Source of the DNA: Paraphysomonas bandaiensis
Lineage: Eukaryota; Protista; Chrysophyceae
DNA: 64,000 nucleotides
Direction of reading: 5' to 3'
NCBI GenBank assembly: GCA_965644295.1
Contig: CBFFRP010000073.1
Span: forward strand, 1 to 64,000
In this document: positions 1-64,000 of the stretch, piece after piece
Position numbering within the stretch: the stretch's first letter is position 1
How the letters are laid out: each line of letters starts with the position of its first letter
Made by a program: the position numbers and the translations under genes
The notes under the pieces: generated by a model
Told to the model about the DNA's origin: nothing
The model's database searches: none
What the model saw: only the letters and a program-made list of their open reading frames with translations

Positions 1-758
1 TAAACTAATCCAGAATGTAACTTATTATTCAGATCGATTATATCATGTTTAGCATTTATATTATTTTGAAGTGTAACATCTTGAGTTTGTAAGTTTGTTA
101 TATCAGTGTCATTATTAGTAATCTGAGTTTGTAAGTTTGTTATGTCTGTATCGTTGTTATTAATCTGAGTTTGTAAGCTTGTTATATCTGTATCATTACT
201 TGCTATTTGAGCATTCAAACTAGAAATAATATTATCAATTGTGTCAGTAAATGTAGAGTCATAAACTAATCCAGAATCTAACTTATTATTCAGATCGATT
301 ATATCATGTTTAGCATTTATATTATTTTGAAGTGTAACATCTTGAGTTTGTAAATTTGTTACATCCGTTTGCAAATTCGGTATATTAATCAAGTCTATAT
401 CTTGGAGAGCATCAAGAACGTTTAAATTAGAAACAATATTATTTAATTGTGATTGTATAGTTTCATTGGTATTTATACCGTCTAATGTTTGTATTTCATT
501 TCCAGTGAGGTTTAATAATCTTGTGTTTATATCTAATAACATATTATTTTTTGAATCTGTGAAAGCAACTGTTTGGGGTTCATTGTTTATGGTTAAGTTA
601 TTACCATTCAAGATTTCAACGTTCGCTGTAAATTTAGCATTGTCTAATCTTGCATATTCCGCCATATTTAATATTACTCTTGCTGTTTCAATCTGTTTAT
701 GATTTTCTGCATTGAAAATGGCATTATTGCTTGTTTTCGGCTTTGTATAAATTGACAT
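1..758 (-). CDS. Virus fibre/spike-like coiled-coil repeat protein (3' partial, >=252 aa)
   Basis: Manual translation from ATG at 758 is open to the window edge: MSIYTKPKTSNNAIFNAENHKQ...NDTDITSLQTQINNNDTDITNLQTQITNNDTDITNLQTQDVTLQNNINAKHD... Contains 42-bp (14-aa) repeats at 82-207 and a 261-bp higher-order repeat (1-95 = 262-356). N/I/T/D/Q rich, AT-biased codons, no introns. Confidence 0.75.
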   Translation of the reverse strand, partial: MSIYTKPKTSNNAIFNAENHKQIETARVILNMAEYARLDNAKFTANVEILNGNNLTINNEPQTVAFTDSKNNMLLDINTRLLNLTGNEIQTLDGINTNETIQSQLNNIVSNLNVLDALQDIDLINIPNLQTDVTNLQTQDVTLQNNINAKHDIIDLNNKLDSGLVYDSTFTDTIDNIISSLNAQIASNDTDITSLQTQINNNDTDITNLQTQITNNDTDITNLQTQDVTLQNNINAKHDIIDLNNKLHSGLV

Positions 759-1084
759 CTATATATAATATAGCATTACATTATTATATTCTATATTTAA
801 ATTAGAATTCAAGGTTTTATGAGTTTTTGCTTAAAGCTTCGCCATTATATCACTACAACTACATTCCAGAGCTTTAAGCATTGCCATTATACATTATTAT
901 AAAAAAGTCATATAGATAACAAAGTAGATTTAATAAGTAGTTTTTATGGTAGAATCCCGGGGTTTTACAAACCTTACAAATTTAAATTATTTTTCATTTT
1001 AATTTTTCCCTCCCCCTATATCTACTATTAAATCTACTTATTAAATCTACTTTACTATCTATATTACTTTTTATTATAAACATT

Positions 1085-1183
1085 ATAAATAATATATAAA
1101 GTAATTAATTTTATTTAAGAATATAAATAATATATAAAGTAATTAATTTTATTTAAGAATATAAATAATATATAAAGTAATTA
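1085..1183. repeat. 38-bp AT-rich tandem repeat, ~2.6 copies
   Basis: Unit ATAAATAATATATAAAGTAATTAATTTTATTTAAGAAT at 1085 and 1123, partial copy at 1161. Confidence 0.9.
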
Positions 1184-2605
1184 TAACTTATTAATAATAA
1201 GTTATAAGTTAAACTTACAAAGAGAAGGAATTACAACCGAAGGTTGTAATTGGAAACACTCGAAGAGAAGAGGCCCCTTGAGGGGTTGGGGTAGAAAAAG
1301 GCTTGTCCTTGTCCCGCCTCCCTCGTTTTTCATAGATAGCACTCTGTGACTGCTACACATAAACGACGGGATTTATCCCTTTCCTTTTCTTTTCCATTAC
1401 GCTATCGCTTCAGTAAACATGCCGCCAAATGTAATAATAGCAATAATATTAGAATTGATATACAATGCGCTTAACCTCCTCTGTCAGTGCACCTTATTGA
1501 ATGATGTGAGTATGATATGAGGCACACAAAATCCTCATAAGCACAATGCGACCCAAACCCTGAAAGAACTGGACGGCACTGCCGTTACCACCTATACAGC
1601 ATCATATATATGGTACTAAACTCTCCTGAGATATTCTTGAAGTTGTTTCGAAGTCCTGGCTATATGAAGATAGATTGCTTGCACTGACATCATTATGATC
1701 TTCCACATCGTTAGACGAAGGGTGTAATATAACTTGAAGTGTTTAATGATTTAACTCATGATTGTGGTTTGTCTACAGTTGTGTAATATAATAAAATCAC
1801 GCACATATGACTGTCAATATCATAATAAAGATAGAAGTGAGCTTCTGTTGAACCGAATATTGGTGTCGAATGTCTATATTTGCCCGGTGCTGATATGAGC
1901 GCCCTGTTGAGACAAAATCAGGTCAAAAAAGCTTTTTTTTGAGACAAAATGGGGATAATATCTTATTATCATTATTAAGGTTGCTTCTAGTTTCTAGAGC
2001 AGTGTAAAAACACCTGTCTAACATGCGCTAATGTCATTTTTAGTGAGAAATTCCTCCATGATCTCTGTGGCATCAGTAGTGACGTAGTGACAATATAATA
2101 GTTGTCTACTCGGCAGCTTATATAGAGCGTGCGTCAAAGTGGACCTATCTCCCTCACTTGTAATAGCTGCCCCCACGTGCCGTCACAAGTATGTATAATA
2201 TGTATATTCACTTCTCGTGTTCACTGTTTACATTCCCCAATTGTTGGTTCACCTATTGATAGCACATAGTACTCTTGTGGGATTTGTGAACTAATTAGGT
2301 CTCATATAGTGAAGCAGCACAAATGAATTGAACAATTGAGACATGGTTTATTATTTCAAGCACGAAATAGCACTACATGACACCTACGGCAGCAGCAGAA
2401 ACTTTTCACTTGTACTCAAAGGACTTCGCGAATATCGACACTGTCCACAATATCATATTTGTTGTATATTTCATATCACAAGAAATATAGCACATATATG
2501 TACAAATAATATTCAACAACAAAAGTACAACACGATTACAGCCTTTGCCACTGAAGTCGACAATAATACTTTACAAATAACTCTAGTATGACAGACGCAA
2601 AATTG

Positions 2606-3661
2606 CTAGGTGAAAATATCGGGGCTCACAGATTCCACAACAGAGATCACCTCAGTGTTACTGGAGACACCCTGTCGTTTAGCTTGCACAGGAGATTGCG
2701 CAGGGAGCGTGAGTGCGATGACAGCACTACCAAGAAAACTTTTTACAGAATCCTTCAAAGCAGCACCTTTATGCAACGTCCACTTTACGGGTAAGTAACG
2801 AGCCTTAGTAACAGCAACCAAGCCGTCCGTGCTTTCTTCCCCAGGGTGCACACGAGAAACTCCCCGCAAGTAGTCCGATGAAGAGGAGTGCTGAGAGCTG
2901 GCGGCCATTGAAGACTCGCGCATCGGTACTGCGTCGTCCGCCATGCACTGCACCATGCGGTGGATTTCGTAGTATTCTCTCATATTAACTGCGCATTCAA
3001 AACCAAATATTTTCACCAGTTTTAGCTCCAGGGCATTGACTCGTTCGACCTCCAGCATTCCGTTGCCGACTGCGGCTGTGAAGTCACAATTCAAAAGGGC
3101 AAAGTCATCGAACATTTTGCATGAGAGCAACGAACAAGCAAGAACTGTTGCTTTCCAATTGTTCGAGCACACCCGAAATTTGTTGTTTGTTATTTTCATC
3201 ATACGCTCAAGGTAGATAAGAACAACCACAACAAGCTCGTACTCCATGTTAACCGCCTTGAAAAGTCGAGTTATGAACCCCTCGACCGTATCAATCGATA
3301 CATACTACAGCACACATTGTTAGTACACCAGTAACATATAACTAACCATACATACCTCAACAGTAAACTTCTTGTCCGATGATGGGACGATATCACAGCC
3401 ACCAACATTAAATATACTGAACTCATTACACGGAACGTAACTCTCAGCAGCGGAATCATTTATATATGAGCCAATCATAGATGCCACACAGCGCATGATA
3501 TCAGGGTCAATGTAGCTGTTTTGTGGGGGGTACTTGCGAAGTCTCTTGTCGCTGACGGTCCTGTTGTAGGCCCTGCTATAACAACTGTTATGACCGCTGC
3601 GTGTGTATGTATACATATACGAACCGTTCCATATGTATGACACCTTTAATCTACTGCTCAC
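2606..3661 (-). CDS. Cyclin (cyclin Y / Pho80-like cyclin-box protein); 5' end uncertain
   Basis: Cyclin box YLERMM...NWKATVLACSLLSCKMFDD...VNALELKLVKIFGF. A 51-nt GT-AG intron (3305-3355) joins the upstream exon (DPDIMRCVASMI) in frame. Confidence 0.8.
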
Positions 3662-4265
3662 AAGGGATCATCTATACGTTTGTGTTGCTCTGATAGGAGA
3701 GACTGTCAAGTGGTGTTGTGTGTTCTAGTGTTGTTCTCTTATTATATTCTGAGTTTATTATATGACACACTCTCTATATGTATGTACGTGAAGGTATGTA
3801 TGTATATGTATACATACGAGTCATTCGGTGATGTACTTGCACTTTAGTTCAGAAGGGGATTTGCCGTACGAGGAACCCACAAAACGATTATCGTACAGTG
3901 ATTTTCAAGGGTCGTGAGGGGAAGAGACTTCCTTCCCAGCGGACGTCGTACCCGATATATACAAAATACCTTATTTTTATAGACTAATATCTATAATTCC
4001 CATTTATCAGGCGTTTTGAATTCAAAAGTCGATTTTTCACAGACCACAAATGTAGTAAATTAGTTCTAGCGAATCATAATTGAATTGATTGGACGGTGGG
4101 AGGTGGTACTATATAGAGAGAGTTGCTGCTCAACTATGCTATAGGAGAACTGCTGTAGAGAGGAGAGTCCTGCTGTATCTTCACATATAGACAATGCTGT
4201 GCAAGAGGAATTGAACAAATCAATACACATACTGATGCTATAATTAGAGAATAAAAACACTTTAG

Positions 4266-5827
4266 ATGGCAAGTTTAGTCGAGGAAGTTTATGCATCATT
4301 TCAAGAGAATACAGACATAGATGAGCTGGGCGTTATTCTGTCTCCAGCTCCTCCTAATGTCATATGCACTGAAAACAAGTTGGGTATTTCAATGACAGTA
4401 TTGAAACCTATGTTTTCGTATGCTGTTCCTCGATTGTATAGTGTTGGTCTTGAGTTTAAGCGATGTAAAACTCATGAACTTGCACAGGAATTACTAAAAT
4501 TGACTTTGGCAATACTAGTCGTCAAGGGGGACTTTCCACCGGCTTTGAATATGCGTAAAGAGTTAATAGTATATGGTCATTTAGACCCTTTAAATGAAAT
4601 GCATGTTCTAGAGGTTATACTCTCGAAGCATCCGAAGTCGCCCAGTTGTTGGCATCATAGAAAGTGGTGTATGTTGCAATTATCAGAAAAAAATATTCTT
4701 CCCATATCCCATATTGTGCATCAGGAATGCAGCTTATGTAGTCGCTCTTGTGACCTATACCCCAAAAACTACTATGCATGGAACCATAGACTATGGATAA
4801 CAGAAAATATGAACGAGAATGAAGTCAGTAAATTTGTATAAAAACAATATAATATTGACTGTTATATGTGTTGCAGTTACATGAGGAGTTGGAGTGGACA
4901 GGAAGATGGCTGCGGAAACACGTATCGGATCACTCTGCCGTTAGTCATTATACCCAGGTGGTTCTCTTGCTCTCTAAACTAGGAGTGCATGTGATGCCCA
5001 AAGCAGTTAGAGAGGGAGTGGAATTGGTGGGTAAATGCGCTGGTCATGAGAGCCTGTGGTACCTCAGGCGCACGCTTGCATCAATTCTAATCGACCGCGT
5101 CACTCATGATATGCCCTCATGCGAAACTTACGAAGTGATACAGCAGCCAGACTGCTCAAAGTGGAAGAATATTCTCTATCACTGTATTTCAGAAGCGAGT
5201 GATTTGGAGATTAGAAGTGATGACAGCGATGACGAGGACCTGAATGTAGAGTATCATATGAATAAGCTGTCCACCCTCTTCTCCACGTTTCCCAACTGCG
5301 AATGCGATATTTCTCCAAGTGAACTGGCGAATTCCTTCCTTGTTTGGGTTAATTGTTGGTTGGAATTCGAAGTTAAATTTGTAGTGGCATGTATCAATGA
5401 CGATTCATCTTGGGATCCGGAAACCCAACGACGACAGGGTGTACTCTACCTTGCGCATATATTTCATAAGGTCGAGACTAATATTTGCTGCTGTAGTTTA
5501 TCACGTATCATTGAGATGTTACTGTGAATATTATGCCTCCTTTTCTTTCTAAATGTACGTCTTACTCTAATCATGTTGTAGCTTGCAAACGCATTTTGTA
5601 TATCCGGAGAGCAGGAGGCCGATCGTTGCACACGAACCAATGATGATACGCCGACTCTTAAAAATACTCTTTCCGAATCGTTGCAAAATATCTGCCGGTA
5701 TATTTCTAGTGACCCCACAATAGGTATGCGTTAATTCGTATTATACTTACGAGTTACTTTGTCATTTGTAGAATCCAACTCCAAAATGAAATGGAAATAC
5801 TTTCTTGATCATTGGCGTAGTAACTGA
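4266..5827 (+). CDS. PTAR1: Protein prenyltransferase alpha-subunit repeat protein (PTAR1-like)
   Basis: PPTA repeats HPKSPSCWHHRKW, YPKNYYAWNHRLW, HVSDHSAVSHY, GHESLWYLRR. Four exons with GT-AG introns; stop TGA at 5825-5827. Confidence 0.8.
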
Positions 5828-7169
5828 ATAACTGTACATAGAGTGCAAGCAAATGTAGAATCAGTACTTTTGGTTAGCTAATGTCTGTCCTTGAATGCAG
5901 CATAGCGCCGTTTATGAATAGTAAACTCTATAAATTCGTTCTCTCTTTTCTACCCTCAACAATAATACATTGGCATGCTAACAACGTGTAAATACAGTTG
6001 TAAATGTTTGAGTTTGTACTTTATTTGTTCTCTGCTGGATGGCTACAGAATTTATATTCAAAAAGTAATTGGTGAAGGTTATTTGAGTATTTTCTTACTA
6101 TACGCTAAGAAGGTTTCCCGCGAACTCCGGGGGGAGTTATATCACCGTTATCATTAGAAAAAAACGAAATATTTTCATTGATGGGTATCGTTCCAATGGG
6201 ATTGTTACAAGGCATATGAAGGGCTTTGTCATAACTCTGATTTACATCTACTAAAAGCACTGTATTGGCATGGAATGTGTTCATATTATTACAAACTCAA
6301 ATCTTGCATATACCTGAACTAATAAACCTGTTTATACAACTATTCCATCTACTCTGAGCTAAAAAGGCTGGATTCATTGATAACCCAGTATGCCACTCTT
6401 AATGCCCCAAAGTATGCAGCCATCATCATAGCCTTCTGCTTACCTGTAGGGAACTGTGCATCTGCATCGTCGCTATTCTTGCCTCTGATTGCGAACATTA
6501 TTCTTTTATAAATACAACTGTGGGTAGAAATAAATGAGGTGGATAGTGAGTGCTCTGTTGCTATTTGATGGTACTGGGAACTCTATATCACTGTATGTCT
6601 CCACTCCTCTCTATAGTTTCTGTGTATGTGTATGTATATGTATATGTATACTATGCCATGTAGATATACATACACCTGCAGCTCCCACCACCACAAAAAC
6701 ACTGAAGAATATATCCCCATCACCAGCAGCAGATGATGAGTATTATCGATCGGTTTGTCCCAATCCATATGGACGTTTCAAGTCCATATAGTCCGCAGCT
6801 CTATAGTACATACTTCTGCTGCTGTACTGCTGTGTATGTATGTATAGGTACATGGACGTGTATGTATGTATGTGTGTGTATCTATATGTGTGTATGTATG
6901 TAGAGTTCTTTAAGCAGCCTGCACGGTTATTAGCACTCATATAACCTCAGATGATATCATACAAATGCGAGAAACTCTCTCTATATCGCAGTAGCTCAAC
7001 TCGATGTACCATAGACTCTTTACATGTATGAATTGATACTCTTATCGCCTGTTAGTGATCTCTTTCACTGCCAATAGAGTCGTATCTTACACAGCCATTA
7101 GTTGCTTATATATGAGCCTCTTAATACTCATTCGATCACAGTTATAGTCATTTTATCCCAATAAACTGT

Positions 7170-10100
7170 ATGCGTGATATGGATAATAAAACTACTGTAG
7201 ACACGCCTGCTGCTGTCGGCAAAGCGATACCGTCCAATCCATTTGATTTAATGAAACAATTGAGAGACTCTGAGAGAAAAGATAATACGAAGATGAAGTC
7301 TCAAGTACAGATGAATCGTCAGCTGAAACAAGAGCTTAAAAGTCAGACTATTGAAAGGAAGTTAATGGAAGTTGAAGACTATACGTTCACAGAGGAAGGA
7401 GCCAGAAGAGAAAGGGCCTATGAAGATCGCCTTAACATGTATGACTTGAAACGTTAGTTGTATATTATTGTGTTAGTGAGATGTGTGTACACAGGGAAGC
7501 GGAGGATGAGCTAGCGAGTCAATTAGAAAAAGTTGAGAGGGATAACAAGAACATGGATTTTCGTGAAAAGGTTAGTGTTTATATGATTTTTGTGGTATTT
7601 AAGTGATGTGAGATGGTAGATCCGCCGAGAAGCAGAAGAACGAAGGAAACAAGAAGAGCTTGAGCTTGAGAAAAAACGACAAGCTGCTGAGCGACGTAGA
7701 CAGGCTGTGGTAGAACGGATACGGAGGAAACAAGAGGAAGAGGAACGTCGAATACGAGAAGCGGAGGAGGCAAGGCTTCGAGAGATTGCCGAAAAAGAGA
7801 GGGCAGTGCAGGTAATTTGTGGGTCCTGAGTGAATAACTGTATTGTCTGAAGTATGTGATATGACGCTCCGCTTGAATGCAGCGGTAACCCTGTTGATTT
7901 TCTTCATTTAGGAAGCGATAGAGAGGCTGCGAGCGGATAGGGCAGGTATGGAGGTTGAGGATGACCTCTCCGCCGTTGCAGAGCAAATGTTCAAAGAGGA
8001 ACTAGAGCGGGAAGAGTGGCGTAGAAAAGAGGCTCTTCGCTTAGCGGCATGGGAGGATGAGCAACGGCGAAAAGACGAAGCAGAGGCTCTGAGGAGACGA
8101 GAACGATTGGCTGAGCTGGAGGCGAAGAAAGCGAAACTGGCCGAGCTGAGGCAGAAGCAAAAACTATCGGCCCCGGCAGCTGCAAATCGACAGCAGGATG
8201 TCGAGTCTGCTCGTGCCGAGGCCCGTAAAATGGGTAAGCAAATGCGCATCCAGAATAAGGCCAAGTTTGTGTCTCGGAAACGCAAGGACAGTGTCTCTTC
8301 CGCATCGACGGAAGTACCAGACAGTTCACCATGTTCAGGTTCAGCAGTAGCATCTGCACAGCAAATCCCGAACGCTGTTCCTCCGTCTCCGGGTATTCGT
8401 AAAGGGTCGGTAATTGGGCCACCAGTAGTGCCTCCGCCCGAGGCTGTTGCTGAGATTGAATCGCTCACTTCTGAGACCGACCTTCATCGCTATTTGAAGG
8501 AGCGCATGGCCGAGAAGAGAAGTCTGAGATTGGAGATTATGACCCTTAGAGGAGCGGGAAAGAAGAGTGACTCTAGTGATCTATCGGCAATTCAGCGCCG
8601 AGTAGACGAGATCACTAGCCTTGAAGCACTTATTCAAGCACGTATTGATAAGATTGTACACCAGAAACAAGACGCTGCGATGGACAACAAAGAGAATGTC
8701 GATACTGAATCTCAAGGCCTTAACAGCCCTCGTAGTGAAAATAATCTAATTGGTGGAGACGTCACATCGTGTCGTGTGAGAACAGGAAGTAGTGCAGGAT
8801 TTGGGGCGTCAAGTCTGCGGTTCGGTGGTGCAAGCCCATTAAAGAAAAACATGACAGTGAGAAACTTGGGGATAGCTGGTGGGAGCAAAGATGATGACTT
8901 ATATGCACAAATAGAAAAATGTCTCCAAGAGTCCAACGAAATCGTAGTGAAGGCAAATGTTGTGGATTTATTAACTGGGCATAGAGAAGGAGCCGAAGAT
9001 TCGGAATTGGCTAAGGCGATGCGACAGGCAGGTATTCTGAAGCTACAGATGACAGACCTAATGTCAAAAATCACTGGGGGTGATGATATGGTCGGCTATG
9101 GCGAGAGGATGAAAGAGAGTATTGCAAAGCTTGTAAAATTTTTGGACAAACACCAAGGGGCAGTACCGACCAGAACACTCAGTCGTACTGGCAGCATGAG
9201 TGCAGAAGTAATAGAACGACTCAATAGCGCCACTCGCCCCGAGGGCGCACCAAGTCCTCCTAAGAGCCGTCCACCTAGAAGAGACTCAGACAAATTTGTG
9301 CATACTGTGTCTAGTCCAAATCAAATGGAAGACAAATCTTCCCCATGTGTGACTTCGGAATGTGGGAAATCTCCGGATAATTCAACTCTAGAGCCCGGTA
9401 TCGCCCTTGTAGGTTCTGGCAATGCTGGTGAAAAGAATAGCCGAAGCAATGCACCTACATTGATGCTTGACTTGACAAAGTCGTCCCAAGCAGACTCAAC
9501 CTACATGAAAAAGAGCACAACACATGTAGAAAAAGTCAGTCATGTTTCTCCGCGTAGAGCGGGTAGCCCTCGCAAGGAGTTGCAGTCCAGTCAGACTAAT
9601 GCATCTACTGATGATAAAAGCAAAATTTCCGATGAAGCCTACCAGGTTTCTCCTCGTAGAGTCAGCCCCCGTAGAGACTTACTATCACAACCTAGGTCTG
9701 CTTGTAATGGTAAAGTACACAACAGGCAGGTCTTGGAGCCTCTTGAAGTTTCTCCGCGAAGCAGAGCTAGTCCTAGACAGGTAACGACAGCACTTGAGAA
9801 GAGTATTGAGGAACCGTATCAGGTGTCGCCTAGAACAAGAGTAAGTCCACGCAGGGAGCTTCTGGCAAAGCTGCCAGAATCTTCGGGTGGCTTGGATAAA
9901 GTAGTGCGGGTCTCTCCTCGAGACAAACCCAAACACGTGAAGAGCGATACGCTGGCGAGTTCGGCACTTCCATCTAGTGCGAAGAATCCCAGTGTTCTAC
10001 ATAGCACTGAGCTGAAGAAGAATGATGCAACCATTCATGCCTCAAACTCGGATACTGCACTAAATAATTTCTTGAAGGCAGATGCAATAATGAATGCGAA

Positions 10101-12220
10101 TGGCACCGCTTTGAAGTCTAAGGTTCCTCACGAGAGGGACAACGCGACCTCTGGAAATAAAGATTCCAGTGATGCGGAGACAAAATCATGTTGGAGTAAT
10201 GTGACGTCGAAGAAAGTTGTTGATTGCGCAATAGTTAAAAGTGATTCAGAGTCAACGAGTAAGTATTCTTGTATGTTACTTAGTGGTATTTTCTGCTTAC
10301 TATATATACCCCTCAGAAACAGCACAGCTTTCATGTGACAGTCCTACAACTGTGAATTCTGTCGGTGAAGATTCTAATAGTAAGCGAATATTGTTGCCTC
10401 CAGAGCGGCCTGATCATGTGACTCCAACTACAACAGGGGCTATGGCTGTCTCAGCTCCTGTGATGACTGATGAGCGAGTCCGAAGAACTGGTAAAAAGAC
10501 TGAAGTGATCAGTTCTATAGAGGAAGCACATGAGATGGAAAATCAAGAAATTCTACGACCACTTCTTCCAGCGGATAGTTGTACATCTCTTTTCAGTGCA
10601 GGTGTGAATGACAATGAAGGAGAGGATGAATGGTGGGGAAATGAACCTGCTGCTGCTCCAGAGACAACGAAAGCCGTGAGTGAAGAAGATGACGGTGGTG
10701 ACTCGGATGTAGATATTGGACCCTACGGCTACGTTGATGAAAAGTCTGATGGACAGGAAGATGGCGAGGCCTTTGACTATGAGTCTCTGGAAGGATGGAA
10801 TGAGTGTTTACACACCTCCATGGCGACGGCTGCTCATCATGCGGCCTTCTACGGATTTGCACCTGTGCTTGAGATGCTGAGTCGTCACTTCGATGTGTTT
10901 GCGTTGGATAAGAATGGAAGAACTCCACTCTTTTATGCTTCGCTTCGCAATAACTTGGACTGTGTGCTTCTTCTTGTGTCATTAGGTATGCATATGTTTC
11001 TTCTATGCGCCTTGCTAACAGTGTATTCAGATGCACAGTGGATCGAGGTAGGGGACAGTCGTGGAGACACCGCCATACATGCCGCTGCGATATCGGGTGG
11101 TTTGGAAGTTTTGCAGTTTCTCCTTAGCTGCGAAGTTAACCCAAGTATCGCCAACTTTGAGGGCCTGACACCTGTACATTTAGCGAAAACATATGAAGGT
11201 CTCCTCGCCCTGCATGAAGCCAATGCAACCATGTACTGCGTCGATAGTCACAACAGGATGCCAGTGTGGTACAGTGCAAAGGACGGGAATGCTGCTGGAG
11301 TAGGGTTGCTGTGTAGTTTAATGCCTCCAGAATACATCACATGGCAAGACTCTGAGGGCAACACTATCCTACATATAGCATGTATGGCCGGACACAGCGA
11401 TGTGGTAGAGGTGATATGCATGTGGATCACTTCTTTGGACGATTTTTATATTCTGAACAAAAAGAATTATACTCCAGCACACACGGCTTCTTCTGCTGAA
11501 GTCCTCAAGAAGTTGTATGAATATGGGGTCAATTTATGGACTGCTGACCCGAAATGGAGGTACCCGTTGTTTTTGAATAGCTTTCAGGGACGAGTAGATT
11601 GCGTTGCCCTCCTGATCGAGCTAGCATTGTTGAAAAATGAAGCTCTCATTTCAGCGCAAGATGTTCAAGGAGATACTGCATTGCATGCAGCTGTAATAAA
11701 TGGGCACATACAATGTACTTCTCTCCTTTTGTTTTTCCTTCGTGATCATCCCAACTCAAAGGGCTTGCGTCCAAGCCAACTGGCGCAGCGGGCCGGACAC
11801 AATCAGCTTGCGAATTTTGTGTATCAAATTGATCAGAGAAAGGAGTACGGGGAAACTTCATGTGATATATTTGAGTGTACATTTGAGAACCTAGCGGCGG
11901 TAACTTTGTATTATGGGTCAAGATGGACGAAGCTATATGATGCATATAACAATGAGGTGTACTACTACGATAGAGTCCTGGGAAACTCACAGTGGCACAG
12001 GCCTGACTCTTATGATGAGAATCCTGGGGAAGAGACGAGCAGTGATAAGGCTCGAGAAGTTCTGGTGAACTTCTATATGCAATATAACCCTGATAAGCTG
12101 ATTAACGTAAACGAAATTCTGCATACATACAAAAATAATTACAGCGAGTTGTTTGTTCAACTTGCGCAGAGATACCAAGTGGAAGACATATCCATGTTTA
12201 CTGCCCGCTATGGGCAATAA
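7170..12220 (+). CDS. Large coiled-coil / disordered SPR-rich / ankyrin-repeat / WW-domain protein
   Basis: ORFs 7170, 7948 and 10241 are joined by short GT-AG introns (e.g. ~7438-7494, 7572-7619, 7812-7911, ~10259-10316, ~10987-11030). E/R-rich helix, many VSPR motifs, canonical ankyrins (GRTPLFYA, GDTAIHAA, GNTILHIA, GDTALHAA) and a WW domain (WTKLYD...YYYDRVLGNSQWHRP). Confidence 0.8.
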
Positions 12221-13402
12221 CATAATGATTTCTACAGCATACGAATAATATCGATGTGAAATAGTAGTACGATTTCTTATTTACTTGTGCAATTGAGCTT
12301 TGCTTTAAGAATATTGTACTTGTACGTTTTTTATTTGTTACTTTATAGTTGTATTGTGTCGTAATAAGTAAAATACATCACTTGAATGCGATTTATTACA
12401 GGATGAGGATGTCACGAAATTTAATAAAATGTGGAGGAACTGCCTAATATCATATACTGTGGGGAAAAACACTGAAATTGTTAGATCGCAAAGTAGTATT
12501 TCACTTCGAATGCACCATACACAGAGTTGCGTGCGGCAGAGCTCGACAATTTACTGAATATTTTGAAGCAATGGTCAAAAATGGGTAGCTTAGAGATATT
12601 TAAACTCCAGAATAGTTGAAGCATAAAGCATATTGTGAAAGACAAAACAATGCTACTAGAATATCCCTGTTCGCGCCTCACCGTCACATAGATGATAGTA
12701 TAAACGCTTAGTACTGCTATGTATAGGCTTTATATTGCCTAACAAAATAGCTTCTGAAGCTTCTGTTTAGTAGAAACCGTTTGTTCTAAAATGTCCAAAT
12801 TGCAGTTTTCTCTGTTACACTTTTTTCAGACTGATATCATTGACAAGTTGAACTTTCATTCTTCACGAGGTGTTGTGTTGCCCTTTGTGTTGAATTTGGT
12901 GACTGACACCTCTCCTTCTCTAAAGTGTATTAGCCTAGCATATTTCTGGAAATATCAGTAGATCTCAATTCGATATATACATAACGATATATACATCTAT
13001 TACGCAATATGCACAATATACACAATACGTTATGTTCCAACATAATATGTTATATATATTATATAGTTTAGGTTACCTTATTTTCCCAGTAACCATATTT
13101 CAGTTCCTGCTATATAATGCTATATAATATATAATATATAGGGAATGTTGTTGTGTATGTTTCCAGTATAGGCAATATCTATATTTCAATACTGATAACA
13201 TGTGTAAATAACTATCTGTTGTTAACATATCGTGTCACTAATTTATGTTTAGTATCCACAGTTTACTTCGAATAAGATAATATGAAACATCACATTTAAG
13301 AAGTTATTATCATGTTGTAGAACATAATAAAATATATGTAGTTCTATGTTCTATATAACATATACATTATATGATACACGATACACATATACGGGAAATG
13401 CG

Positions 13403-13495
13403 GCAGAATTTGTCTAGTGGTTAGGACTACACGCTGTGGAGCGTACAACGTGGCGAAAGTCCGTGTAAACCTGGGTTCGATTCCCATATTCTAGG
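13403..13495 (+). pseudogene. tRNA-His(GUG)-derived sequence with a 21-nt intron; probably a pseudogene or SINE head
   Basis: D-arm GTCT-AGTGGTTA-GGAC, anticodon stem ACACG/CGTGT, anticodon GTG at 13436-13438, intron 13440-13460 at canonical position 37/38, B-box GGTTCGATTCC. The acceptor stem has 2 mismatches, the T-stem has 1, and no oligo-T terminator follows. Confidence 0.75.
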
Positions 13496-13846
13496 ACTAA
13501 CTACTTATCTGGTGTCGGTTCTTAACGCCTACTGCTAATAACAAGACTTTCACACATACGGGTGGCAGACTTAACTTCATCATAGTCACATAGCTACAGA
13601 ATATTTTTGACTGTATACTATTTTTTCTCACATTGTTCTCAATAGGTGGTAAGTACGTAAGTACAGCACTTATCTCGGTACCACTCAGACACTACACAAG
13701 CTTCATGAACACGACAATGATTGACAGGAAAACATTGTAATATACCATTTGCAGTACTGTTTGGCCCTTGCACAAAAATACTAGTTATTACAATAAGCAT
13801 ATAGTATATTCAAATACGTTAATTTTAGCCTTCAACCAGGGCTACA

Positions 13847-14628
13847 TCAATTGGGCATTCTAGATATCATGTGAGACAGTCCTAATTCGCCCATTTGCTC
13901 AGTCAGTCGTGATATTTCATTCTGTAGTCTTCTTAAATTTGCAGTTCCAGGCTTCTGGTCAGCGCGTGATATATGCTTTATTGCACTTTGCACATTTCTC
14001 TTAACGACAGGGATTGCACCTATTGTCTCTATCTTCTCCTGTAGCCAAGCACGTCGCTTCTTCAACAACTTTTCTTTTCTATCAATCATGTGACATATAT
14101 GTGCATTGGCAGTAGATATTGTCAGATGTCTGTCAAAAACTTTGACTTTAGCTCCTAAAAACAAATCATCTTCGTCCAGCGGGCCATCTATCAAACAACA
14201 TAATATAAGCCAGATAAAGCCATTATCATCGCAGTACACTTACAAGGACCATCAATTTTCGAAAACACCCAAGAAGCATGTACACCATCAAAAGTAATTT
14301 CAAAGTGTTTGTCTCCAGGAAAGTAACACAGATTCATTCCATATGATAACACATTTCCATTTAATCCCAATTCCTTCCATTCACATCGAAAGGCTAAACA
14401 ATCATCTCCAGTTGCAGCCGGTTGAGCGCTACTCTTACCCGATTCTTTAGTTGAAGATAAAGTACAAACTCCATTTGATACTTCTTTAGTTTCAAAGCTT
14501 GAGAGATACTGTTCTAATGGATGAACTGATGTCTCCTCTCCTGTGACGTCATTTATGTAGACAGGGGAGTCGTTTACTGTCTCAGATCGCCAAGGAGGAG
14601 GTAGAGGGAAATTCATTAAGGTACTCAT
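13847..14628 (-). CDS. WW-domain protein of unknown function (2 exons)
   Basis: N-terminal LPPPWRSE...VYINDVTGEETSVHPL WW-like motif; intron ~14192-14242 joins the two ORFs; C-terminal coiled coil. Confidence 0.7.
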
Positions 14629-15118
14629 GTGATTGGTAGTAAGTAACGAGTGTTATTGTGAGTATAGTATGTTCTGATTAGCTCTTAATAACTCTGTAAC
14701 TGTCTGTATCATGTAGAGAGGCTGTACCAGTGTATGTATACCGTATAGCCATACAGGTGGACATGTACAGTATATAGAGAGGTATGTGTATGTGTATAGA
14801 GGTGTATGTACAGAGGTGAAAGTTGTTCCTTTTTTTCCGTTTCTGTTATCCGTTTACGGTAGTTCAATGTATGTTGTATTCCTTGCAGGGCGTATTCTGG
14901 TGTATATGGTGGTGTTATGTATGGGCCCGGCCGTTAACTCTGAGTGATGTTTATGTTATATGAGTGACATTTAAATTGTTTTGCATTAAAACTAACAGCA
15001 TACTTGCTAAGATCACAGCCGATGCGTGATAAATTTCCTGTTATGTATACTCTTTTGTTAGGATTCATTAATTGAAATTTGTTTGTGTTTAGTATTCGTT
15101 GTTTTAAGTTCAACAGAT

Positions 15119-16511
15119 ATGAAAGCAGCTGTGGCAGAAAAAAGAGAAATAAAACCTAAATTGGCTGGAAGAAGAGAGAATGAACCCGCGAATATTCCTC
15201 AGTCAGATGCATTGCATCCACAGAAAAAAAGAAAGAGCGTATTGGGAACTGCGCTTCGTGTAAGACAAACGGAAAACTGCAGTGTGTCCGATGCCAGACG
15301 TGGCAGTGATGTGCACGCCACTTCTAATTCTGCGTGCCAGTCATCATCTTCAAACACAGTTTCATTATGTGCAGCTAAAACGGACAAGGTTACTGAACAC
15401 ACACCATTGCGCACTAAGGTAGCTCAGAACGCTACGGCCGAGAAGGATGAGTTTAATAAAAACACAACAAAGAAATGGAGTATTGACAGCTTTGTACTTG
15501 GAAGAGCTCTTGGAAAAGGGAAGTTTGGAAATGTTTACTTAGGCCGTGATAAAGAATCTCAGAAATATATTGCCTTAAAAGTGTTGTTCAAGGCACCTCT
15601 ACGTGCCGCTAATAGTGTGCACTCTTTGCGACGAGAGGTTGAGATTCAGAGTCGCTTACGACACCCGAATATTGTCAGACTGTTTGGGTAGGTTCTGATA
15701 TTCAGTTTTAATTCGTTTTAATATATTGATTCTTATTGTAGATATTTTCATGATGCCAAGAATGTGTATCTCATTTTGGATTATCTGCCCAATGGTGAAT
15801 TGTTTAAATATATAGCAAATCGTGGGGGTCGCGTGGAGGAGAAAATGTGCCGGTCATATATGAAAATGCTGGCGGCTGCGGTTCTTTATATGCATCACCA
15901 CAATGTAATTCATAGAGATCTCAAGCCGGAAAATGTTCTCATGAGTACAGACGGTACCCTAAAAGTAGGATCCAGAATGAATGGCTATATATATCTTACT
16001 GTTATTTTCCTCCTTAGATTGCCGATTTTGGATGTGCAGTGCTGTTACCACCACCCCACACTGATAGGCGAACTGTATGCGGTACGCCAGAGTACTTATC
16101 ACCTGAAATGCTGAGCGGTGCTGGTCATGGATTCCCTGTGGACATGTGGGCACTAGGCATCTTTATGTACGAACTCTTAGTTGGAAGGTTAGTACCTCAT
16201 CCCGTTAAAAGTATTGTGATTTGATACTTTTTATTCACGTTAGAACACCTTTTGTTGAAGCGCGCGGAGATGGATCTCGAATAGCTGCAACAACGTATGA
16301 CGTGTGTACAGAAAAAGAAATATGGGTAACAAAAACTTATGAAAGAATTAACCGATATGCCACTACCTCTCCCACTGAGGTTCCGTACGATTCTGACTCA
16401 ATTGTATCAGAGGAAGCTGGTAAAGTTATTCAAGAACTGCTCTGTCCAGATCCAAACAAACGATGTACTGCAGCTACTTTGATGTCAAATTCTTGGGTTA
16501 TTCAGAAGTAG
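15119..16511 (+). CDS. AURK: Aurora-family Ser/Thr kinase
   Basis: [80 protein letters not shown]; 3 short introns. Confidence 0.93.
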
Positions 16512-16937
16512 ATTCTGGGGAAATAGATATTATGGCTATATTCACTGCATACAACGTATTATATATTTGTATAGATACGCTATATTTCATTGCCCATTCT
16601 AAAGTGGACTAAGTAGTGTTGACGTAACTTTGCACTTTCGATTTATGAATTACACAATGATTGAATAACACATTAACTTATAATTGATAGCAAGTTTCTT
16701 ATTTCTATTTACATCGTGCTTTCACTTGTACACGTAAAACAAGAGATTGTGTAGATATGAAGTATATATTTCACACCAGCGGGCTGGGGTTAGTATTAAG
16801 ATTCATTGATTCCCTTATATTCCTTAACGCGTAAATACAACACATGTATACAATGAAATATCAAATAGACTGAATAATTACGAAACTATATATGAAACGC
16901 GACTGTACAAGATACGCATACACCATCCGCTACCAAA

Positions 16938-17074
16938 ATAAGATTTAAAGCTAGTCTTGCTATTGTGCTGTTAGGCTTTATCCTCCATGTGAAGTTTATA
17001 TATACATTCAATCTTTATCTCTTATAATACAAAGTGTATCTTTACTGAATACTAAGGCTAGCTTTAAATCTTAT
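16938..17074. mobile_element. MITE-like element with 21-bp terminal inverted repeats, TA-flanked
   Basis: ATAAGATTTAAAGCTAGTCTT (16938) versus AAGGCTAGCTTTAAATCTTAT (ends 17074): one mismatch; non-coding interior. Confidence 0.55.
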
Positions 17075-18219
17075 ATGTTAGCTCTTATACCCGTTAGTTA
17101 TTTTTCTTATTGATTTGGGTATATTACGACCTGTATTTCAATATCTATCATAATTACGACCAAACATATAGATTTCTGTCCTTCGTAGCTCGTACTCATC
17201 CATTAGTCATGTATTAATAGATTAGTGGTAACATATGACAGAAACCGTGCGCAAGTTCCATTAAGATACACTCAGGCCTATGTGTGGGGGCGGGTGATCA
17301 TATGGCAGAATCAATACCCTACCCCTAGCGCGATAGCAGTCGCCTATAACTGGACCAAACATACAGAATATATATATATATATATATATATGGTATGGTA
17401 CTGCATACGCAATTAAGATTTTGACAAGGCAGTTCCAGCCAATATTTGAGGACATACTCTGTATATCAGGATATTTCAGTTCTAGGCCTGGATATCCGGA
17501 TATTCCGAATCCAAAACTGTACTAATAAAAAGGGTGCAAGGGAAACAAGTCGCACTGGTTCAAAGAAGTGAGCTTCCTCCAATCAAATGGCACCATTTCA
17601 TCGCACAATAAAACAGTCGAAGTGGTTTGTATATGGAGTGTACGTATACAGCACTGCTGACTACAGATAGACAGATAGGAGACGCAGCTATGTATGTATC
17701 AGCGAACATACAGCTCAGTCGTTAGGTAGAAGTGGCAGCAGACGGCTATACAGTCTCTGTGGTTATATTAATTGAAGTATTGAACTATCGCTACTGATGT
17801 CACTTTTCAAATCGAAGTTACTCATCGCGATACATCAGAACTTATGGTTTCAGAGTATGGTGTGTGTAAGATTCATTTGATACTGATACAGCTACACGAG
17901 CATTGGAGAGTACTGTACGAGTAACTAGACATAGATAGGAAGTAAATAACAGTGTCTCTGTCTTAATTGAATACCTCTATAGAGTTTATCTCGTGTATGT
18001 TTATATGCAGCTAACTGTCCGTTTATCTCATTGTGTTGTTGTCATAGATTAGAGAGATATTACTATGAGCTGTTTGGCTTGAAAGCTTTGTGTCTGTGAG
18101 TGGATTTGAGCCTTTTTTATACGAGGAATTGCAGTGTACACAATACATGTAAGTGATTCTCGTGCGGGGTGTGTGGTGTATGTTACCACTGCTTCTTCAT
18201 AATTCCGATTGTAGTAGAG

Positions 18220-21200
18220 ATGTCTTGTGGAGGCTGTAGACGCGAGCTTTCTCCAGAGGAGCGAATGCTGGAGAAAGCCTTGAAAAGAAAACGGGAAAAA
18301 GAAATAGTAAAACAAATTCAGGAGAGGTGAATGTCGTGGTGTATTCTTGGTCTATTGTGATTGATTTTTCACAGTGAAACAGTGGCTACTACAGCGCTTG
18401 ATCGCAGTGTAAGTAAACAGGTTTCAGCCAATTATACCTCTGAAGACGATGATGATTCTATTGTATTGGAAGATCACGAAGTGTTAGACACATTATCCTC
18501 TCTATCAGTAGACTCACCTGGGTCCGATATGTCGCTAAGTGATTACGCTTTTGCAAAGCCAAAACTTTCACCTGTTGAAGTCCGCAAGTACTTCGGAAAC
18601 CCGGCGCGTAATCGCTTTTTTAAGCATTATCAGTGGCTGAGTAAGCAACAACGGCTGCAAAGTCTGCCAAAAACCATCGAAGAGGACACCGAGCTCTGTC
18701 GTGGTGCCGCGCTTGTGTTCGATAATACTGATGACCCCGACTCTGATATGTTTCGCAGTTGCAGAGAAGATGAGTGTGTAGATGCTGCAGATAGCATAGA
18801 TGAGATTGACGCAAAGTACAGCGAAAAGACTCAAGCTTTGGTCAATACCTTACGAGCGATCACGCCAGATGTATATAATCTGCCCCAGCAAGGCTCAGGT
18901 ATGACAGAGCCGACATCTCCGCGGAGCAAGTATATTATGGGGTGTTTGTTTCGTAAAATCAATCCTAGAGCTTCCCTTATAATTCGGAAAAAGTTGACGA
19001 GGGAACTTCACCTTGAGCACTACGGCATTGGTGATGAAATGGCCCAACAAGTAGCAGCCTCACTTATTGATCTTCCTTTCGTTAGCTACTTAAACATATG
19101 CGATAACAACCTCACTGATGCGGGTCTCCGACCTATTTTGGATGCAGTAATGACCATGCCGAATTTACTAGAATTAAACTTGTCCGAGAATATTATAGGA
19201 CCATTAACAGCGGATGCAATGTCTACGTTTTTGTCCCGGCGACCAGTTTGTCCGCTTGAAAGATTAATTTTACGGAAAGCTAATGTAGATGATTATGAGG
19301 GCGAAAGATTTGTACAGGCACTTATTGGCAATGATAACTTTGTTGGGCTAGACCTTTCTCAAAACCAGATTGGTGATGCTGAGCTATTGAATACTGTCAA
19401 GCCAAACCTTATAACCGCCACAGAGGCATTGGCCAGTTTATTGAGATCACCAACATGCAAGTTAGAAGAGCTAAAAGTGTCTTGGAATATGATTCGGTTA
19501 GATAGTGGAGTTGACTTTGCCCGCTCTCTTTCTGTAAATAGGTCTTTGACATACTTGGACGTATCATACAATTCATTGGGACACTCGGGGTATGTTGCTG
19601 AATTACGTTTCCTGTCTCCCCAACTAATTTATCGGATTTGTGTACAGAGGCATAGCCTTAGGAGATGCATTGTTGGACAATAAAGTTCTCTCAACTATAC
19701 TACTGGCAAATAATAATATTGATGCAATGGCCTGCTTTGTTATATGTGTAGCCGTGGAACAGAACCCCTCTCTTCGTCGATTAAGCTTGGATGGAAATCC
19801 AATCGGGGAGCAAGGAGCACAGTGTGTAATGAATGTACCATCAGTGGTAGGATGCAGAGTGGAAATAACAGCGGCTAATTGTAACACTGCGCTGCGCTCT
19901 GTCGACGAGTTAGCTTTTGATTATAGCAATACGTGCAGAGAATATACTCTTGATATGGCTGATTCCGTTCAAAGGGCAGTGGCTTTCAAGTTGCTTCACA
20001 TTGTCGCTAATCACCCATCGTATGTGTTTTCGAAGTTCTCGTATGCGCCGTCCACATCGAAAAAGACATCCTCGAAACTAATGTGGATTCCACTGGATTT
20101 AAAACAGGTTATTTCTACGAAGTGAAATATGCTGTTTTCATTTTGATTGTTCAGGTCATGATAAAAGATAAGGTGCAATACTTTACGGATGACGAGAGAG
20201 AGGTAGTAACAGTTCAATATCAAGTTATATATGGTTTTATACACAGTAGATTTTAGAAAATTTGGAGAAGCTAAGGGAATCTGCCAGGAGCTCGGAAAGA
20301 GCGAAACTCTTGTTCAATCAATTTGATATAGACAATTCCGGGGAAATTGATAAAGATGGTACAATTATTATAGATGTTTATCAAAGCGTATCTGAGTTCT
20401 CCCTCCGTAGAATTATTTCAACTTATGAAAAGTATTGGACTTGATATTGATGAAACTGAAATAGAGGTGCGGTTTAATCTATAACTGGTTTCAAGACCAA
20501 TAAAATGTGCAGGACATGATGGCCATGTTTGATATCAATGGAGACGGAACAATAGAATTACCAGAATTCATTAATTTCATAAAGTATCAATACAAGAGTG
20601 CGATAGCTAGGATACGAGATATGACTGAATCACCAGGTAATGCTAGATCATATACATGTACTCATTAATCACTTGCGAAGCTATGGTTCTGAGCTCGGAT
20701 TTATCACACACACACCGTTATGTTCCTCCAAGGACAGGAATATTACATATAGAGGTGCTGTCCTTGACTGAATTTTGTCGTGTTTTATTCCATGCTAGGT
20801 TGTGGATGGTTTTGTTCTGAAAGAACATTTTCAAGTCATTACGTCTACAATTCGTCGCAATTCTACGAATGTGGCTAGAAATATGGGGGTAATGATACTT
20901 GTCAATATATGTCGACCTAATTGATTTCTTGAAGGACGTTGCCAGCCTTCTGTCATTCGTTGTACAAAATTCGAAGGTGGCAGCTGCATGTATTGATTTA
21001 TTCTATACGCTTAACATGGGTATAGTTGAGGTTAGGTGATGCATTTTCATTTTATGAAACTATGTATGCGGATATGGGCGATAAAGCAAGAGTTTTGGCG
21101 AAAATTCTTCCACAGGTGACTTTATATTGTCACTGTTGACGATATTTAATGAGACCGTAGATGGCTTCGGCCACAGAGGCAAGGATGCTTGTGTCAAAGG

Positions 21201-24191
21201 TTACAAACGATGATAACATTGAGGTTGGTGTGGTGTGAGATGAATTTAGTTGTTAACCTTCTTGTATAGGCTACTCGGATTAAACAAGTGATGGGCCAGT
21301 CATTGAGGTACCATATAACGATTGCGTAATTATTTGATAATATTCTTAGACCGATATTTGGGTTGGTAAATGGGTATTACTGTTTGGATCTGTCAAAAGA
21401 GAACGATAGGTCAATGAATTATTTTTTATAATTTGTTTTTGTAATCGCACACGTAGAACATGCTTGTCGAAGCTTTTAGAGATTAGTAAAACAGAAAATC
21501 AAAAGCGAAAGTCGGCGAGTAAGTTGGGATATGGAAGAGTTGGAGACACAAGTCAAAAAAGAAATTGGTCATGCTTCAGAAATTCTTTGTGAGTACAAAT
21601 ATTAATACCTTTTGAATATGGGTCACTTGTTCGATAGATTGGATGGAAATCCCGTTGTCATTACAATACAGATGTTTACTCCGATGCCCAAGGTTTGGTA
21701 CTAAATTATTTTGAAATTGATGTGTGACTTTGATTCAGTTTGGAAGGTTGGAATTTGACTTTTGCAACATTGCACGTCCTTCATGGGGCCAGCAAGCATT
21801 GAGTGATGTAAAATGTGTAAAGGTCTGTCATAATATGTTGTACTAAAGGGGTTGATACATTTTTGAAGGTCTTGATAAATTTGAGTTTGATATATATTGA
21901 TGATAAAGATGAGGCCCTTCGAGTGCTAAGGAATATGAGACAGGAGACAACAAAATGCATAAGAGGTATATATAACTATTAATTGCCTCATGCGTTATGA
22001 TTGGTTTGGCAGATTATAGATCTACTCATTTCGCATGTACTGAGAGTAAAGCTCAAGTAAGTTACCAGCTGTGATTATTTGTACTTTCTAAGATGTTCAA
22101 ATTTAGAAAATTGGAATTGCATCTCGTGTTTTCTATGAAAGCGTCCCAGTACGGCAGTCATACCTTCAAGAAGTATTGTAGTTATATGTATTCAATTTGT
22201 TTTATTTGATACGCACTTACTCACTAGGGATTGAAGAAAGAAGAGATAAAAGTAGACTTCACGTCGAATACCTCAGCACTTCTAATTCATAGGGTATACA
22301 GCGCATTGTGCGGCGTAAAATATATCCTTACATTGTATAACAGGCACATAGTAGTACGAGTTGCAATTCTTTTATGAGACAAAAGTAAGATGGTGATATT
22401 TCGATATTTATAATTAACGTTGCCACAGTTCTGATTCTGACGACCGGAAAGATAAGTAAGTTGATGGATTCGATATAATTTCTTGAATTTAACACATAAT
22501 ATTATATTCAGCAGTCCTGTTGAATTAAATGGTGTACAAAGCGTGGTGTGTATTTTGATTCGCTGATGCCAGTGTTGGAATTGATTTTTACGTATTCAGA
22601 ACGTATTGGATGACTACAGTGCGAATGTAGAGCAAGATCCCGTGATACCTTGTGATGGACATGATCAAAAGGTTTATTGAATAGATTTGTTTCTATATTT
22701 TACTGACACTGTGCGCAGCCACCAAAGGTGTCTAAGTCTGATAAAAGACACGACTGTCAAGTACGTTGCAATGCTAGCATTGAATTCAGAGTTCACTTAT
22801 TTTAAATTGCAGACAAAGATGCGAAGGAGACTAAGGCTTCTAATGTATATATTATATTTTTGAAATAATGTTTTTTGATGCCCTTTTAAGTCAATCAGAG
22901 GAAGTTAGCGAAAGTGCAAAAGCTTCTCGCATAGTGGAGAGAATGGAGGATGCGCTTGGACCATATTGGATCCGATGCAGGTGTTTCTTTTGTTCTTGTA
23001 AAGTTATGAATTTGATTATGAGATATATATTTAGGCATTTGGCATTCATAATATCTAAATTTTCTCATGGGAAAGTCGAAAAAGCCCGATGCTTTGGAAG
23101 TTATAGAGTAAGTCACATTTACTTGCTATTAATCTAACTACTGATATTATTAGGTGGAAGTGGTCGTCACTTTCTTCGAGAAGTTAATAGATATATACAA
23201 CTTTGAAGTAAGTTTGTTGTCTTTAATGTTTGTTTATTAAGTTTGCACTCATGCCAGCTTGTACTGAGAGAATTGTCGGCTTCTGAAACGGCTTGTGTTT
23301 ATTGTCGCCTGGGATGGTAACTTTTTTTGTTTTTTATTGCACTACTATAATTGTTCTCAGGTTAAATATTTACAACCCAATGAAGCCGGAGGTATTACCA
23401 CATTTCAAAGAAATAATATGTAAATGTTTATCACAGGGATCTTATGAACTAAACCTAGGTACATGGGAAGAGCGCCAGGTAGATTACGCATATCATGCAT
23501 TTTTGTGTTCCAGTAGTTGTATTATAGAATTAAGTGCGAAGAACTAATGCGATTTTAGGTGGCAAAGAGTTTGATAATATTGGCCATGGCAGAGCCAGGG
23601 GAAAATATATTAGGTTTTGATTTTGATTTTGTATGAATTGGGTAACCTGCTCTTTCAAGGGGAGAGATTTCGGTGGGATGCTATTATGGATCCTACACCA
23701 GGGTGGACAATAACACAGCCGTGGCTAACAGGTTAGTAAAGCTTCATAGCGTACTTATTACTCTTTGTAATAGTAATGGTAGATGATGGCATGGCCAAAA
23801 AGGGGATTTTAAATCTTACTTTCTGTTCTGCGGAATCTAGAGGCTGTAAGCCTGATATCGTCATGCGTCGGTCTCTGATGCAGATGGTACGTGTCGTAGT
23901 ATTATTTTCGAAAACCGGGTTTTATGTTACCGCAGGTTCTTTGTGATGAATATGACATATGCGAGGAGGATGATGTAAATGTTCCAGACCCGAGCCAGAG
24001 AGTTGGTGAGCAGTATATGGTGGAAAAGCAAGGTAACAGAAAAATATTGTGGATTGTCTTTCCTAATTTGATTTGCAGAGAAATGGTTACACTACTTATA
24101 CCCATTAAATGACATCGACACTTGTAGCCTCGATACAACGCAATCAAGTCTTCTATCTTCAGAGAAAAACAGAAGGGGTCCAAAAAAATAG
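18220..24191 (+). CDS. RNI-like leucine-rich-repeat + EF-hand protein, ~37 introns
   Basis: LRRs (LNICDNNLTDAG, LNLSENIIG, LDLSQNQIG, LDVSYNSLG, LSLDGNPIG) and EF-hands DIDNSGEIDKDE and DINGDGTIELPEF. A long chain of ~42-55-nt GT-AG introns runs from 20108 to 24078; stop TAG at 24189-24191. Confidence 0.8.
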
Positions 24192-24450
24192 TGTGTTTGG
24201 ACGATTATATCCTTGATGCTATTAGCTTAAGTTTTTGGATATATTTTATTAATATACAGCTGAGATATTACTAATATGAAGCAATACATTATACATTGAT
24301 TTTAATGTCGTGGCGAAATGAATTGTCTATATCATACGGCATGCGGCTCTCACACTAAAATGTCCTTACATCTACTATCTCACGAGAATTTCATAGTTAT
24401 AATATTTATATCATTGTGTCAGCACCACGAGAGTTCAATTCTAGAACAAT

Positions 24451-25341
24451 CTACGCACCAACAGAATTTTCTAAACACCCTAATCCATCTATCTCAATTT
24501 TAATCTTATCACCTGTTTTAAGTACACTGGGTGGGTCCATTGCGAATCCCACACCAGAAGGAGTTCCTGTGAGAATTATGTCTCCTGGATATAGAGTCAT
24601 CCCCTGCGACAGTTGCCGTATTATTTCAGGAACATTAAATATCATTTTACTAGTGCTGCTGTCTTGGCGAATTTCGCCATTCAACCACAGGCGTATACCT
24701 ATGTCGCTCACATCGATATCCCCTTTAGGAACAATATACGGGCCCATAGGGCACGTCTTGTCAAGGCACTTTCCCTTCATAAATTGTATATGACGCTTTT
24801 GCACTTCGCGAGCAGACACATCATTAGCAATAGTATATCCAAAAACATAGTCCATGGCACTCTCTTTCGGTATGTCGCATCCCTTTCTCCCTATGACAAC
24901 AGCGAGCTCAGCTTCGTAATCCAACCACTTCGTAGTAGATTTATGAGAAGGTATGTCCTCATGGGGACCAATCACACACTCTGGGACTTTAGAGAAGAAT
25001 TGAGGATACTTTGGTAGAGCTGGTGGCTCACTACTAGAGGTCTTCGCTACCTCTGTCACGTGGTCCATATAGTTCTTACCCACACAAAACAAGTTACGCC
25101 GAGGATAAGGGATCGGTGCAAGGAGACGGATATCACAAGAGTCACGAACACTGTGTGGAGGTGGGTTCTTAATGGCATCACGGATATCACTGAGAGCAGC
25201 GTCTCCTGCCTCTATAATAGCTGAGAGGGACGAGGGCAGAGACACTGACGACAGATCCATAACACCACTACTGGAAAGAACCGCACCAGCATGAACACGA
25301 TTGTTCTTGCATTGGTAGCTTACTAGACGAAGAATTGACAT
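24451..25341 (-). CDS. FAHD2: Fumarylacetoacetate hydrolase family protein (FAHD2-like)
   Basis: CVGKNYMDH, LDYEAELAVVIG, GYTIANDVSAR, GKCLDKTCPMGP, TLYPGDIILTGTPSGVG; single exon, 296 aa. Confidence 0.93.
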   Translation of the reverse strand: MSILRLVSYQCKNNRVHAGAVLSSSGVMDLSSVSLPSSLSAIIEAGDAALSDIRDAIKNPPPHSVRDSCDIRLLAPIPYPRRNLFCVGKNYMDHVTEVAKTSSSEPPALPKYPQFFSKVPECVIGPHEDIPSHKSTTKWLDYEAELAVVIGRKGCDIPKESAMDYVFGYTIANDVSAREVQKRHIQFMKGKCLDKTCPMGPYIVPKGDIDVSDIGIRLWLNGEIRQDSSTSKMIFNVPEIIRQLSQGMTLYPGDIILTGTPSGVGFAMDPPSVLKTGDKIKIEIDGLGCLENSVGA

Positions 25342-25371
25342 CGCAGACAGATTGCATTATAATCTGATCAA

Positions 25372-25424
25372 CATACCTACCTACCTACCTACCTACCTAC
25401 CTACCTACATACATACATACATAC

Positions 25425-25455
<31 letters not shown>

Positions 25456-25816
25456 CATACATACATACATACATACATACATACATACATACATACATAC
25501 ATACATACATACATACATACATACCTACATACATACATACATACATACATACATACATACATACATACATACATACATACATACATACATACATACATAC
25601 ATACATACATACATACATACATACATACATACATACATGCATACATACATACATACATACATACATACATACATACATACATACATACATACATACATAC
25701 ATACATACATACATACATACATACATACATACATACATACATACATACATACATACCTACCTACCTACCTACCTACCTACCTACCTACCTACCTACCTAC
25801 CTACCTACCTACATAC

Positions 25817-25847
<31 letters not shown>

Positions 25848-26059
25848 CATACATACATACATACATACATACATACATACATACATACATACATACATAC
25901 ATACATACATACATACATACATACATACATACATACATACATACATACATACATACATACATACATACATACATACATACATACATACATACATACATAC
26001 ATACATACATACATACTACATACATACATACATACATACATGCATACATACATACATAC
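25372..26059. repeat. Compound (TACA)n/(TACC)n microsatellite, ~690 bp
   Basis: Directly visible: two blocks, each (TACC)n - TACTTAC - (TACA)n. Confidence 0.98.
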
Positions 26060-26273
26060 TCCCTATTTCTAGGTACTATATCTAGATATTTGGGATATTC
26101 TGTGCAGAGGAGTAGGAATTCCTACTCTGTGTATATGGGGTTATATTCGTAATATTCTGCTGGGTCGACTTATTCCCGCAGACAGATATGGGTAGCTACA
26201 TCAAGAGCACCTTCTTGTTATCTGCTGGGTTAGCACTCTAACAGTCTCATATAATCAATGAATCAGTGTTGAT

Positions 26274-27899
26274 ATGTTGCATATATCTGATCTTAACGAT
26301 GATGTGATTCGTCTCATCATCTCTATGATCCCACACTCAGCTCTCCTTCCTGTCGTCATGACTTGTAAGAGACTTCACGATATGGCTGATAACACGAGAG
26401 ATAAGAGCAGAGATAAGAGGAGAGGGAGACTTGAGTCACATGCATCTCACTACTGTATGACCAACTCAATGGTATCGTGGGCTCTTTCTATGGGATGCTC
26501 ACACAGTTCGCTAATGTATAGATGTGCACTATACGGCAGACTACAGCAGATGAAACATATGAAGAGTACCATCATGCACCATACGATACACTCACAGGAT
26601 CCTTCATGTCTATGGGGCGTAGATACTAGCATAGCAGCTGCAGAAGGTGGGTACTTGGATGTACTGAAGTGGCTTCGTTCACAGGATCCTCCGTGTCCAT
26701 GGGATCCAAGAACTTGCGAGGCTGCTGCAGAAGGTGGTCACCTGGATGTTTTGAAGTGGCTTCGTTCACAGGATCCTCCATGTCCATGGGATGTATATAC
26801 TTGCGAGGGTGCTGCACAAGCTGGTCACTTGGGTGTTCTGAAGTGGCTTCGTTCACAGGATCCTCCATGTCCATGGGGCTCATTTACTTGCGAGGCTGCT
26901 GTAGATGGTGGTCACTTGGATGTTCTGAAGTGGCTTCGTTCACAGGATCCTCCATGTCCATGGGAGGCATATACTAGTATTGCTGCTGCAGAAGGTGGCC
27001 ACCTGGATGTTTTGAAGTGGCTTCGTTCACAGGATCCTCCATGTCCATGGAATGAATCTACCTGCAGGGCTGCTGCTGCAAGTGGACACTTGGATGTACT
27101 GAAGTGGCTTCGATCACAGGATCCTCCCTGTCCGTGGGATGCCTGTACGTGCAGGAATGCTGCACGATTGGATCACTTGGATGTTCTGAAGTGGCTTCGT
27201 TCACTGGATCCTCCGTGCCCATGGGATCCAGGAACTTGCAGTAATGCTGGACGAAGTGGTTACTTGGATGCTCTGAAGTGGCTTCGGTCACAGGATCCTC
27301 CGTGTCCATGGGATCCAAGAACTTGCGAGGCTGCAGCAAAAGCTGGTCACTTGGATGTTCTGAAGTGGCTTCGTTCACAGGATCCTCCGTGTCCATGGGA
27401 TGTATATACTTGCAGGAATGCTGCACGAAGTGGTTACTTAGATGTTCTGAAGTGGCTTCGTTCACAGGATCCTCCGTGTCCGTGGGATGTATATACTTGC
27501 AGGAATGCTGCACGAAGTGGTTACTTAGATGTTCTGAAGTGGCTTCGGTCACAGGATCCTCCGTGTCCATGGGATCCAAGAACTTGCGAGGCTGCTGCAG
27601 AAGGTGGTCACCTGGATGTTTTGAAGTGGCTTCGTTCACAGGATCCTCCGTGTCCATGGGATGTATATACTTGCAGGAATGCTGCACGAAGTGGTTACTT
27701 AGATGTTCTGAAGTGGCTTCGTTCACAGGATCCTCCGTGTCCATGGGATCCAAGAACTTGCGAGGCTGCTGCAGAAGGTGGTCACCTGGATGTTTTGAAG
27801 TGGCTTCGGTCACAGGATCCTCCGTGTCCATGGGATCCAGGAACTTGCGAGAATCTACCTGCGAGGCTGCTGCAGAAAGTGGTCACCTGGATGTCTTGA
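26274..27899 (+). CDS. F-box + 29-aa ankyrin-like repeat protein (giant-virus/algal-type 'GHLxVLKWLR...CPWD' family); ends at a frameshift within a longer array
   Basis: N-terminal F-box-like LNDDVIRLIISMIPHSALLPVVMTCKRLH, then ~15 repeats GHLDVLKWLRSQDPPCPW-xxxTCxxAAxx; intron-free. Confidence 0.8.
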   Translation: MLHISDLNDDVIRLIISMIPHSALLPVVMTCKRLHDMADNTRDKSRDKRRGRLESHASHYCMTNSMVSWALSMGCSHSSLMYRCALYGRLQQMKHMKSTIMHHTIHSQDPSCLWGVDTSIAAAEGGYLDVLKWLRSQDPPCPWDPRTCEAAAEGGHLDVLKWLRSQDPPCPWDVYTCEGAAQAGHLGVLKWLRSQDPPCPWGSFTCEAAVDGGHLDVLKWLRSQDPPCPWEAYTSIAAAEGGHLDVLKWLRSQDPPCPWNESTCRAAAASGHLDVLKWLRSQDPPCPWDACTCRNAARLDHLDVLKWLRSLDPPCPWDPGTCSNAGRSGYLDALKWLRSQDPPCPWDPRTCEAAAKAGHLDVLKWLRSQDPPCPWDVYTCRNAARSGYLDVLKWLRSQDPPCPWDVYTCRNAARSGYLDVLKWLRSQDPPCPWDPRTCEAAAEGGHLDVLKWLRSQDPPCPWDVYTCRNAARSGYLDVLKWLRSQDPPCPWDPRTCEAAAEGGHLDVLKWLRSQDPPCPWDPGTCENLPARLLQKVVTWMS

Positions 27900-30800
27900 A
27901 ATGGCTTCGTTCACAGGATCCTCCGTGTCCGTGGGATGTATATACTTGCAGGAATGCTGCACGAAGTGGTTACTTAGATGTTCTGAAGTGGCTTCGTTCA
28001 CAGGATCCTCCGTGTCCGTGGGATGTATATACTTGCAGGAATGCTGCACGAAGTGGTTACTTAGATGTTCTGAAGTGGCTTCGGTCACAGGATCCTCCGT
28101 GTCCATGGGATCCAAGAACTTGCGAGGCTGCTGCAGAAGGTGGTCACCTGGATGTTTTGAAGTGGCTTCGTTCACAGGATCCTCCGTGTCCATGGGATGT
28201 ATATACTTGCAGGAATGCTGCACGAAGTGGTTACTTAGATGTTCTGAAGTGGCTTCGTTCACAGGATCCTCCGTGTCCATGGGATCCAAGAACTTGCGAG
28301 GCTGCTGCAGAAGGTGGTCACCTGGATGTTTTGAAGTGGCTTCGGTCACAGGATCCTCCGTGTCCATGGGATCCAGGAACTTGCGAGAATCTACCTGCGA
28401 GGCTGCTGCAGAAAGTGGTCACCTGGATGTCTTGAAATGGCTTCGTTCACAGGATCCTCCGTGTCCGTGGGATGTATATACTTGCAGGAATGCTGCACGA
28501 AGTGGTTACTTAGATGTTCTGAAGTGGCTTCGTTCACAGGATCCTCCGTGTCCATGGGATCCAAGAACTTGCGAGGCTGCTGCAGAAGGTGGTCACCTGG
28601 ATGTTTTGAAGTGGCTTCGTTCACAGGATCCTCCGTGTCCATGGGATCCAGGAACTTGCGAGGCTGCTGCAGAAGGTGGTCACCTGGATGTTTTGAAGTG
28701 GCTTCGTTCACAGGATCCTCCGTGTCCGTGGGATGTATATACTTGCAGGAATGCTGCACGAAGTGGTTACTTAGATGTTCTGAAGTGGCTTCGTTCACAG
28801 GATCCTCCGTGTCCATGGGATCCAAGAACTTGCGAGGCTGCAGCAAAAGCTGGTCACTTGGATGTTCTGAAGTGGCTTCGTTCACAGGATCCTCCGTGTC
28901 CATGGGATGTATATACTTGCAGGAATGCTGCACGAAGTGGTTACTTAGATGTTCTGAAGTGGCTTCGTTCACAGGATCCTCCGTGTCCGTGGGATGTATA
29001 TACTTGCAGGAATGCTGCACGAAGTGGTTACTTAGATGTTCTGAAGTGGCTTCGGTCACAGGATCCTCCGTGTCCATGGGATCCAAGAACTTGCGAGGCT
29101 GCTGCAGAAGGTGGTCACCTGGATGTTTTGAAGTGGCTTCGTTCACAGGATCCTCCGTGTCCATGGGATGTATATACTTGCAGGAATGCTGCACGAAGTG
29201 GTTACTTAGATGTTCTGAAGTGGCTTCGTTCACAGGATCCTCCGTGTCCATGGGATCCAAGAACTTGCGAGGCTGCTGCAGAAGGTGGTCACCTGGATGT
29301 TTTGAAGTGGCTTCGGTCACAGGATCCTCCGTGTCCATGGGATCCAGGAACTTGCGAGAATCTACCTGCGAGGCTGCTGCAGAAAGTGGTCACCTGGATG
29401 TCTTGAAATGGCTTCGTTCACAGGATCCTCCGTGTCCGTGGGATGTATATACTTGCAGGAATGCTGCACGAAGTGGTTACTTAGATGTTCTGAAGTGGCT
29501 TCGTTCACAGGATCCTCCGTGTCCATGGGATCCAAGAACTTGCGAGGCTGCTGCAGAAGGTGGTCACCTGGATGTTTTGAAGTGGCTTCGTTCACAGGAT
29601 CCTCCGTGTCCATGGGATCCAGGAACTTGCGAGGCTGCTGCAGAAGGTGGTCACCTGGATGTTTTGAAGTGGCTTCGTTCACAGGATCCTCCGTGTCCGT
29701 GGGATGTATATACTTGCAGGAATGCTGCACGAAGTGGTTACTTAGATGTTCTGAAGTGGCTTCGTTCACAGGATCCTCCGTGTCCATGGGATCCAAGAAC
29801 TTGCGAGGCTGCTGCAGAAGGTGGTTACTTAGATGTTCTGAAGTGGCTTCGGTCACAGGATCCTCCGTGTCCATGGGATCCAGGAACTTGCAGTAATGCT
29901 GCACAAGCTGGTCACTTGGATGTTCTGAAGTGGCTTCGTTCACAGGATCCTCCATGTCCATGGGATCCAAGAACTTGCGAGAGTGCTGCACAAGCTGGTC
30001 ACTTGGGTGTTCTGAAGTGGCTTCGTTCACAGGATCCTCCCTGTCCATGGGATGTGTATACTTGCGAGGGTGCTGCACAAGCTGGGTTACAGTTACTTGT
30101 ACTGTAGTGGCTTCCTACACGGAACCCTCCCTGTCTATGGGATGCAGGAACTTACTTGAAGGCAGCAAAAGTTGGTCACTTGGATGTTCTGAAGTGGCTT
30201 CGTTCACAGGATCCTCCCTGTCCATGTGATGTATACACTTCTAGGGCTGCTGCTGCAAGTGGACACTTGGATGTACTGAAGTGGCTTCGATCACAGGATC
30301 CTCCCTGTCCGTGGGATGCCTGTACGTGCAGGAATGCTGCACGATTGGATCACTTGGATGTTCTGAAGTGGCTTCGTTCACTGGATCCTCCGTGCCCATG
30401 GGATCCAGGAACTTGCAGTAATGCTGCACGAAGTGGTTACTTGGATGCTCTGAAGTGGCTTCGGTCATCGGATCCTCCGTGTCCATGGGATCCAAGAACT
30501 TGCGAGGCTGCTGCAGAAGGTGGTCACCTGGATGTTTTGAAGTGGCTTCGTTCACAGGATCCTCCGTGTCCATGGGATGTATATACTTGCAGGAATGCTG
30601 CACGAAGTGGTTACTTAGATGTTCTGAAGTGGCTTCGTTCACAGGATCCTCCGTGTCCATGGGATCCAAGAACTTGCGAGGCTGCTGCAGAAGGTGGTCA
30701 CCTGGATGTTCTGAAGTGGCTTCGGTCACAGGATCCTCTGTGTCCATGGGATCCAGGAACTTGCAGTAATGCTGCACAAGCTGGTCACTTGGATGTTCTG

Positions 30801-31085
30801 AAGTGGCTTCGTTCACAGGATCCTCCATGTCCATGGAATGTGTATACTTGCGAGGGTGCTGCACAAGCTGGGTTACAGTTACTTGTACTGTAGTGGCTTC
30901 CTACACGGAACCCTCCCTGTCTATGGGATGCAGGAACTTACTTGAAGGCAGCAAAAGTTGGTCACTTGGATGTTCTGAAGTGGCTTCGTTCACAGGATCC
31001 TCCCTGTCCATGTGATGTATACACTTCTAGGGCTGCTGCTGCAAGTGGACACTTGGATGTTCTGAAGTGGCTTTATTCACAAGAT
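26590..31085 (+). repeat. Coding minisatellite: ~51 x 87-bp ankyrin-like modules with higher-order duplications
   Basis: Constant core GATGTTCTGAAGTGGCTTCGTTCACAGGATCCTCCGTGTCCATGG plus a variable block. Identical 14-nt insertions at 27852, 28388 and 29359; identical TAG-bearing divergent unit at 30105 and 30891. Confidence 0.95.
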
Positions 31086-31205
31086 CTTTCCAATATACGT
31101 TTTTTTTAATGGACTTGCAGTACCTTTTCTTTTTCCATGGACATTGATGTTGTGCATTGGCTTTTTGACAGGCACTACCATAGTTTTTTGGAGATATCCA
31201 GTGTT

Positions 31206-31352
31206 GAGCTTTGTATCGACGGGTTACAGCAAGAGCGGATTAGTGTGATAGAAGTGAGTTTTGTATCAACGGGTTACAGCAAGAGCGGATTAGTGTGACA
31301 GAAGTGAGCTTCGCATCAATGGGTTACAGCAATAGATGCCCAGTGTGATACA
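31206..31352. repeat. 50-bp tandem repeat x3
   Basis: GAGCTTTGTATCGACGGGTTACAGCAAGAGCGGATTAGTGTGATAGAAGT at 31206 and 31256, diverged copy at 31306. Confidence 0.9.
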
Positions 31353-32669
31353 GGTCCTGGTAACCATGCATGGCCCATGACTACCTAACTAGATAATACC
31401 GCTCATAATAGATAGTGTGGTGCCTCCTTAGTTATTAATAAAGTTAAACAACCGACTACGATCGTAACTACACATCATCATTCTTCTCCCCCTCCACTGG
31501 CACATCAGGATCTTCTTGACAGGCTTCATATAGAGGGTGTAAGCACCCCACGACATGTAATTGATTCGTAGGAATAGGAATGTAGTTGGATTCATGTCTC
31601 GACGCTCAGGTGCATAATCTACTTTGCACAACTAAAGTGCTTCTCAACAACATTAGATTGTAATTCGATCTTCGATAGTTGTACTCATAGTAAGTACGTA
31701 GGTAGTAAGTCGAGCTGAGCTCTCTTGAAGAATGTTTTCTAGTTGATATATGCATATTTTCAATACTTTTTGAATTTTGGGTATGAATATGTTGTTCCTC
31801 ATGAAACTATTTTCTAACTCTTACAGCATTAAGTTAGCAGCTGATAACGAACAAAGTTTCCACAAAGTGGCTGTAGAGTTGCACATAAGCATTGCTTAAC
31901 ATTGTTTAGAGTCTGTTTACTAAGCAGTAGGCTTTCAAGAGTCAGAACCAGATTAGTAGCTAGATGACAAGCTAGTAGAGCTACATAAGCATCTACCATT
32001 TTTACTAACTAGTGCAACCTCTGATATCCTACTATTTAGCGCTACAAGAACCGTAAGCACTAAGGTGCCACTTTTCTCGCTACACTCATAGATGTGTATG
32101 TAGGGGACGATGTACAACGCACAGCATGACAAGTGAAAGCAGTCATCTAAGTCTACTACTACCACACTGGAACGCTTACGACTGCAAATACATATTGTGC
32201 AATTTGCATCGGGGACTGCCTTATATGTGCTTATGTGCCTCACGGCAGGCACCAGAAGAAGCAGCAATATACCCTTCTGAGTTTGACAATCTGGTGGACT
32301 TCCCTTAGGCGTTGTGCCTCGGAGCTATATATGTGGATGAAGGTCTTGTAAAAGATTTTGATCTACTACTGTGTCGAAGCGTCGGAATCGTCGTTTTTGC
32401 TGTCTTATAGCCAGCAGTAGCAGAGAACACATGATGGAAGAAAGGGGATAGTTGGACACCAGTGGGATACGAGGATACTCTGGCATGTTCAGCAACAGAG
32501 GGAGTCGAGTGGAAGTGTGATGGTACAAGGAAAGCAATACCTGATTGAGGAGTGTGGGACAGAACTAGGGTCGCCTAGGACGAGTACTCTGATGGATCTA
32601 TGCACGAGATGAGCATGATTGTGAGGAGAGACTCGGACGCCCTCGGCTGCTCTTGGTGTCTGAGTTACT

Positions 32670-32940
32670 TGTAGAGCTGCTGCACTATAGGGGCACTTGG
32701 ATGTTCTGAAGTGGCTTCGTTCACAGGATGTTCCGTGTCGATGGGGTGTAAAGCCTTCCATTGCTGCTTAACCATTGATGCGGGAACTAGGATGTTGACG
32801 CGTGGCTTCTAACTCAAGGCCCTCCATGTCCATGTTATTAGTGAACTGACTTTTGCAGTACTTTTACTTCTGCTGTGAGGCATTGGATGTTCTGAATCGG
32901 CTTTGACAGGAAGTATCAGCATTTTCTGGACATGTCTAGA
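32670..32940 (+). pseudogene. Decayed paralogous fragment of the ankyrin-like repeat gene (last modules + 3' tail)
   Basis: GGGCACTTGGATGTTCTGAAGTGGCTTCGTTCACAGGATG at 32691; the tail 32868-32940 aligns with 31112-31201; frameshifted. Confidence 0.8.
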
Positions 32941-33907
32941 TTCATATATGCGGACAAGACATAATTTGTCCGACTTTTTTAGGAAACGTATTCATACACA
33001 ACACAACAACGATGAATCAAGGGGTCCTTGTACCAGTATAATTTCGTTTTTTTCTCATACGAAACTCATTGTATAATTCGAGAGTGTTCTTTAATAGTGC
33101 AGAAGTATGTAATTTTTCATACGCCCTAGTTACAAAATAAATATACCGCAAACTTGGCCAACAAAAGTATCAGATGTGAACTTTCTACCGACTTAAGAGA
33201 ACAATAGCCAAGATCATAGCTACACATGGTCAGAGGTGTAATATATATATATTATAATGTCAGATCATGCCTTCATAGTAATCACACGCACTGTCTTCTG
33301 GCATGATTCGAGTGCATTGACAGTGTCTGAAAATATTGATATATATGATATCCAGATACTGTTAATAGAGATAGCCTGTAGATATTGGTGGGCGTATATT
33401 ATTTATCGCTTGAATCGCTCTTCTATTGGTGATATACTATTGCATCACGGGTTCTTTGTTGTGTATTTTCATTTAAGGGGTTCTAAGTGATTACTGTTAG
33501 TAACGATTCTTCAGTTAGATAGCTTCTGATAGATATATGAAGTCACATACATGAGGCAGGGATTACACTGACAGCAGTATAGGCGCTTTATGTGCCGATT
33601 TCATTTCTTGGGGCAAGTGCAGACGAAGGGAAAGCAATATCCTTGAACAAATGCCCGTTCGATGTAATTACTACATCAAATATTTTATATCACTTGTGAA
33701 ATATTATGATTTAGAAAGAATTTATTCCCTATTTACACAGTACATTTTAAGTAAGTATTATTTGAACCTATTAGGCACCTTTGTACATCGTGAACTATGG
33801 CCCCTATGTGATGAGTTAACGAATTTGAATAAAGATTTCTATCTCTAAAACTTCTATTTAAGTACAAGTAGTATGTACTGAGGTATGGAAAATGTACCAC
33901 AGCTATA

Positions 33908-34902
33908 TTAATTAACATCTTCATCTACGTGCACTACCATTCCTGCTGATACTGAGCCTAATTCCTTCAGTTGTGCTGAAGAGCGAGTGTCTTTACTTGC
34001 CATCTTATTCTCGTGATATACTCGGCGTTCCTCATCAGAAAACGTAGTAGTCCATGAGAGGCTATGACTCCCATTTAGTCTAATGAGTTTAGCAGTCCAA
34101 GACGGATTGAGAAGCCTCGCTATTGCCACAGCAGTTACCTCCTGCGCCACAGTCTTGTTACTACGAAACTCACACACTACACATAAAAAACCTACCTCCA
34201 CTCCACCAGCAACTTCACTACTTATACCGTCGCCAATCAAAGGGAATCCAACTAGACCAAGTTTTCGTAAAGCCCAGACTGCAAGGGTGTTCCACGGACA
34301 GGTGCGGCCGCGTAACGGTTGTTCTCCGAGGATAAATTCGTGTCCATCGAGGGCGGCCCCTGCTACTAAAGTATTGCTATCCATGTGGCGCAACAGTGCC
34401 TTTATATCTGCAGTACTAGCGCGAACTTCAAGAGACTGGGTCATAAACACAAAATCAGCAAAGATATCCGCCCAATGAAATGCGATAAACAATACCTGAA
34501 ACAGAATGTGATCCATACCATCATTCAAGGCAATATTAAGAGCTATGTTTAATGCTGTTGTGAATCCACCCCACGGGCATATTGCCTGAACGGTGACATT
34601 TTCGTGTGGTCGTTCATTTCGTAAAGCGTTTGATAGTTCTCTGCAGTAATCTTCATGTTCGAGATTATCACCAACGCCTAACTAACATACGCATTAGTCT
34701 TATAGAGTGATGCCGCATGCTTTGTTCCTACACAGATCAACACTTTGTCGGCCCACGGGCAGCTTCGAGCAAAGTCAATAACTCGCGATACGTCTACTAA
34801 CGAAGAGGCTGCCTGGCAGTGGATCCTATTCACGAATACTCATCAACGATGAGAGTCACTCTATAGATAGTAGAGGAAATACCTCGTAACAGCAATCAGC
34901 AT
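33908..34902 (-). CDS. Conserved-looking hypothetical protein, possibly glycosyltransferase (GT-A)-like fold
   Basis: Spliced model MLIAVTR|IHCQAASS...ICPWGGFTTALNIAL...ILFQ|SLEV...TCPWNTLAVW...GGVE|EV...HENKMASK, with 4 short GT-AG introns. The fold assignment is a guess. Confidence 0.65.
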
Positions 34903-35289
34903 GAGGTAACAGTGGCAATGTAACTTCCTGGTATATGCGTCGATGTAGTCAAAGAGGTCGATGGGAGTGTTGATCTTAAGCATCTATGGCTTGATGGGGC
35001 AGCCACACTGAACCTGTACCTGTGAATCTGTACCTGTGGACCTGTATCTGTATCTGTGTACTTGTCCTGCATTCGTATCTGCGAAATATACCCCTGTACA
35101 TGTGGCAAGAGTCGTCTAAATCTGGTGGCAATGAGGTACAGAATAGAATTCATAAAACCCTATTTTTTACCTAAAAAGAAGGATTTTGTCACTGAGAAGT
35201 GGAACTTTTCGTCCCTCTATATTGTATGTATTTATTACGAGTGTTTAACTGCTCTACAATTAGCATTAATATCACCCACTAATAGAGCG

Positions 35290-36996
35290 ATGCTGTCTGT
35301 GTCTATCGGTGTTTTATTCGCATATCTGAGTACGGGCGTGTTAGGACTTGACTACAATGAGGCCATAAGCGTGATAGCTTCTGATCTTAACCAGTACGAT
35401 AGTCTACAGGGACAATCACTGTGTAATAAATACGACTGCTGTGTTATCTCTCAAGACAACGCATGTGATATTAATACCCTTCCAAAGGATCAATCAACAC
35501 TTGTGGTTCCTGGTGGAAACACGCGGTGCATATTCAGCACCAGCACAGGTGATATGTGTGCTGTGTGTCGCCTCATATCATTTGAATCGTACTGCAGAGT
35601 TTGCCTTTCAAGTCATCCCTGGAGATACCGATAAGCTGGTGTTTTATTTTCAAGGTATGAGGGTTGTTTTACAGTTGCTGTAACCATCTTTGACTATTAT
35701 GTGTGGTAGGTGGAGGAGCGTGCTGGGACCGAGCGTCTACAACAGTTGTCCCGATGTGTACAACAGACTCCTCTCCATCTGGACCCAATGGCATTTTTGA
35801 TCGCACCAACGAGGACAATGCTTTCCGTTCTTATACTATTGTGCAGGTTCTCTATTGTTCTGGGGATATTCACGGTATGATGTTTTAATGCCTGCTCTTT
35901 CTGTGGCTCACTACTTACAGGTGGCAATACTGTGCGCCCTTATGATGACTCCAATGGTGAGCCTGTTACTCAGACGGGCATTGCCAACACGCAGAGTGTT
36001 CTCGACTGGGTACAGAAACAACAAACTGAAGGAAGACTGGCTGCTAGCCTGTCAGACCTTGTAGTAATGGGGTGCTCGGCGGGGTCAATTGGTGCCCAGC
36101 TCTGGTCAACACAGATCACCTCGGCGCTCAAGTGGGATCGTGCTGCTGTAGTTCCAGACAGGTATTTTTCCTATTTCTCCGTAATATTACCCTTTATGTT
36201 TGAACTTGCTGTTCCTTTTGTATATTATCTGACCTGTTCCTCACTGCACCTTCACGAGTAGCTATGCGGGTGTGTTCCCCCCAGGGTCCCAAGGCCCACT
36301 CATATATGACTATGGCTTCTGCACCTCAGGATTTCTCAGTGAGGCTCTTTATACAAAGTGTGTTAATAAGGAGCTTACATTACAAGACATCAATATGGAG
36401 TTCATTGCTTCTACCCCGACAGTTCCTACTTCATTTATTCAGGTATACTGATGAGTTCCGACAGTATTCGCATTTCACGGTATACGCTTCTATAGTCCAA
36501 GACGGACATTGTACAGATGTCTTTCTATGTGGCTATTGGAGTTACTACCCCCGGTTCAGATGCCGCTATCACTCCTGAACAGTTCTATACTGATTTGAAT
36601 GCCATATTTGAGGTACTGTCTTGTTACCGCCATCGGGCGTGCATTTATGAGTCTTTGTAGGAATACAACAAGAATGATAATTTCCTGACATATTTAGTTG
36701 ATGGTGACCAGCATTGCTTCACCCCATCATCTGTCTTCTATTCTGCTGATGCAATGGGCCCGCATGACGATGGATCTACGAACGAGGGACCTATGGTGTA
36801 TCAATGGACGGGTATGTAACTATATCGGCCGGGAAGTTCTTTTGCTGATTTATATGCAGGAGACTTTCCTCTATCAAATGGGGATGTGGCTGATACAGTG
36901 TGTGAGGGTGATATGGTGTCTTCCACACTTGCTGCTAACAATCAAACTTATTGCGACCCCGCATATGTTCCTAAAGAGTTCGTCGAGAAGTACTAG
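35290..36996 (+). CDS. Secreted pectinacetylesterase/Notum-family alpha/beta hydrolase
   Basis: Signal peptide; YFQGGGACW, YCSGD, GCSAG nucleophile elbow, late GDQHC; multiple short introns. Confidence 0.85.
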
Positions 36997-37941
36997 TTCC
37001 CCAGTTGAAAATTGCAACTTCTACGATTGCACTTAATCTTCTGCGTGGTGAACTCTACTACTCTCCAAGATAATTTTTCTTATCTATAGCAATATAGTTC
37101 GCGATCTTGCTTGTGTGGGTATTATCTAGAGTAGTAGTTATATCAGACTAGTTCACAGAAATGATACCAATGTTGCTCTATAGATTCAACACAGTTTATG
37201 AGCTTAAGTCACTCAATACTTAAATTGAGGTCGTCAAATTATAATATAATGCATCATATATTTGGAGAAAACATGATTTTACATGTAGAAACTTACTTCA
37301 ATATATTAGACATGCCTCATCTTGGGCTCACCGATGCCTGGGACGAGACAGTAATTATTAAAGGCCTTATTTTGTACTACCCTAATGGTTAAATGCTGTT
37401 TCGGTATTGATGGCTAGTAGTTGGCAAGGTGAGAAATTATCTACTATACGTGTAAACAGAAAGCAGTGCTACACTCAACAAAGTCCGACTCGCACCTTTT
37501 CGTGGTGTTCTGGGGGATAAGTGCCGGAGTGATTTTCTCTGGGAAACTAAAACGTGAGCCGCAAACATAGTCAGCAGATATTCTTCTGCCCACTCATAGC
37601 CGAATGCTTGTGTGGTACAAGGGACACCAATAAGTATCACTTGTGTAGAGGTCTTTGGGTCCTGACGAATAAACAGGCATCCGGGAATGGGTCCACCTCA
37701 TGGGCATCCGGGACAGGGCCCACCTCAAGGGTAACCGGGGTATTGGGCTGCCTGCTTTTAATTCAAGCATCCGGGATGTTCACCTTAAGAACTCAGAGCG
37801 GAAGTGGTCGCACCTTGGTGCTTGCGGCGACGCACAAGCAGTTTCCGTAGCGTTAAATAGTAGGATAAAAAAGGGTGTACTGATTAGTTACACAGGTAGA
37901 GGTCTAACTAGTTTGTCTAGCATTCATCTACTAGTATATAG

Positions 37942-37993
37942 CTACTAAGTTGGTGTAGGTTTTTAACGCCTATTGCTAATAATAAGACTTTCA
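37942..37993 (+). repeat. Dispersed ~50-bp repeat shared with the tail of the tRNA-His element
   Basis: CTACTAAGTTGGTGTAGGTTTTTAACGCCTATTGCTAATAATAAGACTTTCA versus 13501-13552 CTACTTATCTGGTGTCGGTTCTTAACGCCTACTGCTAATAACAAGACTTTCA; partial copy at 39589-39609. Confidence 0.85.
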
Positions 37994-40629
37994 ATATATG
38001 AAAGCAGTGTACTTAAAACATAGTATAATACATATATATGACAACCCATAACTGTTTAATTCTGGTTAATACCAGGGCTGCGTAACCCAACAATACTATT
38101 TGCATTACCACGCTGAATCTTGACTACTGCTTTCCCCAAATCTGTATTTTGAATAATGCCGGCGGCTGCTGCACCCAGGTGGAATTTCACTCCGGGTACT
38201 GGCGAATTGCATCATTAATTTAACCCGGACATCATCCAGATCAAGCCGTTCTACTCCATCTGATTCTAAATGAGACAAAACCACCTCTATCCTGGCATGA
38301 TCCACTTCGCTTGGGATAAATTGCAAGACATCAACATCAAAATCACACCCACTCAGATGACTGGACAATTCTATCATGTATACCTCTTGATCATGTCATG
38401 CAGTGAAACCTCCATTTGGTGATTTTTATTTAGTAGGTGATAGTTTATTCTTGCGCAGCACAACTCCATTATTTGTCAAAAACTAAACCAAATGGGCTCA
38501 GTAATGATATTAGTGATAGTTATATGTCAATCTACTCGGACTACTTTAGTGATGTTGTTCTGGATATATTTTCCCAGTTGGAATATTTCCTGGTATTTTC
38601 TCTGTCGACAAAAACGGAAAAGGTAGATCATCCGTAACTACCGCGCTGTATCAGTGATGCACATTCCAAGCATATATATATGGCCTCACCCGTCGCTTGA
38701 CATAACTATCGAATTTTAAAGACCACTTACAGTTAATTCAGCTTGAACTTTAAATTGTTACTCCAACAAACCGATTATAGGACTCGGCAGGGTTGCCAAC
38801 AAGAGCGTCCATCTAGATCCATGATTTTGCTTCTTCGACAAGCCCTACCAGAATGAACAATCCCTGCACTGCTAATTTTACAAACCCTTTTGGTAGTTCC
38901 TCTTTTAGTTCTAAATATACCCGTAAGATTTGTTAATATGTGATGGCTCTTGTTGATAAATAATAGCAATAAGCATTTTGCTATTCAACGATATTATTCC
39001 ATTAGTGTTGCATACACACACTATTCACTATATTCCTATATGTATATCAGCGTAGTATTGCACACACACTACTATAGTGATAATATATATATATATATAG
39101 CAACAACTAGAGTGGTCCCCAACGGATACACAACATCATTCACTACTATATTTGAGTAATATACGAAGCCGTTGAGTATCTGCAATCCTTTATATATGCT
39201 ATCTATATGTACCACGACAATCGTTGCGGAGATGCATGGTTTGTTCTTTGACAATTTGTCAAAGATATATCTGACATGTTATATCTCTTGCGCACTGAGG
39301 CCAAAGACTTTTAAGTGTATACTGACCCTTCATATATATTAGTCACACAATTATGATTAATAATGAGAAGTGACTGTGCATATACATCTAATATCGGTAG
39401 CTATAATATACAGCTAACAACAATTTCAAACCGTTAGTTTTCTATCCAAAACTGACACATGGATAGCATTTATAAATAGTTGAATACTGAACTCACTCAA
39501 GAATCAATTAATGCTAAATATAGTAGGATATCATATTTAGGCACTAGTTATTCAAATTGTTTTGCTACATTAGTTCAGACTCTTACATGCCTATTGCTAA
39601 TAATAAGACATGCACTACATTCACTACTATATTGAAGTTGTCGCTATATATTCACAACTTCCCAACCAATATTTTACATATATATATATAGTCAATATAC
39701 TTCAGTCTGTCTAACTTATTCATACATTGTGTTTGTATGTTTGTCTTTACCTACTGTATTCTTCAAGGAAGAACTCAAACCTTAAAATACAGCTATATAA
39801 TATTTCATACATAGACGCAAAATATCAAAATCGTTGTCCGAATCAGCCCGCTCATTAACTGAAGTAAACATTATGCAAACGTGGGAATTTTACGATATTT
39901 TGGGAAATTTAGGAGTATTTACAGTATATAAACAGAAATGTTTAAAAAGCTATTCTATTTGTAGTGTTAGGGTTAGAGACAACAAAAAATATTAATTTTA
40001 TTAACATTTTAAGTCCTATAGGATGTAACAGAAGCACGTTTTCGCTTACCAGCAACCACGTTATCTGCCCTTATACTACCACTGTCAACCCATTGATCAT
40101 CATGAGCAACATAAGTGTAGCTGCCAGCAGTCATTGTCCTATTCGAACCTACCTTGTTTCTAACTACTTGTGGTCTTAAATACAATGACTTAAGTCTATC
40201 AGTACGACCATCAATATAGGAAACATCATATAACTTTCCATTCACTGCAGTAACTATACCATTGAGCCCATGAATATTTCTCACTTTCTCACCTACTTTG
40301 AACTAAGTAGTGAGAAGTAAGTGAAACGGTGAGAATATTTTTCATGGCTTTTAGTGGCTAGTTGTCATCCACATAGATTTCTATATATGCATCTCCGAGA
40401 ACTACTTAATGTAGACATGATAATCGATATAGAGTTTAGATCATATTTTAGTCAACTTTACGCTGTACTCAGCATATTATTACTATTAAGCATATTGTCA
40501 TAAAGTACATTACAATATATCTCTGCAAATAAACACACATAAAAACGATGTTAGCGATAAGCGAGCCGATAACAACAACATAAATATAAATGTACTCTAA
40601 CTATGATCAACTCCATTGGAGGATGGATA

Positions 40630-43600
40630 TCATCCTTTCTTTAGAGGGCTTGAAGGAGAAACCCAAGGCTCGTCTACCAGAAGAGCCCTCCAGTTGAGTT
40701 TGAACGGAGGGATCGTTCTAACTGTTCTATCCCTATCCAGAAGTCTTTCCCTACCGCCACTTGACTCCATATACCACAGTAAACTCGCTAGCTGCAATGA
40801 AAACAACCGAGCAAGTCAACAATTTGCAACACTTCATTGAATCTTCTATACACATAACTCACCCTATTTATAACTGCACTCACTGGGCCTTTACTGCGTA
40901 CTAATTCCTCCTCCATTGTGTCCAGACAGTCACACATGAGACTGATCTCGACCAGAAGTACCTTAAGCTACACCATAAACTACTATTAATACTGTTGACA
41001 TCTTATATTAGCAAACTACCTCTTGTATGCTGATAGTGACTTTAGGTGTTTTGAGTTTCTTTCTACTCTGAGATAGCAGATCATCACACACAGAAACAAT
41101 TTCATCAGCCGTCACGAGAACTGGAAATATCTTGAAGTCTCTTGCAAATAGCATCACAGCATCCATAGTCATTCCCTCAGAGTGCCGGCTATACACTGCG
41201 AAGATCGCGTCCAACACTGCCTGCTCGCGCGAGAGAAACTGCAACGCAGCTGACTGAATAGAATCAGGAACTGCACACGGTCCGGAGAAACTCCGTCCCC
41301 CACCAAAAGCCAAACAATCCGCGCTATGACTATAGCTGTGCACTAACCGCAGCAGCCTAAGAGGCATATAAGTATTAATGCATATATAAGACTGGAGCAT
41401 GCATTTCTTACTTCTCAAGCATCGAGCTTATCTCCTCTTCATCACGAATATGTCTTAGCTTAATCCTTTTGCAAGCACAGGCAACCAGTGCGAAGACCAC
41501 CGCCTCAAGATCAACGACGGTGGGAAGAACATGCATAAGAATATCCACCTCACAGACAGGAAGCCGCCGAGGGTGCATCAGACCAAGGTGGGGAGATATC
41601 AGCACCCTCCTTAACAGACTGCGAGTAATCACACAGGCATCACCGTGAGAAAACTTTTCAGTGCTGGCAGCCTGTTGGTGCCGCAAAAGCTGAAAGAACT
41701 CTACAGCCCCCAGTACGAATTCCTGTTCGTATATTACGCAGATAAGTGTGGTCAATACTACTCGCCTTCAAAGTTCGCTTGTTAACGTCGAGGCTTTTCT
41801 TCGGTAAGGGTGCGGCTGCGGTAGTGCACACCTTCAGACTATTCAAAGCCTCTCGAACCCTGAGCTCACAACGTGCCTGGGTCTGTGTGACATACTCCAC
41901 AGCCCCTCGTACTCCCCGCACAGCAGAAGTGACCTCTGCAGCTGGCAATGCAGCATACGCCTCATCCATCTCTTGGTCCTGTCCTCCACTACCCCCTTTG
42001 CTTTCGTCATGCATCTCTTCAGGGCTTGAAGGTTCCTCACCTCCGCGTGATGCTGCTCCAGAAGAGACACTCTGATTGTATTTATATTCATCCGGTGTAA
42101 AGTCGTCGACACCTTCTACAAATATGCCGTCCCCAGAATCCACAGCGAACTCTTGTATCGCTATAGGAGACCATGTCGAATTACTCCCTTGCAAATCGTT
42201 GACGCTGAATGGTATATCTACATCACTCTTTTTCTGTTGCTGTGTCTGTAGCTCCTCTAGCTCGTTCTTGACGTCTTCGTACCGCCCACGCCACACAGCG
42301 ACCTCTTGCTGCAGCTCTGCTATCACCGCCCCCGCATCACCTGTATTACAAGTTATCTATTTCAACGCAAATAATTGCGTACTCAAAATGTACTCACCCC
42401 CATTAGATTCGACAGGCTTGACTTCTTTATGCTGCGCACTGAGTTGGCTACTCTCTCGTTTCTCGAGTGGAGCTGATCGCTCACTACCACAGATGCTCTC
42501 TGCAACCCTACCATCAGCTGCCACAGAATTCGTCTCTTCCTCATGCGCCACACTACTCCCCACAGAAGTGACGTCACTGATAGATGCACCTGCCCTCTTA
42601 AGTAACAACCCTGCCACCACATCTTCAATAGATGAACATAGTGCTAGGTGAAGTGGAGTGATACCACAACCTCCCTCACTGGGAGACAGGCCCAAACAAG
42701 ACTGTGGGTCAGAGCACGAGGGACGATGGGTCCTGGCGGCACGTACTGCTCCCCCTATGGCATCAACGTCCCCAAAGAGATCCTGCATGCACCTGCTGTT
42801 CACTGAGCGCTTCACAATAGTGAGTACAGCATCCACAGCCTCAGTGTCTTGCATACCCTACAACTACATTTACAAGCACATAAAACCATGAACCGTAACA
42901 GTGCCTGAAAAATAGGTACACTCCGACAAATGAAGTCGAACTCCTCTTCTTCCTCTTGCAGCATGTAACTTATATGCCTCTCCTCCACTGCCACCCCTGC
43001 AAGTAGCCCCATTAGGGCCGCACATATATCATGGTTTTTGTGGTTGTGAGCGAGAGCCCGCAGGGTGGAGGAAACTACTTCGTCCGATATCTCCTGGAGT
43101 GCTTCTGGAGCCTTGTTGGCAACAGCGGAGAGAGTGACTGAGCACTGATAGACAAGTACCCTCTCGTCCGAGAAAGAAGATAGTAGCTGTGGTAAATGGG
43201 CGAGTACATCCAAAGAGGGGGCAGAACATATAGAACTCTCTGAGGCGTACTCGTACACTCTAGAGAGAAACGCCACTACAGCCCGTAGGACAGCCTTGGA
43301 CCGTTTGTCATCGGCCAAGACAACGCTAGTAATACCTAACAGACCTTCGTTTGTATCTAATTTTAACACAAATGTCAATATTATAGTCCTCTAGCAAAGA
43401 ATATATGCAACAACCGTACCCGGGAAGTCATGTTTTACATGCTTGAAATAAAGGGCAGCAAGATAGTCGAAGCAAGCTGCCACTACATGTTCATTTCCCT
43501 TCCACGCGTGAAGGGAATCCAAAGTTGTCTTAAACCTTAACCAAAGTGTAATACAATTACGCGATACACAATATTCGTGATATTCCGATCGCACCTCTGT

Positions 43601-44044
43601 CGCAGCTCGTCATCTGAATAAAAATTCTCCTCTGTTGTACTCAGTGAGAGGTCTTGAAGAAGCTGATAAGCTACAAAATATAATGTCTCAAACTGTGAAG
43701 TTGTAAATAATATACACCACACACCTCGCATCTGAATGGGTCTTGACTTCATATATTTGACAGTGCAGTGCACGAGAGCCTCCTGCAGCAATAAAACATC
43801 ACATACATCACAGCACTGCGACGACTATACAGACCTTTAACAGAAAGTTATCCGTTTGATTTAAATCAGTTGAGATGTTAGCATCCCATAGAAACTTCTC
43901 TGTCTTTGAATGATCACTACAGTCTCGTATATTACTCCATGTGAGGTCATCCACACTACTCCTCTGATGCATCTTAACGCTCTTTGAGGACCCAATGTTG
44001 TGAATCCTCCGACGCGGGGCGGTGGGGCCTTCATCTTCTGCCAT
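40630..44044 (-). CDS. Large multi-exon hypothetical protein (ARM-like helical N-half, coiled coil, possible degenerate EF-hand region)
   Basis: Chain of minus-strand ORFs 43808, 43537, 43391, 42812, 42357, 41658, 41408 and 41008 linked by short GT-AG introns; start MAEDEGPTAPRRR at 44044, stop TGA at 40630. Confidence 0.7.
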
Positions 44045-44548
44045 AATGAAAGCGGTACTAGCAAAGTATTGCTTGTCGATGATGTTATGTGGAGATGCGC
44101 ACCTTTCACTTGTCTTGCACACATATTTAAATACTAATACACAGAGTACACCTCTGTATACTGCACCATACCACTACGCAAGCACTTTGGATGGTACGAT
44201 TTTGGGGTGTCCATTTTCCCAATTTTCCAATAAAACAGACATTTTCTGGAAGTTTTTGCAATATTACATTTTTGGAGCGAAGCAATCAATATGTCCCGAT
44301 ATCTATAGTTAGATACACTGTACAACACAGCAGCCAGAACTGATGTGTGTGTACGCTCAGCTCAGATACTCTGATACCAACGAAGGGAAGTGTCGGAAGA
44401 AGTGTAAGTGAAGTGTACAGGTATGTCAATGTGCTATATCTAGGTATGGCATACAGTCATAGTGTGGGGGTGTGGTATGATGTGTGCTGTTCATTGAAAG
44501 GAGTGAGAGTACTGCGTTATCCATACCACTCATACAACGAACTCCCCC

Positions 44549-46177
44549 ATGTACTCGTTATCCCTATCCCTACTCCTTCTATCTCTACCACATTATGTCT
44601 CCTCCTCAATGAGCGTCTATGTGTCTCTGCGTGAGTGCATTGAGCATATCTCTCCAGACCCCCTCTTTCTCCCCTATAAGGGCGATGCATATAACAACTC
44701 ACGAGTTGGATGCAATTTCCGATATGATAACTACTGGCCTGGTCTGATATTGGTTGTGCGGAGGGTGGAGGATGTGCAGGCAGCTCTCATGTGTGCAGCG
44801 GAGCAGGTAGTGGAGGTGGTGGTAGTTAACGGTGGTCACAGCATGGAGGGGATGTCATGTACTAACGGACTATTGCTTCAGATGGATGACTTCCATAATG
44901 TGACAGCATTTGGTGTGGGCGCAGAGAAGAGCGATGCCACCATAACTGTGCAGGGAGGAATGAGGTTAGGGCGGCTATATGGTAGTATTATTGACTTGAC
45001 TCGGGGCTTGAAAGACACATACATATTTGGTGGTGGAACATGTCCAACTGTAGGAATTTCGGGACACATATTATGCGGTGGTTATGGTTTGCTGGGTCGC
45101 CTTCTGGGTCTTACATCCGACCAAGTGGTGTCCATTGATGTTGTAAATGCTCAGGGCGCAGTTGTGACCGCCAATGCTTCATCGAACTTAGACTTATTCT
45201 GGGCGCTAAGGGGGAGTTGTGGATCATGCTTTGGCGTGGTTGTATCGGTAACCTTAAGATTATACCTGATGCCGAGCCCTGAGCTTACTCGAATTGATGT
45301 CCCAGATATTTTATACAGTAATGTGCCTGGAGGCATCCAAGCGTTGAATGGGGTGGTTTTGTGGTGGCAAGAATGGGCCACACGGCAGGCAGCAATATCT
45401 TGCACATCCGCACTGCACATCAAAGATGATAGACTCTCGCTACAAATTCTTTATGTTGGCACTTTGCAAGAGACTCTGGACAACACGCTGGATGAACTGT
45501 GGCAGGGGTTACACAAGGTCATGGAGTTTACTACACTCTTTAAATCGTATAAATCTGGATCGTTTCTAGATAGTGTTGTGTGGTGGTCACACGATGAAAA
45601 CATAACCACTGTAGACGATTTACTCTCTGTCATTTCTCTTCAATCTCTTGCGGAGCGGGACAGGAGTCGAAGGAAGACTAAAAGTGCCCTGCTAATGCAA
45701 CCAATGGATGAAGAAGCCGTGCAATCTGTTATCAGTATGCTTGTTTCTGGAAACCTGAATCAATTTGAAATAAAAGCTTACAGCTATCAATGTAATCATC
45801 AAATTCAACACGAGATTCTGGCACCTGGAAGATTTAGTGCCATCTGGGATGACAAATCTCCCTTACGCCGTGGCCATGCAATGGAGGTGCATTATGGAAA
45901 CAGCTATGCGGCAAACGAATGGGACGACATCAGTACTTTAGATGCAAACCTGGTTCAACAAGTGAACATTGCTGGAAATGTGCTGCTACCTTTTACATCA
46001 GGGGATGGAGATGAAGTATGGGGGTACCCTGGTTACATTGACCGCGATTTGAGCAAGCCTGGATATGCGTACTTTGGCTTGAAAAATTCCGCTCGGCTAT
46101 TTCACCAGCGCGAAAAGTTTGATAAGGAAAACGTCTTAATGAATTCAGCATGTGAGTATCTCTGGAGCACTATATAG
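44549..46177 (+). CDS. Secreted FAD-linked oxidase, berberine-bridge-enzyme / VAO-like
   Basis: Signal peptide; NGGHSMEG, GTCPTVGISGHILCGGYG, DLFWALRG...FGVV, YPGYID, REKFDKENV; single exon. Confidence 0.9.
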   Translation: MYSLSLSLLLLSLPHYVSSSMSVYVSLRECIEHISPDPLFLPYKGDAYNNSRVGCNFRYDNYWPGLILVVRRVEDVQAALMCAAEQVVEVVVVNGGHSMEGMSCTNGLLLQMDDFHNVTAFGVGAEKSDATITVQGGMRLGRLYGSIIDLTRGLKDTYIFGGGTCPTVGISGHILCGGYGLLGRLLGLTSDQVVSIDVVNAQGAVVTANASSNLDLFWALRGSCGSCFGVVVSVTLRLYLMPSPELTRIDVPDILYSNVPGGIQALNGVVLWWQEWATRQAAISCTSALHIKDDRLSLQILYVGTLQETLDNTLDELWQGLHKVMEFTTLFKSYKSGSFLDSVVWWSHDENITTVDDLLSVISLQSLAERDRSRRKTKSALLMQPMDEEAVQSVISMLVSGNLNQFEIKAYSYQCNHQIQHEILAPGRFSAIWDDKSPLRRGHAMEVHYGNSYAANEWDDISTLDANLVQQVNIAGNVLLPFTSGDGDEVWGYPGYIDRDLSKPGYAYFGLKNSARLFHQREKFDKENVLMNSACEYLWSTI

Positions 46178-47403
46178 AATCTCCTGCATGTTATTGCGGA
46201 TTTGGAATTGTATATTTTTGTCACGTATTCTACAAATGGCGTCCGTAGTGGCGAAGGGAAAAGTATGTTTCTTTAGTACCTTGTAAGTTATTGGTGCTGA
46301 TAGAGGCCCTGCTAATGATATTTGAAGGGCAGTTGGGTCATAGTAGTCTTTACGACGATGTTCCTCATCACCATGTAAAATAAAAGTGCATAGTACTTAC
46401 TAGATATAGGAGGGGTAAATTTACTAGCAGAAAGTATTTTACTACTAATATTCAGTGTATGGCACCACATTGTTGAAGTCAGTATCGTGATTTCAGTATT
46501 AAATTTTCTTATACATATTGGTCCCACGAACTTGTGGAAAAAGTGCCAACCGGGCACCAAAATATGTCTTAAATATAGGGGCGTAAATAGAAACTTTTAA
46601 ATACTACATATTTTTCCAGATGCTTAATCTGTAAAATTGGATGAGACTCCTGAGCTGTAGCTGTGTATTGCATGGCACATAGGAAAGCAAACTACTGGAC
46701 AGAGCTTCATTCCAGCGTTTGGGAATATAATAATGCCACTGCTCAGTTGAGTAAATTCCTTTTAGGCTCGTTCTTTTGTTATCTAATAGATTATAAAGTA
46801 CATATTATGTCAACCACTGATCAAGTGCCGCATCTTGAATCGTCATGATACTTCAGTGTCACGTTTATAATAGCGATGTAGTATTTTGACTACGTATTAC
46901 ATTTTTTCACATTTTATTTATTAACGTATTCTACAGTTCTATCTTAGGGAAACATCCGTATTTCAACAAAATCACAACTTTTATGATTTACCTGTGCGGT
47001 ACCTTTACATTATATGCAAAGGCGTAACCTAGCAATGATTTATCTTAGTGCTTCGTGATTAAATAAAGTACTCATATTGTGCGAAAGGAAAATATAATAC
47101 AAACGTCTACATGCTAGATGTATAAGAATGTGTGATGCCTGGCCACCACCATACCCAGCCTCGTATGGGACGCCGTGACCACAGGGATGCAGATCTATAA
47201 TCTATACCTACATATTTGACAAAGCTATTACAATTCTGGTAATTTGTATAATTTAAACTCATACCACAGCACTATTGATGTTTCAAGCTTTCGAAAGCAA
47301 AGATAATATATTATAAGAAGCTTATTACAACACATAGCAACATTGTCATGCTATAATCCTATCCATCTATAAAGACACAAATATCGAATAATCCCACTAA
47401 ATT

Positions 47404-48612
47404 TTAACTGTCCATATTCGCCAAAATATTATTCTGTGAAACTACCCGGCGGAATGGCGAAAACGGTACATATAAGCCGAATAATTGAATCTTCGTTTTC
47501 TTGGTACCAAGAGTCTTCTCAACATCGTCCACTAGGTTTTCATAATGCTGTGCCAATAGAGGATCCGCTATGAAGTATGTATTACTCCACAGAGCTCTCA
47601 TTGTCCACAGCAATACAATCACAAATACACCAAAGGCAATGAGAAACAACAATAACGACGCAACTCGCAGAAGGGGAGTATGTAGAGACAAACGATAAGT
47701 GTTAACAGCATTCGCAAAAGCTACTAAAGGAAAGGTCACAGCCCATAAAGGATGAATCACTTCAGGAGTGCGAAAGATCACAACAATATTCCGAATCAGA
47801 AGGAAAAAAAGGCCGATGGCAATATATATAAAGAAACGGGAAATATCATCATAGACATTTCCCTGCAATGCAGTCCACGCTACAGAAGCAACAGAAGGGG
47901 GTACAAAAAATAAAAAATAGGCCCCGTATGGCTGCGAAGGAAGTATCCAGGCCGTTGTCTGGTTTATTCGGCTTAAAGTAATAGCTTGAAAGAGCGAAAT
48001 GATAAATAATAGCCACGCCACAACACCTAAGGTAAACATAAACTTCCCGAGTTCAATAAGATGGCAGTCCGCTAATATTTTTGACGCTAGAAAATTACCC
48101 ACATGTGTTAAATTAAAGAGAATATTAACTTGTTTAGCTAAGCGAGGTGAACGTTGGGGCATCATGTACTGCCAATACGTACTCACAGACCAAATCAGCT
48201 GCAATATGGTAACAATGTAGGCAATAGACGGATGATAAGATCGTAGTTGCGAAGAAGTGGAAGATGCCATACTATCTGGCACTGATAATGTAAGAATCAT
48301 TGCAGACATAAGAGGAAAAAAGAAAAAACAGTATCTTATCGGATGACTGAATTCACATCTGACTGCCTCAAAATGAAGAATTGTTTTAGTAATGTATGCA
48401 GCAAACATTATCACTGAAACAATCAGTCCGATCCACCACGCTGCACACTGATATCTCGCAGGAATTTCAGAGAACTCTGTATGAGTTTCAATTAATGCTT
48501 TCCAAAGCATAGCTTGAGCGCTAACACCAACAGAGAGGCCTAGTGCTGATATTGGATACTTCTGTAAGTAGTTTAGCATTAGTGGTTTAGGTGATACAGA
48601 AGTAGGTGTCAT
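47404..48612 (-). CDS. SLAC1/TDT (TehA) family anion channel
   Basis: About 10 hydrophobic segments; FEAVRCEFSHPIRYCFFF, VGNF, FLFFVPPSVASVAW, WAVTFP. Confidence 0.9.
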   Translation of the reverse strand: MTPTSVSPKPLMLNYLQKYPISALGLSVGVSAQAMLWKALIETHTEFSEIPARYQCAAWWIGLIVSVIMFAAYITKTILHFEAVRCEFSHPIRYCFFFFPLMSAMILTLSVPDSMASSTSSQLRSYHPSIAYIVTILQLIWSVSTYWQYMMPQRSPRLAKQVNILFNLTHVGNFLASKILADCHLIELGKFMFTLGVVAWLLFIISLFQAITLSRINQTTAWILPSQPYGAYFLFFVPPSVASVAWTALQGNVYDDISRFFIYIAIGLFFLLIRNIVVIFRTPEVIHPLWAVTFPLVAFANAVNTYRLSLHTPLLRVASLLLFLIAFGVFVIVLLWTMRALWSNTYFIADPLLAQHYENLVDDVEKTLGTKKTKIQLFGLYVPFSPFRRVVSQNNILANMDS

Positions 48613-49098
48613 CCCATTACAACCGAGTGATGAGTGATTCAGAAGATCAGGTTGCTGCTGGGCCGGACATTCTTAAAAGATTTTAGTCCTAACCATCACA
48701 TCACCACACACATGGTGGATATATCCCGTATACACGCTGCATATGGTTCAAACTTCAAACTATTGTAGTATGCTATATTTGTCTCTTTTTTATAAGTAAT
48801 TTTACATAAACAAGTCCTCTGTGTATGTACGTGTATAAGCACCGTGGTGGTCGGCAACAGCGTTTTTTGAAGAAACGCATCCCAAAAAACAAAAAGTGTT
48901 TATGGCGTGTGTGATATTTTTAGCTGTACTGCGTACTGCTGTGTACTGTGTGTGGTAAGAGTGACTTGTACAGCTTTGCAATCTCACACACTCCTCACAG
49001 ACTCCTGTGATCAGCTCATAATTGCAACAGCTGTTGTGTTTGCACCTTACTGAGATATCTGTATAACACTTATCAATCTGGAGGGAACGAATCGTGAA

Positions 49099-50100
49099 AT
49101 GGATAGTAACGTGGACACTAATGAGAACACGCCTTCTGAGTGCTCTGTAAACGAAACCACACACCCTGATGAGGGATCTCATGTAGATCACGTTACACAA
49201 TCTGACCAACTCTGTGCATTATCCAAGAACCAGCAGAAAAGGCTCTTGAAGGCCCAGCGTTGGGAGAAGGCGAAACAACTAAAGAAAGAGCGCAAGAAAC
49301 AGCAGGCAAAAGATAACAGACCTGAGAAGAGAAAATTTGAGGAATTAGAGGAAAATGGACATGAAGAAGCTACGTCGGCGAATATCGAGAGACAGGCTAG
49401 GAAAGAACAGGCAAATGCGGATTTTTTAAAGAAATGCGATGATTGTTACGGCGTGATAATAGATTGCGGTTGGGAGGATGACCACACTGACAGTACATTG
49501 AAATCATTAACCCAGCAGATAATGTACTGTTACGGTATAAATAATCGTAGTGAGCATCCGTCCTATATATATGTTACTGGCATTGGTCCTCGTACCTCTG
49601 AAAAGCTAAAGAAAAATCACTGTGAAAATTGGAGAGGGGTATCTCTGCATTCTTCTGATTATTCGAAGCTATTTGTACCCGAATCTGCAGCTGATGATAG
49701 CAGTGGCCCAATAGGTATCGGTGCTGCAAATGGTGGCAAGAAGTGTGCGATGTCCAAGGAGTTAGTATATTTGACTTCTGACTCGACAGAAACGCTGGAG
49801 GACCTCGATGATAACTGTGTGTATATAATAGGAGGAATTGTCGACAGGAATCGCCTGAAAGGGGCGACCTACAATAAGGCACAAAAGCAGGGAATACGAA
49901 CAGCCAAGCTTCCAATTAAGGAACACTGCAAGATGTCGGCTACTCATGTTCTGACGATAAACCATGTGTTCGATATATTAAAGTCATATTCTAGCTGCAA
50001 GTCTTGGGCAACTGCTATGGAAAAAGTGCTCCCATCTAGGAAAGGGGCCACTGTTACAGACAGCTCTTTGCAACACGATAAGGATACCGAAAGTTGTTAG
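49099..50100 (+). CDS. TRM10: tRNA (guanine-N1-9)-methyltransferase Trm10
   Basis: LSKNQQKRLLK, SLTQQIMYCYG, LVYLTSDS, YIIGGIVDRNR, TAKLPI, VLTINHV, VLPSRK. Confidence 0.95.
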   Translation: MDSNVDTNENTPSECSVNETTHPDEGSHVDHVTQSDQLCALSKNQQKRLLKAQRWEKAKQLKKERKKQQAKDNRPEKRKFEELEENGHEEATSANIERQARKEQANADFLKKCDDCYGVIIDCGWEDDHTDSTLKSLTQQIMYCYGINNRSEHPSYIYVTGIGPRTSEKLKKNHCENWRGVSLHSSDYSKLFVPESAADDSSGPIGIGAANGGKKCAMSKELVYLTSDSTETLEDLDDNCVYIIGGIVDRNRLKGATYNKAQKQGIRTAKLPIKEHCKMSATHVLTINHVFDILKSYSSCKSWATAMEKVLPSRKGATVTDSSLQHDKDTESC

Positions 50101-50708
50101 CTGTTTTAGTTTATTCTTAACTTTAATCGTCATAGTTTCTTCTACAATGTCTCACATTTTATAAATATCACATTTTTTAATTGTAGAGTTAAGAGTTACG
50201 TGTTGTTGATTTCATCTGTCATCAACGTATGGTAATAGCATTTAGATGTTTACAAAACTATACTACAATGTGTAGATGTGTAGACCAACTATTTTGCGGA
50301 CTGCTTTGCATGTACATATCCAATTGACAAGCAAGTCCAGCGCTTCATTTGTTTTCATATTCTGTCACAACGGGAAACTTGTATGATGTGACCGCTATTC
50401 TTATCACATATATAGTATATATATTATACATTGTGCAACTATGTGTTGTCGCACGGTGTATCATGTATCACATGGAAACATTTCTATTTGCAATAGAATA
50501 TAGCTTTACTATGTACTAGAAATAGACTAATAGCTGCTCATAGTATGCGATTTATACTCATATAATAACAAACCAGGATACGAAAATTGCTCAACAAACC
50601 TTCATCTTTTATTAAATAGGCTATCCGTCATCAAATGCGGCGTTACGAATATTCAGAAGTAAAGATTGTGTGTGTGCGTGTGTGCCACGACTTCTTGGAC
50701 TATAATAC

Positions 50709-51630
50709 TCACAAATCATCGTCTGACATATCTAAGTCGTAATCAGCATCTCTGTATCCTACATAAGCAGCGCGCCTCATTTCTTCCATAGTTGCCTTTG
50801 CCCTGGCCTCAACCTCATCATCATCAACAATTACAGAACTTTTGATGGCCCCATTAGCCGCCAGATAACGGGCCAATTTTATAGTGGGCCATTCATCCTC
50901 CTTCCCCTCAGGCATATCAGCGGCTAGCTCTTCAAATCCAATCAACTTTCCCGTGGCAACACCGTCTTCGAAAAAAACTAGAGTAGGCATGGTACGTATT
51001 CTAAGCTTGTCAACGAAAAATGGAGCCTTTTCGGCGTTAATATATATAAACTTCGATTCAATATGACGGGCTGCAAGTTTTTGTAGATGCATATCCATTA
51101 TTTTGCATCGAGGAAACTCTCTGTGGTAAAAATGGCAAATGACATGAACGCTTCCCGTCACTTCTGTCAGAAATTCATCCTGTGTTATTTCTCTGTACTG
51201 CCCATGACCTTTGCCAATATTTTCTAACTTCTGCAGTTCGGAATTTTTTATCTCTCTCAGGCGCTTTTCACGCAGCATGCGGAGCTCTGCATCCTCATCA
51301 CCGTGATTATCATCATCGTCATCTTCATTCATAGGTGCTTCTTCATTCTGTTCAGAGGCCGCAGCTGCCGCTTGGGCTCTTCGCCGTTTCTCTTGTGCTA
51401 TCCGAGCCTGCTCCTTTTTATATGCCTCCCCAGTTGGACCGTCCACAGAAGTATCATTACCACCTTGTCCCTGGGCATATTTAGCTTTCAAATCATCCAC
51501 AGCTTTACCCATTCTATTGTTGACCTAATATACCGTATAAGTGTAGAATTATAGTCATATATAACGTACTCACCTCTTGGGCTACAGCTCCTTGCATTTC
51601 GGGTGTCATAGCGGGAGATGATTTCAACAT
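50709..51630 (-). CDS. TXNDC9: Phosducin-like / thioredoxin domain protein (PhLP3/TXNDC9)
   Basis: GHGQYREI, VICHFYHREFPRCKIMDMHL, NAEKAPFFVDKLRIRTMPT, IGFEEL; short first exon 51574-51630. Confidence 0.9.
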
Positions 51631-52581
51631 CTTATCTTTTTCTGTTACTCTACCTGACAATAATGATCTACGTGTATGTTTAACCACAACTGGAACTGAG
51701 CTGCGTGAGTGATATACAGCACCAGTATATATAATGTGTATAAAAAAATTTAAACCAAAAGAAGCCTGTTTTTTTATAGTCGTTTCATCTGTAGTGTAGT
51801 ATATACTGTGTTGTAGTACAGCAGATAACAGATAGTGTACCGGTCTACAGATACGTCAAGTGGTGTAGAGGTACAGATACAGCGCAGTTTCCCACCGCCC
51901 CTCATAGTATCGAGACACCATTTATGAGCCATATATGAGTGCCGTATATACGGGATTAGGGTGACTATTGCGGTGTATCCGTCAGGTGTGACTACTGTCA
52001 TTGCTACTTTGGGTTCCCAAATTGTCGGCCTGCTACAGGGAGAAGAGGGAAGAGTGCACTTGATTAGGGTGGAAATTTTCAGATGTTTTCGGAGCAGACT
52101 GGTGAAGCTGGTGATTGGTGCCTTTAGAGGATATATACCAGTCGGGAATATCTGTAGTAGCGGTGTGGGTGATGTCGTAGTACGTGCCGTGCATCCCTGC
52201 GATCAGTAGCCTGCAGCAGGTTGCATCCAGCATAGTTCGTGAAATAGCAGTAATCAGTGATAAGCTCCGGGTACAGTAGTGATAGGAATATATTTAATGT
52301 GAAGAATATTAATACTTGGAATATACCTGGTGAAAATGAGCAAGTGAGTGACGATATTATGAATTTTGGTGGCATCGAGAACTATACTTTAATCAGTGGT
52401 GGCATAGCTCGTCGGTTTCTATATAAAATACATCTATTAGCAAGAAAATAAATTAACTCACGACTGAACATGGATAGTACTTTTGAATTCAATTATGTCA
52501 CGAAATCGTGTACGATATAGATATTAAGACTTACTAGCAATACAAGCAACTTGACATGCATTTCTCGTTGTCACTATAAAT

Positions 52582-53334
52582 CAGGGATAGGGAACAATAT
52601 ATTGCAATACTATTGTTATATAGCGTTCCATCAATAGTATTGAAGGATTTTTTAAACCGGTCCTACAATACAATTACAATATATTGTCAATGTATTGCAA
52701 TATATTAGTATGACTACTCAGTAGGTAAACACATCCGTAGATTTCATTTTTAGTATTAGTCATTAAGATCACATGACAACCAAACCAACTGTTGCTTATA
52801 GCTAATAAAAATCCACCTCGTCCTCATCCTCTGAGCCATCATCGGTGAGGTCAACATCACCATATTCATCCACAGAATTAATTGAAATATGCTAGTATCC
52901 GGCCATAACTGTCGAATAGCTTTCAGAAATAACAGCATATTAAGTAGGATGGATACTTTTGCGCAACATTGATATAATATGTTTAGCTGTGCTGAACAGA
53001 CGTTCCCATGTATTGGAAGTACATACCAGGGCCAGGCAACCGTTAATGACTCGTGGATCTGTACGTTTCTTAATTTTTTGAGCTGACTGAAGATTTTTAG
53101 TCGCATTGTCAACATCAGCTTCATTATCCTTTGTAATGTTGTAATCAATTTCTCGGTTATATATATCCATTTTGCACCCTACAGCAGTTGAGAATCTTCT
53201 CTTATATGACTATCATAATATTGATTGCAATGTATTGCAATAGTATTGTGAGCTCTTTTAACAGAAACACTATTGATGGAATATTTGACCAGTCCACTAA
53301 TCAATATATTTTACAATATTGTTCCTTATCCCTG
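52582..53334 (-). mobile_element. Non-autonomous hAT DNA transposon (internal deletion derivative)
   Basis: 19-bp TIRs CAGGGATAGGGAACAATAT / ATATTGTTCCTTATCCCTG (1 mismatch); perfect 8-bp TSD CTATAAAT at 52574-52581 and 53335-53342. Internal remnant CTSNTWERLFSTAK resembles the hAT C-terminal dimerisation motif. Confidence 0.92.
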
Positions 53335-53727
53335 CTATAAATTCAAGAAAGGTAGTTGTAGGTTGCAGTAAAAATTATCAGTACAATGCTATATGATCTG
53401 ATAGCCTTGCTTGTTGATCAAAGAAGAACATCAGTAGCACTATTAAATATTTGTTTAGGTATCGATGAGTATGAACAAAATTTTTCTTGCTTTGCTATAA
53501 TCGGTACACAGATAAAAGCACATTCGTACTATACAACTAACGAACAACAGTCCTGCTTAGCATTATGAAACATACAACTGCATAAACATCGTTAATTGAA
53601 AATACCGTTCCCAGGAAAGTATAAAAGATATGCCCATAGTCATGCACTTCATTTTACATGACTACGAGAGTAAAAAGTAATGTCAATATAGTATTTACAA
53701 TGTACACATTAGGTAGCATATATATCT

Positions 53728-55027
53728 CTATATCCTGTTCCGACCATAAGAGTGATTTCTCTTTAATCCAGATGCAAGCTGCGGCCTCGCAATGCTAGGT
53801 AGAGCTATACTACTCCGCAAGGTAGACCTGCTAAATGTTTTGTTCATCGAGGTACGGGTCGATGCTGCGGGGTGGAGCTCATTTCCTTCAAGTTTAAATG
53901 ATTCGTTTTTCCGGAGTACATACTTTGCCGGAGATATATCTCCCACTTGTGACTGTTGGTGATGATGGCGCAACATACGCTGATTAGTGTCTATCGGGGA
54001 TAGAGACAGACCTGAAGGTGGGCAAATCGTGTAATCTACTTCATTTTCATTCTAAATTAAAATGAGTACATATAGGGATTTCGGTGTTTCCAGTACCTGA
54101 GAAAATGAGGACGATGGAGTGGAGAAAGTTGACAATGACGAAGACGACGAGCAGCTAATACTCTGTGGGTCGAAATCCAAAGTTCGCAGTAGGGATGTGG
54201 GCAGAGCATCCTCCAGGGGTACCAGTAATGGAGGACGCCTAGCCGGAGGGTTCTCCTCTTGATCTTGTGCTTCATGTTCTGACAGATCCTTTGAACCACT
54301 ACTAGAGAGAGAGATACACTGAGGGTTTCTGATGACCTGATGCAGATACATAACCGTCTGCTTAGATTTCTGCATATGCTGATCGTGTAGCACCACCAAT
54401 GTATCTAGGTTCTTTCTTTTTCGGCCCTTCACATAGTTTACAACTCCAGCTGACCTACGATAGCGATTATATATTACTTTCAATCGCAAACACACACCTT
54501 CTACTACGATGCCTGCTCAGTTCATGCGCTTCCCAAGCTCTATCTATCTCAAACGATCTGAAGGCGGCATTATTTACTACGTGCTGCATCAAGACCCCTC
54601 GCCGCTGCTGCGTCAATACTGTTTCAGTGGATAATACGCTGCCACTGTCAACAAGAGCATCAAGTTTATGCAATTGGAGTTTACGAGATGATAAGTTCTG
54701 CGCAATGGCCACAAGGAACTCGTCGAATGTTATTTCACCAGAGTTGTCAATATCTGCCCCATTAAACATATTTTTAACTTCACTTTTGTTTTTCATAATG
54801 CCGGATGAGAGAACCACATTGGCTAGCTCATCAATACTAACCGTTCCGCCTTTGTCGGCATCCATTGCGTCAAACCACTTGCGGTACTTCATGAGCTGAT
54901 CATCTGTAAAGGTTCGCTTCTGCTCCTTTACATACAGCCGTTGAGCCAGTGCCTCTTCGCGAGACATGTTAACGGCAGATAGAGACGGCATACGCTCAAG
55001 CGGGTTGCGTTTGATCTGCGGGGTCAT
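53728..55027 (-). CDS. EF-hand calcium-binding protein with a disordered C-terminus (3 exons)
   Basis: DADKGGTVSIDE and DIDNSGEITFDE loops; introns 54455-54497 and ~54013-54096. Confidence 0.8.
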
Positions 55028-55740
55028 GGAGGCAAAGGGGTCGAGTATAAGAAGTGTAGAGGTATCTAGATGTGGAATTATCTATCGAATAGAGGCAATC
55101 TACTCGTAGCCAGTTGATGCACTAATTGCTCCCACTCCCACTTATTTACATCCCTGTTATATCTAAAGATACATGTGTATGGTATGTCGATATATCACTA
55201 ATCAGAGCTACAATTAATATATATAAGTACTCTATATACCAATTGCGCATATAGAATAACAGATATAAAGTGTGGACAATAACATACATACCATACATAC
55301 GTGTGATATGGTATCATACTTACGAAGTCGCATCCACACTACGACTGCGTATATTCAACTCATGCGCACCCAATAAGTGAAACACGTCCCAAATTACCAA
55401 CTTACTTCAAACAGAAATATGAGATCCAATGATATGACGTGATTATAAGTAATCAACTAATGATTGGATATTCGATTTATTTGACCATTCATACCGATTA
55501 GTTTACCATTGCGGGGGTATGATTGGACATTACCAATAATCTCCCCAATATGGGACGCGTCGAGAACAAATGTGGTGATTTTCATGGCGGTGGCTTCTTC
55601 TGCCGTATTATATACAGTATATATATAGCAGTGTGTACCTGTCGCTCTGTATATTTAACACCACAGGAGATCAAACCATTTAGTCCACCACTTACAATTT
55701 AAGTTATCAAGTTTCCCTTTGAAGGAATAACCTATTCGTC

Positions 55741-56088
55741 ATGTTGAGAATGATGGAAAGTGGATCCCATGTTACCCGTATCAACTCTGTTCGACGAGTA
55801 TACAGGGTGCCCCGCGTATCGCTTTGTTCCACTCCGGACCCTAATGTACACCCCCATGCACATTCAATAGTTCGCCAGGCTATACGTAACAAAAATCCGG
55901 CACTTTACGGTAATAAAAAGGTCTTGACAAATCAAGAAAAGTTAAGGATAGCTGCTGTGGATATTGTCTCACCCGCTGAAGCAGAAGCAGACAGGAAAGA
56001 GATATTAGCTCACAAGGTATACGGTATGGTAGGTTTATTTTGTTCACTTGTTGGATTGGGATTGGGGATAAATATATTTTTAAGTTAG
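55741..56088 (+). CDS. Small hypothetical protein with a C-terminal transmembrane helix
   Basis: 115-aa ORF with coding-like composition, ending VYGMVGLFCSLVGLGLGINIFLS. Confidence 0.6.
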   Translation: MLRMMESGSHVTRINSVRRVYRVPRVSLCSTPDPNVHPHAHSIVRQAIRNKNPALYGNKKVLTNQEKLRIAAVDIVSPAEAEADRKEILAHKVYGMVGLFCSLVGLGLGINIFLS

Positions 56089-56598
56089 ATGGTTTGAGTG
56101 CAATGATGGAAAAGTCTCTTGTTCTATTAGCAGAACTGCAAATGCATGCATGTGGTGTAAATAATCACTAAAATTTAACAACTAAAAGTCATCTTAATAT
56201 TTCTCTGTATACTATTGAGAATTCGTTGCAGTTGGACTTTTCCCATGGTTTATTCAGGATTTAGAACCGCTCATAGTAGTGAAAGTGCATCAACGAATAG
56301 GAGTAACTAGTTCATATCATTACCGGATAAAAAGTTGATTATGATTATTGACTTTTAATTCTATTTGGCACTATCAGAAACTTTAAAATCAACTGCAATA
56401 ATAACTATATAAGTATACGATACCACTTTGTGGACGTGTTTCAAAGGTCACAATAAATAGTTTCAAGAGTACACGCATATAGCGTTGTTGAAATTATTTT
56501 ACGACGTAATATAGTACAAGATACATAGCTCACTGATTTCAGCAATGAACTTACATATGAACACATTGCGTTCTTTCGATACCAATAGACTGTTTGCT

Positions 56599-58273
56599 CT
56601 AATAGTCACCGTCATCTCCAGTATCCCACGGTTCTGCATCAACCACAGCACTAACTGCCAGCGGGATGACCAGTTCATTGTATTTTCTAATTGTCATACG
56701 ATGAATCCCAAGTCTTCCGGAGGACTCTGATGTACCCATTTCGTCTTGTACGAGACTATGTTTCTCCATGCTCAATAGAGTTCCAACGCTACTCCTTACA
56801 GAGCTCATGACAGATGAAACTTTTGGATGTGGACTCAATGTTTCTTCTATTTCATCTGAACACAAGCATATATTTACAGTACTCACACATTGAATACGCA
56901 ATACTACCTTCAAATAAGCTAGTGTCCACCACTGCATCATACATCTCCTCGGTTATTTCAGGGGGCATCGAGTTCGCCCGATCGTTTTCAGTTAAGTAAT
57001 GGAACAGCTCATCCCCAGGAGTAATTGGAGTGGCGTTTTTCTCCTGTCTTGTTAAATCAACCTCGTCAAATGATCCATAGCCTCTCAGCATTCGCTGGCG
57101 AGCAAGCATGGGCTTGTCAATATTCCCTGTAGAGCCAGTGTCTATCTGGCTAAAGAGCATTTTAATGTTATTCAGATCGTCAAGAGTGATTCTCTGCAGT
57201 CGCAACAGCTCTAAAATGGTGAACTCTCCCAAACTTATGAGCTCGTCGTCGCCATAGAGGTTGGCGGCATAGTTATACTCTTTCTCGGTTAGTGGAGTAG
57301 AGAGAACAGACATTTCATGTTCTCTAACTGTCCGCTCGACCATAAGGCTTGCGAATTGACCCAAAAGTACTGTGAAAAGAGGGTATCCGATGATGACGTA
57401 TATAAGTAACGCTATCTCTCGCATAATGCCAATATCGCACGTAGAATCTGTTCCACCCTCACAATCGGGCCCTGCATCGATTGCACAACAATTACGAGTA
57501 CAAGTTGAAATTTTGGAGAAAGAGTGTTAAATACCTACGAAGCATGCCCCTGCGATGGTGCTGAGCGCAAAGAAAAGGGCAGATCCCGCACTCTTTCCCT
57601 CTACAAATATGCAATATACGGTACCCACTAGCATCCACACGACAACCGCAGCGAAGATTTTGTACTTGGTCTTGTGGTCTTCCCAATGTATGGCATGTGC
57701 CAGTCTTTCACTCCAAAAGTACCAGTAGTCCCAGAAACCTACATACCCATCACCGTCTATATCCACTGGGGTGTCGGGGTATTCCATGAGCTTCCGACGC
57801 TCCTCTGCCGCAATCTCTGGGGCTCTTGACACCAGCACTCCCACATATATCCCAATCATACCTGGTATCACACAACGGTCAAACAGCAGTTTACATTATA
57901 GACATGTAAAAAACAGACCGGCCAAGAAGAATGCACCGTATATGTAATAGAGGACCGTAAATACATCCGCAAAGTCGGTGGTATTTGCTGGAACCATAAA
58001 CAACATGCCCAAAAGAGTGTTCACCGCGTAGAACACAGATGTAGAAATTCGCCAGTGGTTGGTAACCTTATAAAATACTGTTCCAACCATAATAGACGCT
58101 ATAATCAATACGCATCCTTTGTGGTTCGATACCCATTCCTTTGCTACACTGCAAAACTTCGCAATGCGGGAAATGAGACCACCCGGCCACACGTTGGTTG
58201 TGCCCTGGGGATGGACGTTAGTTTCAATGGGCCTGTAGGACTTTAGCTCAATATCTCGAATATTGGAATCCAT
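56599..58273 (-). CDS. Two-pore (TPK/KCO-like) ion channel with EF-hands and an atypical selectivity filter
   Basis: TM-P-TM x2 pattern (MVGTVFYK...SVFYAVNT; MLVGTVYCIFVEG...ALFFALST) and a TPK-like tail ISLGEFTILELLRLQRITLDDLNNIKMLFSQIDTGSTGNI; 3 introns. Confidence 0.75.
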
Positions 58274-58783
58274 ATTCAGATTGTAATCATTGACCAAAAC
58301 TCAAGCACGTGTCATCTGTCATAATGTATTCTCTTATCATATGAATGTACCACACGCCTATGCATGCAATGCAGAGACCCTCTCAGGCCGTCTTGCACTC
58401 TAAACATATCATAGGGCGGTGTTATGTCCCTATTCCTGCTTTACACTGGACATACAGGTCATTAGTGGGGTGTTGCGGTGTAGTTATATGCATATAAGTT
58501 GCATATGATTTGTTGTGTAGACAAACTGGCAGCAGTTCACATACATATGTTCTGCTGGATGTACGATATACAGCAGTATACACCATGCACGTATACTTCG
58601 ATATACAGTACTCAGTATACAGATACAGCAGTATATGGTATACAGCCATAGTATACAGACATGTACTCCTTGATATACTCTGTCGGTGTACTCTTCCACA
58701 TATGGCACTTGGAACTGCCCATGGATTGCTTCGACTAACAACTGAAGGCCAGGTCTGCACACGGTGTATTGTTCTGGTGTAGA

Positions 58784-60573
58784 ATGAGAATAGGGTGGAT
58801 ATATGTCGCATGCTGTTGCATGCAGGTGATATCACTGCTAGAGGCATTAATAGTAGAGAATATATGCCCGATAAGAAGCCCCGCCACTGGCACCATTACA
58901 TTTCTGGAGGAAATACGTCAAGACTTGACCGATGTGCATTGGTCAATACAAGAAGGAGAACCCATGGCGTGGGATGTGGCAGTGCCCTCCTCTTCCTTGT
59001 CTTCCTGTCCTCATCCTGCTACACTGGGGCTACAAGAGTTCTCTGACTTCGGACCTCATCCTACAAGTTGGCATAAGAGTAAATATATTAGGTGTTCTGG
59101 TCATACTGATGTAACAAACCATGCACACTTTGCGTTTCTTGACACCTACGGAGCAAGACTCGTAGATAATGTGTTGGAAGTTGTAGTAGCAGATCCTGGT
59201 TTTCAAGTCAAGAGTGGGAGCACCACTTCTACACTTTCAATGTATTACGAAGCCAGCAGTTACGGCCTTGGACTGAACGATAGTGCTGGCCTTGCGCCCC
59301 CACTACATGTTAAGGCGGTATCCCCCTCAGAGATGCGAAATGTGGTTAGACGTGAGGAGCACTCCGGTGGCTGCTATTGTGATATATTACTTCCTGAGAG
59401 GGTATATATGGCCCTTGGACTTATATACTACCCACAGTATGGACATACCATATTCAATGGTCTCTCTAATCTAATGGCGACAATGTGGCGAAAGCAATTG
59501 AGAGCAGGATCTGGTGCTGGTGTTGGAGAAAATGTGGTATTTTCTCCATACCTTCGCCGTAATACGACATCATCGGCTGAAGACGTACCACACACACAGT
59601 ATATGATTCAATGGCATGACATGTATGACGAGCTGTTTGGAGCACTCGTTGATGAAATTGTACCATGGGAACGAATTTTAGACGCATCGATGAAGGGTGT
59701 GAAGGTGTGTTTCAACAGGTTGCTAGTTGGCGCCCTTCCGCATATGGACCACCTGAATGTCACAGTTCCTGATCATATGTGGGACAGGTTCAGTCGATGG
59801 CTAATATCATTTCTCTTCAAAAACGAGATCACTGGTTACCGTGGAAAGGAATTCAATCCCCGCATAGAGACTATCTCACAAGAACAATTGATGAAATTTA
59901 ACCCTTTTCAGCCACATAGTAGAGGCAAAAGTGATTGTAGCGTGACTTTTGTTGTGCGACGGATTAGATCGAATAGTGAGGAGGCTATCTTTGAACGCGA
60001 ATCCAGAGACATAGCTAACCTTGCTGCACTGGTGACAGAGGCTGAAGATATGGGGTGCTCGGTACAGACTTTATTGCTACAGCACATGAACATGAAAGAT
60101 CAGGTGCATATCCATAGCCTGGACTTTTTTACTCTCTCTTATCTTAATACCGATTTAATGTTAAAATCCAGGTAGCCCAGGTACGCTGGAACACCACACT
60201 ACTTGTTGGGGCAGATGGAACCGGTCTCCTTAATGCTGTGCACATGAATGAATGCAGCACTGTGTTGCGAGTAGAGATGTGGCGCAAGCCCGGGATTGTG
60301 GCCCGGTTGGGTCCTGCGAGATGGGTTGACTATCGACCTACACTGAGCGAGACTGTTTGGTTCAACTCCTCTCACCCAATAGCTCAGTATCTCAACTCAG
60401 TTCATCCGATGGAGAGACTTGAAACAATGTCTTTGGGAGAGTCCCCTTTTCCTGACCACGAGGTAGAGTACTTTTTGAGAGAATATCAGGCTACAACTGT
60501 AAATGTAACTGAGTTTAGAAGTGTAGTTGACTCTAGCATTAAGTATCATAGGGCATGTTCTGTACCCATGTAA
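58784..60573 (+). CDS. Glycosyltransferase family 61 (DUF563)-like protein
   Basis: Signal/anchor peptide; YGHTIFNGL, VCFNRLLVG, RDIANLAAL, MKDQ|VAQVRWNTTLLVGADGTGLLNAVHM; intron 60104-60172. Confidence 0.75.
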
Positions 60574-61375
60574 TACCTTTTTTATTGTAATTAAGCTAGT
60601 GTATAGTTGTTACTCATTTGGCGATAAAATTTATAACTGGATATGTTGATTCACGGTGTCAACCACTAGGTTATGATATATTGCAAATTGCAATGGTGTT
60701 GTAAGGTTGTGTCTATAATAATATTGCGATAATTTTTTAACCGGCCCAACAAACTACTGGAAAGTATAATTAATCAGCAACTAAAGCAATGTGTGTATAC
60801 CATATTGAGTTCAAGTCGTCAACTCACAACATTACCTGCTGCTTATGAGATTTTTAGACTGCCACCAGGACACTGTTTTAAACTGAAGGAAAGCTTCTAT
60901 GATCTTCGAAGCTCAGTACAGTCATGGTATAAAGTTGATAAGTTTATTAAGTCCTTACATTTTATATCATGTATACTTAACCCATGTTTAAAGGATCAGA
61001 GGTGAACTAGTTCTGTTAATTATATTTGTACATGATATGCTTAAATTATAATTTCGGAAATTAAGCGACGAGTGTGTTCAATACTACAGCTATGAATGAG
61101 ATTGGCCAGTTTTTGAACGTGAGAGTTATATTCTAACTACAAATTGTCTCACACTTGACCAGACAGTGTACATCAAAGAGATACTGGCGAAGTGAATGTG
61201 GAGTTTCTGGGTCTGCAGACTGATAACGAGTGGTTTGATGACTATTGTCATTTGCTAATTCAGTAGTTGCACTGATTACTCGTGTTTAGTACAAATATTA
61301 ATTAACAAACGTTTGGTATGCAGTAGTTACTATACACCATAATATTATTTTGTATTATTGGGATCTATTATTGAA

Positions 61376-62353
61376 CCTATATAGTCAATTTAGTGTAATT
61401 TCTTAGTCACACCAAAATTAGTGTAAAAACCTAGTCAAGCGGTTGAAAACCAACTAGTCATTTGATAATTCATATTTTCAGTTTACAACGGCTAGAGGTT
61501 GACTATAGGGTGTCTAGGTTGACTAGGTGCTTATACGGTATTCACCTACTAGTCAAAGTAAAATATTTTATTCAAACATGAGAGCATACTCTAGCCATTA
61601 ATTTATGAATGCAGATATTGTATACATGCAATACATCACATTTCAACGTCGCATTCCAATGAGCATTGGTCAGTTATCGTGGTCATGTCCAGTGCAGTTC
61701 CACAGCTTCCTAAAAAGGCCATGACACCGGCAAGTTCACAGTTGATGAGGGTCCTCGCTGCGTTTTGAGGCTTGATGGAGATCGGCATGTGCTTCACATC
61801 AATATCCCCTGAGGACATAATAATTAATATAATATTATGTAGAGAGCTATAAATATATTTTACATATCTTCCTTTTTTCTTCCTTGGTCTAAAAACAGGG
61901 GGATTTATGCTGTCATGGAAGCCTAAACAGTCATGGAAGTCATTCAATGGAGGGAGTAAAGGAAGATGAGCGTTAGTACTCATAGGATATATGAAGATCT
62001 CGAGATGTCCTGTAGATCATAGAGTGAGTTATGTCCACAGCTTCATGGACCCCTCTTCCCCATAACACTCACAGGGGACTCATCACTATATATATATTCT
62101 ATAAGCTATAGATAAGCTCGATAGTCATACACGAATACCTGTGTTATAAGTAGATAATATTATGAAAATATAAGGGCTTATTGTTATGTTTGAATGTTTG
62201 TTTTGAAGCTCTGTAAAAGCCACTAATATATTGTGTAGTGTGAGATGGTATCTTTTAGACAGTCACAGTGTGTAATCAATGGATATAAGAATGACTAGTT
62301 AAATACCAATATTGACTAGCAGGCTGAGTCATTTATTACTTTGATTATATAGG
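61376..62353. mobile_element. Possible degenerate TIR DNA transposon
   Basis: CCTATATAGTCAA at 61376 versus TTGATTATATAGG ending 62353; repeated subterminal CTAGTCA / TGACTAG motifs at both ends; no clean TSD. Confidence 0.35.
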
Positions 62354-63272
62354 GTTATTCCACCAAAAAGAGAATAACTAGGTTTTTTAACAAAATTTAC
62401 AAGGTGGAATAATATTTCCTTTTTTTAGCATATTGCATATTGTATTTTGTTGTTAATTAAGTTAGATTAACAATATTAATATTGGTGTTTTGTTGTAAAC
62501 AATAATACATTCAATATGTTGTTCCTTACCCTTGGTATCAGTTAGTGTATATATAGTTACAGTGTGCAATATTAGTAGATATATCGTACAGTTGCAACAT
62601 ATGTAATATATTGACTAAAAGTGTTGATTGACAGAAACATAAGGACAGCTAGCTACAGTTCAATATTCAAGACGTCATCATTACTTCTGTGTTAGAAATT
62701 GCTCGTTCTTAACTAGATCTCAGACAGAATTTGTCGTTAGACTAGATAGATTAATTGATATCGTTTACATATAATGTGACAAACAACACAATCTCATTTC
62801 GTTCCGCGCATAATATCCTACATATGCGAACCTCTCGTTACTAAACATATCTTGAGGGATCAAACTATTTTAGTTCCTCAATATCATCACAGCATTTGTA
62901 CATCACTACATTTCACTGTATTCTCGTACATTGTCTTTAAGTGACATACTGAATACACTAGTATAAAATCCATATTCTAATAATCTGCGATTTCTATATA
63001 TAAAAGTGATACATTGCTACAACACTCCTGAAGTTAACAAATGTCAGGTATATTAACATTCTGCTTGCTCACTGCGTTTGCTTTGAGTGATAGAGAGCGA
63101 AGGTAGTTGCACCTTAGCGATGAAGCACATGCAGCTTTCGTAGCGCTAAATAGGAGGATATCAGAGTGAAGCACTAGATAGCTAAATTGTTTTGCTTCAC
63201 CACACAAAATCTTAAAGCGAACATGTGATCGCTAAGCTGTTATGTTGATTTTTGTACATTTAATTTATCGTG

Positions 63273-64000
63273 TTAAATCTGGTGGTGGTGCGAAACAGCA
63301 CCACACTCAAGGAATGAACTAATCTCATCTTGCGAAAACCCAAGCACAGACTCTAATATATGACCAGTATGCTCTCCCAGGAGAGGCGGAGGAGATCGAA
63401 TGGAGCAAGGGGTACGGGAAAATTTTACAGGGGGGGCAACTACTTGTATATCTCCACACTGCGGGTGATGAACATTCTGCACCATGTTTCTTGCTTTCGC
63501 CTGGGGACAACATAGTGCTTCTTCCACGCTTCGCACAGGACCATAAGGAAAACCTAACTTGTCAAAAGAGGCATCCCAGAATCGAACGTCTTGGCGCAGT
63601 AAGATGGTTTGAAGTAGAGGTTCCAACACCTCACGGTGTTTAACCCGATTCGCGTTCGTGCTAAACTTTTCGCTGACCGCTCTGTTTTCGCCATTCCTAT
63701 TCTCAGAAAAGAGGATTTCCTGTTCATCTTGTGTTAGCACCCCGCAGGCTTGTAGTGCCTCACAAAGAGCCTTGAATTGGGCATCGTTGCCAATAGCAAC
63801 GAACATATATCCGTCTCCAGCACAAGCAAAGGTTTGGTACGGGACAATGGATGGATGTCCTGTTCCCCATCTCTTGGATGTGTCTTTGCCTGTAATTAAG
63901 TAGTTGCTAGCTACATTTACTAATGCAGAGAGTTGCGTCTCCATAAGCGAAGTCTCTACCCGTTGGCCCTTGCCCGACACCGTACGCTCTAGCAGCGCCG
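63273..64000 (-). CDS. SUGCT: CoA-transferase family III (CaiB/BaiF; succinyl-CoA:glutarate CoA-transferase-like), 5' partial
   Basis: SGKGQRVETSL, RWGTGHPSIVPYQTF, VAIGNDAQF, FSTNANRVKHR, PPPLLGEHT. Confidence 0.9.
   Translation of the reverse strand, partial: ALLERTVSGKGQRVETSLMETQLSALVNVASNYLITGKDTSKRWGTGHPSIVPYQTFACAGDGYMFVAIGNDAQFKALCEALQACGVLTQDEQEILFSENRNGENRAVSEKFSTNANRVKHREVLEPLLQTILLRQDVRFWDASFDKLGFPYGPVRSVEEALCCPQAKARNMVQNVHHPQCGDIQVVAPPVKFSRTPCSIRSPPPLLGEHTGHILESVLGFSQDEISSFLECGAVSHHHQI

What the first reader, a model, noticed from the sequence alone, without database searches (positions are those of the whole stretch)
26274..31085. F-box gene with a ~51-module shufflable ankyrin-like cassette array: candidate diversifying recognition/ubiquitin-adaptor locus
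Seen: each 87-bp module has a near-invariant half (G[H/Y]LDVLKWLRSQDPPCPW) and a variable half drawn from a limited alphabet (DPRTCEAAAEG, DVYTCRNAARS, DVYTCEGAAQA, DPGTCSNAAQA, GSFTCEAAVDG, EAYTSIAAAEG, NESTCRAAAAS, DACTCRNAARL, DPRTCEAAAKA). Sub-blocks are recombined, e.g. DVYTC+EGAAQA vs DVYTC+RNAARS, and DPGTC+EAAAEG vs DPGTC+SNAAQA. Copies are near-identical even at synonymous sites, implying recent or ongoing exchange. Only ~15 modules lie in the intact ORF; ~36 lie downstream of frameshifts or stops. Known: F-box proteins are SCF substrate adaptors, ankyrin variable positions form the binding face, and this repeat type is expanded in giant viruses and algae. Inference: the invariant half acts as a recombination anchor and the out-of-frame tail as a silent module reservoir, giving a VLR/TALE-like variable binder that routes targets (possibly viral proteins) to the proteasome.
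Basis: partly seen in the sequence, partly recalled or inferred. Interest (0 to 1): 0.85.

Follow-up and report, generated by a model that had tools for sequence, protein, structure and literature searches.

The report
Overgrown, broken F-box ankyrin repeat gene
This is one member of a large protist family of probable ubiquitin-ligase adaptors. Its ankyrin-repeat array recently grew to 51 units while copying its own frameshift and stop mutations. The long out-of-frame tail therefore looks like young dead repeat DNA, not a purpose-built store of spare recognition modules.

Summary
At 26616-31100 (+) there are 51 tandem 87-bp (29-aa) short ankyrin modules behind a probable N-terminal F-box. Only 14 complete modules lie in the 541-aa ORF (26274-27899).

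- **Variable block:** the scaffold half is under purifying selection (dN/dS about 0.1).
- **Reservoir reading:** not supported. The ORF ends at a 14-nt out-of-register junction. That junction occurs three times inside blocks identical over at least 438 nt to its left and 184 nt to its right, so one lesion was copied by 536- and 971-bp higher-order duplications that are 99.7% identical.
- **Stop module:** a degenerate TAG-bearing module was likewise copied, at a 786-bp offset.
- **Tail diversity:** the tail is poorer than the head. It has 16 sequence types in 34 modules, and 20 of those modules carry one of two variable blocks. In the ORF, 14 of 14 modules are distinct.

The best reading is ordinary unequal crossover and gene conversion in a repeat array of high internal conservation, as in fungal NLR sensor domains, with a recently truncated gene. 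The same repeat type, joined to F-box or RING domains, occurs in green algae and giant-virus contigs. This scan already reported the family, and a similar overgrown locus, on other DNA of this genome. Transcription and strain variation could not be resolved.

The parts
26274..27899 (+). Only intact ORF: 541 aa. It comprises a probable F-box, a linker/cap, 14 complete 29-aa ankyrin modules, a DPGTC stub and 15 out-of-frame residues, then TGA.
26283..26399 (+). Probable F-box (residues 4-42). It has L-N where the classical L-P stands.
   Evidence: Pfam F-box 18.3-19.4 bits against a cut-off of 20.5, covering profile positions 1-39 of 43. hhalign gives 94.7% probability, E 6e-8, to the F-box region of Pfam-annotated F-box/ANK homologues. 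AF2 predicts three helices with pLDDT 83-92. The local match to Skp2 chain 1fs2_A covers 38 columns at rmsd 1.2 A, but the Foldseek E-value of 4.3 is not significant.
26400..26615 (+). Linker and N-terminal ankyrin-like capping helices (residues 43-114), conserved in the few N-terminal relatives.
26616..27833 (+). Modules 1-14, in frame with the ATG. All 14 differ at the nucleotide level, and they carry 10 different variable blocks.
27849..27862 (+). First 14-nt out-of-register junction (the DPGTC module joined to an (N)ESTC-type module). It shifts the frame and ends the ORF 35 nt later.
28385..28398 (+). Second copy of the same 14-nt junction.
   Evidence: identical to the first copy for at least 438 nt on the left and 184 nt on the right
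29356..29369 (+). Third copy of the same junction. The three sum to 42 nt, so the frame returns to that of the ATG.
27366..29820 (+). Young higher-order repeat zone. 27366-28024 equals 27902-28560 (659 bp, 2 mismatches). 27902-28849 equals 28873-29820 (948 bp, 3 mismatches). 27267-28024 equals 28774-29531 (758 bp, 3 mismatches).
30054..30140 (+). Degenerate 90-nt-spaced module 40 with an in-frame TAG (30105-30107).
30840..30926 (+). Module 49, a copy of module 40 with the same TAG (30891-30893). It lies in the 786-bp-offset duplication 29982-30287 = 30768-31073 (5 mismatches).
30927..31109 (+). Last modules 50-51 and the likely ancestral C-terminal cap and stop (...KWLYSQDLSNIRFF, TAA at 31107-31109), in the same frame as the ATG.
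   Evidence: Taking this as the ancestral end is inference from the C-terminal caps of homologues.

Best explanation
**What it is.** A chromosomal gene of a large F-box/short-ankyrin family in a marine protist. The N-terminal probable F-box would dock the protein on Skp1/cullin (inferred). The solenoid of 29-residue ankyrin repeats would bind the target through one face of the first helix, where seven codons change faster than silent sites.

**How the array evolves.** It evolves like other repeat arrays of high internal conservation. Homologous unequal crossover, replication slippage and gene conversion between near-identical modules add, delete and reshuffle units. Selection diversifies the binding face.

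**What happened in this allele.**
- One out-of-register exchange created a 14-nt junction that truncates the protein after 14 repeats.
- Later higher-order duplications of 536 and 971 bp copied that junction twice more, and a 786-bp-offset duplication copied an older nonsense-bearing module.
- Together these inflated the array to 51 units.

**Status of the parts.** The 37 downstream modules are recent, untranslated by-products. They could re-enter the frame only by chance unequal exchange. They are not a dedicated cassette store. The 541-aa head has the size of normal family members and may still work. Whether it is expressed is not shown.
For: **Array and lesions:**

**One lesion copied.** The three junctions are embedded in sequence identical for at least 438 nt on the left and 184 nt on the right. 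They lie inside blocks of 659-948 bp with 2-3 mismatches. The two TAG modules lie in a 306-bp block with 5 mismatches.

**Age contrast.** The young blocks are about 0.3% diverged. Synonymous divergence among module types is about 0.3.

**Tail poorer than head.** The tail has 16 nucleotide types in 34 modules, and 20 of the 34 carry one of two variable blocks. The ORF has 14 types in 14 modules.

**Selection pattern.** Codons 1-11 give dN/dS 2.07 and codons 12-29 give 0.09. Seven codons (1, 2, 3, 6, 7, 10, 11) give 4.2. These codons lie at i, i+4, i+8 on the predicted helix 1.

**Domains:** ankyrin fold; F-box.

**Junction is real DNA.** A 93-nt unitig of a DNA run matches 27838-27930 exactly. 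Its depth is 82.5, against 20-41 for single-copy pieces nearby, which fits about three copies.

**Family context.**
- Homologues of 375-930 aa have the same repeat. Some have Pfam F-box domains, in Chloropicon, Raphidocelis and metagenomes.
- Giant-virus contigs carry the repeat fused to a RING domain.

**Mechanism precedent:** fungal NLR repeats of high internal conservation (PMC12222747).
Against: - No population, clone or strain comparison could be made. Ongoing exchange and its rate are therefore inferred, not seen.
- Transcription is unresolved. The putative RNA runs gave only short unitigs that paralogues could supply, and none crossed the junction.
- The F-box stays below Pfam's threshold and lacks the signature proline.
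- The dN/dS values come from non-independent paralogous repeats within one gene, with no significance test. Seven of the codons were picked after seeing the data.
If that layout recurs often, it would call for more than accident.
Confidence: 0.7

Rival explanations
1. This would be a programmed or selected diversification locus in which the out-of-frame tail serves as a silent reservoir. Its modules would be moved into the expressed head by recombination at the invariant half, giving a VLR/TALE-like variable adaptor against viruses.
For: - The binding-face codons evolve faster than silent sites.
- Mosaic modules exist.
- Any in-register unequal exchange between a head module and a tail module would delete the junctions and bring tail modules into frame (this follows from the geometry).
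- A similar head-plus-tail layout was noted at another locus.
Against: - The tail holds less diversity than the head. It is mostly recent copies of head modules 10-15.
- Four of the seven tail-only variable blocks are trivial. One is the junction artefact itself. Three others are one base from a block found elsewhere in the array (DPGTCEAAAEG, DPGTCSNAARS and DPRTCESAAQA).
- The lesions were copied passively with their flanks.
- No recombinase or deaminase is seen among the large ORFs nearby.
- No variation data exist.
Confidence: 0.07
2. The whole locus, head included, is a dead pseudogene of an over-large family and is decaying neutrally.
For: - There are five lesions in what was probably once a single frame running to 31109.
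- No exact transcript-derived protein of this locus is in a collection that holds this organism's MMETSP proteins.
- The putative RNA runs match the unique 5' part only with mismatches, and do not cover the junction.
Against: - The head is open for 541 codons, with all 14 modules intact and different. Its length is typical of family members.
- The lesions are so young (0.3% divergence between copies) that decay could not yet show.
- Short-read transcriptomes assemble such repeats badly.
Confidence: 0.15
3. The higher-order structure of the tail is partly an assembly artefact, that is, a mis-expanded tandem array.
For: Arrays of near-identical 87-bp units are hard to assemble. No read or contig spanning the array could be examined, because read laying gave only unitigs of up to a few hundred bases.
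Against: - The junction unitig is exact and about three times as deep as neighbouring single-copy unitigs in a DNA run. That run may be the source sample, so this is not independent of the sample.
- The copies differ by a few scattered substitutions, as real paralogous blocks do.
Confidence: 0.08

Closest known systems
Fungal NLR sensor domains with repeats of high internal conservation (Podospora HNWD/het-e, het-d; also ANK and TPR types) - PMC12222747
   Same: - Repeats of 24-42 aa are 80-100% identical within a gene.
- A handful of codons under diversifying selection lie on the binding surface.
- Gain, loss and shuffling of units occur by unequal crossover.
- Alleles are frequently inactivated.
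   Different: - The effector end here is a probable F-box, not a NACHT/NB-ARC with a death domain.
- The organism is a marine protist.
- Strain polymorphism was not examined here.
F-box or PRANC plus ankyrin adaptors of pathogens: poxvirus ANK/F-box-like proteins and Legionella AnkB (cited in PMC5871332; PDB 5k35 appears)
   Same: Ankyrin repeats bind the target, and an F-box recruits Skp1/cullin.
   Different: - Poxvirus proteins have the F-box-like motif at the C-terminus.
- These proteins have few, canonical 33-aa repeats.
- Here the protein is a host chromosomal family with 29-aa repeats in long arrays.
F-box plus 'PPCPW' short-ankyrin proteins of green algae (Chloropicon, Raphidocelis) and giant-virus contigs
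   Same: - The 29-aa repeat consensus is the same (GHLxVLxWLRxQxPPCPWD..TC..AA).
- Some have an N-terminal F-box and the same linker (hhalign).
- One viral contig joins the repeat to a RING domain.
   Different: - Those proteins have about 8-15 diverged repeats.
- Here the array is 51 units, largely near-identical and broken.
Expanded, fast-evolving F-box families of nematodes and plants, proposed as pathogen-recognition adaptors (PMC8665587, PMC4063957)
   Same: - A large lineage-specific family.
- A rapidly evolving substrate-binding end.
- An idea of routing foreign proteins to the proteasome.
   Different: Diversity there arises by gene birth and death with FTH, FBA, LRR or Kelch domains. 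It does not arise from intragenic repeat shuffling.
Ankyrin gene 'accordion' of Bodo saltans virus (PMC5871332)
   Same: - Very recent duplications of ankyrin-repeat sequence.
- Coding sequences disrupted by the same recombination.
- An arms-race interpretation.
   Different: That case concerns whole genes duplicated at the ends of a viral genome. Here, repeats are duplicated within a host gene.
Lamprey VLR assembly and other donor-cassette systems (own knowledge)
   Same: A repeat protein with a constant scaffold, variable positions, and flanking non-expressed repeat units.
   Different: - Those systems have many diverse silent donors, a dedicated deaminase or recombination pathway, and somatic assembly.
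- The first of these was tested here and was not met.

Membership tests
Ankyrin repeat proteins | Match to ankyrin profile HMMs above the curated threshold | tested here: met
   Ank_4 114 bits (cut-off 22.7), Ank 77 bits, Ank_2 67 bits
Ankyrin repeat proteins | Helix-turn-helix solenoid fold | tested here: met
   AF2 gives pLDDT 80-93 over residues 115-520, with two helices per 29 residues. Foldseek hits to AnkB, ankyrin-1, NOMPC, DARPins, Espin and FEM1C have E-values of 3e-8 to 1e-4.
Ankyrin repeat proteins | Canonical 33-residue period | tested here: not met
   The period is 87 nt, or 29 aa. This is a short variant shared with algal and viral homologues.
F-box proteins (SCF substrate receptors) | F-box profile match above Pfam's gathering score | tested here: inconclusive
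   18.3 and 19.4 bits against 20.5, over profile positions 1-39 of 43. Four of 7 N-terminal relatives hit F-box-like weakly.
F-box proteins (SCF substrate receptors) | Homology of the N-terminus to F-box regions of annotated F-box proteins | tested here: met
   hhalign of A1 against A2: probability 94.7%, E 6e-8, 64 columns
F-box proteins (SCF substrate receptors) | Three-helix F-box fold | tested here: inconclusive
   AF2 predicts helices 9-18, 21-30 and 32-42 at pLDDT 83-92. The local match to Skp2 chain 1fs2_A is 38 columns, rmsd 1.2 A, 29% identity, but Foldseek E is 4.3.
F-box proteins (SCF substrate receptors) | Conserved Leu-Pro at the start of the motif, and binding to Skp1 | tested here: not met
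   This gene and most of its few N-terminal relatives have L-N where the proline stands. The more distant F-box/ANK homologues have L-P. Skp1 binding cannot be tested with these tools.
Donor-cassette diversification systems (VLR, VSG, pilE/pilS, vlsE, avian pseudo-V) | Silent donors are numerous and more diverse than the expressed copy | tested here: not met
   The tail has 16 nucleotide types in 34 modules, and 20 of the 34 carry two variable blocks. The head has 14 types in 14 modules. The tail consists of 99.7%-identical copies of head modules.
Donor-cassette diversification systems (VLR, VSG, pilE/pilS, vlsE, avian pseudo-V) | Somatic or clonal variation of the expressed copy | not testable with these tools
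   Only short unitigs were available. Metagenome scans found nothing.
Repeat receptors of high internal conservation (fungal NLR type) | Repeats 80-100% identical within a gene | tested here: met
   Mean pairwise nucleotide identity is 0.81 for modules 1-9 and 0.88 for modules 10-37. Many modules are identical.
Repeat receptors of high internal conservation (fungal NLR type) | Few hypervariable codons with excess non-synonymous change on the binding surface | tested here: met
   dN/dS is 2.07 for codons 1-11 and 4.2 for seven codons, against 0.09-0.11 for the scaffold. The codons lie on one face of helix 1. No significance test was done.
Repeat receptors of high internal conservation (fungal NLR type) | NACHT/NB-ARC nucleotide-binding domain | tested here: not met
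   Pfam finds only ankyrin and a weak F-box. The locus works like these receptors but is not an NLR.

The most novel reading that the evidence does not exclude
In this protist, long lesion-bearing tails behind F-box/ankyrin genes might be a recurrent and useful state. Because all modules stay in register, a single mitotic unequal exchange would fuse tail units back into frame. Clonal populations would then continually generate new adaptor variants against giant viruses. This would be a passive, recombination-only receptor diversification system, with the ubiquitin-proteasome pathway as the effector arm.
Probability: 0.07. Interest if true: 0.8.

Novelty: new member of a known kind. Interest (0 to 1): 0.3.

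Why it matters
The family as a whole is a plausible recognition or conflict system of marine protists. It has dozens of F-box adaptors whose ankyrin binding face evolves faster than silent sites, and the same repeat is shared with algae and giant viruses. It is barely treated in the literature found here.

This locus adds a clear, datable example of how such arrays grow. Higher-order duplications are blind to function and copy frameshifts and stops along with the repeats. The example cautions against reading every out-of-frame repeat tail as a cassette store.

It also marks a good target for long-read strain comparisons, which could measure how fast these arrays turn over.

Tried and rejected
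**Read and contig evidence**
As the tool advised, I laid a part with fewer copies, 26160-27960. All four runs were held only as short unitigs, so module order, strain differences and transcription could not be settled.
- Metagenome scans for a locus-specific 5' word and for the junction gave 0 hits each.
- Exact look-up found that neither the 541-aa product nor the neighbouring hydrolase is in the protein collection. Only the ORF at 44549-46174 is, from MMETSP.
- The contig of the closest N-terminal relative (P0122, 70% identity) is 633 bp and uninformative.

**Organism.** I tried to name it through the neighbouring hydrolase. The best hits are only 61% identical and the named ones are bacterial, so this gave no identification.

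**Alternative readings of the lesions (rejected)**
- The 14-nt insert as a tiny intron: it has no GT...AG (sequence).
- A 22-nt GT...AG inside the stop module: removing it would not keep the frame (sequence).
- TAG as a sense codon: neighbouring ORFs end in TAG, including the one identical to a transcriptome-derived protein.
- Long ORFs in other frames and on the minus strand: these are by-products of stop-free repeats.

**F-box fold.** Foldseek of the N-terminal model gave no significant global hit. A PDB profile search of the N-terminus found only ankyrin proteins.


Full report
**1. Observation**

Tandem Repeats Finder reports an array of period 87, with 50.6 copies, at 26637-31086. Overlapping higher-order rows have periods 174 and 261. 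Anchoring on a conserved 11-mer gives 51 modules from 26616 to 31100. The spacing is 87 nt except for three steps of 101 nt and two of 90 nt. A 26-nt core occurs 48 times in the array and once outside it, against none in shuffled sequence.

The only intact reading frame is 26274-27899 (541 aa). It contains 14 complete modules. The other 37 lie behind lesions.

Each module translates as D-x-x-T-C-x-x-A-A-x-x followed by G-[H/Y]-L-D-V-L-K-W-L-R-S-Q-D-P-P-C-P-W. Entropy is near zero in the second part and 1.5-2.2 bits at codons 2, 3, 6, 7, 10 and 11.

**2. What the protein is**

Pfam gives strong ankyrin matches (Ank_4 2e-33) and a sub-threshold F-box at residues 4-42 (18.3 bits against a cut-off of 20.5; 19.4 bits for the N-terminus alone).

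*The N-terminal domain is rare.* An exhaustive search of 1.8 billion cluster representatives found six relatives.

*F-box evidence:*
- A profile of these six relatives aligns with the F-box-plus-linker region of homologues that carry Pfam F-box annotations. hhalign gives 94.7% probability and E 6e-8.
- With a 13-sequence alignment, AlphaFold2 predicts three short helices at residues 9-42 with pLDDT 83-92.
- Foldseek aligns these helices locally on the Skp2 F-box (1fs2_A, 38 columns, 1.2 A, 29% identity). The E-value of 4.3 is not significant.
- The motif has Leu-Asn where F-boxes normally have Leu-Pro.

I call it a probable F-box. Skp1 binding is untested.

*Repeat region.* It is modelled confidently from a single sequence (pLDDT 80-93). 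It matches ankyrin solenoids, DARPins and the ankyrin E3 receptor FEM1C.

*Variable positions.* In the model each module has helix 1 at codons 2-10 and helix 2 at codons 14-21. The variable pairs 2/3, 6/7 and 10/11 are spaced four residues apart, so they lie on one face of helix 1. From my own knowledge of DARPin design, codons 2, 3, 10 and 11 correspond to the randomised positions 2, 3, 13 and 14 of designed ankyrin binders.

**3. Selection pattern**

I used Nei-Gojobori estimates among the 23 distinct module types.

| Codon set | dS | dN | dN/dS |
|---|---|---|---|
| Constant half, codons 12-29 | 0.35 | 0.03 | 0.09 |
| Seven most variable codons (chosen after seeing the data) | 0.19 | 0.80 | 4.2 |

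These are pairwise values among non-independent repeats, with no significance test. The twenty-fold contrast is nevertheless clear.

**4. Lesions and higher-order structure**

*The frameshift junction.* The three 101-nt steps are one and the same 14-nt out-of-register junction. A DPGTC module is joined to the (N)ESTC-type start of another (27849-27862, 28385-28398, 29356-29369). The three copies share identical sequence for at least 438 nt to the left and 184 nt to the right.

*The duplicated blocks:*

| Block 1 | Block 2 | Length | Mismatches |
|---|---|---|---|
| 27366-28024 | 27902-28560 | 659 bp | 2 |
| 27902-28849 | 28873-29820 | 948 bp | 3 |
| 27267-28024 | 28774-29531 | 758 bp | 3 |

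*The stop modules.* The two 90-nt steps are two copies of a diverged module with an in-frame TAG (30105-30107 and 30891-30893). They lie in the block 29982-30287 = 30768-31073, which has 5 mismatches.

*TAG is a stop in this genome.* Neighbouring ORFs end with TAG, including one whose product is identical to a transcriptome-derived protein.

*Order of events.* One frameshift and one nonsense lesion arose, and duplication then propagated each. The young blocks are about 0.3% diverged, whereas synonymous divergence among module types is about 0.3. The ballooning is therefore roughly a hundred times younger than the base array.

*Frame arithmetic.* Three junctions add 42 nt, so the frame returns to that of the ATG. 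The last module runs into a cap-like end (...KWLYSQDLSNIRFF, stop at 31107-31109) in that same frame. I infer that the ancestral gene was open to about 31109.

**5. Is the tail a reservoir?**

- The head (modules 1-14) has 14 different nucleotide sequences and 10 variable blocks.
- The tail (34 scorable modules) has 16 nucleotide types and 11 variable blocks. Twenty of its modules carry just DVYTC-RNAARS or DPRTC-EAAAEG.
- Seven blocks are tail-only. One is the junction artefact. Three are one base away from a block found elsewhere in the array: DPGTCEAAAEG, DPGTCSNAARS and DPRTCESAAQA.

A donor store would be expected to be at least as diverse as the expressed copy, and this one is not.

Exchange among modules does occur. 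Twenty-two of 78 informative site pairs fail the four-gamete test, and module 37 is a clear mosaic. That is what unequal crossover and gene conversion do in any such array.

**6. Reads**

Only unitigs were available.

- **Junction in DNA.** In the best DNA run a 93-nt unitig matches 27838-27930 exactly, across the junction. Its depth is 82.5, against 20-41 for nearby single-copy unitigs. That fits about three genomic copies and argues against an assembly artefact. The run may come from the source sample.
- **F-box copy number.** The F-box segment has summed depth in the thousands. This fits a large family, and earlier notes of this scan give 70-90 genes.
- **Transcription.** Putative RNA runs gave exact unitigs only within modules that paralogues or tail copies could supply. 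The unique 5' part matched only with mismatches, and nothing covered the junction module. Transcription remains open.

**7. Relatives and context**

- **Cellular relatives.** More than 2,700 proteins match the ORF. Those from Chloropicon, Raphidocelis, Balamuthia, Seminavis and Tribonema have the same PPCPW-type 29-aa repeat. Several carry a Pfam F-box.
- **Viral relatives.** Giant-virus contigs encode relatives 54-57% identical. One is fused to a RING finger (28.7 bits, above the cut-off). One has an F-box-looking N-terminus that Pfam does not detect.
- **Neighbourhood.** The window around the locus holds ordinary cellular genes: a SLAC1 channel, a tRNA methyltransferase, a thioredoxin, an FAD-binding protein, a canonical ankyrin/WW ORF and an LRR ORF.

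**8. Comparison with what is known**

- **Closest mechanism.** This is the 'high internal conservation' repeat domain of fungal NLRs. There, repeats 80-100% identical evolve in concert by unequal crossover. A few codons are under diversifying selection on the binding surface, and alleles gain, lose, shuffle and often inactivate repeats (PMC12222747).
- **Architecture.** F-box plus ankyrin is known from algal annotations, Legionella AnkB and, with the opposite domain order, poxviruses (PMC5871332).
- **Expanded F-box families.** Lineage-specific F-box families proposed as pathogen sensors are known in nematodes and plants.
- **Viral parallel.** Recent ankyrin duplications that also break genes are described for Bodo saltans virus.
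- **Literature gap.** Papers on Chloropicon and Bathycoccus mention large ankyrin families only in passing.

This scan had already reported the family on other DNA of this genome. That includes one locus read as 'overgrown and stop-riddled' and the same three junctions at this place.

**9. Verdict**

The reading as an F-box/ankyrin adaptor with a fast-evolving binding face is supported. The silent-cassette, VLR/TALE-like mechanism is not supported.

The locus is a new member of a known kind. It is an instructive one for how repeat arrays inflate and break, but it is not a new system.

Noticed in passing
window 25371-26059: A very long (ACAT)n microsatellite, 172 copies at 97% match, sits between the hydrolase gene and the F-box gene. 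It produces spurious long ORFs on both strands.
   Followed up: no
window 24451-25341 (-): An intronless 296-aa fumarylacetoacetate-hydrolase-family ORF (Pfam 1.4e-71). Its best database relatives are only about 61% identical, and the named ones are alphaproteobacterial (Acetobacteraceae). The gene may be of bacterial origin in a eukaryotic chromosome.
   Followed up: partly
window about 32680-32800 (+): A solitary degenerate module (TCRAAAL*GHLDVLKWLRSQDVPCRW...) with stop codons lies 1.6 kb downstream of the array. It looks like a relic of another array or of an older array end.
   Followed up: partly
window 31205-31332: A 50-bp tandem repeat, 2.6 copies at 91% match, lies just after the array.
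   Followed up: no
window 26282-26464: In the DNA runs the F-box coding segment has summed unitig depth of about 1,600-6,900, against about 24 for the unique upstream flank. The N-terminal domain is therefore kept at 95% nucleotide identity or more in many tens of copies, even though it is almost absent from public protein databases.
   Followed up: partly
L002:2788-4422 and L004:2836-3990 (giant-virus contigs): Viral contigs encode the same PPCPW-type short ankyrin repeats. In L002 they are fused to a C-terminal RING finger. In L004 they follow an F-box-looking N-terminus that Pfam does not detect. Viruses therefore couple this repeat to E3-ligase modules too.
   Followed up: partly
window 27897-27903, 28433-28439, 29404-29410: In each junction module a synonymous AAG-to-AAA change creates an ATG two bases after the frameshift-induced TGA. 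Each truncated frame is thus followed at once by a new long ORF, of 501 and 556 aa. This is probably a coincidence copied along with the block.
   Followed up: no
window 10241-12217 (+) and 18361-19680 (+): Other repeat-protein ORFs lie in the window: a canonical 33-aa ankyrin protein with a weak WW domain, and a leucine-rich-repeat ORF.
   Followed up: no
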